Translations under genes and position numbers: made by a program
Notes under the pieces: model-generated
Database searches by the model: none
Seen by the model: only the letters and a program-made list of their open reading frames with translations
What the model was told of the DNA's origin: nothing
In this document: positions 1-32,000 of the stretch, piece after piece
How the letters are laid out: every line of letters begins with the position of its first letter
How positions within the stretch are numbered: position 1 is the stretch's first letter
From: Xylanibacter ruminicola 23
Lineage (GTDB): Bacteria; Bacteroidota; Bacteroidia; Bacteroidales; Bacteroidaceae
Assembly (NCBI RefSeq): GCF_000025925.1
Contig: NC_014033.1
Location: 3,000,001-3,032,000, forward strand
Length of the DNA stretch: 32,000 nt
Reading direction: 5' to 3'

Positions 1-2279
1 AGGAGATTTGCGAGAAATATAACATCCCCTCGCCTATGGCGGTGATTGATTTGCTGGCGCTGATGGGCGACTCGGCCGATAACTTCCCGGGCTGTCCTGG
101 TGTTGGCGAGAAAACTGCCGCTAAACTCATCGACGAGTTCGGAAGCATCGAACAGTTGTTGGCACGTTCGTCAGAAATAAAAGGTAAGCTCCGCGAAAAA
201 GTGGAGCAACATGTTGAGGACATCAAGATGAGCTACTTCCTGGCAACCATCAAAACCGATGTACCCATCGAGCTCGATATGGAAAATTTGAAACTCGTGG
301 AACCAAACGAGGACGAATTGGGCAAATTGCTCACAGAACTGGAGATGAAGAGCTTCGCAGACAGAGTTCTTAAAAAAAGCCAAAAACCGCAAAAAGTCGT
401 AAATCAGCAACTCGATCTCTTTGCAGAATTTGCGACCGACGGGCAAGCTGTGAACGAAAACACGAGTTTTGAGACGCTAAAAACTACGCCTCACAACTAC
501 AAACTCGTTGAAAATCAGGAGGATTTGAAGAAACTTTGTGATTATTTCTTGACAAACAAAATTCTCAGTCTAGACACGGAGACCACTTCAACCAGCGCTA
601 TCGACGCAGAATTGGTAGGTTTGAGCTTCGCCGTAAAGGAATTCGAGGCGTTTTACGTACCCGTTCCAGCCAATCGTGAAGAAGCGTTGCAAATTGTTAA
701 TATCTTTAAACCCGCATACGAGAACCCCGAAATTCTAAAAGTTGGTCAGAATTTGAAGTACGACCTCGAGGTGCTCAGAAATTACGGCATCGAACTGAAA
801 GGAAAAATGTGGGACACGATGATAGCCCACTATCTCATCCAGCCCGAACTGCATCATAACATGGACTACATGGCTGAGATCTATCTGAACTATCAAACCA
901 TCCACATCGAAGAACTCATCGGCCCAAAAGGCAAGAACCAAAAATCGATGCGCTCTCTCCCACCCTCACAGGTTTACGAGTATGCCGCCGAGGATGCTGA
1001 TATCACACTGCGACTAAAGAATAAACTGGAACCAGAGTTGAAGAAGGCCGAGTGCGAAGACCTATTCTATAATATAGAGATGCCACTGATGCCTGTATTG
1101 GCTGAAATGGAGTTGAATGGTGTTTGTTTGGATACAGCATCTCTGGCCGAAACGTCAAAACAATTCACCAACCGCATGAACGAAATCGAAGCCCGTATCT
1201 ACGAGTTGGCAGGCGAACAGTTTAACATCGCATCGCCAAAGCAAGTTGGTGAGATACTCTTCGACAAGCTCAAGATAGTAGAGAAGGCCAAGAAAACTAA
1301 AACTGGACAGTATGTTACTTCGGAAGAAGTTTTGCAGCAACTCCGAAACAAGCACGAGATAGTTGCAGACATATTGGAACACAGAGGGTTAAAGAAGCTG
1401 ATAGGCACCTACATCGATGCCCTACCTAAGCTTATTAACCCTAAAACCGGTCATATCCACACCTCGTTTAATCAAACGATTACCGCTACCGGACGCTTGT
1501 CGTCGTCCGATCCTAACCTGCAGAATATCCCCATTCGTGGTGAGGATGGCAAGGAAATCCGAAAGGCATTCATTCCAGAACCAGGTTGTCTGTTCTTTTC
1601 AGCCGACTATAGTCAGATTGAGCTGCGCGTTATGGCTCATCTCTCGCAGGATGCCGAAATGATAAAAGTGTTCAGCGAGGGTAAGGATTTGCATGCCGCC
1701 ACAGCTGCCAATATATACAAAAAGCCCATCGAAGAGGTTACACGCGACGAACGAACCAAATCGAAACGCGCCAACTTCGGTATCATCTACGGTATAACCG
1801 TATTTGGACTTGCTGAGCGTCTGGATATCCCTCGCGACGAAGCTAAGATGCTGATAGACGGTTACTTCGACACCTTCCCACAGGTACACGATTATATGGA
1901 AAAATCTAAAGAAGTGGCTCGCGAGAAGGGTTACGTCACTACCCTATTCGGTCGTCGCCGCTATCTGCCAGATATTAACAGCCACAATGCTACCGTTCGC
2001 GGCTTTGCTGAGCGAAACGCCATCAACGCCCCAATTCAGGGCACTGCTGCCGATATCATCAAGGTGGCTATGATTCGCATCTACAACCGCTTTAAGGCCG
2101 AAGGAATACGCTCTAAAATGATTCTGCAGGTACACGACGAATTGAACTTCTCGGTGTACCCAGATGAGAAGGAAAAAGTAGAGGGCATCGTGCTCCAAGA
2201 GATGCAGAATGCCCTGAACTTAAGCGTACCCCTGGTGGCCGATTCTGGCTTTGGCAAGAATTGGCTCGAGGCGCACTAA
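1..2279 (+). CDS. polA: DNA polymerase I, 5' end cut by the window edge. The reading frame is already open from nt 3, upstream of the listed ATG at 36.
   Basis: The H3TH part of the 5'-3' exonuclease domain is present (LALMGDSADNFPGCPGVGEKTAAKL). The 3'-5' exonuclease ExoI motif is LSLDTETTS. Polymerase motifs A (DYSQIELR), B (KSKRANFGIIYG) and C (QVHDEL) are all present. Codons upstream of nt 36 (EICEKYNIPSP) continue the frame. Confidence 0.95.
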   Translation, partial: EICEKYNIPSPMAVIDLLALMGDSADNFPGCPGVGEKTAAKLIDEFGSIEQLLARSSEIKGKLREKVEQHVEDIKMSYFLATIKTDVPIELDMENLKLVEPNEDELGKLLTELEMKSFADRVLKKSQKPQKVVNQQLDLFAEFATDGQAVNENTSFETLKTTPHNYKLVENQEDLKKLCDYFLTNKILSLDTETTSTSAIDAELVGLSFAVKEFEAFYVPVPANREEALQIVNIFKPAYENPEILKVGQNLKYDLEVLRNYGIELKGKMWDTMIAHYLIQPELHHNMDYMAEIYLNYQTIHIEELIGPKGKNQKSMRSLPPSQVYEYAAEDADITLRLKNKLEPELKKAECEDLFYNIEMPLMPVLAEMELNGVCLDTASLAETSKQFTNRMNEIEARIYELAGEQFNIASPKQVGEILFDKLKIVEKAKKTKTGQYVTSEEVLQQLRNKHEIVADILEHRGLKKLIGTYIDALPKLINPKTGHIHTSFNQTITATGRLSSSDPNLQNIPIRGEDGKEIRKAFIPEPGCLFFSADYSQIELRVMAHLSQDAEMIKVFSEGKDLHAATAANIYKKPIEEVTRDERTKSKRANFGIIYGITVFGLAERLDIPRDEAKMLIDGYFDTFPQVHDYMEKSKEVAREKGYVTTLFGRRRYLPDINSHNATVRGFAERNAINAPIQGTAADIIKVAMIRIYNRFKAEGIRSKMILQVHDELNFSVYPDEKEKVEGIVLQEMQNALNLSVPLVADSGFGKNWLEAH

Positions 2280-3941
2280 TTAGTAATTAAACGATGATCC
2301 GCCAAGGAACTCGCGAAGCAGCGACGTTGGTGGAATCTGAGTCTCAGGTATGGGACGGATATAGCGAAGGAACTTCAGCAGGCGATAAGCCTCTGCATGT
2401 TCCTTTGAATTTTCTGGAACCTGCTCTAACAGCGGCTCAGCCTGACTCTTAATCACAGCCAGTTCGAACAGCATAGCGGTGTTAAACATCGCATCGGCAT
2501 TCTCCTGGAACGGGAAAATCCACTTGTTCTCCCCTGCCCTAACGCTTGGCCATCTGCGAATGCTCTCCTGAGCACTCACACCACGATACTTGTAGTCGCG
2601 GATAATACGGCGCAGCAGGCGGTTATCGGTAGTTGGGATATAGTTGTGATTATCGAGCAGAATGGTAGTAAGGGCCGAAGCATAGACACGGAAAATCTGA
2701 TCGTTGGGAATCTCCGAAGTCAACTCTGGATTCAAGGCATGGATACCTTCTACCACCAGCACTTCGTTACCTTTCAACTGCAGTTTCTTACCACTCCACT
2801 CGCTCTTTCCCTTCTGGAAGTTATAGCGAGGCAACTCTACCTCCTCGCCTCTGAACAATGCCGAAAGCTGCTCGTTAAGCAACGGCAGATTCAAGGCATG
2901 CAGGTGCTCAAAATCGTAATCGCCCTTATCATCTTTTGGCGTTTGCTCGCGGTCAAGGAAATAATCATCCAGCGATATACCAACGGGATGGATACCATTT
3001 ACGGCCAACTGCACGCTAAGACGCTTACAGGTAGTAGTTTTACCCGATGACGAAGGACCAGCTATCAGCACCAGTTTTACGCCCTTACGCTGGGCAATCT
3101 CGTCGGCAATATTAGCAATCTTCTTTTCCTGCAGCGCCTCGCTAATCTGTATGAGTTCCGACGAATGGCCATTCATGATAGTCTCGTTCAGGTCGCCAAT
3201 GGTTCGCAAACCTAAGATATCCTGCCACTGATGGTGCTCCTTAAAGATGCCGAACATCTTATCCTGATGCAACATCTCACCCAACTCGTTAGGATGCTCG
3301 CGCGATGGCAAACGCAACAGCAAACCATCAAAATATTTCTCAAGTCCAAACAAGTAAAGCTGCTTGGTGTTCGTGAGCAAAGCACCATAGTAATAATCTA
3401 TGTAACCATCTATCTCATAATAAGTTGTGTACAGTCTGCCTGTAGACTTCAACAGTTTTACCTTCGAACGGTTATGCAGAATGTCGAACATCCTGATAGC
3501 CTCTTCGGTAGTGGTTTCGTAACGATGAATGGGCAAAGCGGCATCGATGATTTCCTGCATACGGCGACGGATGGCACCCACATCATCCAGCGAGATTGGA
3601 CGACCGATTGACAGGTTTACAAAAGAGCCATTTGATACAGGGATATCAATAGACACCTTACAGGGCGTAAACAAATCGTGCACAGCCTTGCAAAGCACAA
3701 AGAACAAACTGCGAGTATAAGCACGCGAACCACTCGACGAGCAGATATCCAGAAACTCTACCTGTTTCTGCTTGTACAAGCGGTAGTGCATACCCTCTAC
3801 CTTATTATTTACATGTGCCGAGATGGGACCATGCTCGATCTCAACACCCGACAAAGCATATACATCTTCGATAGTAGATCCTACAGGAACCTCTACAGCT
3901 TTATCGTTATTTACAATATGTATTTTTACTAACTTCTCCAT
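2280..3941 (-). CDS. Nucleoside (uridine kinase/PRK-family) P-loop kinase with an N-terminal TGS-like domain
   Basis: 553-aa ORF with Walker A LIAGPSSSGKTTTCKRL and a uridine-kinase-like core (VVEGIHALNPEL, RRIIRDYKYRG). The N-terminus (KIHIVNNDKAVEVPVGSTIEDV) resembles a TGS/ubiquitin-like fold. The exact substrate is not determinable from sequence. Confidence 0.7.
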   Translation of the reverse strand: MEKLVKIHIVNNDKAVEVPVGSTIEDVYALSGVEIEHGPISAHVNNKVEGMHYRLYKQKQVEFLDICSSSGSRAYTRSLFFVLCKAVHDLFTPCKVSIDIPVSNGSFVNLSIGRPISLDDVGAIRRRMQEIIDAALPIHRYETTTEEAIRMFDILHNRSKVKLLKSTGRLYTTYYEIDGYIDYYYGALLTNTKQLYLFGLEKYFDGLLLRLPSREHPNELGEMLHQDKMFGIFKEHHQWQDILGLRTIGDLNETIMNGHSSELIQISEALQEKKIANIADEIAQRKGVKLVLIAGPSSSGKTTTCKRLSVQLAVNGIHPVGISLDDYFLDREQTPKDDKGDYDFEHLHALNLPLLNEQLSALFRGEEVELPRYNFQKGKSEWSGKKLQLKGNEVLVVEGIHALNPELTSEIPNDQIFRVYASALTTILLDNHNYIPTTDNRLLRRIIRDYKYRGVSAQESIRRWPSVRAGENKWIFPFQENADAMFNTAMLFELAVIKSQAEPLLEQVPENSKEHAEAYRLLKFLRYIRPIPETQIPPTSLLREFLGGSSFNY

Positions 3942-3975
3942 AAGCCTTAAATTGAGTTTTTAATTATTTTGTCTG

Positions 3976-3983
3976 CAAAGATA
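3976..3983 (-). promoter_or_regulatory. Bacteroidota -7 promoter box (TATCTTTG on the minus strand) for the kinase gene
   Basis: The reverse complement of caaagata is TATCTTTG, which matches TAnnTTTG. It lies about 35 nt upstream of the minus-strand ATG at 3941. Confidence 0.4.
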
Positions 3984-4025
3984 ACATTTTTCTGAAATCT
4001 TAACTTACATTTCAGAGTTTTTTTT

Positions 4026-4033
4026 TATCTTTG
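4026..4033 (+). promoter_or_regulatory. Bacteroidota -7 promoter box TATCTTTG for the Na/Pi cotransporter gene
   Basis: TAnnTTTG match 33 nt upstream of the ATG at 4066. Confidence 0.45.
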
Positions 4034-4065
4034 TCCCCGAATTACTAAATATAGATACGATTTTT

Positions 4066-5802
4066 ATGTCAATCTGGATTATTTTCAAACTCCTGGGATC
4101 GCTTGCGCTATTGATGTTCGGTATGAAGTCGATGAGTGAGGCATTACAGAAGATGGCGGGTCCACAATTACGCCATGTGTTAGGTGCGATGACAACCAAT
4201 CGCTTTACCGGCATGCTTACAGGTATGCTTGTTACAGCTTCAGTACAGTCATCAACAGCCACCACTGTGATGACTGTTTCGTTTGTTAATGCGGGCTTGT
4301 TAACCTTGGCACAAGCAATTTCGGTTATCATGGGTGCCAACATCGGAACCACCCTTACCGCCTGGATTATGTCGGCAGGTATGTCATTCGATATTACCAG
4401 CGCTGTTTATCCGGCATTCTTCCTAGGCATCATACTGATTTATCAGAAGAGATACCGCTATATCGGCGATTTCCTGTTCGGACTATCGTTCCTGCTGATG
4501 GGACTGGGTACGCTGAGAATGACGGGCACAGAGATGCATTTGGGCGAAAACCAGGCCCTACTCGACTTCTTTGCATCGTTCGATCCCGATTCGTTCTTCA
4601 CCACCCTGATATTCCTGTTCTTAGGCGGCGTACTTACCTTCTGCGTACAGTCGTCGGCAGCAGTTATGGCCATCACCATGATTCTCTGTTCTAGTGGCGC
4701 TCTGCCTATCTATCAGGGTATTGCATTAGTTATGGGTGAGAATATCGGAACCACCATTACCTCAAACCTCGCTGCCCTATCGGCCAATACTCAGGCCCGT
4801 AGAGCTGCCCTCGCCCACATGTTCTTCAACGTGTTTGGTGTGGTTTGGATTCTGTTTGTGTTCCGTCCGTTCATCGACGCCGTTTGCGGCATGGTGGGCT
4901 ACGATGTAAACATGACTAAAGATGCCGTTACAACAAGCGTATTCCTGGCCAACGCCGCCAAACTAAGCTTTGTGCTGGCAGCCTTCCATACCTGCTTTAA
5001 CGTGGCTAACACCTTTATTCTTATTTGGTTTATCCCACAGATTGAGCGCTTTGTATGCTGGGTTATCAAGCCTAAGAAGGTTGACGAGGAAGAGGACTTC
5101 CGCTTGCACTTTATTACCGCCGGCTTCATGAAAACACCAGAGCTTTCGGTGCTCGAGGCACAGAAGGAAATCCAGTCGTTCTCGGATCGTATGCAGCGTA
5201 TGTTCAATATGGTTCGCGAACTGCTCACCCTCTCGTCAAGCTCAAGCAGTAAGAAGGATAATCGCGACTCTGAGTTTAACAAGCTTTACACCCGCATTGA
5301 GAAATACGAAGGCATCAGCGATAACATGGAGATTGAGATTGCCAACTATCTTAACTCCGTGAGCGACGCTCACCTGTCAGACGACTCAAAGGCTAAGATT
5401 CGTGCTATGTTACGCGAAATCAGCGAGTTAGAGAGTATTGGAGATGCTTGTTTCAACATGGCTCGTACCATTTCGAGAAAGTACAACGGCAAACAGGATC
5501 ACTTTAACGAGAAGCAGTACGACCACATCCATCAGATGATGGAGCTCACCGATCAGTCGCTCTCACAGATGAACCGACTGATGATGGGCCGCAAGGAGTC
5601 GTTCGATGTAAACCGCACTTTCAATATCGAGCACGAAATCAATAACTTCCGCGACCAGCTCAAGTCGCAGAACATCAACGATGTTAACAACCGCGAGTAC
5701 ACTTACGCCGTTGGTACCATTTATATGGACCTGATTAACGAGTGTGAGAAGCTGGGCGACTATGTAGTTAACGTAGTTGAGGCAAGAATGGGTCTTAGAT
5801 AA
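4066..5802 (+). CDS. Na+/phosphate cotransporter family protein (NptA/YjbB-like) with a C-terminal PhoU-like domain
   Basis: The N-terminus LLGSLALLMFGMKSMSEALQK and the repeated GANIGTT / GENIGTT motifs are typical of the Na/Pi cotransporter II-related family. The soluble helical C-terminal half is PhoU-like. Confidence 0.85.
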   Translation: MSIWIIFKLLGSLALLMFGMKSMSEALQKMAGPQLRHVLGAMTTNRFTGMLTGMLVTASVQSSTATTVMTVSFVNAGLLTLAQAISVIMGANIGTTLTAWIMSAGMSFDITSAVYPAFFLGIILIYQKRYRYIGDFLFGLSFLLMGLGTLRMTGTEMHLGENQALLDFFASFDPDSFFTTLIFLFLGGVLTFCVQSSAAVMAITMILCSSGALPIYQGIALVMGENIGTTITSNLAALSANTQARRAALAHMFFNVFGVVWILFVFRPFIDAVCGMVGYDVNMTKDAVTTSVFLANAAKLSFVLAAFHTCFNVANTFILIWFIPQIERFVCWVIKPKKVDEEEDFRLHFITAGFMKTPELSVLEAQKEIQSFSDRMQRMFNMVRELLTLSSSSSSKKDNRDSEFNKLYTRIEKYEGISDNMEIEIANYLNSVSDAHLSDDSKAKIRAMLREISELESIGDACFNMARTISRKYNGKQDHFNEKQYDHIHQMMELTDQSLSQMNRLMMGRKESFDVNRTFNIEHEINNFRDQLKSQNINDVNNREYTYAVGTIYMDLINECEKLGDYVVNVVEARMGLR

Positions 5803-5834
5803 ACAACAATCCGATAACGATTGGTTTCAAAGGC

Positions 5835-5877
5835 AGAAACTGTCAGTTCCTCAGGCGGGAACTGGCAGTTTCTTTAT
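5835..5877 (+). terminator. Intrinsic-terminator-like hairpin with a 16-bp stem. It is copy A of a repeated intergenic element.
   Basis: AGAAACTGTCAGTTCC (5835..5850) pairs with GGAACTGGCAGTTTCT (5858..5873) with one G-U wobble and a 7-nt loop, followed by TTAT. It lies 33 nt after the stop codon at 5802. Confidence 0.55.
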
Positions 5878-5951
5878 GAGAAAACCATCCTTTCCAACTG
5901 GTAAAACATAAAAATATGCCATAAAAGTATGGCTATTATAGAAAATATCAT

Positions 5952-5959
5952 TACCTTTG
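5952..5959 (+). promoter_or_regulatory. -7 promoter box TACCTTTG driving the TPP riboswitch leader
   Basis: TAnnTTTG match immediately upstream of the riboswitch aptamer. Confidence 0.45.
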
Positions 5960-5961
5960 CA

Positions 5962-6050
5962 GCCAATTATCAAGGGGTGCCTACGAGTGTAGGCTGAGAT
6001 GATACCCTCTAACCTGATCTGGATTATGCCAGCGTAGGGATGGATAGCAG
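5962..6050 (+). promoter_or_regulatory. TPP (THI-box) riboswitch
   Basis: Contains the conserved THI-element core GGGGTGCC...GGCTGAGA...ACCC...AACCTGATCTGGATTATGCCAGCGTAGGGA. A short P1 can form between TATC (5968..5971) and GATA (6043..6046). The element sits directly upstream of a TonB-dependent receptor and a PnuC-family gene. Confidence 0.85.
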
Positions 6051-6097
6051 ACAATAAACACCCCCTTAACATTATTAATTATTGATACTATTGTAGT

Positions 6098-8449
6098 ATG
6101 AAAAGATTTGTTTTAGGAATGGCTGCATTAGTGTGTGCAGCAGGCGCAAACGCACAGCGTAAAGCAGCCCTCTACGATTCTACACAAGTAGAAGCGCTGA
6201 ACGAAATTGTAGTAAAAGGTGTCAGGACACAGAAAAATGCACCATTTGCAGTAGCAAACATCAAGAAAAAGGAGCTTAACGCTTTCTCGAACACAGGAAA
6301 AGAATTGCCTTTCCTCTTTTCGCAGACCCCAGGTGTACTGGCTTGGAGCGAAAACGGACTGGGCACAGGTACTACTTATATGCGCATTCGTGGTGCAGGC
6401 GATTCGCGCATCAACGTAACACTGGATGGCGTACCCCTGAATTCGCCTGAAGATCAGTGTGTTTTCTGGGCCAACATGAACTCTTACGGTTCGCTGTTAG
6501 GTAGTGTACAGATTCAGCGCGGTGTAGGCACATCAACCAACGGTGATGGCGCCTTTGGCGGAACTGTAGCACTCGCTTCAGCCATTCCAAATCAGAAGGC
6601 TGGGGGAGAAGTGTCAGTATCATACGGCTCATTCAACACATTCAATGTAGGTGGAAAGTTCTCAACAGGTTTACTGTGGAATCATCTGATTTTTGATGGT
6701 GCCTATCACGAGACCAATACTGATGGATTTATCCATGGAACCAGCGGACGCAGCGGTTCTTACTATGGCGGACTCACCTGGATTGGCAACAAGTTCCAGA
6801 TTCGTTATAAGAACATCGGAAACTTTGAAAAAACCGGTCAGGCTTGGAACGGCGTAACAGCAGGCGACAACGATATGAGTCTGATGGACGGAACTTACGG
6901 TATCAACACTGGCATCAAGACCTACAAGGATATGTGGAACGCCGGTCTGGGCAAGTACAACTCGCTGTACGAATACCTGACTGGTTACGAAAAAGATGCC
7001 AACGGCAACTATCCCACAGCGCGCTATCAGCTGAACGACGGCAGCTATTGGAACAAAACCACCGATAACTTCTGGCAGAACCACAACATCCTCTCAGCCG
7101 CCTACGATATCAACGACAACTGGAGCATTTCAGGTTCGCTGCACTACACTTACGGCTACGGCTATTATAACGAGTTCCGTCCTCAGAACAAGCTGAAGAA
7201 GTTTGGCATGACCTACAGCGGCGTTAAAAAGACCGACTTCGTGCGCCAGAAAGGACTGAGCCAGAACACTTACGGTTTTATCTGGAATGCAAACTACAAG
7301 AACGATGCATGGGATGTTATCGGCGGCATGTCGCTTCAGGAGTTCGACGGCAATCACTTTGGTTATGTTACCTATATTGCCAACGATGATGTACGAAAGA
7401 AATACATGTCTAATGGCGACTACAAATACTACGATTCTGATGCCACCAAGTTTGATGGTAGCGCCTTTGTAAAGGCTGCTTATCACATCAACGAACAGTG
7501 GGATATCTTCGGCGACCTGCAGTATCGCTACGTACAGTACGAAAGTAACGGTATTAACGATAAGTTCTACGAAGAGGGCAGCAGCTATTACAACCAGCGC
7601 CTCGATATCGATCAGAAGTATCGTTTCCTGAATCCCAAGGCCGGTTTCTCTTGGAATCTGAACAATCACCGCATTTACGGATCGGTAGCACTTAGCCACC
7701 GCGAACCAGAACGTAATAACTTTACAGATAATGGTGCAAAGCCATTCCCTAAGGCCGAAAGCCTGTTAGATTACGAGTTGGGTTACACCTTTAACAACGA
7801 CATCTTCCGCTTTGGTGTAAACCTTTATTACATGGACTACACCAACCAGTTTGTACAGACTGGCGAGAAGAGTGATATTGGCGAGGATCTTACCACAAAC
7901 ATCAAAGACTCATACCGTATGGGCGTAGAAATCCAGGGTGGGGTAGATGTTACCTCTTGGCTCAGCATTGAGGGTAATGCTTCACTCAGCCAGAATAAAA
8001 TCAAAGACTTCGACGAGGTGGCCAGCGTAAACTGGGAAGAGTCGTTCCGCACTATCCACTACGACAACTCTACACTTGCTTTCTCACCCTCAACCATCCT
8101 GAACGGTTTTGTAAACCTGCATTGGAATGGTTTGCAGGCTGTATGGCACACCAATTTTGTAAGCCGTCAGTACCTGGATAATACAGAGAACGCTGATCGT
8201 TCGCTGCCTTGCTACTCAGCTTCTGATGCCAACATCAGCTACACCTGGAAACCCAATAAAGCCATCAAGGAGTGCATCTTCGGTCTGAATTTCAACAACA
8301 TCTTCAATCGTCGCTATGCCGCCAATGGCTGGGTATATTCAAGCATCGTTGAAGAATACGGTCATCCCAACGAGAACCGCTACTATCAGATTGGATTCAT
8401 TCCTATGGCAGGCTTTACAATGATGGGTAATGTAACACTCCGATTCTAA
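6098..8449 (+). CDS. TonB-dependent outer-membrane receptor, TPP-riboswitch controlled (probable thiamine uptake)
   Basis: Signal peptide MKRFVLGMAALVCAAGANAQ. Plug-domain motifs (IVVKG, IRGAGDSRINVTLDGVPLN), a long beta-barrel region and a terminal aromatic residue (TLRF). The substrate is inferred from the riboswitch context. Confidence 0.85.
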   Translation: MKRFVLGMAALVCAAGANAQRKAALYDSTQVEALNEIVVKGVRTQKNAPFAVANIKKKELNAFSNTGKELPFLFSQTPGVLAWSENGLGTGTTYMRIRGAGDSRINVTLDGVPLNSPEDQCVFWANMNSYGSLLGSVQIQRGVGTSTNGDGAFGGTVALASAIPNQKAGGEVSVSYGSFNTFNVGGKFSTGLLWNHLIFDGAYHETNTDGFIHGTSGRSGSYYGGLTWIGNKFQIRYKNIGNFEKTGQAWNGVTAGDNDMSLMDGTYGINTGIKTYKDMWNAGLGKYNSLYEYLTGYEKDANGNYPTARYQLNDGSYWNKTTDNFWQNHNILSAAYDINDNWSISGSLHYTYGYGYYNEFRPQNKLKKFGMTYSGVKKTDFVRQKGLSQNTYGFIWNANYKNDAWDVIGGMSLQEFDGNHFGYVTYIANDDVRKKYMSNGDYKYYDSDATKFDGSAFVKAAYHINEQWDIFGDLQYRYVQYESNGINDKFYEEGSSYYNQRLDIDQKYRFLNPKAGFSWNLNNHRIYGSVALSHREPERNNFTDNGAKPFPKAESLLDYELGYTFNNDIFRFGVNLYYMDYTNQFVQTGEKSDIGEDLTTNIKDSYRMGVEIQGGVDVTSWLSIEGNASLSQNKIKDFDEVASVNWEESFRTIHYDNSTLAFSPSTILNGFVNLHWNGLQAVWHTNFVSRQYLDNTENADRSLPCYSASDANISYTWKPNKAIKECIFGLNFNNIFNRRYAANGWVYSSIVEEYGHPNENRYYQIGFIPMAGFTMMGNVTLRF

Positions 8450-9033
8450 TGGCAGATTTTATTTCAGCACACTGGCTCGACATCACTACCACGTTACTCG
8501 GACTGCTCTATATCCTGTTCGAGTATCGCGCCAGCGTATGGCTTTGGTTTGTAGGATTTCTGATGCAGGCCTTAGGCATTGTGCTATACTATCAAAAAGG
8601 ACTCTATGCCGATTGCGGCATGGAGTTCTATTATCTTTCGATGACCGTTTACGGCTATTGGAAATGGGTACACGGTTCGGCCGAGAAGAAAGAGCTGCCT
8701 ATCACGCGATTCCCACGCCGACTGATAATCCCTTGGTTGGCTGTTATTCTGGCCATCTGGGGCATTATTTATTGGCTGCTGATTACCTTTACCAACAGTA
8801 ACGTTCCAGCAGCCGACAGTTTTACTACAGCCCTCAGCATTGTTGGTATCTGGGCCTTGGCTCATAAATACCTGGAACAATGGTTCATCTGGATTGCTGT
8901 CGACGTTGTAACCTGTGTTCTTTACTTCTATAAGGACATTCCTTTCAAAGCCGGTCTTTATGCACTTTATGTAGTTATTGCCATTTTTGGCTACAAAAAA
9001 TGGAAACGAATGACAGATAATCGCCCTATTTGA
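8449..9033 (+). CDS. pnuT: PnuC-family transporter, PnuT-type (thiamine) by context
   Basis: 194-aa polytopic membrane protein with the W-rich PnuC-like pattern (YGYWKW ... FGYKKWKR). Its start overlaps the receptor stop (TAATG). It is in a TPP-riboswitch operon, the arrangement described for Bacteroidota thiamine uptake. Confidence 0.75.
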   Translation: MADFISAHWLDITTTLLGLLYILFEYRASVWLWFVGFLMQALGIVLYYQKGLYADCGMEFYYLSMTVYGYWKWVHGSAEKKELPITRFPRRLIIPWLAVILAIWGIIYWLLITFTNSNVPAADSFTTALSIVGIWALAHKYLEQWFIWIAVDVVTCVLYFYKDIPFKAGLYALYVVIAIFGYKKWKRMTDNRPI

Positions 9034-9052
9034 GCGGTTTTTTGCAATATAA

Positions 9053-9084
9053 TTTGGCTATCTGCCACGTTTTTCGTACTTTTG
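9053..9084 (+). promoter_or_regulatory. Promoter with -33 TTTG (9053..9056) and -7 TACTTTTG (9077..9084)
   Basis: Both Bacteroidota promoter elements are present with a 20-nt gap, 23 nt upstream of the ATG at 9107. Confidence 0.5.
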
Positions 9085-9106
9085 CAGCGAATTATAACAT
9101 ATTCAA

Positions 9107-10921
9107 ATGCTTATGCAGACGAAAAGTCATTTATCGCGATTAATTCATGACCAGGCCAAGAAGTATGGCGACCGTGAGGTTTTAATCTACAAGGACTTTG
9201 GCGGGTCAGTGTGGAAATCATATTCGTGGAATCAGTTCTCGGATATGGTCAAGAAAGTATCTAATGCCTTACTCAATCTGGGTGTAAAGGTACAGGAAAA
9301 TCTGGGAATCTTCTCTCAGAACTCTGTACAGTATCTGTTCTGCGACTTTGGAGCATGGGGAGTACGCGCCGTAACCATCCCATTCTATGCTACCAGCTCA
9401 GAGCAGCAGATCCAGTTTATGATTAGCGATGCTAAAATCAGATTCCTCTTTGTAGGCGAACAGGAGCAGTACGACAAGGCTCGTCGGATTTTCGCTACCT
9501 GTCCTACACTCGAGCGTATCATTGTATTCGATAAGAACGTACATATCTCGTCACTCGACCTCAGCTCGATGTATTTCGATGATTTCCTGAAGTTAGGCGA
9601 GAATTATCCCCGTCAGACCGAAGTTGAGTCGCTTCAGGCTCAGGCTTCGATGGACGATATTGCCAACATCCTTTATACCAGCGGAACAACTGGCGATTCT
9701 AAGGGTGTTATCCTTACCTGCGGTCAGTATAATGCCGCAATGATAGCCAACGATAAGTGTGTACCCGTAGGCGAGAACGACAGAGTTCTTAACTTCCTGC
9801 CATTCACCCACATCTTTGAGAAGGGTTGGAAGATTCTGTGCCTTACCGAGGGCGCCACACTCATTGTAAACACCTATCCACAAGAGGTGCAGCAGTCGAT
9901 GAAGGAGACACACCCCACCTGTATGAGTTCCGTTCCCCGTTTCTGGGAGAAGGTATATATGGGTGTTCAGGAGCAGATTGAGAAATCGGGTATGGCCAAG
10001 CGCAAACTGTTCCGCCACGCCGAAGCTGTAGGTAAGAAACACAACATCGATTACATTTCAAAAGGCAAGCGCCCACCATTGCTCCTGCACATGGAGTACG
10101 AGTTCCTGAATAAAACCGTATTCTCGCTGGTACGTAAGGAGCTGGGCTTAGAGAATGCCCATTTCTTCCCAACAGCAGGTGCTACCGTTAATCCTAAGGT
10201 CGAGGAGTTTGTCCACTCTATCGGCATTAACATGATTGTTGGTTACGGTTTGACTGAGAGTCTGGCCACCGTTAGCTGCAATCACCTTGGCAAGCCTTAC
10301 ACCGTTGGTGGTGTTGGTATCCCCATCGAGGGTATCGATATCAAGATCAGCGAAGAGGGCGAGGTACTGCTGAAAGGCCCAACTATCACTCGAGGCTACT
10401 ATAACCGCGAGGATCTTACCAAGACCGCCTTTACCGAGGATGGTTACTTTAAGACAGGCGACTCAGGTTATCTGAAGGATGGCGAGCTGTTCCTGAAAGA
10501 GCGTATTAAGGACCTCTTCAAGACTTCGAACGGAAAGTATATTGCTCCACAGATGATTGAATCTAAGCTGCTGGTTGATAAGTATATCGATCAGATTGCC
10601 ATCATTGCCGACCAACGCAAGTTTGTTTCGGCTCTGATTATCCCTGTATATTCCCTGTTGGAGGAATATGCCCGCGAGCATAAGATTCCATTCGAGAACA
10701 GAGATCAGCTTTGCAAGGACCCACAGATTAACCAGATGATGAAGGAGCGTATTGATACGCTGCAGCAGTCGCTGGCTCACTACGAGCAGATTAAACGATT
10801 CACCATGCTGCCTAACCACTTCACCATGGAGAAGGGCGAACTTACAAATACATTAAAAATCAAGCGTCGCGTACTGAACGAGAACTACAAGAAGGAGATT
10901 GACGCGATGTACGCAGAATAA
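9107..10921 (+). CDS. Long-chain acyl-CoA synthetase (AMP-forming, FadD-like)
   Basis: AMP-binding signature YTSGTTGDSKGV, GYGLTES, and a C-terminal TLKIKRR motif. An alternative start at 9113 is possible. Confidence 0.85.
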   Translation: MLMQTKSHLSRLIHDQAKKYGDREVLIYKDFGGSVWKSYSWNQFSDMVKKVSNALLNLGVKVQENLGIFSQNSVQYLFCDFGAWGVRAVTIPFYATSSEQQIQFMISDAKIRFLFVGEQEQYDKARRIFATCPTLERIIVFDKNVHISSLDLSSMYFDDFLKLGENYPRQTEVESLQAQASMDDIANILYTSGTTGDSKGVILTCGQYNAAMIANDKCVPVGENDRVLNFLPFTHIFEKGWKILCLTEGATLIVNTYPQEVQQSMKETHPTCMSSVPRFWEKVYMGVQEQIEKSGMAKRKLFRHAEAVGKKHNIDYISKGKRPPLLLHMEYEFLNKTVFSLVRKELGLENAHFFPTAGATVNPKVEEFVHSIGINMIVGYGLTESLATVSCNHLGKPYTVGGVGIPIEGIDIKISEEGEVLLKGPTITRGYYNREDLTKTAFTEDGYFKTGDSGYLKDGELFLKERIKDLFKTSNGKYIAPQMIESKLLVDKYIDQIAIIADQRKFVSALIIPVYSLLEEYAREHKIPFENRDQLCKDPQINQMMKERIDTLQQSLAHYEQIKRFTMLPNHFTMEKGELTNTLKIKRRVLNENYKKEIDAMYAE

Positions 10922-10926
10922 GATAT

Positions 10927-12051
10927 ATGATTACTCAGGATCAGCTTAAAGACGTTTTAGAGAGAGCCGATGCGCTGCATCGCTATCTGGAGATAGACAA
11001 GAAGAAGATAGAATACGAGGAGGAAGATCTTCGTACGCAGGCTCCTGACTTCTGGGAGGACCGCAAGCGTGCCGAAGAGCAGATGAAGAAGGTTAAAGGC
11101 ATCAAGAAGTGGCTGGATGGCTATAAAGAGGTTCGCACCTTGGCCGATGAGCTGCAGCTGGCCTTCGACTTCTTCAAGGACGAGATGGTGACCGAAGAGG
11201 AGGTGGAAGACACCTATGCTAAAGCCATCAAGGCCATCGAGGATCTGGAGCTGAAGAACATGCTCCGCCAGAAAGAAGACCCTATGGAAGCTGTGCTTAA
11301 GATTAACAGCGGCGCTGGTGGTACCGAGGCTCAGGACTGGGCCTCAATGTTGATGCGAATGTATATGCGTTGGGCCGAGGCTCACGGCTATAAGGTAACC
11401 ATCTCGAACCTGCTTGACGGTGATGAGGCTGGTATTAAGAGTGTAACCATGCAGCTCGAAGGCGGCGATTATGCTTACGGCTATCTGAAGAGCGAGAACG
11501 GTGTTCACCGCTTGGTACGTGTATCGCCATTCAACGCTCAGGGTAAGCGTATGACCTCGTTTGCGTCTGTCTTTGTATCACCTCTGGTTGATGATACCAT
11601 CGAGGTATATGTAGATCCAGCCAAGCTCTCTTGGGATACTTTCCGCAGTAGTGGTGCTGGTGGTCAGAACGTAAACAAGGTTGAATCAGGTGTACGCTTG
11701 CGCTATTGGTATACCGATCCTGATACAGGCGAGGAAGAAGAAATCCTCATTGAGAACACTGAAACCCGCGACCAGCCAAAGAACAAGGAGCGCGCAATGA
11801 CGCTGCTTAAGTCGCAACTCTACGATCGCGCCATGAAGAAGCGTTTGGAGGCTCAGGCAAAAATCGAGGCTGGCAAGAAGAAGATAGAGTGGGGTAGTCA
11901 GATACGTAGCTACGTGTTCGACGACCGCCGCGTAAAAGATCATCGTACCAACTATCAGACCACCGATGTGGATGGTGTGATGGACGGAAAGATCGATGAT
12001 TTCATCAAGGCCTACCTGATGGAATTCCCTGTTAACGACGACGAACAATAA
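10927..12051 (+). CDS. prfB: Peptide chain release factor 2, encoded as a single uninterrupted ORF
   Basis: RF2-specific SPF motif (VSPFNAQGKR), GGQ motif (SSGAGGQNVNKVES) and the C-terminal WGSQIRSYVFDD. Confidence 0.93.
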   Translation: MITQDQLKDVLERADALHRYLEIDKKKIEYEEEDLRTQAPDFWEDRKRAEEQMKKVKGIKKWLDGYKEVRTLADELQLAFDFFKDEMVTEEEVEDTYAKAIKAIEDLELKNMLRQKEDPMEAVLKINSGAGGTEAQDWASMLMRMYMRWAEAHGYKVTISNLLDGDEAGIKSVTMQLEGGDYAYGYLKSENGVHRLVRVSPFNAQGKRMTSFASVFVSPLVDDTIEVYVDPAKLSWDTFRSSGAGGQNVNKVESGVRLRYWYTDPDTGEEEEILIENTETRDQPKNKERAMTLLKSQLYDRAMKKRLEAQAKIEAGKKKIEWGSQIRSYVFDDRRVKDHRTNYQTTDVDGVMDGKIDDFIKAYLMEFPVNDDEQ

Positions 12052-12079
12052 CGAATAACAAATAAAAATCATTAAAACT

Positions 12080-12238
12080 ATGGCTCAAATTGCAAAATCA
12101 TCAAAGTCTACCCAGAAGAAGGAGGCTTATCAGAAGAAACAAGAAGAAGGTGGCAAGAAAGTGCTGGAGTACATCTTCGGCGCATTACTTATTCTTGCAG
12201 TACTGTTTGTAGTATACTCTATTTTCATTGTATCGTAA
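12080..12238 (+). CDS. Small (52 aa) putative membrane protein with a single C-terminal transmembrane segment; below the ORF-track length cutoff
   Basis: My own translation gives MAQIAKSSKSTQKKEAYQKKQEEGGKKVLEYIFGALLILAVLFVVYSIFIVS. It has a Lys-rich N-terminus and one C-terminal TM helix. There is an A-rich region upstream of the ATG. Its TAA stop is immediately followed by the ATG of the CYTH gene (TAAATG). Confidence 0.45.
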   Translation: MAQIAKSSKSTQKKEAYQKKQEEGGKKVLEYIFGALLILAVLFVVYSIFIVS

Positions 12239-12727
12239 ATGAGCGGACTGGAAATAGAACGCAAATTTCTTGTAAAAAACAACGACTACAAGCGACAGGC
12301 TACCAGTAGCAGTCGCATTTGTCAAGGTTATATCTGCAGCGATCGCGGACGTACCGTCAGGGTACGTATCCGTGATAGCCGCGGATATTTAACTATTAAA
12401 GGTCCTTCGAACAACAATGGCCTTGCTCGCTATGAATTCGAAAAGGAGATTTCGCTCGACGAAGCCCAGCATCTGATGGACATCTGCGAGCCAGGCAAGA
12501 TAGACAAGACACGCTATCTGGTGCCTTGCGGTAAGCATACCTTCGAGGTAGACGAGTTCTATGGTGAGAACGAAGGTTTAGTGATGGCCGAGGTAGAACT
12601 TGGTGCTGAGGACGAAACCTTTGAGAAGCCAGATTTCATCGGCAAGGAAGTAACAGGCGATCGCAGATACTACAATTCTTGTCTGCTTAAGAAGCCCTTT
12701 ACTTCTTGGGACGAAAATACCAAATAA
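12239..12727 (+). CDS. CYTH-domain protein (CyaB-like/triphosphate tunnel metalloenzyme)
   Basis: The N-terminal EIERKFLV motif is characteristic of CYTH. The size (162 aa) and charged beta-strand pattern (VRVRI, YLTIKG, EFE, EVEL) also fit. Confidence 0.85.
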   Translation: MSGLEIERKFLVKNNDYKRQATSSSRICQGYICSDRGRTVRVRIRDSRGYLTIKGPSNNNGLARYEFEKEISLDEAQHLMDICEPGKIDKTRYLVPCGKHTFEVDEFYGENEGLVMAEVELGAEDETFEKPDFIGKEVTGDRRYYNSCLLKKPFTSWDENTK

Positions 12728-13106
12728 GCGCCCCGATAACAACTGCCGAAGTAACACCAGTAGCATTAGCCGCCAAATCAAGCCAATCGCCACTGCGATG
12801 CCCAAACGTACAGTATTCCTGTAACAGCTCCAACACACCACTCATAACGATTGGTGCCAGCCAAGCCCAAAAGAACAGCTTCTCGTAATCTGCCTGCTTA
12901 TGCTTGCAGGTATACTCTATCCATACTACGATGAACGTACAACCATACATCAGGATATGCACCCATTTATCGGCAAACTCCACATTGTCGAGTGGTGTCT
13001 CTGGAAAAAAGGGCACCAATGAAAGAATCCATATCATTGCGATACAGACCATTGAAAAAGGGTACTTTCTTAAGAAATGAAACAAAAAACTCATATTTAC
13101 TTGCAA
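12699..13106 (-). CDS. VanZ-like family membrane protein
   Basis: Four TM segments with the VanZ-type motifs DKWVH and ELLQE...R.GDWLDLAANATG. The start is uncertain (13106, 13094 or 13052). The 3' end overlaps the CYTH gene by 29 nt (convergent). Confidence 0.7.
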   Translation of the reverse strand: MQVNMSFLFHFLRKYPFSMVCIAMIWILSLVPFFPETPLDNVEFADKWVHILMYGCTFIVVWIEYTCKHKQADYEKLFFWAWLAPIVMSGVLELLQEYCTFGHRSGDWLDLAANATGVTSAVVIGALIWYFRPKK

Positions 13107-13114
13107 TTTAGGTG

Positions 13115-13122
13115 CAAAATTA
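13115..13122 (-). promoter_or_regulatory. -7 promoter box (TAATTTTG on the minus strand) for the VanZ-like gene
   Basis: The reverse complement of caaaatta matches TAnnTTTG. It is only 9 nt from the ATG at 13106, so either a near-leaderless mRNA or a downstream start is used. Confidence 0.35.
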
Positions 13123-13134
13123 AGAAATTATTTA

Positions 13135-13142
13135 TACTTTTG
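13135..13142 (+). promoter_or_regulatory. -7 promoter box TACTTTTG for the SNF transporter pair
   Basis: TAnnTTTG match 25 nt upstream of the ATG at 13167. Confidence 0.45.
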
Positions 13143-13166
13143 CAATCAAAATTTAAAAAAGTTGAT

Positions 13167-14531
13167 ATGACAAAACTTGAAAGGGCAAGTTTCGGTAGTA
13201 AATTAGGTGTAATTCTGGCCACAGCAGGTTCGGCTGTTGGCTTAGGCAATATATGGCGCTTTCCGTATATGACAGGACAGAATGGTGGCGCCGTTTTCAT
13301 TATTATCTATGTGTTCTGTATCCTGTTGTTGGGCATTCCATGTATGATAAGCGAGTTTATTATTGGTCGTCATGGTCAGGCAAACACAGCTCGCGCATTC
13401 CGTATCATGTCGGGCGATACCATCTGGTCGCTCATTGGCTATATGGGGGTGCTTACAGGTTTTCTTATCTCAGGCTATTATGCTGTGGTATCCGGCTGGT
13501 GCCTCGAGTACGTATGGGCCTCGCTTTCAGGCAAACTCTTAGGCAATCCCGACTATATCCAATCGTACTTCGTCACGTTCTCTCAGGATCCTATCAAGCC
13601 TGTATTCTGGACGTTTATCATTCTGCTGGGCACCTATATTATTATTGAGAATGGTGTACGCAACGGTATTGAGAAGGCATCAAAGCTTATGATGCCCATA
13701 TTGTTTATACTGTTGCTCATCATTGTTGTAGCATCGTGCATGCTGCCAAATGCCGAAAAGGGTATCGAGTTCTTATTTAAGCCCGATATTTCGAAACTAA
13801 ACAGCGATGTATTCCTAGCAGCCTTAGGCCAGTCGTTCTACTCGCTGAGTATTGCAATGGGATGTATCTGCACCTATGCCAGCTACTATTCTAAGCAAAC
13901 CAATCTCACGGCTTCGGCTGTAAATATCAGTATCATCGATTTCCTGGTAGCCCTGCTGGCCGGACTGATTATCTTCCCTGCAGCCTTCTCAGTAGGAGTT
14001 AATCCCGATAGTGGTCCTTCGCTCATATTTATCACGTTGCCTAACGTATTCCACCAGGCATTTGGAAATATTGCAAGTTTAGGATACATTATTTCAGTAC
14101 TGTTTTATACCTTACTCTCGATGGCAGCACTTACATCACTCATGTCGTTGCACGAAGTAAGCACAGCATTCCTTGAGGAGGAGCTTGGCACCACCCGCAA
14201 ACGTGCGGCTATGTTTGTAACAATCGGCAGCATTCTGGTTGGTACCGTCTGCTCATTGTCGCTCGGTCCTTGGCAGGACTTTAAATTGTTCGACATGACC
14301 ATCTTCGACCTCTTCGACTTTGTAACTGGTCAGTTGTTCCTGCCTATCGTGGGCTTCCTTACCTGTATCTTTATCGGCTGGTATGTGCCACATAAGATAG
14401 TACGCGATGAGTTTACCAATATGGGCACCTTGCGCAATGAACATCTGTTTCATAGCTACATCTTCCTTGTAAAGTATGTGTGTCCTATCTGCATACTGTT
14501 TATATTCCTTCACCAATTCGGACTATTGTAA
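13167..14531 (+). CDS. Sodium-dependent transporter, neurotransmitter:sodium symporter (SNF) family, copy 1
   Basis: NSS signature GSAVGLGNIWRFPYMTGQNGGAVF with about 11-12 TM segments. I place the start at the internal Met (MTKLERASFGSKLG) because the track's longer ORF from 13077 runs through the promoter box. Confidence 0.9.
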   Translation: MTKLERASFGSKLGVILATAGSAVGLGNIWRFPYMTGQNGGAVFIIIYVFCILLLGIPCMISEFIIGRHGQANTARAFRIMSGDTIWSLIGYMGVLTGFLISGYYAVVSGWCLEYVWASLSGKLLGNPDYIQSYFVTFSQDPIKPVFWTFIILLGTYIIIENGVRNGIEKASKLMMPILFILLLIIVVASCMLPNAEKGIEFLFKPDISKLNSDVFLAALGQSFYSLSIAMGCICTYASYYSKQTNLTASAVNISIIDFLVALLAGLIIFPAAFSVGVNPDSGPSLIFITLPNVFHQAFGNIASLGYIISVLFYTLLSMAALTSLMSLHEVSTAFLEEELGTTRKRAAMFVTIGSILVGTVCSLSLGPWQDFKLFDMTIFDLFDFVTGQLFLPIVGFLTCIFIGWYVPHKIVRDEFTNMGTLRNEHLFHSYIFLVKYVCPICILFIFLHQFGLL

Positions 14532-15884
14532 ATGGAGAACAGAGGTACATTTGGCAGCAAACTGGCCATTATCCTGACTACAGCAGGATCGGCCGTAGGA
14601 TTAGGAAACATCTGGCGCTTTCCATTCATGACGGGTCAGAATGGCGGTGCCGCTTTCATACTTATCTACCTGGGATGTGTGCTGATATTAGGCATTCCAG
14701 GTATGATTAGCGAATTTGTAGTTGGCCGTTACTCACAATCCAACGCTGCCAGAGCTTATGGCAACGTAGGATTCAAGCGCGCCAAGTATATTGGCTACTT
14801 GGGCATTCTTACATCTACCATTATCCTTGGCTTCTATGCCGTTGTGGCCGGTTGGTGCTTGCAATACCTGTATGCCTCGATAACTGGTAAGCTGATTGGT
14901 GATACCAGCTACATCATCGAATACTTTAAAAACTTTTCGAGCGACCCCATCCGTCCCTGCTTGTGGGGTGTTGGCTTTGTACTGATTACACACTATGTAG
15001 TGGCCAAAGGCGTAAACGATGGTATAGAACGAGCATCCAAGTTGCTCATGCCGCTTTTGCTCATACTGCTGGTTATCATTGTTATTGCATCGTGCCTGCT
15101 TCCAGGTGCTTCAAAAGGTATAGAATTCCTGCTCAAGCCAGATTTCTCGAAAGTAAGCAGCAATGTATTCCTCGAGGCTTTAGGCCAGGCTTTCTTCTCG
15201 TTAAGCTTGGGTACCGCTTGTTTGTGTACTTACGCTTCGTATTTTAAAAAAGATACCAACCTTGTTAAATCAGCTACTCAGATAGCCTTACTCGACTCGA
15301 TGATAGCCATCTTAGCAGGTTTGATGATATTCCCAGCCGCCTTCTCGGTTGGCGTACAGCCCGATAGCGGTCCATCGCTCATATTCATTACACTGCCTAA
15401 TGTGTTCCGTCAGGCGTTTGTAGGCATGCCTATCATTGGATTCGTTATCGCCATCCTGTTTTATGCCCTGCTGGTGTTTGCAGCCTTAACATCTACCATC
15501 TCTATGCACGAGATTGGTACAGCATTCTTCCACGAAGAGTTGCATCTGCCAAGAAACAAGGCCGCATGGATACTGACTACCGTTTGTGGACTGATAACCA
15601 TATTCTGCTCGCTATCCGTAGGAGCCTACAGTCAGATACAGGTATTCGGTATGTCGCTGATGGACTTCTGCGACTCGCTTACAGCGCAAATCATGCTACC
15701 CACTGGCGCCTTCTTTACCAGCATACTTATCGGATGGTTTGTTGAGCGCAAACTGGTACTCAATGAGTTTACAAACAACGGTTCGCTAAAGGCCACCTTT
15801 TTTAGCGCCTATCTGTTCTCTGTTAAGTTCATTGTTCCTCTCTGTATCCTATTAATATTCCTGCATCAGTTCCATATTATATGA
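14532..15884 (+). CDS. Sodium-dependent transporter, SNF family, copy 2 (tandem paralog)
   Basis: GSAVGLGNIWRFPFMTGQNGGAAF. It is collinear with copy 1 over its whole length. The ATG directly follows the stop of copy 1 (TAAATG). Confidence 0.9.
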   Translation: MENRGTFGSKLAIILTTAGSAVGLGNIWRFPFMTGQNGGAAFILIYLGCVLILGIPGMISEFVVGRYSQSNAARAYGNVGFKRAKYIGYLGILTSTIILGFYAVVAGWCLQYLYASITGKLIGDTSYIIEYFKNFSSDPIRPCLWGVGFVLITHYVVAKGVNDGIERASKLLMPLLLILLVIIVIASCLLPGASKGIEFLLKPDFSKVSSNVFLEALGQAFFSLSLGTACLCTYASYFKKDTNLVKSATQIALLDSMIAILAGLMIFPAAFSVGVQPDSGPSLIFITLPNVFRQAFVGMPIIGFVIAILFYALLVFAALTSTISMHEIGTAFFHEELHLPRNKAAWILTTVCGLITIFCSLSVGAYSQIQVFGMSLMDFCDSLTAQIMLPTGAFFTSILIGWFVERKLVLNEFTNNGSLKATFFSAYLFSVKFIVPLCILLIFLHQFHII

Positions 15885-16765
15885 TACGCGAATTCTTTTA
15901 TCTGCAAAAGTCCGACCGTAAAGTTATACTCTCGCTGTTAGTAGTCATCGTATCGGTATTCACCATGATATGTCTGACTGGTGGAAATGATACATCGACA
16001 ACCACCACACAAAAGAATTCGCCCCGTTCAGCTGCCCGCAAAAACCATTACTATGCCAGCAGCCCTAAGAAGGTAGAACGATTCGTCTTCGACCCTAATA
16101 CAGCTGATAGCACCCAACTGCTGCGTTTAGGATTGCAACCTTGGCAGGTTCGCAACATTTATAAATACCGTGCTGCTGGTGGCATTTATCGCCAACCTAT
16201 CGATTTTGCCAAGCTTTATGGACTAACCGTTAAGCAATATCGCGAACTGGAGCCTTACATCCGCATCTCCAGCGATTACCTGCCAGCATCTACGCTGGTA
16301 AAAGAACGGGCAAGCTATAGTCCGAAAGCAACCAAGGATACAGTAGTTGTCTATCAGCGCCCCACGAAGATAAAGGCTACAGAACATATAGTGCTGAATA
16401 CTGCCGATAGCACAGCGCTGACAACCATTCCTGGTATCGGTCCTTACTACGCTCGCCGAATTATACAATACGGCAATAGGTTAGGAGGTTACGTGAGTGT
16501 AGAACAACTCGATGAAATCGACGATTTCCCGACAGAAGCCAAGCAATATCTGGTGATAAACAACCCTGCACCTAAGAAACTGAACATCAACCAATTATCG
16601 CTTAACGAATTAAGACGCCATCCATACATCAACTTTTATATGGCTAAAGCCATCACCGATTATCGCCGTCTGCATGGCACCATCACATCACTAAACGAAC
16701 TACGACTTATTAAAGACTTTACACCCGAAGTTATTAAGCGCCTTACGCCCTATGTTGCGTACTGA
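15881..16765 (+). CDS. ComEA-like helix-hairpin-helix DNA-binding protein, membrane anchored, with three HhH modules
   Basis: N-terminal TM segment (VILSLLVVIVSVFTMICL). Three repeats of the ComEA-type module are present: FDPNTADSTQLLRLGL..., LNTADSTALTTIPGIGPYYARRII... and LNINQLSLNELRRHPYINFYMAKAI.... The ATGA start overlaps the upstream stop. Confidence 0.75.
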   Translation: MIREFFYLQKSDRKVILSLLVVIVSVFTMICLTGGNDTSTTTTQKNSPRSAARKNHYYASSPKKVERFVFDPNTADSTQLLRLGLQPWQVRNIYKYRAAGGIYRQPIDFAKLYGLTVKQYRELEPYIRISSDYLPASTLVKERASYSPKATKDTVVVYQRPTKIKATEHIVLNTADSTALTTIPGIGPYYARRIIQYGNRLGGYVSVEQLDEIDDFPTEAKQYLVINNPAPKKLNINQLSLNELRRHPYINFYMAKAITDYRRLHGTITSLNELRLIKDFTPEVIKRLTPYVAY

Positions 16766-16812
16766 TATGTTAATAAATCATAGCGAATGATAGCTGATTC
16801 GTGGAAAAGTTG

Positions 16813-16820
16813 TATATTTG
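16813..16820 (+). promoter_or_regulatory. -7 promoter box TATATTTG upstream of tatA
   Basis: TAnnTTTG match 28 nt upstream of the ATG at 16848. Confidence 0.45.
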
Positions 16821-16847
16821 CAAAATAAACTAAAAAACTTTTGAAAG

Positions 16848-17033
16848 ATGTTTGGATTAGGATTCCAGGAAATACTGGTTATTGCACTGATAGTATTGCT
16901 GTTCTTTGGCGGCAAGAAGATTCCTGAACTGATGCGTGGCCTGGGTAAAGGCGTAAAAAGCTTCAAGGAGGGAATGAACGAGGTTACAGACTTGAAAGAA
17001 GAGGTAGAAAAGGACGAGAAGAAGGATGCGTGA
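16848..17033 (+). CDS. tatA: Twin-arginine translocase subunit TatA/E
   Basis: 61 aa. MFGLGFQEILVIALIVLLFFGGKKIPELMRGLGKGVKSFKEG is the canonical TatA TM helix, hinge and amphipathic helix. Confidence 0.88.
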   Translation: MFGLGFQEILVIALIVLLFFGGKKIPELMRGLGKGVKSFKEGMNEVTDLKEEVEKDEKKDA

Positions 17034-17772
17034 TACACCCACAATGACGTTCTGGGATCATCTCGACGAACTGCGTGGGGTGATAGTCAGAGTGTTGGTG
17101 GTAACAGTCATTGGAGCATCAGTTGCCTTCTGCTTAAAGGACGAACTCTTTGCCATCGTACTGGCACCACGCTCCAGCGATTTCATCACCTACCAACTAT
17201 TGGGCGTAGAACCATTCTGTGTTCATCTGATGAACATCGGACTTACAGAACAGTTCATGGTTCACCTTAAAACAGCCTTCTATGCAGGCGTTCTGGTGGC
17301 TTCGCCTTATATCATCTACCAACTCTTCCGCTTTGTATCGCCAGCGCTCTATGACAACGAAAGGAAATACGCCACACTGCTCTGCTTTAGCGGCTACCTG
17401 ATGTTTATGCTGGGCACAGCACTCAACTATCTGCTGATATTCCCGCTTACCGTCAAGTTCCTTGGCACTTATCAGGTTAGTCCCGATGTAGCAAATATGC
17501 TCACATTGCAATCGTACATGGATACGTTGCTGATGATGAACCTGGTGATGGGTATTGTGTTCGAACTGCCTGTAGTAAGCTGGCTGTTAGGCAAGATGGG
17601 ACTGATTAATGCTGCGATGATGCAGAGCATACGCCGGCATGCTGTAGTAGCAATACTGGTTGTAGCTGCGATTATCACCCCCACTACCGATGCCTTTACG
17701 CTCATTGTGGTAGCATTGCCCATCTGGCTGCTCTACGAACTGAGCATTGTGATAGTAAGAATAACCGAATAG
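17026..17772 (+). CDS. tatC: Twin-arginine translocase subunit TatC
   Basis: TatC N-terminal motif FWDHLDELR followed by six TM segments. The start is either 17026 (8-nt overlap with tatA) or 17044 (MTFWDHLDELR). Confidence 0.88.
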   Translation: MRDTPTMTFWDHLDELRGVIVRVLVVTVIGASVAFCLKDELFAIVLAPRSSDFITYQLLGVEPFCVHLMNIGLTEQFMVHLKTAFYAGVLVASPYIIYQLFRFVSPALYDNERKYATLLCFSGYLMFMLGTALNYLLIFPLTVKFLGTYQVSPDVANMLTLQSYMDTLLMMNLVMGIVFELPVVSWLLGKMGLINAAMMQSIRRHAVVAILVVAAIITPTTDAFTLIVVALPIWLLYELSIVIVRITE

Positions 17773-17795
17773 ATAAATACTTATATAATAAACTT

Positions 17796-19280
17796 ATGCT
17801 TCGTAAAATCAGAACCATCCTTGCAGCGGTGATGTTTGTACTGATCACCCTGCTGTTCCTCGACTTTACAGGAACGTTGCACCATTGGCTTTCATGGTGT
17901 GCCAAGATTCAGTTCTTGCCCGCAGTGATGGCACTCAATGTGGTAGTGGTAGCGGCATTTTTGATTATTACACTTATTTGTGGCCGCACTTACTGCTCTA
18001 TCATCTGTCCTATGGGCGTATTTCAGGACATACTAGCCCGACTGAACAGAAAAAAGAACAAATACAGCTATTCGAAAGAGGTTCGCTGGTTGCGTTACCC
18101 AGTACTTGTGGTATTTATCATTGCAGGTGTAGCTGGCATCGGCTCTATATTCCAGTTGTTAGCTCCTTATAGCAGCTACGGACGTATCGCCACCATGATA
18201 TTCCAGCCCGTTTGGAAGATGGGTAACAACATCTTAGCCGAACTGGCTGAGCGCGCCGATAGCTATGCTTTCTACAGCGTTGATACATGGATGCGCTCAA
18301 TGCCTGTATTCGTGATTGCTGCTGTTACCCTGGTAGTAATATTTATCTTGGCTTGGCGAGGCGGACGTACCTATTGCAACACCATCTGCCCAGTAGGTAC
18401 CATCCTGTCTTTCTTTGCCCGTTTCTCATGGCTTAAAATCCGATTCGACGAAGATAAGTGCAAGAACTGCTCACTCTGTTCAAAGAACTGCAAAGCATCT
18501 TGTATCGATTTTAAGACACACAGTATCGACTATACCCGTTGCGTGGTTTGTGGTAACTGTATCGATAGTTGTAAGTTTGGTGCGCTGAAGTACACAGCTG
18601 CCGGCCCATCAAAAAAGACAAATAAAGCAAACGATGCCAACCCCATCAATACCTCAAAGCGCTCGTTCCTGTTGGCAACAGCCTTGGTAACTACAGCCGC
18701 TTTGGCTCAGAAAAAGAAAGAGAAGCTGATGGATGGCGGACTGGCAGAACTGGAAGATAAGGTAGCTCCTGAGCGCCAGACACCGCTCACACCTCCAGGT
18801 TCGCTCTCGTTCCAGAATCTGGCCACACGATGCACAGGCTGCCAGCTTTGTGTATCAGAGTGCCCCAACCAGGTGTTGCGTCCTAGTAGCGATTTAATGC
18901 ACCTGATGCAGCCCACCATGTCGTACGAGCACGGCTATTGTCGCCCAGAGTGTACGCGTTGCTCTGAAGTTTGTCCTGCAGGTGCCATCCAGAAGGTTGA
19001 TAAAGAAGAGAAAACAGCCATCCAGATTGGTCATGCTGTTTGGATTAAGAAGAACTGTGTTCCCATTACCGATGGGGTAGAGTGCGGCAACTGTGCACGC
19101 CACTGTCCTTCGGGTGCTATCGAAATGGTTCCACTCGATGAGAACGATGAGGAATCACCAATGGTTCCTGCAATCAACGAGGCTGCATGTATTGGCTGCG
19201 GTGCCTGCGAGTATGTTTGTCCGGCTCGTCCATTCTCAGCTATCTATGTCGAGGGACACGAAGTTCACAAGAAGATTTAA
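17796..19280 (+). CDS. Membrane polyferredoxin: a NapH-like N-terminal half fused to a NapG-like C-terminal half
   Basis: The N-terminal half has about four TM segments, two GRTYCxxxCPxG motifs (CSIICP, CNTICP) and two CxxCxxCxxxC ferredoxin motifs. It is followed by an internal SKRSFLLATALVTTAALAQ segment. The C-terminal half has four more Cys cluster motifs (CTGCQLCVSECP, CRPECTRCSEVCP, CGNCARHCP, CIGCGACEYVCP). Confidence 0.8.
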   Translation: MLRKIRTILAAVMFVLITLLFLDFTGTLHHWLSWCAKIQFLPAVMALNVVVVAAFLIITLICGRTYCSIICPMGVFQDILARLNRKKNKYSYSKEVRWLRYPVLVVFIIAGVAGIGSIFQLLAPYSSYGRIATMIFQPVWKMGNNILAELAERADSYAFYSVDTWMRSMPVFVIAAVTLVVIFILAWRGGRTYCNTICPVGTILSFFARFSWLKIRFDEDKCKNCSLCSKNCKASCIDFKTHSIDYTRCVVCGNCIDSCKFGALKYTAAGPSKKTNKANDANPINTSKRSFLLATALVTTAALAQKKKEKLMDGGLAELEDKVAPERQTPLTPPGSLSFQNLATRCTGCQLCVSECPNQVLRPSSDLMHLMQPTMSYEHGYCRPECTRCSEVCPAGAIQKVDKEEKTAIQIGHAVWIKKNCVPITDGVECGNCARHCPSGAIEMVPLDENDEESPMVPAINEAACIGCGACEYVCPARPFSAIYVEGHEVHKKI

Positions 19281-19285
19281 GGAGG
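19280..19285 (+). promoter_or_regulatory. Shine-Dalgarno-like AGGAGG 7 nt upstream of the AKR start codon
   Basis: Sequence TAAGGAGGATAATTTATG. It is the only start codon in this window preceded by a full AGGAGG. Functionality in a Bacteroidota host is uncertain. Confidence 0.3.
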
Positions 19286-19292
19286 ATAATTT

Positions 19293-20699
19293 ATGGAAAA
19301 GAAGAATATAACACGCCGTGCGTTCCTTAAGCTCTTTGGAGCAGGATCAGTAGCTACAGCCGCTACACTTGCAGGATGCAAAAGTGGCAATAAGGCAGGT
19401 AGTCAGGCAAAACAAGAATATAGGAACCAGGTTGAACCACCTGTTGGTCAGATGACCTATCGCGTTAACCCAAAGAATAAGGACAAGGTTTCTATTCTGG
19501 GCTATGGTATGATGCGCCTGCCATCTAAGGTGGATAACAGCGATGAGTTTGATCAGGACATGATTAACAAGCAAATCGATTATGCCTTGGCTCATGGTCT
19601 GAACTACATCGATACATCGCCTGTATATTGTCAGGGAAAGTCAGAGCGCTGCACAGGTATCGCCCTGAGCCGCCACAAGCGTAGCGAGTACTTTGTGGCC
19701 ACCAAACTCTCCAACTTCAACCACGACTACTGGTCATTCGAGAAGTCGAAGGAGATGTACCACAACTCTATGAAGGAGCTGCAAGTTGATTACATCGACT
19801 ACTATCTGCTGCATGCTGTAGGTGGCAGCATGGAGGAATTTAACGGGCGCTATGTGGATAATGGCATAATGGACTATCTGCTGAAGGAGCGCGAGGCAGG
19901 CCGCATTCGTAACCTGGGATTCTCGTTCCACGGTAAGCAGGAAGTGTTCGACGAGGTGCTGGCCCTCGACGAGAAGTACCATTGGGACTTTGTACAGATT
20001 GAGCTGAACTATCTGGATTGGGATTATGCCAACGAGATTAGTCAGAGCAACGTAGATGCCAGTTATCTATATGCCGAGCTGCAAAAGAAAGGCATACCTG
20101 CAGTTATTATGGAACCGCTGTTAGGAGGCCGATTGGCTAACCTCCCACAGTATCTGATGACAGAACTGAAGAGTCGCGACCCAGAGCGTAGCGTGGCATC
20201 ATGGGCTTTCCGCTATGCAGGCACCAACGAGGGCGTACTTACCGTATTGAGCGGTATGACCTATATGGAGCACCTGAAGGATAACCTGCTCTCGTACTGT
20301 CCGCTGAAACCACTTACCGAAGAGGAGATGCGATTCCTTGACAAGGATATCGCTCAGAAGATTGTAGGTCTCGAAAACATTCCTTGCAACGATTGTAAGT
20401 ACTGCATGCCTTGTCCTTACGGTGTGGATATACCAGCCATCTTTGTACACTACAACAAGTGCAAGAACGAGGGTTCGCTGCCTATGGGAGTGGGCGATGC
20501 TGAGTATCGCAAGCATCGTCGCCAGTATCTCATTTCGCTGGACCGTGTAGTTCCTCGCGATCGCCAGCCTGATCATTGCATCCAGTGCGGCCAGTGTGAG
20601 CCTCATTGTCCACAAAGCATTCGCATTCCACGCGAACTGGCAAAGATTGATGAGATGATTGAGAGCTTGAAGCGCAACCCAGAGGGCCCAGAAGTATAA
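19293..20699 (+). CDS. Aldo/keto reductase-family oxidoreductase with a Tat signal, a lipobox and a C-terminal 4Fe-4S ferredoxin domain
   Basis: The N-terminus MEKKNITRRAFLKLFGAGSVATAATLAGC carries the TRRAFLK twin-arginine consensus and the LAGC lipobox. The AKR core is recognisable (LGYGMMRLP, YIDTSPVY, DYYLLH). The C-terminus has CNDCKYCMPCP and CIQCGQCEPHCP. Confidence 0.85.
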   Translation: MEKKNITRRAFLKLFGAGSVATAATLAGCKSGNKAGSQAKQEYRNQVEPPVGQMTYRVNPKNKDKVSILGYGMMRLPSKVDNSDEFDQDMINKQIDYALAHGLNYIDTSPVYCQGKSERCTGIALSRHKRSEYFVATKLSNFNHDYWSFEKSKEMYHNSMKELQVDYIDYYLLHAVGGSMEEFNGRYVDNGIMDYLLKEREAGRIRNLGFSFHGKQEVFDEVLALDEKYHWDFVQIELNYLDWDYANEISQSNVDASYLYAELQKKGIPAVIMEPLLGGRLANLPQYLMTELKSRDPERSVASWAFRYAGTNEGVLTVLSGMTYMEHLKDNLLSYCPLKPLTEEEMRFLDKDIAQKIVGLENIPCNDCKYCMPCPYGVDIPAIFVHYNKCKNEGSLPMGVGDAEYRKHRRQYLISLDRVVPRDRQPDHCIQCGQCEPHCPQSIRIPRELAKIDEMIESLKRNPEGPEV

Positions 20700-20712
20700 A
20701 AAGTGTAGAAAA

Positions 20713-20744
20713 TTTGGTTAATTGCCTAATTTGCAGTACCTTTG
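20713..20744 (+). promoter_or_regulatory. Promoter with -33 TTTG (20713..20716) and -7 TACCTTTG (20737..20744) for ychF-lgt
   Basis: Both elements are present with a 20-nt gap, 28 nt upstream of the ATG at 20773. Confidence 0.5.
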
Positions 20745-20772
20745 CACCCGAAATAAACGTTTATAGAAGAAA

Positions 20773-21873
20773 ATGGCATTAAAATGTGGTATTGTAGGAC
20801 TGCCAAATGTGGGCAAGTCTACCTTGTTTAATTGTCTGTCGAGTGCCAAAGCTCAGGCAGCAAACTTCCCTTTTTGTACAATCGAACCCAATGTGGGTGT
20901 AATCACTGTACCTGATGAAAGACTGACCAAACTCGCTGAGTTGGTTCACCCAGGACGTATCGTTCCTGCTACCTGCGAGATTGTAGATATTGCAGGTCTC
21001 GTAAAAGGCGCCTCTAAGGGCGAAGGATTAGGCAATAAATTCCTTGGAAATATCCGCGAAACCGATGCTATCATCCACGTACTGCGTTGTTTCGAGGATG
21101 AAAATATCACTCACGTTGATGGCACTATCGACCCCATCCGCGATAAGGAGATTATCGATACAGAGCTTCAGCTGAAGGACCTTGAGACTATCGAGAGCCG
21201 CTTGGCTAAGACCGAGAAGGCCGCAGCTGCTGGTAATAAGGACGCTAAGATCGAGGCTACCGTACTACACGCTTATAAAGAGGTGCTGGAGCAGGGTAAG
21301 AATGCCCGTATCGTAGAGTTCGAAAGCAAGGACGAGCAGGATTGCGCTCGCAATCTGTTCCTGCTCACTTCAAAGCCTGTGCTTTACGTTTGTAACGTAG
21401 GCGAGACTGATGCTAAATCAGGTAATGCCTTTACCAAGAAGGTAGAGGAGCTGGCAAAGGAAGAGGGCGCAGAAACCATGGTGATTGCCGCTAAGACCGA
21501 AGAGGATATCGCTGAACTGGAGAGCTACGAGGACAAGCAGATGTTCTTGGAAGAGCTTGGCTTAGAGGAGAGTGGTGTAAACCGACTGATTAAGAAGGCT
21601 TATGCGCTGCTGAACCTCGAAACCTTTATCACCGCTGGTGAGATGGAGGTGAAGGCTTGGACCTACAAGAAGGGCTGGAAGGCTCCACAGTGTGCAGGTG
21701 TGATCCACACCGACTTTGAGAAGGGCTTTATCCGTGCCGAAGTAATCAAGTACGACGACTATATCCAGTATGGCTCTGAGGCAGCTGTACGCGAGGCTGG
21801 TAAGCTGGCCGTTGAGGGTAAGGAGTACGTAGTACAGGATGGCGACATTATGCATTTCCGCTTTAACGTATGA
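20773..21873 (+). CDS. ychF: Redox-regulated ribosome-binding ATPase YchF
   Basis: G1 motif [25 protein letters not shown], and the C-terminal TGS-like domain (KAWTYKKG...[14 protein letters not shown]). Confidence 0.95.
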
Positions 21874-22724
21874 TGAATCTACTCAACTATATCCTTTGGG
21901 ATCCAAATCTGGTTGCATTTAAACTGGGCCCTTTTTCAATTCGCTGGTACGGACTGATGTGGGTCATCGGATTGGTTGTGGCCTACCTCTTGGTTCAGCG
22001 CCTCTACAAGGAGCAGAAGATTAAGGACGAATATTTTGATCCGCTCGCATTCTACTGTTTCTTCGGCATCCTGATTGGTGCTCGTCTGGGTCATTGCTTA
22101 TTCTACGAGCCCGATTATTTCCTGACTTCAAGCAAGGGAATAATTGAGATGATACTGCCTATCCGTTTTGGCGATGATGGCAGTTGGCTAGGACAAACAT
22201 TTGGCTTTCACGTCATCGGCTATGCTGGTTTGGCCTCGCATGGCGGAACTTTAGGCTTGATGATTGCCCTCTGGATGTATGTACGCAGAACCAAACTGAG
22301 CATCTGGACGGTGCTCGATAATATAGCGATTGCCACAGGTTCCACGGCCTGCTGTATCCGCTTGGGCAACCTGATGAACTCAGAGATTATCGGCAAGATT
22401 ACCGATGTACCCTGGGCATTCATCTTCGAGAAAGTTGATGCCGTTCCACGCCATCCAGGACAGTTGTACGAGGCCATCGCCTACGCCATCTTGTTTGTCA
22501 TCATGTGGACTCTGCATAAAAAGAAGCCTGAGAAGATTGGTACTGGCTGGTATTTCGGTTTCTGTCTCACCTATATCTTCACCTTCCGCTTCTTCATCGA
22601 ATACACCAAGGAGGTACAGGAGGCCTTCGAGGCATCGCTTCCCATCGATATGGGACAGATACTCTCTATTCCCTTTATCATATTGGGAACCTACTGCATG
22701 ATAAAAGCCAAGAAAAAGGCTTAA
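21870..22724 (+). CDS. lgt: Prolipoprotein diacylglyceryl transferase
   Basis: Lgt-type N-terminus ([18 protein letters not shown]), [18 protein letters not shown], and the conserved RHPGQLYEA segment. ATGA overlap with ychF. Confidence 0.9.
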
Positions 22725-22750
22725 TAAGACATTTCACTGGTTTCAAACAT

Positions 22751-22793
22751 AGAAACTGCCAGTTCCTTGCGGGGAAACTGGCAGTTTCTTTAT
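22751..22793. terminator. Hairpin between convergent lgt and mutS. It is copy B of the repeated intergenic element and may act as a bidirectional terminator.
   Basis: AGAAACTGCCAGTT (22751..22764) pairs perfectly with AACTGGCAGTTTCT (22776..22789). Two more C-G pairs follow after a 1-nt bulge. TTTATT follows on the plus strand. Confidence 0.55.
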
Positions 22794-22821
22794 TGGGAAA
22801 TAACTGTTTACGGCAAGGAAA

Positions 22822-25446
22822 CTACTTGCCAGAAACAATCTTTTTGATGTCATTCAACTTGTTGAGAGCCTCGATAGGGGTGAGGTTATTCACATCAAGG
22901 CCTAGGATTTCGTCGCGAACCTGACAGAGCACTGGGTCATCAAGCTGGAAGAAACTCAACTGCATACCCTCACGCGAACCAGCAATCTCCTTAGTAGGCT
23001 TACCGGCAGTGCCTACCTGGGCATTATCCGATTCAAGCTGCTTCAGAATCACATTAGCACGCTTTACGATGGAGCGAGGCATACCAGCAATCTCTGCTAC
23101 ATGGATACCAAACGAGTGCTCAGAACCACCACGTTCCAATTTACGCAGGAAGATAACCTTGCCATCAACCTCTTTAACTGATACATTGTAGTTCTTGATT
23201 CGAGAGAAATTCTTCTCCATCTCGTTCAACTCATGGTAGTGAGTAGCAAACAAGGTGCGAGGATGACCTTTGGCATTCTCGTGCAGATACTCTACAATCG
23301 CCCATGCTATCGAAATACCATCGTAAGTACTGGTGCCTCGACCTAACTCGTCGAAGAGTACCAGCGAGCGCGATGACACATTATTCAGGATGTTCGAAGC
23401 CTCAGTCATCTCTACCATAAAGGTTGATTCGCCCAGCGAGATATTATCGCTGGCACCTACACGGGTAAAGATTTTATCTACCAAACCGATTCTGGCGGCC
23501 TCTGCGGGCACAAAGCAACCTATCTGGGCCAGCAGCACAATCAATGCAGTTTGGCGCAGCAGGGCCGATTTACCAGCCATATTCGGACCAGTGATAATGA
23601 TAATCTGCTGACGTTCGTTGTCTAACAATATATCGTTGGGCACATAATACTCGCCAAGGGGCAGTTCCTGTTCGATTACAGGATGGCGACCTTGTCTGAT
23701 ATCAATCACCTCCGACGAATCGATTACGGGGCGTATATACTTGTTCTCCTCAGCCGCCTTGGCAAAGCTGAGCAAGCAATCCAAACGGGCAATGATATTA
23801 GCGTTTATCTGAATCTGTGGGATAAACTCCTGCATGCTCATAATCAGATCGTTGAAGAGCTTGCCCTCTAACGACAGAATCTTATCCTCAGCACCCAGAA
23901 TCTTCTCTTCGTACTCCTTCAGTTCCTGAGTGATATAGCGCTCGGCCTGGGCCAGTGTCTGCTTACGAACCCACTCGGGTGGAACCTGCTCCTTATAGGT
24001 ATTACGCACCTCGAGATAGTAGCCAAACACGTTGTTATAGCCTATCTTCAAGCTCTGGATACCAGTTTCCTGAGCCTCGCGCTCCTGTATCTTCAGCAGA
24101 TAATCCTTACCGCTATAGGCTATGCTACGCAACTCGTCGAGTTCGGCATTCACACCGTCGCGAATCACGCCACCCTTTGCCACCAGCTGTGGGGGATCGT
24201 TCTGAATCTCCTTCTCGATACGGTCGCGCAGCGATTCGCAAAGGTTCAGCTGCTCGCCAATACGGTTCAGCGTTGGGTTCTTGGCATACAAACAAGCCGT
24301 TTTAATGGGCTGAATGGCCTGCAGGGCAGTCTTGAGCTGCACCACCTCGCGAGGCGATACTCTACCAACGGCAGCCTTCGAGATAATACGCTCCAAGTCG
24401 CCAATACGATGTATCTGATCGTCGATACACTCACGGAACTCGGGCTCGCGATAGTAATACTCTACCACATCCAGTCGCTCGTTAATGGGCTTTTCATCCT
24501 TCAGAGGGAAAACCAGCCAGCGGCGCAGTAATCGGCCTCCCATTGGGCTCACCGTCTTATCAATCACATCAAGCAGTGACTTTCCATCCTCTTGCATGGG
24601 GTAAACCAACTCCAAGCTGCGGATGGTGAACTTATCCAGTCGCACGTACTTATCCTCTTCGATACGGGAGATAGAAGTGATATGTCCTATCTGAGTGTGC
24701 TGTGTCTGCTCGAGATACTGCAGAATGGCACCTGCGGCAATAACACCCGACTGCAGATGATCTACACCAAAGCCTTTCAGGTTCTTTACGTTAAAATGCT
24801 GTAATAGTTTCTGCTTACCTGTCTGATCGGTAAACACCCAATCGTCCAACTGGAACGTAAAGTATTTAGTACCAAAGTTGCGCTCAAAATCCTGTTTGCG
24901 ATTACGATCGTAAAGCACCTCTTTGGGCGAAAAGTTGCCCAGCAGTTTCTCTACATAATCGGCAGTTCCCTCACCTGTCAGAAACTCACCTGTCGAGATA
25001 TCAAGAAAAGCCACACCAAAGCTCGACTTACCAAAATGGATAGCCGCCAGGAAGTTGTTCTCCTTGTAATTCAGCACGTTATCGCTCATGGCCACACCAG
25101 GTGTAACCAACTCGGTAATGCCACGCTTAACAAGCTTTTTTGTGAGTTTGGGGTCTTCCAGCTGGTCGCAGATGGCCACACGTTTGCCAGCGCGAATCAG
25201 CTTAGGCAGATAGGTATCCAAGGCGTGATGAGGAAAACCAGCCATTTCATCGCCTTTGCCACCAGCACCGTTACTACGATGTGTTAAGGTGATACCTAAT
25301 ATCTTTGAGGCAGTAATAGCGTCTTCGCAATAGGTTTCATAAAAGTCGCCACACCTGAAAAGCATGACTGCATCTGGGTGTTTCGCCTTCAAATCAAAGA
25401 ACTGTTTCATCATAGGGGTTAGTTCTTTCCCCGCTGTTTTTGCCAT
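22822..25446 (-). CDS. mutS: DNA mismatch repair protein MutS
   Basis: 874 aa. N-terminal mismatch-binding motif [28 protein letters not shown], Walker [14 protein letters not shown], and [12 protein letters not shown]. Confidence 0.95.
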
Positions 25447-25472
25447 AACTACCTAAATTTAAATCTGAGCGG

Positions 25473-25480
25473 CAAAGTTA
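25473..25480 (-). promoter_or_regulatory. -7 promoter box (TAACTTTG on the minus strand) for mutS
   Basis: The reverse complement of caaagtta matches TAnnTTTG, 27 nt upstream of the minus-strand ATG at 25446. Confidence 0.4.
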
Positions 25481-25542
25481 CTCCTTTTTTCGCAAACAGC
25501 AAAATTTTAGCCTTAAATAATTGTTATGTTCCCGTTTATTTG

Positions 25543-25550
25543 TATCTTTG
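25543..25550 (+). promoter_or_regulatory. -7 promoter box TATCTTTG for the LD-carboxypeptidase gene
   Basis: TAnnTTTG match only 8 nt upstream of the ATG at 25559. Confidence 0.4.
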
Positions 25551-25558
25551 CCAGCAAG

Positions 25559-26518
25559 ATGAAGAAACTCGTTATCATATCGCTGATGCTTTGCTGGATG
25601 CTGTCGCTTTCAGCCCAATTCCTAAATTCGGGCGACACCATCGCTATAATCTCGCCTTCAAGTGCAACCGATACTGCTACCATTAATGGCGGCATCCAAA
25701 CCTTAGAGAAGTGGGGCTATCCATGCATCGTGGCGCCCCATGCACTGGCCGATTATCATGGTTTTGCAGGCACTATCGATGAGCGACTTAGCGATTTGCT
25801 GTGGGCTTTACGCACACCATCCATCAAGGCCATCATGTGTTCGCGAGGCGGCGATGGAGCTGCCCATCTGCTTTCCCGTATCTCATTAGATACACTCCAG
25901 CAGTATCCAAAGATGATTATCGGATTCAGCGATGTGACGGCGTTGCTGTGTGCCCAGGCTAGGGCAGGCGTAATGGGTATTCATGGTTCGATGTGTCATG
26001 CATTGAAAACCTACGAGGGCAACGATACCGTGAGTCAGGCTTTACGAGGCATGCTTGCTGGTCATCTGCCCACCTATCGCATTGCTCCCCATCCCTTAAA
26101 CATAACAGGTAAGGCCGAGGGCATTATCGTTGGTGGTAACATGAGCGTTTTCAACAATCTGGCAGGCTCTGATTTCGATCCGCTGTTTATCGATGGAATC
26201 GTACTATTTATTGAAGATACAGGCGAGGGCATGAGTAAGGTAGACCGCATGCTGCATAACATCGAGATACGTGGCTTACAGAAACACATCCGAGCCGTTA
26301 TTGTTGGGCAGTTCAACAAATACAAACACCCCGAAAACGGTTTCGACGACATGTACGCCCTGCTCAACGAGTACCTACAGCATTGGCACATCCCCGTATG
26401 CTACAACTTTCCTGTAGGTCATGCCCACCTAAAAAACTTCCCCCTCCTAACAGGCGCCAAAGCCACATTAGAAGTAAACCCCGATGAGGTAGTGCTAGAT
26501 TACAATAATTCCCATTAG
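25559..26518 (+). CDS. LD-carboxypeptidase (peptidase S66, LdcA/MccF-like) with a predicted signal peptide
   Basis: S66 triad context: nucleophile GFSDVTAL, acidic FIEDTGE, and His in PVGHA. I chose the start at MKKLVIISLMLCWMLSLSAQ because the longer ORF from 25526 would contain the promoter box. Confidence 0.8.
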   Translation: MKKLVIISLMLCWMLSLSAQFLNSGDTIAIISPSSATDTATINGGIQTLEKWGYPCIVAPHALADYHGFAGTIDERLSDLLWALRTPSIKAIMCSRGGDGAAHLLSRISLDTLQQYPKMIIGFSDVTALLCAQARAGVMGIHGSMCHALKTYEGNDTVSQALRGMLAGHLPTYRIAPHPLNITGKAEGIIVGGNMSVFNNLAGSDFDPLFIDGIVLFIEDTGEGMSKVDRMLHNIEIRGLQKHIRAVIVGQFNKYKHPENGFDDMYALLNEYLQHWHIPVCYNFPVGHAHLKNFPLLTGAKATLEVNPDEVVLDYNNSH

Positions 26519-26596
26519 AGGAACATTTTGTTCCCACGTTGGGAATGAAACGTTCCCAAACTGGGAATCAAACATTCCCAAGTTGGGAATATTTTA
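26509..26596. repeat. Four tandem 22-bp units, each carrying a TTCCCA-N3-TGGGAA(T) palindrome. Three units are perfect and the first, overlapping the stop codon, is degenerate.
   Basis: Units start at 26509, 26531, 26553 and 26575. They read TTCCCATTAGAGGAACATTTTG / TTCCCACGTTGGGAATGAAACG / TTCCCAAACTGGGAATCAAACA / TTCCCAAGTTGGGAATATTTTA. Confidence 0.85.
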
Positions 26597-26670
26597 CGTG
26601 CTTTAGATGGCAAGGGGGAGTATAAATCAAAAAAACTGAGTAAAACTATTTATTTTGAGAATAATTATTG

Positions 26671-26678
26671 TATCTTTG
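26671..26678 (+). promoter_or_regulatory. -7 promoter box TATCTTTG driving the cobalamin riboswitch leader
   Basis: TAnnTTTG match a few nt upstream of the riboswitch P1. Confidence 0.45.
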
Positions 26679-26684
26679 CAGCTG

Positions 26685-26880
26685 TAATCGGTTCTCCTGA
26701 TGTGGAGATTAATAGGGAATCGGGTGAGAATCCTGAACAGAATCCCGCCGAAAGGCACCTACCCGTGGCCTTTCCTGCTGCTGTAAGTCGTCCTTTATGA
26801 GGCGCAAACATGTATGTCACTGAGATTTTTGGGAAGACGTTTGCTGCCAGACGATAAGTCAGAAGACCTGCCGATGAAAC
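26685..26880 (+). promoter_or_regulatory. Cobalamin (B12-element) riboswitch
   Basis: Conserved blocks AATAGGGAATCGGGTGAGAATCC, GCTGCTGTAAG, GTCACTG...GGGAAGAC and the B12 box AAGTCAGAAGACCTGCC (26856..26872). P1 forms between ATCGG (26687..26691) and CCGAT (26871..26875). It lies upstream of a TonB-dependent receptor. Confidence 0.85.
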
Positions 26881-26930
26881 TTTAGCCGCTTGCCTATCTC
26901 TGGGGTTAGATGGCGATGGCAGAATAAAAG

Positions 26931-28946
26931 ATGATGAATCGAGCATTCACATTGGCAATGGCTTGCGTGTTGACGATGACAACGGCAGCACAAAGCAAGT
27001 TAGATTCCGTACAGCATGTGCGGGAGATAATTGTTGTGTCGAAGCCTGCCATGCGCGAGGTGGTACCCAGTCAGAAACTGAAGGGCGAACTGCTGGAACA
27101 ACTGAACACGCACTCTGTGGCCGATGCGTTGCGCTATTTCTCAGGTGTCCAACTAAAGGATTATGGCGGCGTGGGCGGCATTAAAACAGTAAACATCCGC
27201 TCGATGGGTACGCATCACTTAGGCATCAGCTACGATGGTGTGCAGTTAGGTAATGCGCAGAACGGACAGATTGACTTGGGCCAGTTCTCACTTGATAACG
27301 TAGAGGATATCACACTTTATAACGGCCAGAAGAGTGCCATCTTCCAGCCCGCCAGCGATTTTGGAAACGCCGGTTCTATCTATATCCGTACCAAAGCGCC
27401 TGATTTCAAGAAAGGCGAGAATACCCATCTGCGATTTAAAACCCAGTATGGTTCAAGCGATATGTTCCGCTTTTCTACCCTTTGGGAGCAGAAACTGTCA
27501 TCAACCATCAGCTCATCGGTAAGTGCCGGCTTCTTAACAGCCAGCGGTAAGTATAAGTTCCATTACGAGCGAAAATATCCTAACGGACAAACGGCTTGGG
27601 ACACAACGGCTGTGCGACAGAACGGCGATATACATGCTGAACGTATCGAAGCAAACCTGTTTGGCCGATTGGAGCAGGGTAGTTGGCAGCTTAAGGGTTA
27701 TCTATATAACTCAGCCCGAGGCATTCCTGGTGCCATCGTAAACAACGTATGGCGACGTGGTGAGCGCCAACAGGATTTGAACACCTTTGTACAAGTCGAT
27801 TATAATAAGAATATAGGCGATGGTTTCAGCACCCGATGGCTGGCCAAGTATGCCTATTACAACACCCACTACGTAAACAAGGATACCACCCAGCTACCTG
27901 TTGACAATCGTTACAAGCAGCAGGAGTTCTATCTTTCTACAGCCAATGTACTGGAGCTGCTACCCAACTGGAGTGCATCGCTGGCCTACGATTTTAAGTG
28001 GAACAAACTGAATGCTGATATCTACAACTTTGCATACCCCACACGCATCTCTAATCTGGTAAGCTTAGCCACAGCTATCGACTACAAACATCTGAAGGCG
28101 CAGGGCTCTATCCTGGCTACCTTTATCCACGACAAAACCCACCGCAGGGGTGAGTTTGCAGGCTTAAACAGCAGTCATTCGCTATCTAAACTCACGCCGG
28201 CGCTATTTGTTAACGTGTATCCCTTCCGAGGCACCTTCTTCTCTATGCGAGCCTACGTAAAAAAGAGTTTCCGCATGCCGACCTTCAACGACCTGTATTA
28301 TACCGATATGGGTAATGCCAACCTGGTGCCCGAGAGCGCCTTGCAGTACGATGCCGGCTTTGCGCTTAACAAGCACTTTGAGCATAGTATCATTCGCCAT
28401 GCCGAGATGCACTTCGATGCCTATTATAATACAGTACACGATAAAATTGTGGCTTACCCCAAGGGGCAGCAGTTCCGTTGGACGATGCTGAACTTAGGTA
28501 AAGTTCACATCAAGGGAATAGATGTTGAGGCCGAGGCCGATTTCAAGATTGGTAAGGATCTGATAGCTACCACTCGTGCCCAGTACACTTATCAGGATGC
28601 ACGCGATGTTACTGATGCCGAAACCTCGTATTATAAGCATCAGATACCCTACATCCCCTGGCACTCAGGTTCTGCTATTCTGGGTCTTACCTATAAGAAC
28701 TGGAACCTGAACTACTCGTTTATCTATGCGGGCGAACGCTACGACGAGCAGGAGAACATTATCTATAACCACATGGAACCTTGGTACACCAGCGACCTGA
28801 GTCTGGGAGTTTGGTGGAAAGTAAATAGTGTGCTGATGAAAGCGCACTTGGATGTGAACAATCTCTTAGGTCAGGATTACGAGGTAATCGTAAATTACCC
28901 CATGCCTGGTCGCAACTATGCACTAACATTAAGCGTTGAGATATGA
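26931..28946 (+). CDS. btuB: TonB-dependent receptor, BtuB-like (cobamide uptake by riboswitch context)
   Basis: Signal peptide MMNRAFTLAMACVLTMTTAAQS. Plug motifs (IRSMGTHHLGISYDGVQLGN), a 22-strand-type barrel length (671 aa) and a C-terminal TLSVEI. The substrate is inferred from the B12 riboswitch. Confidence 0.8.
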   Translation: MMNRAFTLAMACVLTMTTAAQSKLDSVQHVREIIVVSKPAMREVVPSQKLKGELLEQLNTHSVADALRYFSGVQLKDYGGVGGIKTVNIRSMGTHHLGISYDGVQLGNAQNGQIDLGQFSLDNVEDITLYNGQKSAIFQPASDFGNAGSIYIRTKAPDFKKGENTHLRFKTQYGSSDMFRFSTLWEQKLSSTISSSVSAGFLTASGKYKFHYERKYPNGQTAWDTTAVRQNGDIHAERIEANLFGRLEQGSWQLKGYLYNSARGIPGAIVNNVWRRGERQQDLNTFVQVDYNKNIGDGFSTRWLAKYAYYNTHYVNKDTTQLPVDNRYKQQEFYLSTANVLELLPNWSASLAYDFKWNKLNADIYNFAYPTRISNLVSLATAIDYKHLKAQGSILATFIHDKTHRRGEFAGLNSSHSLSKLTPALFVNVYPFRGTFFSMRAYVKKSFRMPTFNDLYYTDMGNANLVPESALQYDAGFALNKHFEHSIIRHAEMHFDAYYNTVHDKIVAYPKGQQFRWTMLNLGKVHIKGIDVEAEADFKIGKDLIATTRAQYTYQDARDVTDAETSYYKHQIPYIPWHSGSAILGLTYKNWNLNYSFIYAGERYDEQENIIYNHMEPWYTSDLSLGVWWKVNSVLMKAHLDVNNLLGQDYEVIVNYPMPGRNYALTLSVEI

Positions 28947-30109
28947 AGCAGCTAGCGTACTACATATTAACCCTGTTGCTCCTTTCGGCCTGTCGCCAGG
29001 ATGTGATGATAGTGCCGATGGAGAAAAGCGATCCAGGCGGTAAAACGCAGCAGGGCGATATCATAGGTATGTATCTGCTGAATGAGGGCAACATGGGATC
29101 GAACAAGTCGTCGCTCGACTATCTCGACCTGTCGGATTCTACAGCCCACTATTATCGCAACATCTACTCGCAGCGCAACCCAAGTACTGTAATGTCGCTG
29201 GGCGATGTGGGTAACGACTGTCAGATATATGGCTCGCGTCTGTGGCTGGTTATCAACTGCTCAAACAAGGTTGAAGTGGCCCGTGCCGATTCGGCTATCA
29301 GAATAGGAAAGGTAAACATTCCTAACTGCCGATACGTGACGTTTAACGATCGCTATGCCTACGTGTCATCGTATGTGGGAACGGTTTATGCTTCGAGCAA
29401 CAGTCCGTTGGGTAGCGTGTATAAGGTAGATACACTCACCTTGCAAAAGGTTGACTCTTGTAGTGTAGGCTATCAGCCTGAGGAGATGGCCATTATCGGC
29501 AACCAGCTATATGTAGCCAACAGTGGTGGCTATCAAGGTATGACGGGACAGGGTTATGAGAGTACGGTAAGTGTGATAGATATGGCTACCATGCAAGAAA
29601 CCAGCAAGGTAGAGGTTGCCCCCAACCTGCACCACCTGAAGGCCGATAAGTACAATCAGCTGTGGGTAACGGCTCGTGGCGACTATATGACTGAGGCACC
29701 AAGCATCTGGTGGCTGGCACCCGACGAAAACGGCCAGATGAAAGTAGGTGGACACATCGATCAGGCAGTAAGCGATCTGTGTATTGTGGGCGATTCGCTC
29801 TATTTCTACGGTTCTCAATGGAGCGAGGTGTCGATGAGTAATACCATCACCTATGGTATCATCAACGTAAAAACGCATCAGGTGGTAAGCACCAGTCTGT
29901 CGAGTGCACCCGAGATTAGCAAGATACGCATGCCTTATGGCATCATTGTAAACCCCATCCATCGCGATTTTTATCTGATGGATGCCAAGAACTATGTATC
30001 GAGTGGCGAGTTGCTGCACTTCCTGCCCGATGGCACCTTCGACTGGAAGGTAAGCACAGGCGATATACCCGCCCACGCAGCATTTTTATTTAAAACAACA
30101 AAAAAATGA
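28943..30109 (+). CDS. Surface lipoprotein, YncE/DUF5074-like beta-propeller. BtuG-like by position directly downstream of btuB.
   Basis: Lipoprotein signal LLLLSAC. The motif GMYLLNEGNMGSNKSSLDYLD and repeated strand patterns are typical of YncE-like propellers. ATGA overlap with btuB. The BtuG assignment is contextual (established Bacteroides btuB-btuG arrangement), not shown by alignment. Confidence 0.6.
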   Translation: MKQLAYYILTLLLLSACRQDVMIVPMEKSDPGGKTQQGDIIGMYLLNEGNMGSNKSSLDYLDLSDSTAHYYRNIYSQRNPSTVMSLGDVGNDCQIYGSRLWLVINCSNKVEVARADSAIRIGKVNIPNCRYVTFNDRYAYVSSYVGTVYASSNSPLGSVYKVDTLTLQKVDSCSVGYQPEEMAIIGNQLYVANSGGYQGMTGQGYESTVSVIDMATMQETSKVEVAPNLHHLKADKYNQLWVTARGDYMTEAPSIWWLAPDENGQMKVGGHIDQAVSDLCIVGDSLYFYGSQWSEVSMSNTITYGIINVKTHQVVSTSLSSAPEISKIRMPYGIIVNPIHRDFYLMDAKNYVSSGELLHFLPDGTFDWKVSTGDIPAHAAFLFKTTKK

Positions 30110-31224
30110 AGAAGATATTTTTACTATTAATAGCCGCAATTACCATCGGTAATATCCATGCTCAGCGCATGGACGATGTTACTGTGCACTCCAAATACAT
30201 CCAGGCGGTAGATGAATATCGCCCTGCCCCAGGACAGTATGTAAACGATGTGCCAGAATACGAAGCTGGCGATACCGAGGCCGATATGATTCGTAAGTGT
30301 AACAACAACCTGGCAGGTCTTGGTCCTATCAATTCCCATTTGGTGGCACTTGGCGGCTGGGGCGGTTATATCACGTTCCACTTCGATCATTCTATCGCCA
30401 ACGTGCCTGGCGAGCGCGACTTTGCCGTATGGGGAAACGCCTATCAGGAAATGAAGAATCTGGTGTTTGGTGGTATGAATGAGGCTGGCGTAGTAATGGT
30501 GTCGAAGGATGTAAACGGCAACGGAAAGCCCGACGACCCTTGGTACGAAATCAGCGGCAGTTGCGATGTGGATAGCGCAGGCAAGGTAATTTATGGTTAC
30601 GAGATAACCTACCGTCAGAACCCCATGGGTGATATTCCCTGGACAGATAACCAAGGTAATAGCGGCACCATCGATCGTAATCACTACCATACCCAGGAGT
30701 ATTACCCCCAGTGGTTGCCAGATAATCTCACCTTCAAAGGCACCCGACTGCCCGATAATATGCAGAATCTGTCCGATCAGGTAGAGCAGTCGTTCAGTCC
30801 CTACTATTACGTGCTGGTAGGTTTCCGCTATGGCTATGCCGATAATCTGCCCAACTTTAGCGATAATGCCGATGCCACCTCGTATAATTATGAGGGCTGC
30901 GGTATTGATATCTCGTGGGCTGTGGATGAGAACCGTCAGCCTGTAAATCTTGATTTCATCGACTTTGTACGTGTATATACAGGTTTGAATCAGAAATGTC
31001 CCCAACCCGAGTGGTGGGGCGAAACCTCTACAGAGTTTGCTGGTGCCGAGGATATCCATCTCGAAGCCTCGCTCCAAGCTATCGAGAATGCTTTGAGCGG
31101 CATTCGTGCTATCCAGCAGGAAGCATCTTCATCAAGTCCTTTCTACGACCTGCAGGGTCGAAAGGTTACTCCAACCAAGAAGGGTGTCTATATTCAAAAC
31201 AGAAAGAAGATAGTTATCAATTAA
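30106..31224 (+). CDS. Secreted protein of unknown function in the B12 locus, with a short C-terminal motif resembling a T9SS sorting tail
   Basis: Signal peptide MKKIFLLLIAAITIGNIHAQ. ATGA overlap with the upstream gene. The C-terminus is SPFYDLQGRKVTPTKKGVYIQNRKKIVIN. I recognise no catalytic motif. Confidence 0.7.
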   Translation: MKKIFLLLIAAITIGNIHAQRMDDVTVHSKYIQAVDEYRPAPGQYVNDVPEYEAGDTEADMIRKCNNNLAGLGPINSHLVALGGWGGYITFHFDHSIANVPGERDFAVWGNAYQEMKNLVFGGMNEAGVVMVSKDVNGNGKPDDPWYEISGSCDVDSAGKVIYGYEITYRQNPMGDIPWTDNQGNSGTIDRNHYHTQEYYPQWLPDNLTFKGTRLPDNMQNLSDQVEQSFSPYYYVLVGFRYGYADNLPNFSDNADATSYNYEGCGIDISWAVDENRQPVNLDFIDFVRVYTGLNQKCPQPEWWGETSTEFAGAEDIHLEASLQAIENALSGIRAIQQEASSSSPFYDLQGRKVTPTKKGVYIQNRKKIVIN

Positions 31225-31255
31225 TTCATATTAATCACTTAAAACAAAAACAGTT

Positions 31256-31999
31256 ATGAAAACAAACAAATTATTCGGACTTGCAGTCCTCGCGTGCGGT
31301 TTCGCACTGTCGTTCACATCATGTACTAATGATGACAATCCAGTTGGTGGTAAGAGACAGGCTACAGTTTCTTTCGAGAACAAGAAGCTTGGTGCTGATG
31401 GCTATTGGCGTGGTGACGAATCTGGTACTAAGTTTGATAATTACGGATTAGAGGCCTTCGCCTGCCAGTATAAGGAAAAGGGGGTAACCTTCCCAGTAAA
31501 CTACACACCTTCTTGGGCCAGCTGGACTGGTTTTGCTATCTCAAATCGCACAGAGACTACTTATAAGGAGCAGAATCCCGATCAGTTCAATAGTGCTGTA
31601 GGTGCTGCCAAGAGCGGTAACAACTTCTGTGTAGTATATACCTATGGCGAGGAAATCGATTTCGGTCGTGCCGTTACCCTGAAGGGCTTCTGGTTCACCA
31701 ACGAGGCATGGGCTGTTGATGCCATCCTGAATGGCGATGGAATGTCTCCTGGTAAGTTTGAGAAGGACGACTGGTTTAAGTGCACAGTTACTGCAACACT
31801 GTCTGATGGTTCAACCAAGGATGTTGAGGTTTTCCTGGCTAAGGATGGTGAGTATGTAAAGGATTGGCAGTTCTGCGATTTCCAGAGTTTGGAAAAAGTT
31901 ACCAAACTGAGCTTTGCATTCGATAGCACTAAGAAGAACGACTACGGTCCAACAACTCCTACTTACATGTGTATCGACGATATCGAGTTTGAGTATTAA
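31256..31999 (+). CDS. DUF4465-like lipoprotein, an accessory protein of the B12 uptake locus
   Basis: Lipoprotein signal LSFTSC. SWASWTGFAISNRTE, FWFTNEAWAV, DDWFKCTVTA, and the C-terminal TPTYMCIDDIEF resemble my recollection of the DUF4465 family pattern. The stop TAA is at 31997..31999. Confidence 0.7.
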   Translation: MKTNKLFGLAVLACGFALSFTSCTNDDNPVGGKRQATVSFENKKLGADGYWRGDESGTKFDNYGLEAFACQYKEKGVTFPVNYTPSWASWTGFAISNRTETTYKEQNPDQFNSAVGAAKSGNNFCVVYTYGEEIDFGRAVTLKGFWFTNEAWAVDAILNGDGMSPGKFEKDDWFKCTVTATLSDGSTKDVEVFLAKDGEYVKDWQFCDFQSLEKVTKLSFAFDSTKKNDYGPTTPTYMCIDDIEFEY

Positions 32000-32000
32000 T

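Follow-up and report, generated by a model that had tools for sequence, protein, structure and literature searches.

The window, a 32,000-nucleotide stretch of the Xylanibacter ruminicola 23 genome, contains four close-packed plus-strand genes flanked by unrelated housekeeping genes: tatA (16848..17033; 61 aa), tatC (17026..17772; 248 aa, alternative start 17044), a polyferredoxin gene (PFD; 17796..19280; 494 aa) and an aldo-keto reductase gene (AKR; 19293..20699; 468 aa). ORF coordinates bear out the spacing given in the initial annotation, with tatA and tatC overlapping by 8 nt (or separated by 10 nt if Met7 of TatC at 17044 is the start), 23 nt between tatC and PFD, and 12 nt between PFD and AKR. 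HMM searches placed TatA (PF02416, 57 bits; TIGR01411, 64.3 bits versus a cut-off of 53.9), TatC (PF00902, 221 bits; TIGR00945, 173.4 versus 132.7 bits) and Aldo_ket_red (PF00248, 125 bits versus 24) above their curated cut-offs, and matched the PFD to Fer4_5 (two copies) and Fer4 (four copies). The gene downstream of the cluster is ychF (TIGR00092, 490 bits). No convincing terminator was found in the intergenic sequence between the cluster genes, and napA, napB and napC are absent from the window.

A putative Bacteroidetes-type -7 promoter box, TATATTTG (16813..16820, plus strand), precedes the tatA start codon by 27 nt. Six related loci keep it as GTATATTTGCA within flanks that vary, and a seventh has the one-base variant GTATTTTTGCA. 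A TACCTTTG box on the same strand (20737..20744) precedes the ychF start codon by 28 nt and bounds the module on its downstream side. The initial annotation had placed both boxes correctly, but its claim that no other lies within the cluster was wrong, as the PFD coding sequence contains two further plus-strand TAnnTTTG matches (18572-18579 and 19212-19219). The second, TATGTTTG, precedes the AKR start codon by 73 nt, overlaps codons of a conserved E-Y-V-C-P in the PFD, and is possibly an internal promoter or a chance match. Across the whole window TAnnTTTG occurs 23 times against 20.5 expected, no excess over chance. The promoter argument for co-transcription was built on the tatA box being the only one, which it is not.

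By its profile matches and motifs, the PFD is a NapH-like membrane half fused to a NapG-like half with four predicted clusters. It matches NapH/MauN (1.3e-23, score 83.9) and NapG (1e-17, score 64.2), well below the respective curated cut-offs of 213 and 269. The N-terminal half has four strongly hydrophobic transmembrane segments (TMDs), two CX3CP motifs and two CxxCxxCxxxC motifs, and the cysteine clusters of the protein lie at residues 222, 249, 346, 382, 421/430 and 465. The C-terminal half (18798..19280, plus strand), assigned by NF007012 (NapG) over residues 313-485 and by its cysteine motifs, is predicted to bind four [4Fe-4S] clusters on the periplasmic side. Between the two halves lies a Tat-type motif followed by a fifth TMD, K288-R-S-F-L-L-ATALVTTAALAQ-KKKEK (18657..18725, plus strand). 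TMD5 is only weakly hydrophobic (Kyte-Doolittle 1.89 versus 2.6-3.4 for TMD1-4) and is followed by positive charges. Since a NapH-NapG fusion with an internal Tat motif is probably itself a Tat client, PFD and AKR are likely both clients of the adjacent translocase. Most orthologues carry the motif as SRRxFL, but the rumen Prevotella clade, the window included, has SKRSFL, and this KR in place of RR counts against Tat insertion. Structure prediction for the PFD gave a pLDDT of 35.

The closest precedent for this topology is the NapH-NapG fusion Q1NSB0 of MLMS-1, for which dual Sec/Tat insertion has been shown experimentally (Tooke et al. 2017, PMC5449189). In Q1NSB0, as in the PFD, a Tat motif immediately precedes a TMD5 of low hydrophobicity, positive charges follow, and there are four extracytoplasmic clusters; this match to the published signature makes dual Sec/Tat insertion of the PFD probable. 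The description of MLMS-1-type polyferredoxins covered Deltaproteobacteria, Chloroflexi, Nitrospirae and Euryarchaeota and gave no partner enzyme (PMC5449189), whereas the PFD occurs in Bacteroidales, carries KR for RR in the window lineage and has a fixed Fe-S AKR partner. In NapG/NapH, the quinol dehydrogenase that serves periplasmic nitrate reductase in E. coli and Wolinella, NapH corresponds to the N-terminal half of the PFD and the Tat-exported NapG to its C-terminal half with four cysteine clusters, but the two are separate polypeptides and their partner is a molybdoenzyme rather than an AKR. More broadly, extracytosolic reductases and oxidases, most of whose reactions are unknown, draw on NapH-like proteins as modular conduits (Meheust et al. 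2021, PMC8238504). The PFD shares with NosR, PceC and NapH-like systems a PF12801 membrane Fe-S protein that joins periplasmic enzymes to the electron pool; the systems of PMC8238504 use flavinylated FMN_bind domains and ApbE, whereas the PFD module uses a NapG-like four-cluster domain, and FMN_bind appears among AKR-module homologues only in one distant cluster (L164). We read the module as a variant on the established NapH-like type of extracytoplasmic electron transfer. PMC8238504 and the supplementary text covered here do not mention an AKR.

The AKR begins with MEKKNITRRAFLKLFGAGSVATAATLAGC, which contains both the TRRAFLK and LAGC motifs reported in the initial annotation and reads as a Tat signal peptide with lipobox spanning M1-C29 (19293..19379, plus strand). 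R8, R9 and C29 are invariant across 145 homologues, as is the RR pair among 21 diverse homologues, and residues 12-42 are modelled at pLDDT < 50, fitting a signal peptide and flexible tether. An (alpha/beta)8 barrel follows (19452..20348, plus strand; PF00248 over residues 69-351), mostly at AF2 pLDDT > 90 with ~70-85 at residues 241-300. All Foldseek fold matches are AKRs, led by L-galactose dehydrogenase and AKR11C1 (E ~1e-15). In homologue alignments the tetrad D107, Y112, K138 and H174 and the cofactor-loop motifs S211, Q235, PLLGG 275-279, LSGMT 319-323 and D330-N331 are invariant or nearly so. The C-terminal domain (20370..20627, plus strand; Fer4_9, 30 bits versus a cut-off of 27) is predicted to hold two [4Fe-4S] clusters and is modelled at pLDDT 50-70 only. 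Its eight cysteines (C365, C368, C371, C374, C429, C432, C435 and C439) are all invariant, although only the second of two proposed CxxCxxCxxxCP motifs has that form (C429xxCxxCxxxC439P); the first is C365xxC368xxC371xxC374P, with two residues before the last cysteine. Classical AKRs (AKR11C1, 1ynp; 8usu/7smi; AKR14A1, 4ast) share the barrel, tetrad and cofactor-loop motifs but are soluble, cytoplasmic, NAD(P)H-dependent and devoid of metal centres, in contrast to the Tat signal, lipobox and two-cluster tail seen here. In structure searches no solved structure covered the Fe-S tail.

Gene neighbourhoods were strongly conserved. Of 80 Bacteroidales species genomes, 79 have the PFD as the gene just upstream of the AKR, at a median gap of ~20 nt; the exception (L020) has an AKR with no PFD nearby. 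In 38 of the 63 Bacteroidales loci with full flanks, tatAC is found no more than 8 kb away (18 upstream, 20 downstream); the other 25 lack this linkage. Conversely, 53 of 64 informative tatC-centred rumen contigs carry a PFD immediately downstream, and 11 lack the linkage. The linkage of tatAC to PFD-AKR recurs in differing gene orders, and the module, recurrent in Bacteroidales of the gut and rumen, is also found in distant relatives. Seven of eight informative distant Tat-type AKRs (34-45% identity) adjoin a NapH-like or NapG-like partner: a fused PFD (L161, L167/168, L171, L172), the first part of a PFD-like gene that runs off its contig (L162), a stand-alone NapG-like gene that carries an RR signal itself (L163), or a short NapH-like gene accompanied by a flavinylatable FMN_bind protein (L164); L166 has an AKR without a nearby PFD. 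One cluster, L167, from what looks like a Negativicute, holds the whole set AKR-PFD-tatA-tatC-TM1506. Taken together, strong comparative evidence argues that PFD-AKR(-tat) forms a functional module. That the genes are chance neighbours, the AKR being an ordinary cytoplasmic NAD(P)H enzyme with a fortuitous RR and lipobox, would fit the bare database annotation 'aldo/keto reductase' and the unrelated housekeeping genes on either side, but is barely credible given the invariant RR and Cys29, synteny that holds in all but one of 80 genomes and persists, in altered gene order, at 34-45% identity, and a ~70-aa N-terminal extension in signal-bearing AKRs relative to signal-less ones (median 448 versus 379 aa).

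These data point to an uncharacterised redox enzyme acting outside the cytoplasm, and we consider it reasonably probable that the cluster encodes an extracytoplasmic module in which a PFD conduit is coupled to the AKR enzyme, together with its assembly machinery. TatA and TatC would export two cofactor-loaded clients, PFD and AKR. Sec would insert the NapH-like half of the PFD, with its four TMDs, two CX3CP motifs and two cytoplasmic-side [4Fe-4S] motifs, and Tat would move the NapG-like four-cluster half across the membrane by means of the S-K/R-R-x-F-L motif and weakly hydrophobic TMD5. The AKR would cross the membrane already folded, with two [4Fe-4S] clusters in place, and be held by a lipid anchor at Cys29 on a flexible tether of ~25 residues. 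The PFD would connect the Fe-S tail of the AKR with the electron pool, whether in the membrane (menaquinol, at the NapH-like site) or in the cytoplasm (a donor at its cytoplasmic clusters). A small periplasmic substrate would be turned over by the AKR barrel and its Asp-Tyr-Lys-His tetrad. The periplasmic reductase module proposed in the initial annotation stands in its architecture, upheld by synteny, fusion and tat linkage, but not in its promoter argument, and the proposal that the Fe-S tail takes the place of NAD(P)H is not supported, the AKR tetrad and cofactor loops being conserved; as had been stated there, no characterised example was found in the literature searched.

Outward electron flow, with the AKR as a reductase, is the direction we tentatively favour, at somewhat less than even confidence. 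The likeliest substrate would be a single-electron acceptor near or above the menaquinol potential, such as a quinone or activated dicarbonyl; a plain aldehyde or ketone would be chemically less plausible. By standard potentials, menaquinol (~ -74 mV) cannot drive ordinary carbonyl reduction (~ -200 mV). Sugar or alcohol oxidation by menaquinone is thermodynamically downhill and its reverse is not, which favours the opposite direction, in which a periplasmic Fe-S AKR dehydrogenase (for example of aldoses or alcohols) would pass electrons through the PFD to menaquinone and so feed fumarate respiration. The closest structures are aldose 1-dehydrogenases (the L-galactose dehydrogenases 8usu, 7smi and 9w6y), NapH-like conduits also accompany extracytosolic oxidases such as ExaA (PMC8238504), and some homologues adjoin glycoside hydrolase or PUL genes (a rhamnosidase in L164, a fucosidase with SusCD in L166 and an amylase-like gene in L172). 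We nevertheless regard inward flow as doubtful, though not far-fetched: the characterised relatives NapGH, NosR and PceC send electrons outward, the glycoside hydrolase neighbours are not conserved, the AKR shows no identified sugar-specific residues or substrates, and the step from hydride to single electrons poses the same problem in this direction.

In other lineages, TM1506/DUF1893 and a five-TM protein are two further frequent partners, which had escaped the initial annotation. Among 80 Bacteroidales loci, 29 hold a cluster of the form PFD-AKR-TM1506-5TM-tatA-tatC, and in P0241 AKR and TM1506 are fused; neither the TM1506 nor the five-TM gene lies within the window. Operons of AKR, TM1506 and the five-TM protein were independently noted in Firmicutes and Bacteroidetes by Iyer et al. 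2011 (PMC3239186), who proposed TM1506/DUF1893 as an NAD or ADP-ribose binder. This recurring association would suit a module that reduces the precursor of a vitamin or cofactor while it is still periplasmic, ahead of its uptake, the five-TM protein serving as an ECF-S-like importer and TM1506 as a ligand-binding partner. Such a role seems quite improbable here, where both genes are absent and no candidate substrate was identified; moreover, the five-TM protein matches ECF_trnsprt weakly and below cut-off (E = 4.7e-4), and an NCBIfam search gave no assignment.

TM1506/DUF1893, the proposed NAD or ADP-ribose binder (PMC3239186), adjoins or is fused to the AKR in many lineages, which also bears on the cofactor. 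The tetrad and cofactor loops being kept (with S211, Q235, P275-L276, S320-G321 and D330-N331 invariant alongside the tetrad), the AKR may leave the cytoplasm with a nicotinamide cofactor already tightly bound, Tat being the known export route of nicotinamide-loaded enzymes. An instance is the periplasmic glucose-fructose oxidoreductase of Zymomonas, Tat-exported with its cofactor bound, an analogy only, as that enzyme has a Gfo/Idh/MocA fold, no Fe-S clusters and no membrane conduit. That bound NAD(P)(H) would do hydride chemistry while the Fe-S tail and PFD merely set, restore or sense its redox state is, however, unlikely: a seven-cluster transmembrane conduit in 79 of 80 genomes is costly for a regulatory role, motif alignment puts Gly321/His327 at the equivalents of the 2'-phosphate-binding Lys/Arg, and the window lineage has no TM1506 nearby. 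We know of no precedent for direct electron transfer from Fe-S to NAD(P) without a flavin, and together with the conserved nicotinamide framework this weighs against the favoured conduit-plus-enzyme model. The bulk of distant homologues are signal-less Fe-S AKRs (COG1453 type, ~379 aa) that share the barrel and eight-cysteine tail but have no signal peptide, PFD or tat linkage (for example, L169 and L170); TM1506 and five-TM neighbours are common to these proteins and many Bacteroidales clusters.

The four genes of the module lie on the same strand and are packed tightly, as the initial annotation had described. tatA (16848-17033, 61 aa) and tatC (17026-17772, 248 aa) overlap by 8 nt, or are separated by 10 nt if Met7 at 17044 is the true tatC start, and are followed after 23 nt by a gene for a 494-aa polyferredoxin (PFD; 17796-19280) and after a further 12 nt by one for a 468-aa aldo-keto reductase with an eight-cysteine, predicted Fe-S tail (AKR; 19293-20699). 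TatA and TatC both score above the curated cut-offs (TIGR01411, 64.3 bits against 53.9; TIGR00945, 173.4 against 132.7) and match PF02416 at 57 bits and PF00902 at 221 bits, respectively, and TatA has a hydrophobic segment at residues 1-29; TatA/E proteins are characterized by an N-terminal transmembrane helix followed by an amphipathic helix. The TAnnTTTG box upstream of tatA, at 16813, had been read as the only copy in the cluster, but further plus-strand copies occur at 18572 and, 73 nt upstream of the AKR ATG, at 19212, and the 23 boxes observed in the window against 20.5 expected correspond to chance frequency. The tatA box is kept as GTATATTTGCA in six related loci despite variable flanks, and as a one-base variant in a seventh. 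No convincing terminator was found in scans between the module genes, and sigma-70 promoter and terminator scans performed at chance level.

On the 5' side, a comEA-like gene with a triple helix-hairpin-helix (15881-16765) ends 82 nt before the cluster and overlaps the second of two tandem SNF-family sodium symporter genes (13077-14531 and 14532-15884), placing this symporter/comEA-like group (13077-16765) directly 5' of the tat cluster. On the 3' side, ychF starts 73 nt after the cluster, and its stop is overlapped by lgt (prolipoprotein diacylglyceryl transferase; 21870-22724), which lies two genes 3' of the AKR lipoprotein gene, a proximity that is probably coincidental.

We then considered the AKR, whose N terminus, MEKKNITRRAFLKLFGAGSVATAATLAGC, combines a consensus Tat motif (T7-R-R-A-F-L-K13, of the form S/T-R-R-x-F-L-K), a moderately hydrophobic h-region (Kyte-Doolittle 1.44) and a lipobox (L26-A-G-C29, of the form [LVI][ASTVI][GAS]C). 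The twin-arginine signal and lipobox proposed in the initial annotation are thus both borne out: R8 and R9 are invariant in 21 diverse and 145 closer homologues, C29 is invariant in the 145, and 92 of these 145 match the strict lipobox pattern. No other ORF of at least 100 aa in the window carries an N-terminal RR motif. In Bacteroidetes, a run of acidic residues after the lipoprotein cysteine serves as the lipoprotein export signal; across the 92 homologues with the lipobox pattern, the five residues following the cysteine contain zero or one Asp/Glu, and we therefore consider a surface-exposed lipoprotein unlikely.

The catalytic domain belongs to the AKR superfamily, with a PF00248 score of 125.4 bits against a gathering score of 24 and best Foldseek matches that are all AKRs (E about 1e-15). 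Fold and sequence searches of the PDB returned L-galactose dehydrogenases, AKR11C1, AKR14A1 and TM1743 over ~300-340 columns; these solved structures are plain AKR barrels, and none covers the Fe-S tail or the combined AKR-FeS arrangement. In an AF2 model built on the 145-sequence alignment, the barrel is mostly predicted at pLDDT >90 (about 70-85 at residues 241-300), residues 12-42 are disordered, which fits a signal peptide with its tether, and the Fe-S tail has low confidence (pLDDT 50-70). The catalytic tetrad D107, Y112, K138 and H174 is conserved and aligns with D43, Y48, K77 and H110 of AKR1B1. This profile alignment served for the tetrad region, and the C-terminal cofactor loop was mapped by motif inspection and an alignment with 1ynp. 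Like the tetrad, the loop motifs S211, Q235, P275-L276-L-G-G, L319-S-G-M-T and D330-N331 are invariant or nearly so in the 21 diverse and 145 closer homologues, and the positions equivalent to the Lys and Arg that bind the 2'-phosphate are Gly and His in a manual motif alignment. The initial annotation had envisaged a periplasmic AKR fed by Fe-S clusters in place of NAD(P)H; the enzyme keeps the NAD(P)H-binding framework of classical AKRs, and such a replacement is a hypothesis. Of the two CxxCxxCxxxCP motifs that had been ascribed to the tail, the second is canonical (C429xxCxxCxxxC439P, 429-440), whereas the first is the noncanonical C365xxCxxCxxC374P (365-375). The tail, a putative 2 x [4Fe-4S] ferredoxin-type domain, matches Fer4_9 at 30 bits against a cut-off of 27, and all eight of its cysteines are invariant in both homologue sets.

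The PFD resembles a fusion of the nitrate-reductase accessory proteins NapH and NapG. In its N-terminal half, two CX3CP motifs (C67/C71 and C194/C198) and two CxxCxxCxxxC clusters (at 222 and 249) accompany four strongly hydrophobic helices, an architecture like that of NapH, and this half matches NapH/MauN at 1.3e-23; its C-terminal half contains four cysteine clusters (346, 382, 421/430 and 465) and matches NapG at 1e-17. Scores against the curated models fall far below the cut-offs both for NapH (TIGR02163, 83.9 bits against 213.05; NF007013, 76.2 against 234) and for NapG (TIGR00397, 60.6 against 178.85; NF007012, 64.2 against 269), and the Tat-type motif is internal, whereas NapG requires an N-terminal Tat signal. 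The PFD is therefore related to NapGH without being orthologous. A nap operon at this locus was also rejected: beside these sub-cut-off scores, napA is missing, with no molybdopterin oxidoreductase among the large window ORFs scanned. Structural searches with the PFD returned generic polyferredoxins, with no solved structure covering NapH or NapG, and its AF2 model, based on an alignment of 84-91% identical sequences, is unusable (pLDDT 35).

Between the two halves the PFD reads S-K288-R-S-F-L-L-ATALVTTAALAQ-KKKEK, with the motif S-K-R-S-F-L preceding a fifth helix (TMD5) that is only weakly hydrophobic (Kyte-Doolittle 1.89, compared with 2.6-3.4 for TMD1-4) and is trailed by positive charges (KKKEK). 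Among 77 PFD sequences (76 genome loci and the window), the motif scored as RR in 53 and as KR in 20, including the window; for the remaining four the score of RK or KK is an artefact of the scan, and a true RR motif stands further downstream in at least three. For the MLMS-1 NapH-NapG fusion, Tooke et al. 2017 (PMC5449189) established by experiment that the first four helices are inserted by Sec and the folded Fe-S domain is carried across by Tat. The PFD shares with that fusion the weakly hydrophobic last helix and the trailing positive charges, with S-K-R-S-F-L where the fusion has a twin-arginine motif, and on this signature it is itself a probable Tat client. Separately, an A-x-A-Q motif is conserved directly after TMD5 (18699-18725; PFD residues about 302-310), as 'ALAQKKKEK' here and 'LKAQEKKVDGGLA' in orthologues. 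Its resemblance to a signal-peptidase-I site raises the possibility that the NapG-like half could be cleaved from the NapH-like half after Tat transport.

Gene-neighbourhood analysis gave strong support to the proposed pairing, with the PFD lying directly upstream of the AKR in 79 of 80 species-representative genomes (all Bacteroidales, by label or evidently so); the sole exception is Phocaeicola oris. The pair occurs in Prevotella, Phocaeicola, Parabacteroides, Bacteroides, Alistipes, Barnesiella and Duncaniella, and also in Muribaculaceae, mostly with gaps of 11-60 nt. In 38 of the 63 loci with full flanks, tatA-tatC lies on the same strand within 8 kb: 18 times upstream, the arrangement of the window, and 20 times downstream. 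In the reverse test, on 80 metagenome contigs centred on tatC and apparently derived from rumen-type Prevotella, the PFD follows tatC immediately in 53 of the 64 that were informative. The linkage is not universal in either sample: neither PFD nor AKR was detected near tatA-tatC in eleven loci from related rumen bacteria (L113, L115, L118, L120, L128, L130-L132, L151, L153 and L154), within flanks of 1.5 to 8 kb downstream of tatC. That the tat linkage outlasts changes in gene order is good evidence for functional coupling.

We placed the AKR in its wider family through an exhaustive search of 1.84 billion cluster representatives, which yielded 7839 relatives at E <=1e-3 and 763 at E <=1e-30. 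Among the best 150 of the 7839, 120 are at least 340 aa long, and an RR signal is present in 39 of these (median 448 aa), the others being signal-less (median 379 aa), indicating that the Tat form is a subgroup of a larger, uncharacterized, signal-less AKR-FeS family. Homologue searches each drew on at least 8000 scored candidates, at least 588 stretches were confirmed in species-representative genomes, and the genome scan was built on a 7-sequence alignment. The closest relatives among the matches listed are Prevotella proteins annotated only as 'aldo/keto reductase' or '4Fe-4S binding protein'; the best genome match among them is Prevotella sp. ne3005 (89% identity), and the best contig match is the metagenome contig L099 (AKR 93%, YchF 99%). 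A signal-less AKR-FeS paralogue adjoins the Tat-type gene at three loci (L044 3401-4549, L066 9423-10571 and L167 4856-5920), so that putative cytoplasmic and periplasmic versions stand side by side in these clusters.

The association with a NapH-type or NapG-type partner extends to distant Tat-type AKR-FeS proteins (34-45% identity), being found in seven of the eight with informative context; P0268 is the one without. The partner is a fused PFD downstream of P0273 (locus L161), a PFD upstream of P0283 (L172), and a PFD-like gene, incomplete at the contig end, downstream of P0260 (L171) and P0294 (L162). P0335 (L163) has a NapG-like gene that is unfused and bears an RR signal of its own, and P0323 (L167/168) has the full set in the order AKR-PFD-tatA-tatC, with TM1506 alongside; LptFG and DUF1292 as neighbours suggest that this last contig belongs to a Negativicute. 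P0259 (L164, 3237-6052) is accompanied by a short NapH-like protein with two CX3CP motifs only and by a secreted FMN_bind protein whose flavinylation motif is VTGATFSS; to judge from these sequences, a flavin adaptor here takes the place of the NapG-like Fe-S domain.

Through this FMN_bind variant, the module connects with the 'NapH-like systems' (Meheust et al. 2021, PMC8238504), which that study describes as modular conduits serving extracytosolic reductases or oxidases, most of the reactions being unknown. PF12801 is common to those flavinylation-associated systems and the module; no FMN_bind or ApbE protein was found among the window ORFs scanned. AKRs go unmentioned in that study (PMC8238504), and the supplement text searched has no PF00248 entry.

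In 29 of the 80 Bacteroidales loci, TM1506/DUF1893, a 5-TM ECF-S-like gene or both occur beside the AKR or elsewhere in the locus, and at L078 (9374-10320) and several other Bacteroidales loci the two lie between the AKR and tatAC. Neither is present in the window, and an NCBIfam scan of the 5-TM and TM1506 proteins gave no assignment. In one homologue, P0241, AKR and TM1506 are fused behind a Tat signal, suggesting that co-export of TM1506 can occur. Operons of TM1506, AKR and 5-TM genes have already been noted, and TM1506 was proposed as a binder of NAD or ADP-ribose (Iyer et al. 2011, PMC3239186). Each component of the module thus has precedent, in NapGH, in the Sec/Tat dual-inserted polyferredoxin, in the modular NapH-like systems and in the AKR-TM1506-5TM association. 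In the literature searched, we found no described or characterized Tat-exported, lipid-anchored AKR-FeS enzyme with a NapH/NapG conduit and tatAC linkage, and nothing relevant emerged from searches on Tat- or Fe-S-dependent AKRs, COG1453, polyferredoxin with AKR, or Tat substrates in Bacteroides or Prevotella.

In the best-supported reading, Tat would assemble the AKR lipoprotein as well as the half of the PFD that faces the periplasm, the PFD would link the menaquinone pool or a cytoplasmic donor with the AKR Fe-S tail, and the barrel would convert a periplasmic small molecule. On standard potentials, menaquinol is too weak for ordinary carbonyl reduction. Either the substrate has a higher potential (quinones or activated dicarbonyls), or a low-potential cytoplasmic donor enters through the cytoplasmic clusters, or the enzyme is a dehydrogenase feeding menaquinone. 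We know of no electron exchange between an Fe-S cluster and a nicotinamide without a flavin. Either the barrel has abandoned NAD(P)H or the main electron route bypasses the clusters. Our preference, held with modest confidence, is for a reductase that is directed outward and acts on a substrate able to take up single electrons. It is a speculative and rather unlikely extension that the AKR-FeS lipoprotein is the first AKR-fold enzyme to run on Fe-S-delivered single electrons without nicotinamide or flavin, and that tatAC-PFD-AKR is a portable 'export machine plus clients' cassette and the main reason these fermentative anaerobes keep Tat; if true, such catalysis would be a new mode for the AKR superfamily.

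The module is very common in rumen and gut communities, where Prevotella and other Bacteroidales dominate. If it is a periplasmic oxidoreductase connected to the electron pool of the membrane or cytoplasm, it would represent an unrecognized respiratory, detoxifying or nutrient-conditioning activity of these organisms. It would add a membrane-tethered, Fe-S-containing, Tat-exported member to a superfamily whose enzymes are regarded as soluble and dependent on NAD(P)H, and would offer the Tat field natural examples of a KR variant in Sec/Tat dual insertion and of tat genes that travel with their clients. Tractable carriers of orthologues in Bacteroides, Parabacteroides and Phocaeicola make the hypothesis testable.

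Three other loci in the window drew our attention. A 553-aa protein encoded on the minus strand (2280-3941) has a phosphoribulokinase/uridine kinase domain in its C-terminal half only (residues 293-487), the N-terminal half having no assignment. The segment at 26931-31999, which looks like an uncharacterized surface uptake locus, encodes a TonB-dependent receptor (with only the Plug domain detected), a DUF5074 protein, a 372-aa protein without a Pfam match and a DUF4465 protein. At 6098-9033, the start of a PnuC/NMN-transporter family gene (8449-9033) overlaps the stop of the TonB-dependent receptor gene before it (6098-8449), and the two look like an outer- and inner-membrane pair for vitamin or nucleoside uptake.

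Follow-up and report, generated by a model that had tools for sequence, protein, structure and literature searches.

The open reading frame at 17796..19280 of the window (the whole 32 kb stretch of DNA that was analysed) very probably encodes a dual Sec/Tat-targeted member of the polytopic polyferredoxin family, with a NapH-like and a NapG-like half in one chain and a Tat-like signal between them. As a NapH–NapG fusion with its last helix serving as a Tat signal was published and tested in 2017, the present finding confirms rather than discovers, and it places a very large gut- and rumen-abundant Bacteroidales clade, with at least 600 genome matches, in this family. The family was described by Tooke et al. 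2017 (eLife, PMC5449189) as "polytopic polyferredoxins"; its member from delta proteobacterium MLMS-1 is NapH fused to NapG, and MBP and AmiA fused after its TMD5 were exported in a Tat- and RR-dependent manner; a 2020 review restates this model. BLASTP of the window protein against residues 1-364 of the MLMS-1 protein (Q1NSB0) gave an E-value of 3e-10, residues 63-296 being 25% identical. The two sequences aligned colinearly, with both CX3CP motifs and the Fe-S motifs matched and KR of the twin motif opposite RR. The proposal of the initial annotation that a single polytopic NapH–NapG fusion needs both Sec and Tat has thus a published precedent in a colinear homolog (PMC5449189). For the window protein itself we infer topology, export, partner and cleavage, and take the Tat and RR dependence from the MLMS-1 homolog.

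The polyferredoxin gene and its parts are as follows:

17796..19280, + strand: polytopic polyferredoxin ORF, a NapH-like/NapG-like fusion of 494 aa and 54.7 kDa
17796..18593, + strand: NapH-like part, residues 1-266 (hydrophobic segments, Cys motifs, hhalign to E. coli NapH)
18594..18653, + strand: variable K-rich linker, residues 267-286, predicted cytoplasmic (column entropy, low AF2 pLDDT)
18654..18710, + strand: putative internal Tat signal / TMD5, residues 287-305 (S-K-R-S-F-L, 15-residue h-region, A302-L-A304↓Q305)
18711..18725, + strand: KKKEK, residues 306-310, directly after the h-region, resembling a Sec-avoidance signal
18726..19277, + strand: NapG-like domain, residues 311-494, predicted periplasmic (16 invariant Cys, hhalign to E. 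coli NapG)

Four strongly hydrophobic segments (TM1, residues 8-26; TM2, 44-62; TM3, 103-121; TM4, 168-186) were found in the NapH-like part, together with two CX3CP motifs (GRTYCSIICPMG at C67-P72 and GRTYCNTICPVG at C194-P199) and two CxxCxxCxxxC motifs starting at residues 222 and 249. The number of Lys and Arg residues (3/7 in the N-terminus, 1/17 in loop 1, 9/40 in loop 2, and 18/103 in loop 4) fits the positive-inside rule for a predicted N-in/C-in orientation with cytoplasmic Fe-S clusters. The NapG-like domain carries its Cys in four groups (346/349/352/356, 382/386/389/393, 421/430/433/437, and 465/468/471/475), and all sixteen were invariant in an alignment of 67 family sequences. 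When the family profile was compared with the E. coli proteins by hhalign, NapH was matched with 99.3% probability (E 7e-21) and NapG with 99.4% (E 4e-21), and the internal SKRSF fell on GRRRFL, the N-terminal Tat motif of E. coli NapG. In NCBIfam, residues 1-286 were best matched by NapH/MauN and residues 287-494 by NapG. The initial annotation had read residues 1-265 as NapH-like (about four TM helices, two CX3CP motifs and two ferredoxin Cys motifs) and residues 306-494 as NapG-like (four Cys cluster groups), and both assignments were borne out by the profile comparison of each half.

The family cut-offs were missed by a wide margin, by the full-length protein for NapH (TIGR02163, 83.9 bits vs. 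213; NF007013, 76.2 vs. 234; best NapH-type NCBIfam scores 81-84 bits vs. a cut-off of 213) as well as by residues 287-494 for NapG (NF007012, 68.5 bits vs. 269; TIGR00397, 64.2 vs. 178.85), and napA, napB, and napC were not found in the 32 kb window. Given these scores and the absence of a nap context, we class the protein as NapH/NapG-like and do not regard it as a component of Nap: it is related to NapH but does not have NapH equivalog status. On the side of function this counts against the dual Sec/Tat reading, as equivalence to NapGH is not established.

The domain boundary coincides with the signal sequence, and this, with nothing further, would speak for a sequencing or assembly artefact in which a NapH-like gene was joined to a NapG-like gene with its own N-terminal Tat signal. 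Against it, no Met or start codon is present at the junction, and a single ORF of ~490 aa was found in 120 close homologs, 82 independent loci of many genera and more than 100 full-length representatives. The artefact, to which we assign a negligible probability, was ruled out because the continuous ORF recurs across hundreds of independent assemblies. The initial annotation had also suggested a survey for orthologs split into a NapH-like gene and an RR-bearing NapG-like gene, and no clean example was found among close relatives. Five short representatives (P0151, P0155, P0172, P0239, and P0250) were examined as candidate split genes and rejected, since they look like fragments, deletions or chimeras.

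Re-translation of 18654-18710 gave S287-Q305, SKRSFLLATALVTTAALAQ, followed by KKKEK, in exact agreement with the coordinates and sequence first reported for the internal segment. The anatomy of a Tat signal in the middle of the protein that had been recognized there is present as well, i.e., S-K-R-S-F-L, a moderately hydrophobic h-region and an A-L-A site within residues 287-305. The 15-residue core, SFLLATALVTTAALA, ranks fifth in hydrophobicity within the polyferredoxin and lies far below TM1-4, with a Kyte-Doolittle mean of 0.97 vs. 2.35-2.86 and a best 19-residue window sum of +6.8 vs. -2.65 to +0.02 on the Hessa 2005 scale (dgpred was used by Tooke et al. 2017). The h-region is followed by QKKKEK, with four K/R in the next 10 residues. 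Both features, a TMD5 of low hydrophobicity and positive charges after it, are family traits according to Tooke et al. 2017 (PMC5449189), who also describe how such charges lead to Sec avoidance. The family representatives collected here have a median h-region of 16 residues, followed by 2.2 K/R on average in the next 10 residues. A pattern of [KR]R-x-F-[LIVM] plus ≥ 11 uncharged residues anywhere in the protein was obtained in 322 of 200,000 shuffles, and a conserved twin motif at the exact domain junction is beyond chance.

Conservation of the motif was followed at two depths. A search for close homologs returned 120 matches, all at 84-90% identity, and diversity was taken from a representative search instead, in which the polyferredoxin family comprised 1,297 representatives at E < 1e-30. 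Among 83 Bacteroidales orthologs, the second Arg (R289) was present in 83/83, F291 in 80/83 and L292 in 74/83, position 288 was R in 64, K in 18 and L in one, and the linker (residues 267-286) was nearly random, with a column entropy above 3 bits. R289 was also at least 90% conserved in the 67 family sequences, at identities down to 34%, and a paired K/R motif was found in 122 of 128 diverse full-length representatives (87 RR, 27 KR, and 6 RK by strict-pattern scoring). The K/R-R-x-F-L pattern is therefore kept in orthologs, as the initial annotation had anticipated. Most orthologs have RR at the internal signal, and KR, as here, was found in 17/82 related loci; within the same genomes the internal signal was KR in 17/79 and the N-terminal signal of the neighbouring aldo/keto reductase (AKR) was RR in 79/79. 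The first Arg is Lys in a Prevotella subclade, and this appears to be new.

An ordinary Sec-inserted fifth TM helix, in which K/R-R merely provides positive-inside charge and the C-terminal domain crosses the membrane unfolded, with its clusters acquired outside or not at all, would account for a Lys in the first position, and paired basic residues are common before TM helices. We consider it highly improbable. What is conserved is the full S-[RK]-R-x-F-L consensus and not mere charge, with the second Arg retained in every Bacteroidales ortholog, and the positive charges after the helix oppose Sec insertion in that orientation, as does a segment so much less hydrophobic than TM1-4. Moreover, the 16 cluster Cys are invariant, and [4Fe-4S] proteins of the periplasm are assembled before export, in the cytoplasm, and leave by way of Tat. 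Export of the MLMS-1 homolog required both Tat and RR.

The AF2 model of the polyferredoxin has a mean pLDDT of 91.2 and a pTM of 0.88, with pLDDT below 50 for residues 275-292 and about 43-53 for residues 281-310, and places a helix at residues 289-302. The PDB was searched with the sequence and, by Foldseek, with the AF2 model; both searches returned only generic 2x[4Fe-4S] ferredoxin matches, and a solved NapH-like membrane domain was absent from them. As these are generic ferredoxin folds, the structure is uninformative on the topology of the polyferredoxin. The generic matches, like the low AF2 confidence at residues 281-310, count against the dual Sec/Tat reading. The same low confidence around the segment would suit a C-terminal domain that stays in the cytoplasm, with the segment as a hydrophobic linker or re-entrant helix in a cytoplasm-facing polyferredoxin, and AF2 might be packing both Fe-S domains together, as a pTM of 0.88 would allow. 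Such a cytoplasmic domain is nevertheless very unlikely, given that the segment is aligned to the Tat signal at the N-terminus of periplasmic NapG, that the Tat consensus is conserved, that the obligate neighbouring gene encodes a putative Tat-exported lipoprotein needing a periplasmic electron donor, and that reporters on the MLMS-1 homolog reached the periplasm.

The genes around the polyferredoxin point to a candidate operon:

16813..16820, + strand: candidate operon promoter TATATTTG, ~28 nt upstream of tatA, a match to TAnnTTTG
16848..17033, + strand: tatA, TatA/E family, 61 aa (Pfam TatA_B_E, E 1e-15; TIGR01411, 64.3 bits vs. a cut-off of 53.9)
17026..17772, + strand: tatC, 248 aa (Pfam TatC, E 1.9e-65; TIGR00945, 173 bits vs. 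a cut-off of 132.7)
19293..20699, + strand: AKR with a C-terminal Fe-S domain, 468 aa (Tat signal and lipobox, TRRAFLK...TLAGC)

The promoter candidate was matched to TAnnTTTG, the Bacteroidetes -7 promoter consensus; a scan for sigma-70 promoters and terminators gave no useful information in this Bacteroidetes genome. The gaps between tatA, tatC, the polyferredoxin and the AKR are -8, 23 and 12 nt. No tatB is present at the locus, so that the local system is TatAC only. The residues expected at the catalytic positions of an AKR (D107, Y112, K138, and H174) are in place. Polyferredoxin and AKR are adjacent in 78/82 related loci, and the cluster tatA-tatC-polyferredoxin-AKR also occurs in relatives with different flanking genes. 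The adjacent TatAC invoked earlier is indeed there, with tatA-tatC immediately upstream of the polyferredoxin, and tatAC lies near the polyferredoxin gene in 39/82 related loci (flanks of up to 6 kb on each side); its lack of adjacency in about half of these loci is a point against the dual Sec/Tat reading. A literature search brought up no work on a Tat-exported AKR/Fe-S protein of Bacteroides, and the operon, with the AKR as a putative Tat-exported Fe-S lipoprotein partner, appears to be new. The conserved partner suggests that Prevotella and Bacteroides have a so far uncharacterised quinone-linked reductase system in the periplasm.

A conserved Tat signal in the middle of the chain implies that one half would be inserted by Sec and the other exported in folded form by Tat. 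In the most probable course of events, Sec/SRP would insert the NapH-like part co-translationally, leaving both of its ends in the cytoplasm, with four TM helices and two [4Fe-4S] motifs inside. The fifth hydrophobic segment, being too short, too weakly hydrophobic and followed by KKKEK, would be released by Sec on the cytoplasmic side. The NapG-like domain could then fold in the cytoplasm and gain its four [4Fe-4S] clusters there, after which the membrane-tethered S-K-R-S-F-L would be recognized by TatC, encoded upstream with TatA, and the folded domain moved to the periplasm. There, it would most likely relay electrons between the menaquinone pool and the AKR/Fe-S lipoprotein encoded downstream, with the NapH-like part providing the link to the quinone pool. 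A difficulty for the dual Sec/Tat reading is that the first twin residue is Lys, given that RR-to-KK abolished export in the MLMS-1 homolog (Tooke et al. 2017, PMC5449189) and that, according to the 2020 review, conservative Lys substitutions in the twin Arg are generally poorly tolerated.

Following export, the h-region may remain as a fifth TM anchor or may be cut by signal peptidase I (SPI) after A304, and we judge these outcomes about equally likely. Strictly uncleaved, the segment would leave a mature chain of 54.7 kDa, with A-L-A↓Q being incidental. To this permanent anchor we give nearly an even chance: TMD5 is drawn as a permanent helix in the model of Tooke et al. 2017, release of AmiA from the MLMS-1 fusion required an engineered artificial SPI site, Rieske proteins retain uncleaved Tat signal anchors (2020 review), AF2 predicts its helix at residues 289-302, and many family members outside Bacteroidota have no obvious A-x-A site. 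Several observations oppose it. The uncharged stretch has just 15-16 residues, the length of a signal peptide and not of a TM helix, and the putative SPI site, A302-L-A304↓Q305, follows a 15-residue h-region. The h-region varies between the Bacteroidales orthologs, and yet in 75/82 of them A-Q is found 15-19 residues after the twin motif, with Ala at -1 and position -3 invariably occupied by A, L, V or I; this conservation of the A-x-A↓Q site appears to be new. Bacteroidetes SPI substrates have, on average, Q at +1 in 71% of cases (the "Q-rule"), the 32 kb window encodes four SPI-type signal peptides, each of them ending in A↓Q (4/4), and in three family representatives a lipobox-like Cys takes the position of the site. 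The conserved A-x-A↓Q site fits the Q-rule and makes cleavage at ALA↓Q plausible.

The literature search turned up no case in which an internal Tat signal is cleaved natively, and the Bacteroidales protein offers a concrete test case for SPI processing of such a signal, on which the published model is silent. We tentatively propose, at somewhat less than even chances, that the Bacteroidales internal Tat signal is cleaved by SPI at A304↓Q305 to yield two subunits and that, linked to this, the first Arg becomes less necessary once the signal is tethered to the membrane, so that KR could spread at the internal signal while the partner keeps RR at its N-terminal one. If this holds, the product would be a Tat-dependent 'polyprotein', split into a NapH-like membrane protein of 34 kDa with five helices and a soluble NapG-like ferredoxin of 21 kDa in the periplasm, with Q305 cyclised to pyroglutamate.

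Compared with NapGH of E. coli and Wolinella succinogenes, each half of the polyferredoxin is homologous to the matching subunit: CX3CP motifs and C-terminal cytoplasmic Fe-S clusters are shared with NapH, the Tat signal and four clusters with NapG. NapG and NapH are separate subunits, and napG precedes napH in E. coli, whereas in the polyferredoxin both are joined in a single chain with the H part first, and its partner would be the AKR/Fe-S lipoprotein instead of nitrate reductase. For the cleavage idea, an analogy is offered by the Bradyrhizobium FbcH cytochrome b-c1 precursor, in which a Sec-type internal signal peptide is cleaved, as has been demonstrated, to give two subunits from one gene. 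The proteins are unrelated, cleavage is presumed in the polyferredoxin, and what they would share is one gene giving rise to two subunits of a membrane complex.

A lone Lys in the twin motif is known to be tolerated in some natural signals only, such as Salmonella TtrB and the plant thylakoid Rieske protein. The polyferredoxin resembles these in having Lys for the first Arg and in retaining the second Arg and the hydrophobic positions, but TtrB and the plant Rieske protein have N-terminal signals, and here the K/R switch is at an internal one, in the 17 of 79 genomes mentioned above. RR-only searches will miss roughly a quarter of the polyferredoxin family, and TATFind is not known to accept any pair other than RR. 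Since twin-arginine motifs were found with TATFind in the screen of Tooke et al. 2017 (PMC5449189), KR members would presumably have been missed there.

The closest counterpart is Q1NSB0 itself, which shares with the window protein the NapH-like part, the twin motif, the weak TMD5, the positive charges and the four-cluster NapG-like domain, and presumably also the sequence of biogenesis, with Sec acting before Tat. It differs in having RR for KR, three cytoplasmic cluster motifs and not two, and a longer linker. Bacteroidetes are unnamed among the polyferredoxin phyla in Tooke et al. 2017 (PMC5449189), which treats neither a partner enzyme nor native cleavage; unlike in that account, a tatA-tatC-polyferredoxin-AKR cluster and a conserved A-x-A↓Q after the h-region are found here. 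The founding dual Sec/Tat substrates, the actinobacterial three-TM Rieske proteins (Sco2149, M. tuberculosis QcrA; Keller et al. 2012), likewise have an internal twin motif before a weak last TM, positive charges after it, and an Fe-S domain that is exported folded. They belong to an unrelated family with a 2Fe-2S fold, two Sec-dependent helices and a signal seen as an uncleaved anchor, whereas four Sec helices are predicted for the polyferredoxin.

The polyferredoxin (PFD) ORF and its internal Tat-signal-like segment, whose translation is exactly that given in the initial annotation, have the following anatomy:

17796-19280, + strand: polyferredoxin ORF, 494 aa
18654-18710, + strand: internal Tat-signal-like segment, translating as S287-KRSFLLATALVTTAALA-Q305 and followed by KKKEK
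PFD residues 8-26, 44-62, 103-121 and 168-186: hydrophobic segments TM1-4, strongly hydrophobic
PFD residues 1-266: two CX3CP motifs (GRTYCSIICPMG and GRTYCNTICPVG) and two CxxCxxCxxxC motifs

PFD is NapH/NapG-like and not a Nap component. Pfam returned only Fer4-type domains (Fer4_5 at residues 48-88, spanning the first CX3CP motif), while the top NCBIfam matches were NapH/MauN for residues 1-286 and NapG for residues 287-494, all with scores far under the curated cut-offs. The relationship proposed for each half was borne out when a PFD family profile was aligned against napH and napG of E. coli K-12 as references: query residues 56-272 fell on NapH 94-283 (probability 99.3%, E 7e-21) and residues 281-487 on NapG 4-207 (probability 99.4%, E 4e-21). 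As the internal SKRSFLL aligns onto the N-terminal GRRRFLR of E. coli NapG, the internal segment is positionally homologous to a genuine N-terminal Tat signal. The 32-kb window was searched for nap genes and none were found. In E. coli, napG lies upstream of napH, whereas the NapH-like part comes first in PFD, and with this reversed order PFD is not explained by simple read-through across a napG-napH pair of the E. coli type. Searches of the PDB with PFD, by sequence and by fold, gave generic ferredoxins and nothing more specific.

The four further Cys clusters claimed behind the internal segment are present, with 16 Cys in four groups at residues 311-494, all of them invariant (16/16) in a 67-sequence alignment at ≥34% identity. 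The AF2 model (67-sequence alignment) had a mean pLDDT of 91.2 and a pTM of 0.88, and confidence was low solely at residues 275-292, with values of about 50 for helix 289-302 and the residues directly after it. With a hydrophobic core of just 15 residues, the internal segment ranks fifth in hydrophobicity within the protein, far below TM1-4 on both the Kyte-Doolittle (values taken from Biopython) and Hessa scales. The K+R counts (N-terminus 3/7 residues, loop 1 1/17, loop 2 9/40, loop 4 18/103) are consistent with a NapH-type topology of the first part, in which both ends would be cytoplasmic; the positive charges behind the fifth segment contradict the K+R topology rule. A motif of the same kind turns up in 0.16% of shuffled PFD sequences.

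The K/R-R-x-F-L pattern is kept in the orthologs (R289 83/83, F291 80/83, L292 74/83; position 288 R64/K18/L1), and the linker preceding it is of near-random sequence. KR occurs in 118 and RR in two of 120 close homologs (84-90% identity). An exhaustive representative search yielded 1,297 cluster representatives at E<1e-30, and a strict pattern applied to 128 full-length ones gave 87 RR, 27 KR and 6 RK, a few of these calls being spurious and some sequences scored as 'none' having RR but a break in the h-region. In these 128, the h-regions had a median length of 16 residues, with a mean of 2.2 K/R within the ten residues that follow. The genome scan gave >600 matches, the best 80 of which were all Bacteroidales-like (Prevotella, Bacteroides, Phocaeicola, Alistipes, Parabacteroides, Muribaculaceae, Odoribacter, Butyricimonas); the closest among the matches listed was a rumen Prevotellaceae MAG (85% identical). 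Non-Bacteroidales labels are attached to three loci with about 60% identity to the query (L032, Paratractidigestivibacter; L051, Coprobacillus; L058, Clostridiaceae), probably through mis-binning or mislabelling of metagenome bins. Among the ortholog loci compared, KR was restricted to the query's relatives among rumen Prevotella, with RR lineages interspersed, and a single transition (AAG to AGG) converts the K codon to R.

The initial annotation had also placed PFD next to tatA-tatC, which holds:

16813-16820: TATATTTG, a TAnnTTTG-type element located about 28 nt ahead of tatA, within the 82-nt spacer that follows a ComEA-like HHH gene
16848-17033: tatA, overlapping tatC by 8 nt
17026-17772: tatC, ending 23 nt before the PFD gene
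19293-20699: aldo/keto reductase (AKR) with a C-terminal Fe-S domain, 468 aa, beginning 12 nt past the PFD gene

TAnnTTTG is the Bacteroidetes -7 promoter consensus. PFD and AKR were adjacent in 78/82 related loci, tatAC lay inside the fetched flanks (≤6 kb per side), upstream or downstream of PFD, in 39/82, and close relatives retained the tatA-tatC-PFD-AKR block with different flanking genes. The AKR residues D107, Y112, K138 and H174 match AKR catalytic positions, and its N-terminus, MEKKNITRRAFLKLFGAGSVATAATLAGC, combines a Tat motif with a lipobox, from which a periplasmic lipoprotein is predicted. It is unusual for an AKR to act at a site without free NAD(P)H; this one may already hold a bound cofactor when exported, or its own Fe-S clusters may drive it via PFD. 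Our best guess is that PFD serves as a quinone-linked electron conduit to this periplasmic reductase lipoprotein. In two distant members (about 36-40% identity), a DUF362 gene replaces AKR as neighbour (L084:3021-3920 and L085:5117-5995), and one of the two products (L084) begins with a Tat signal, MKRRQFIQTAAGG (MKRRQFIQ), which suggests that PFD is a general module for different exported partners. Further upstream in the window, two SNF-family (sodium:neurotransmitter symporter) genes lie in tandem (13077-14531 and 14532-15884), a pair also found upstream of the tat cluster in the related locus L001; the listed start of the first adds about 30 odd residues, and its true start is probably the Met preceding TKLERASFGSKLG.

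The N-terminal Tat signal of AKR was RR in 79/79 genomes (a lone 'KK' call was a regex artefact), whereas the internal PFD signal of the same genomes was KR in 17 and lacked the pair in one (Phocaeicola oris, NSLRSII), a comparison whose statistical weight is reduced by the relatedness of the genomes. The pattern would be consistent with relaxed selection on the first arginine where a signal is already tethered to the membrane.

A putative signal-peptidase site closes the internal segment. A-Q stands 15-19 residues past the twin motif in 75/82 orthologs, position -1 being Ala and position -3 always one of A, L, V and I, and the preceding h-region residues vary; the -1 residue is also small in the remaining 7/82. 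On average, 71% of Bacteroidetes signal-peptidase-I (SPI) substrates have Gln at +1 (PMC5837995), and this Q-rule is visibly obeyed by the organism, since 4/4 predicted SPI-type signal peptides within the window end in A/Q (slash, cleavage point):

ORF starting at 6098: ANA/QRK
ORF starting at 25526: LSA/QFL
ORF starting at 26931: TAA/QSK
ORF starting at 30106: IHA/QRM

A cut at this site would yield computed fragments of 34.0 and 20.7 kDa. Uncleaved Tat signal anchors are known, e.g., in Rieske proteins, and we rate the predicted cleavage of PFD at A-x-A/Q as tentative, a little short of an even chance. In three family representatives (P0251, P0178 and P0204), a lipobox-like Cys occupies the same place (LLAASC, LATAC and GLQSC), and judging from these motifs some lineages might cleave off the NapG-like domain and attach a lipid to it.

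The initial observation is confirmed and its NapH-NapG-like Sec/Tat interpretation supported; the idea re-derives a published architecture and mechanism, since Tooke et al. 2017 (eLife, PMC5449189) described both. These authors screened genomes with TATFind and TMHMM, listed as features a positive predicted ΔGapp of the fifth segment (TMD5) and positive charges behind it, and described the MLMS-1 protein as a fusion of NapH with NapG. MBP and AmiA fused behind TMD5 were periplasmic only with Tat and an intact RR, and TMD5 became Sec-inserted upon leucine substitutions or loss of one positive charge; native cleavage was not discussed (PMC5449189). The dual Sec/Tat model was repeated in a 2020 review. 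In the literature searched, we found neither the KR relaxation, nor the tatAC-PFD-AKR operon, nor the conserved A-x-A/Q site; the relaxed first arginine at an internal signal and the conserved peptidase site behind its h-region are possibly new. PFD aligned colinearly with residues 1-364 of the MLMS-1 protein (supplementary file of PMC5449189; E 3e-10), with KR opposite its RR, and it belongs to the published dual Sec/Tat polyferredoxin family as part of a Bacteroidales clade with KR in the query lineage.

Follow-up and report, generated by a model that had tools for sequence, protein, structure and literature searches.

A 22-bp-phased palindrome array at the end of ldcA in Xylanibacter ruminicola belongs to a dispersed repeat family of rumen Prevotella

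A phased array of short palindromes lies between the LD-carboxypeptidase gene ldcA and a B12 riboswitch in Xylanibacter ruminicola 23, within the 32,000-nucleotide stretch of DNA that we analysed (the window). It belongs to a family of tandem palindromes that is dispersed over unrelated loci of rumen Prevotella and Xylanibacter, keeps an exact 22-bp phase, is translated in frame inside several genes and accompanies iterons and VapE genes at part of its sites. We favour, with moderate confidence, a reading in which the ldcA array is one solo member of a REP/BIME-like, lineage-specific family that is recognized sequence-specifically, and is a passenger where it stands. A literature search gave no description of a TTCCCA-N3-TGGGAA element, and Rfam returned no family at the gathering threshold (chance-level hits only in permissive mode, E ≥ 0.48); the repeat family is apparently undescribed so far.

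Three perfect TTCCCA-N3-TGGGAA palindromes start at positions 26531, 26553 and 26575, in exact 22-bp steps as read from the sequence. Unit 2 (26531–26545, TTCCCA-CGT-TGGGAA, TTCCCACGTTGGGAA) has arms that are identical in three strain alleles; unit 3 (26553–26567, TTCCCA-AAC-TGGGAA, TTCCCAAACTGGGAA) carries AAC at its centre, where strain L140 has GGC; and unit 4 (26575–26589, TTCCCA-AGT-TGGGAA, TTCCCAAGTTGGGAA) is followed by TATTTTAC. They are preceded, in phase, by a degenerate unit 1 with two mismatches (26509–26523, TTCCCATTAGAGGAA). The whole element, delimited by sequence, pattern search, repeat finder and the flank profile of the family, spans 26505–26594 with no strand assigned and consists of the four 22-bp units with A/T-rich half-linkers of ∼ 5 nt. 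Tandem Repeats Finder reported a period of 22, 2.8 copies and zero indels at 26530–26590. When up to two mismatches were allowed, the palindrome pattern matched seven times in the 32-kb window against 1.03 expected, and none of 100 shuffles reached seven; the only perfect matches were units 2–4. The description in the earlier note (four units with invariant arms, variable centres and exact 22-bp phase; a degenerate first unit overlapping the upstream stop codon, TAG at 26516–26518; no perfect palindrome elsewhere in the window) was confirmed from sequence and pattern search. Its suggestion that all units face the same side of the DNA holds roughly but not exactly, since 22 bp corresponds to ∼ 2.1 helical turns.

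Domain matches also upheld the assignment of the neighbouring genes. Upstream lies ldcA (Peptidase_S66; ORF and domain match; 25526–26518, forward strand). Downstream, and outside the element, are the cobalamin riboswitch of the TonB-receptor operon (RF00174, 85.9 bits; 26672–26889, forward strand) and the BtuB-like TonB-dependent receptor itself (ORF and domain match; 26931–28946, forward strand). The palindrome centres at 26538, 26560 and 26582 precede the beginning of the riboswitch match by ∼ 90–135 bp. The sequence TATCTTTG at 26671–26678, read by eye against the published consensus, is presumably a Bacteroidetes-type −7 box. The window contains no tRNA or tmRNA, no vapE gene and no iterons.

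At ldcA the array, probably an insertion, is specific to the X. ruminicola lineage. Unit 1 codes for the final residues of LdcA, and its altered arm makes the TAG stop; the C-terminal NNSH extension and the new stop come from the array, whereas array-free orthologs end four residues sooner at ...VVLHY*. LdcA orthologs of 78–90% identity in related species terminate at ...LHY* and have no array downstream. One further allele was recovered in a metagenome scan anchored on the btuB promoter, with the array present. Relatives without the array gave no clean empty site at the ldcA/btuB junction, because they also differ in the downstream genes. A BLAST search with 26500–26650 against plasmid and phage records returned zero matches. 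By eye, the degenerate unit and the right tail resemble their counterparts in L028 and L140; a short-word BLAST gave nothing significant, and we claim no larger mobile unit.

To look for other copies, as the earlier note had proposed, contigs were scanned with one genome per species and a pattern demanding two perfect units, which makes the sample a biased one; the array-bearing genomes are mostly metagenome-assembled, with gene calls that are ORF heuristics. The scan gave at least 120 matches, and ∼ 100 of those listed are from rumen Prevotella; at least 100 arrays lie at unrelated loci of these bacteria. Among the matches listed, several single genomes have five to eight loci (eight at most), and unit spacing is exactly 22 bp in 212 of 237 cases (∼ 100 arrays). 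Three units per array are the rule among these matches (71 arrays), with four in 13, two in 13, five in 3 and six in 1. Only two isolated single units were met in 766 kb. A 19-bp palindrome, Y-R-TTCCCA-NNN-TGGGAA-Y-R, forms the unit; a 3-nt A/T linker brings it to 22 bp, and the usual module of three units measures 66 bp. Beyond ∼ 5 nt on either side of the listed arrays the information content of the flanks is at background, and a one-sided tail motif, TAAATnnnGAGCCTTrG, is confined to ∼ 12 arrays. Matches outside Prevotella (Rhizobium, Sphingobium, Acinetobacter and others), spaced by 24–45 bp within a conserved gene, were treated as unrelated. Five matches in a scan of viral contigs reduce to just two phage loci, so phages are not general carriers of the element. 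VapE and DUF6078 recur as neighbours at the ∼ 100 listed loci, the other neighbours being ordinary or unrelated genes, and no array-binding protein was identified among them.

The listed arrays occupy convergent, divergent and co-directional intergenic regions, with 14 of the non-ORF arrays in divergent ones, and 18 of 103 (∼ 18%) lie inside ORFs longer than 600 nt. In-frame copies are possible because 3 × 22 = 66 bp. Three successive units, each read in a different frame, encode FPxWE, IPxxG and SQxGN, and the host proteins include a GH106 rhamnosidase, an AT3 acyltransferase, an ABC-F ATPase and a CobQ-like protein. Some 95 of 120 AT3 ortholog clusters contain the array peptide; a census of array peptides in the protein database, by word index, yielded 28 candidates that were mostly tiny spurious ORFs. 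The argument that a unit of 22 bp, not being a multiple of three, rules out coding is correct for the window copy but fails for the translated 66-bp modules elsewhere, and unit 1 does code for the end of LdcA.

Strain comparison reveals which part of the element is kept. In the three alleles of the window locus none of 36 arm positions varies, against 16 of 60 in loops, linkers and tail (Fisher p = 3.6e-4). The stretch directly to the right of the array (26590–26625) is hypervariable, 13 of 37 aligned columns differing among the three strains, and appears free of constraint in contrast to the invariant arms. The alignment of the orthologous region that the earlier note called for gave two results, arms invariant in three X. 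ruminicola strains and an array missing in related species. AT3 orthologs that were picked irrespective of their DNA keep 35–36 of 36 arm bases (two sequences), and 46–61% of the four-fold sites across these genes differ. As judged from these alignments, the half-sites are constrained at the nucleotide level, with loops, linkers and flanks diverging. It is the half-site YR-TTCCCA, and not base pairing, that is conserved. Positions 7 and 8 take R and Y independently in each arm (A..C 65 times, G..T 71 times), degenerate units carry uncompensated mismatches, and we found no covariation between palindrome arms.

A second recurrent setting is origin-like. Sets of 10–12-bp iterons lie within 350 bp of 38 of the 102 listed arrays (37%), and 12 listed arrays sit between inverted iteron sets; arrays in such a position were found directly upstream of the vapE promoter. 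VapE and/or DUF6078 genes occur at 17 listed loci, and some of the iteron-associated arrays adjoin VapE primase-helicase/DUF6078 cassettes. In two copies of one such cassette the homology starts from the outer array edge, and the order of the array centres is common to both. Cassettes with differing iterons carry the same array; from their sequence, the cassette-specific 10–12-bp repeats look like the iterons proper. By their architecture these iteron/VapE regions may function as origins. As the window has neither vapE nor iterons, any origin-related role would not apply to the ldcA copy.

These observations are consistent with a model in which a single sequence-specific DNA-binding protein recognizes every palindrome as a dimer, or a hairpin-recognizing enzyme does so, and in which three dimers would be approximately aligned on the same face of the DNA. 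With its conserved half-site and constant 22-bp spacing, the array is plausible as a site for a dimeric sequence-specific protein, a proposal already made in the earlier note; the cooperative control of btuB that the note implied is unsupported. We infer that the same cis-module is used centrally in the iteron-flanked, origin-like regions of VapE/DUF6078 cassettes, and that copies of it have reached many chromosomal sites, or have persisted there, in the fashion of REPs and BIMEs. Within the X. ruminicola lineage one module would have been inserted at the very 3′ end of ldcA, giving the gene four more codons and a new stop. The array would now sit as a passenger between ldcA and the promoter of the B12 riboswitch, and may form an incidental hairpin barrier between the ldcA and riboswitch transcription units. 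We would go further only tentatively, with a proposal that we rate as unlikely: the triplets could be a selected genome-wide cis-system, kept even inside genes and common to the chromosome and the VapE-island origin-like regions, that provides dedicated protein-loading or hairpin-priming sites like plasmid ssi/pas or centromere-like sites and would be read by a Prevotella protein. Sister 22-bp families with other half-sites may then have co-evolved partners.

The likeness to known repeats is partial in each case. REPs have a lineage-specific consensus and are thought to be recognized by dedicated proteins (RAYT, gyrase, IHF), and BIMEs combine alternating orientations with variable linkers; their hosts are Enterobacteria, Pseudomonas and Stenotrophomonas. 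The Prevotella arrays resemble them as short palindromic units (19 bp, set against a 20–40-bp criterion) that are clustered at many dispersed sites, mostly non-coding, and lineage-specific in consensus. They differ in their 6–8-bp perfect arms around a 3-nt centre, in the head-to-tail repetition at exactly 22 bp, usually as three units, and in their Bacteroidota host; about one-sixth of the copies are translated in frame, and many occur in iteron-rich origin-like regions. REPs themselves are extragenic with a bias to gene 3′ ends and convergent pairs, have occasional intragenic copies and bear the tetranucleotide GTAG or CGTC as a tag on one side of their stem-loop, at its end (PMC3733652). 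The Prevotella unit has no such tag, and no RAYT was found at the listed loci. Rickettsia palindromic elements lie in frame in unrelated housekeeping genes, whose proteins gain a conserved peptide and are not destroyed by it (PMC10969869). The in-frame arrays, also in unrelated genes and with a conserved peptide, share this behaviour, which we do not take for homology; the Rickettsia elements are single, ∼ 100–150 bp long, without 22-bp periodicity and with a peptide from one frame, whereas the Prevotella units use three.

Closer in taxonomy is BrickBuilt of Porphyromonas gingivalis, a strictly intergenic array of tandem 22–23-nt units with variable copy number at 19 dispersed loci, either bare or with extra flanking modules, that has no Rfam match and is bounded by a leader and a tail with IS-like terminal inverted repeats (PMC4596501). 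It shares with our family the Bacteroidales host, a tandem unit of ∼ 22 nt in variable copy number, dispersed loci and the lack of an Rfam match. However, the 23-nt BrickBuilt unit AGAYCATARTATCCTCTCRTRTG is not palindromic, and the Prevotella arrays lack conserved flanks and are found in ORFs too; a relationship was rejected on unit sequence and symmetry. By eye, the BrickBuilt unit looks closer to the iterons beside the Prevotella arrays than to the TTCCCA unit. A CRISPR array was excluded as well, because a 15–19-bp palindrome with 3–7-nt linkers does not match 23–50-bp repeats with unique spacers of similar length.

The strongest alternative, although we think it unlikely, is a purely selfish REP/MITE-type miniature element without function for host or replicon, whose arms would be kept by recognition through a candidate transposase together with recent spread, re-insertion or conversion. 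Multiple dispersed copies, presence or absence between related species, unconserved flanks and a few copies on phage contigs all agree with this explanation, as do the in-frame coding insertions, for which the Rickettsia elements offer a precedent (PMC10969869), and the intragenic occurrence and concerted evolution known for REPs (PMC3733652). Against it, no transposase, RAYT or integrase was found among the ORFs adjoining the arrays at the ∼ 100 listed loci, and no insertion sequence with matching terminal inverted repeats was seen within array loci, where the outermost palindromes trivially make inverted ends. Direct repeats of 2–8 nt, at eight boundary offsets, were not in excess over shuffled flank pairs, so that no target-site duplication was found. 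The intact arms could be due to gene conversion or to re-insertion at the same sites, and not to selected binding of a protein. Yet the arms stay perfect in orthologs from lineages that are near saturation at synonymous sites, with loops and linkers diverging; this argues against conversion, since conversion tracts would be expected to homogenize loops and linkers too. The steady central position between inverted iteron sets likewise suggests use over random landing.

Somewhat less probable again is that the array functions inside the VapE-island origin-like regions, by hairpin priming or loading like IncQ ssi or by cruciform unwinding, and that solo copies are inert leftovers or by-products. 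A 22-bp period is classical for iterons, initiator-bound direct repeats being 17–22 bp long; the IncQ plasmid RSF1010 combines iterons with hairpin ssi sites, and phage-inducible islands have iteron-flanked origin regions. The Prevotella regions are similar in that a central element, just ahead of a helicase/primase gene, has short direct and inverted iterons on its flanks and in that the palindromes would form the same hairpin on both strands. The location between inverted iteron sets before the vapE promoter, the fact that the array travels with the cassette and the presence of one array type beside different iterons would fit such a role. The last point is also a difference from classical origin elements, which to our knowledge are neither shared across cassettes with different iterons nor found solo at many chromosomal sites, as the Prevotella array is. 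Moreover, solo in-ORF copies are constrained at the nucleotide level, whereas inert relics should decay, 64 of the 102 listed arrays have no iterons nearby, and short-form VapE has no primase-like BT4734 N-terminal domain. The origin function on which the explanation depends is itself deduced from architecture.

A role in RNA is improbable. Here the array would be a 3′-UTR terminator, or a set of mRNA-stabilizing hairpins in the style of E. coli REPs, that ends or protects the ldcA transcript. The region does fold well as RNA (−44.3 kcal/mol, z = −4.8), into a nested, register-shifted minimum-energy structure; the earlier note had foreseen the register-shifted form, but its three separate hairpins are not the minimum. 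In addition, a gene ends no more than 120 bp upstream of 37 of the 85 listed non-ORF arrays, and 11 of these 37 stand tightly between two convergent genes. Unit 4 (RNA hairpin −7.5 kcal/mol, then UAUUUUAC on its 3′ side) is a weak terminator-like site and the only unit to pass a lenient consensus scan, and neither that scan nor the sequence gave another evident terminator-like hairpin between ldcA and the riboswitch. The stability of a single hairpin is nevertheless low (∼ −7.5 to −8 kcal/mol in RNA, −4.5 to −5.3 in DNA). Across the listed arrays, T content after the hairpins is 2.69 in sense and 2.63 in antisense (p = 0.87), and the T-rich linkers have no orientation bias relative to transcription of the upstream genes. 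On the weak hairpins and the missing bias we reject an intrinsic terminator, and the orientation statistics give the 3′-UTR hairpin idea no support. Sequence, not pairing, is conserved, compensatory changes are absent, and copies also lie in long ORFs and upstream of genes.

Least credible by far is the locus-specific operator of the earlier note, in which a dimeric regulator cooperatively controls the btuB/B12-riboswitch promoter or ldcA: the phased palindromes upstream of the riboswitch and the arms conserved among X. ruminicola strains are what it has in its favour (co-conservation of arm and promoter is no proof, since it is expected for any constrained element), but the unit is dispersed and multi-copy without promoter association, stands at ∼ 100 listed unrelated loci beside unrelated genes and within ORFs, has no B12 riboswitch or btuB beside the other arrays examined, as far as their neighbours are annotated, and is absent at ldcA in relatives. 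A dispersed unit with no promoter association is also the outcome that the earlier note had named as speaking against its reading. We reject a btuB operator array on these grounds, and do not regard the array as an operator specific to B12 or btuB.

Prevotella of the rumen belong to the commonest bacteria there, and nearly all annotation of their genomes is by machine. To current annotation the repeat family is invisible, or it is mis-called as hypothetical proteins of 30–80 residues, and it adds 22-residue loops to enzymes unnoticed and remodels gene ends such as that of LdcA. Phased palindromes of this kind beside riboswitches or promoters in this clade should not be taken for local operators. 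The family unites three traits that are usually separate: the dispersal of REPs, the in-frame insertion of Rickettsia palindromic elements and a fixed place at the centre of iteron-flanked, origin-like regions of primase-helicase islands. Because its half-sites are conserved where synonymous sites are near saturation, it offers a tractable case for asking whether such a repeat is a parasite or a working part, and for finding the protein that reads it.

Three perfect TTCCCA-NNN-TGGGAA sites start at 26531, 26553 and 26575 (sequence reading of 26200–27100), and a degenerate site in the same phase, TTCCCATTAGAGGAA, starts at 26509 and contains the TAG (26516–26518) that closes the 330-residue Peptidase_S66 ORF of ldcA (25526–26518). 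Tandem Repeats Finder gave a period of 22, 2.8 copies and no indels, which bears out the earlier note's description of a 22-bp-phased array overlapping the upstream stop codon. Its statement that the palindrome occurs nowhere else in the 32 kb also stands, since the pattern search found no further perfect site. The pattern has seven matches in the window when two mismatches or fewer are allowed, vs 1.03 expected, and 0 of 100 shuffles reached seven. Downstream of the array lie a Cobalamin riboswitch (26672–26889) and the gene for a BtuB-like TonB-dependent receptor. The window is otherwise ordinary chromosome (PolA, RF2, TatC, YchF, Lgt, MutS and a TPP-riboswitch thiamine uptake operon) and holds no mobile-element genes; Xylanibacter (Prevotella) ruminicola assemblies encode a protein identical to that of 25526–26518. 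The thiamine operon (5963–9033), in which a TonB-dependent receptor (6098–8449) and an NMN_transporter/PnuT-type transporter (8449–9033) follow the riboswitch (RF00059, 67.9 bits), parallels the layout of the B12 operon from 26672. The rest of the B12 operon (28943–31999) encodes a DUF5074 protein, a 372-residue protein without Pfam match and a DUF4465 protein, probably surface-exposed accessory proteins for B12 capture. Its receptor ORF contains an imperfect 16-bp tandem repeat (GGACAAACGGCTGTG, 27585–27626, 2.7 copies), also present in the related loci L001 and L002.

We are highly confident that 26509–26590 belongs, as a solo copy, to a dispersed and lineage-specific family of palindromic repeats and is not a B12/btuB operator. 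A scan for paired palindromes 0–30 bp apart, with each species represented by one genome, matched at least 120 rows, a sample skewed to arrays with two perfect units, drawn mostly from metagenome-assembled genomes and with gene contexts assigned by ORF heuristics. About 100 of the matches listed are rumen Prevotella/Prevotellaceae, mostly metagenome-assembled; X. ruminicola Ga6B6 and Prevotella sp. ne3005 are cultured strains among them. Single genomes carry at least 5–8 loci among the matches listed, and array copy numbers are lower bounds because the counts come only from these matches. Within the same matches, 212 of 237 spacings in the Prevotella loci are exactly 22 bp, and arrays comprise two to six units, by far most often three (71/101 arrays); units standing alone are very rare (2 in 766 kb). 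The unit consensus is Y-R-TTCCCA-NNN-TGGGAA-Y-R plus three A/T bases, with variable centres that favour ACG/CGT and GCG/CGC. Both array orientations are found, and the flanks differ between loci, with information only in ∼ 5 nt per side that resemble half an internal linker. Matches in Rhizobium, Sphingobium and a few others have spacings of 24–45 bp and were set aside as unrelated. The same genomes hold other 22-bp-period repeats with different cores (TCCTTAA..TAGG, AAATTCAGTGAATTT, GCTACTATTAATAGTAGC, CCTAAAAGCATAGG; L012:4777–4861, L008:3587–3649, L031:4309–4355, L104:1154–1216, L121:5963–6037), possibly sister families; at L012 such a repeat continues in phase straight from a TTCCCA array. 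Arrays are rare among viral contigs: an intergenic three-unit array lies in a rumen (pro)phage contig that IMG/VR contains four times, and a second viral contig has a two-unit array (L133:5633–5691, L135:3900–3958, L134:3256–3292).

By long-ORF heuristics, the intergenic arrays listed are convergent (17), co-directional (27) or divergent (14). Among the matches listed, a gene 3' end is no more than 120 bp away from 37 of the 85 arrays outside ORFs, ∼ 14 arrays touch or almost touch a stop codon as the window array does, and 18 of 103 lie inside ORFs > 600 nt. The operator for the B12/btuB promoter that the earlier note implies is not supported, given this recurrence at unrelated loci, in all intergenic classes and inside ORFs, and the array's absence from ldcA of relatives. 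Copies within ORFs are real in-frame parts of their genes, and in several species the coding sequence to either side of them is conserved. The host genes encode a GH106 α-L-rhamnosidase, an AT3 acyltransferase, an ABC-F ATPase and a CobQ-like amidotransferase; other copies lie in N-terminal regions of long ORFs (the one checked has BspA-type leucine-rich repeats). Successive units use different frames (FPxWE, IPxxG, S(Q/H)xG(N/K)), and three units, at 3 × 22 = 66 bp, leave the frame of the host gene intact. Hypothetical proteins of 30–80 residues that public gene callers place across intergenic arrays (P0391–P0413) are annotation artefacts of the FPxWE, IPxxG and SQxGN repeats.

LdcA orthologs at 78–90% identity end in ...VVLHY*, the X. 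ruminicola proteins in ...DYNNSH*, and unit 1 supplies the extra NNSH codons and the TAG. The DNA past the ldcA stop has no array in four related species; the downstream genes also differ there, so that the array sits at a synteny break without a clean empty site. By this sequence comparison the ldcA array is a lineage-specific acquisition. A consensus T at 26518 would extend the ldcA ORF to a TGA in the first linker. Remodelling of the LdcA C-terminus and stop codon is the sole demonstrable effect of the array at this locus; the array might also serve as a barrier or terminator that separates ldcA from the riboswitch promoter. A species that lacks the TTCCCA array and whose LdcA is 82% identical has an iteron-like repeat of 11 bp (CACTTTACCGC, 4.9 copies; L126:3547–3608, L127:3547–3608) ∼ 90 bp past the ldcA stop. 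Modules of this kind may have landed repeatedly in the ldcA 3' flank.

The unbiased test of constraint comprised two AT3 orthologs, picked from a protein list with their DNA unseen, and three alleles of the window locus (the window, L140 with 96% LdcA identity, and L141). An R-IPxxG..SxxGN..FPxWE-Y loop is carried by ∼ 95 of 120 AT3 ortholog clusters (70–98% identity); orthologs lacking the array, like distant homologs, have a shorter, unrelated loop. The two orthologs keep 36/36 and 35/36 arm bases, synonymous positions included, and 46–61% of four-fold degenerate sites differ across the same genes. Among the window alleles, variable sites number 0/36 in arms, 2/9 in centres, 1/14 in linkers and 13/37 in aligned columns right of the array (arms vs all other sites, Fisher p = 3.6e-4). 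These 13 variable columns (26590–26625, ∼ 36 nt) compare with 6/69 at the ldcA 3' end among X. ruminicola strains; the promoter and first riboswitch bases (26626–26700) are well below them, at 7/78, some at the alignment end. Positions 7 and 8 are purine and pyrimidine independently in each arm (A..C is as frequent as G..T), and mismatches in degenerate units are uncompensated, so there is no covariation evidence for a hairpin. Judged from the alignments, the arms are constrained as sequence, not as pairing, a pattern expected from recognition by a dimeric sequence-specific binder, or by an enzyme that recognises hairpins of specific sequence.

Clustering of adjoining ORFs gave one recurrent neighbour, a VapE-like protein (PF05272) with or without a primase-like BT4734 domain at its N terminus and, in most cases, with a DUF6078 protein as its partner; either or both occur at 17 array loci (tblastn, matches listed). 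Here the arrays lie 170–450 bp upstream of vapE among dense, cassette-specific 10–12-bp iterons (AAGACCTAACAT, TAGTAGAGGAT, ATCTCTCCC, TGACATA, AACATACAC), often inverted sets flanking the array on both sides and followed by a Bacteroidetes-type promoter. An iteron set lies within 350 bp of 38 of 102 arrays listed, 12 being between inverted sets, and many modules are orphans beside unrelated genes (Fic, HTH_3, DUF6377, RsgA). One cassette is present in two 95% identical copies in different chromosomal contexts. Their homology starts at the array outer edge and stops after a terminator 88 bp beyond the DUF6078 gene end, and the order of centres is common to both, so the array travels with the cassette. 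Two-gene cassettes of VapE-like helicase (with or without BT4734 domain) and Cys-rich DUF6078 protein (L086:3607–5960, L092:3102–6145, L034:445–3076) each have their own 10–12-bp iteron family, arranged upstream of vapE as direct and inverted sets. The genes around them are ordinary chromosomal ones and include no integrase. The cassettes resemble origin-bearing islands or satellites and are apparently undescribed. A second phased hairpin repeat, CCCTTATT-N4-AATAAGGG (21-bp period, 2–3 copies), adjoins many arrays in iteron-rich regions (L034:518–576, L014:6325–6386, L033:2834–2896, L122:604–662, L049:189–244). Phage-inducible islands have iteron-flanked origins, and IncQ plasmids combine iterons with hairpin ssi sites. 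From this architecture we infer that the iteron-rich array regions may be replication origins. The window array, with neither iterons nor vapE, is therefore a solo copy.

The array matched no Rfam family and no plasmid or phage record, and we found no description of the family in the literature. BrickBuilt of P. gingivalis was rejected, as its 23-nt unit is non-palindromic, unlike the Prevotella unit. The nearest described behaviours are those of REP superfamilies, which include intragenic REPs (PMC3733652), and of Rickettsia palindromic elements, which occur in frame (PMC10969869). The array could be a purely selfish element; arrays showed no target-site duplication, and no transposase, RAYT or integrase neighbours were found among the matches listed. 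It could also be the inert relic of an origin. An RNA 3'-end element is disfavoured, as is a terminator as the selected function, because the arrays have no preferred orientation with respect to the genes upstream of them (T content past the hairpins 2.69 vs 2.63, p = 0.87) and the single hairpins are weak. We lean modestly towards a protein-binding module: each 19-bp palindrome would be the site for a dimer of one sequence-specific protein, with three dimers per module in a fixed 22-bp register, and the same module would serve the origin-like regions of VapE islands and would have been copied to sites around the chromosome.
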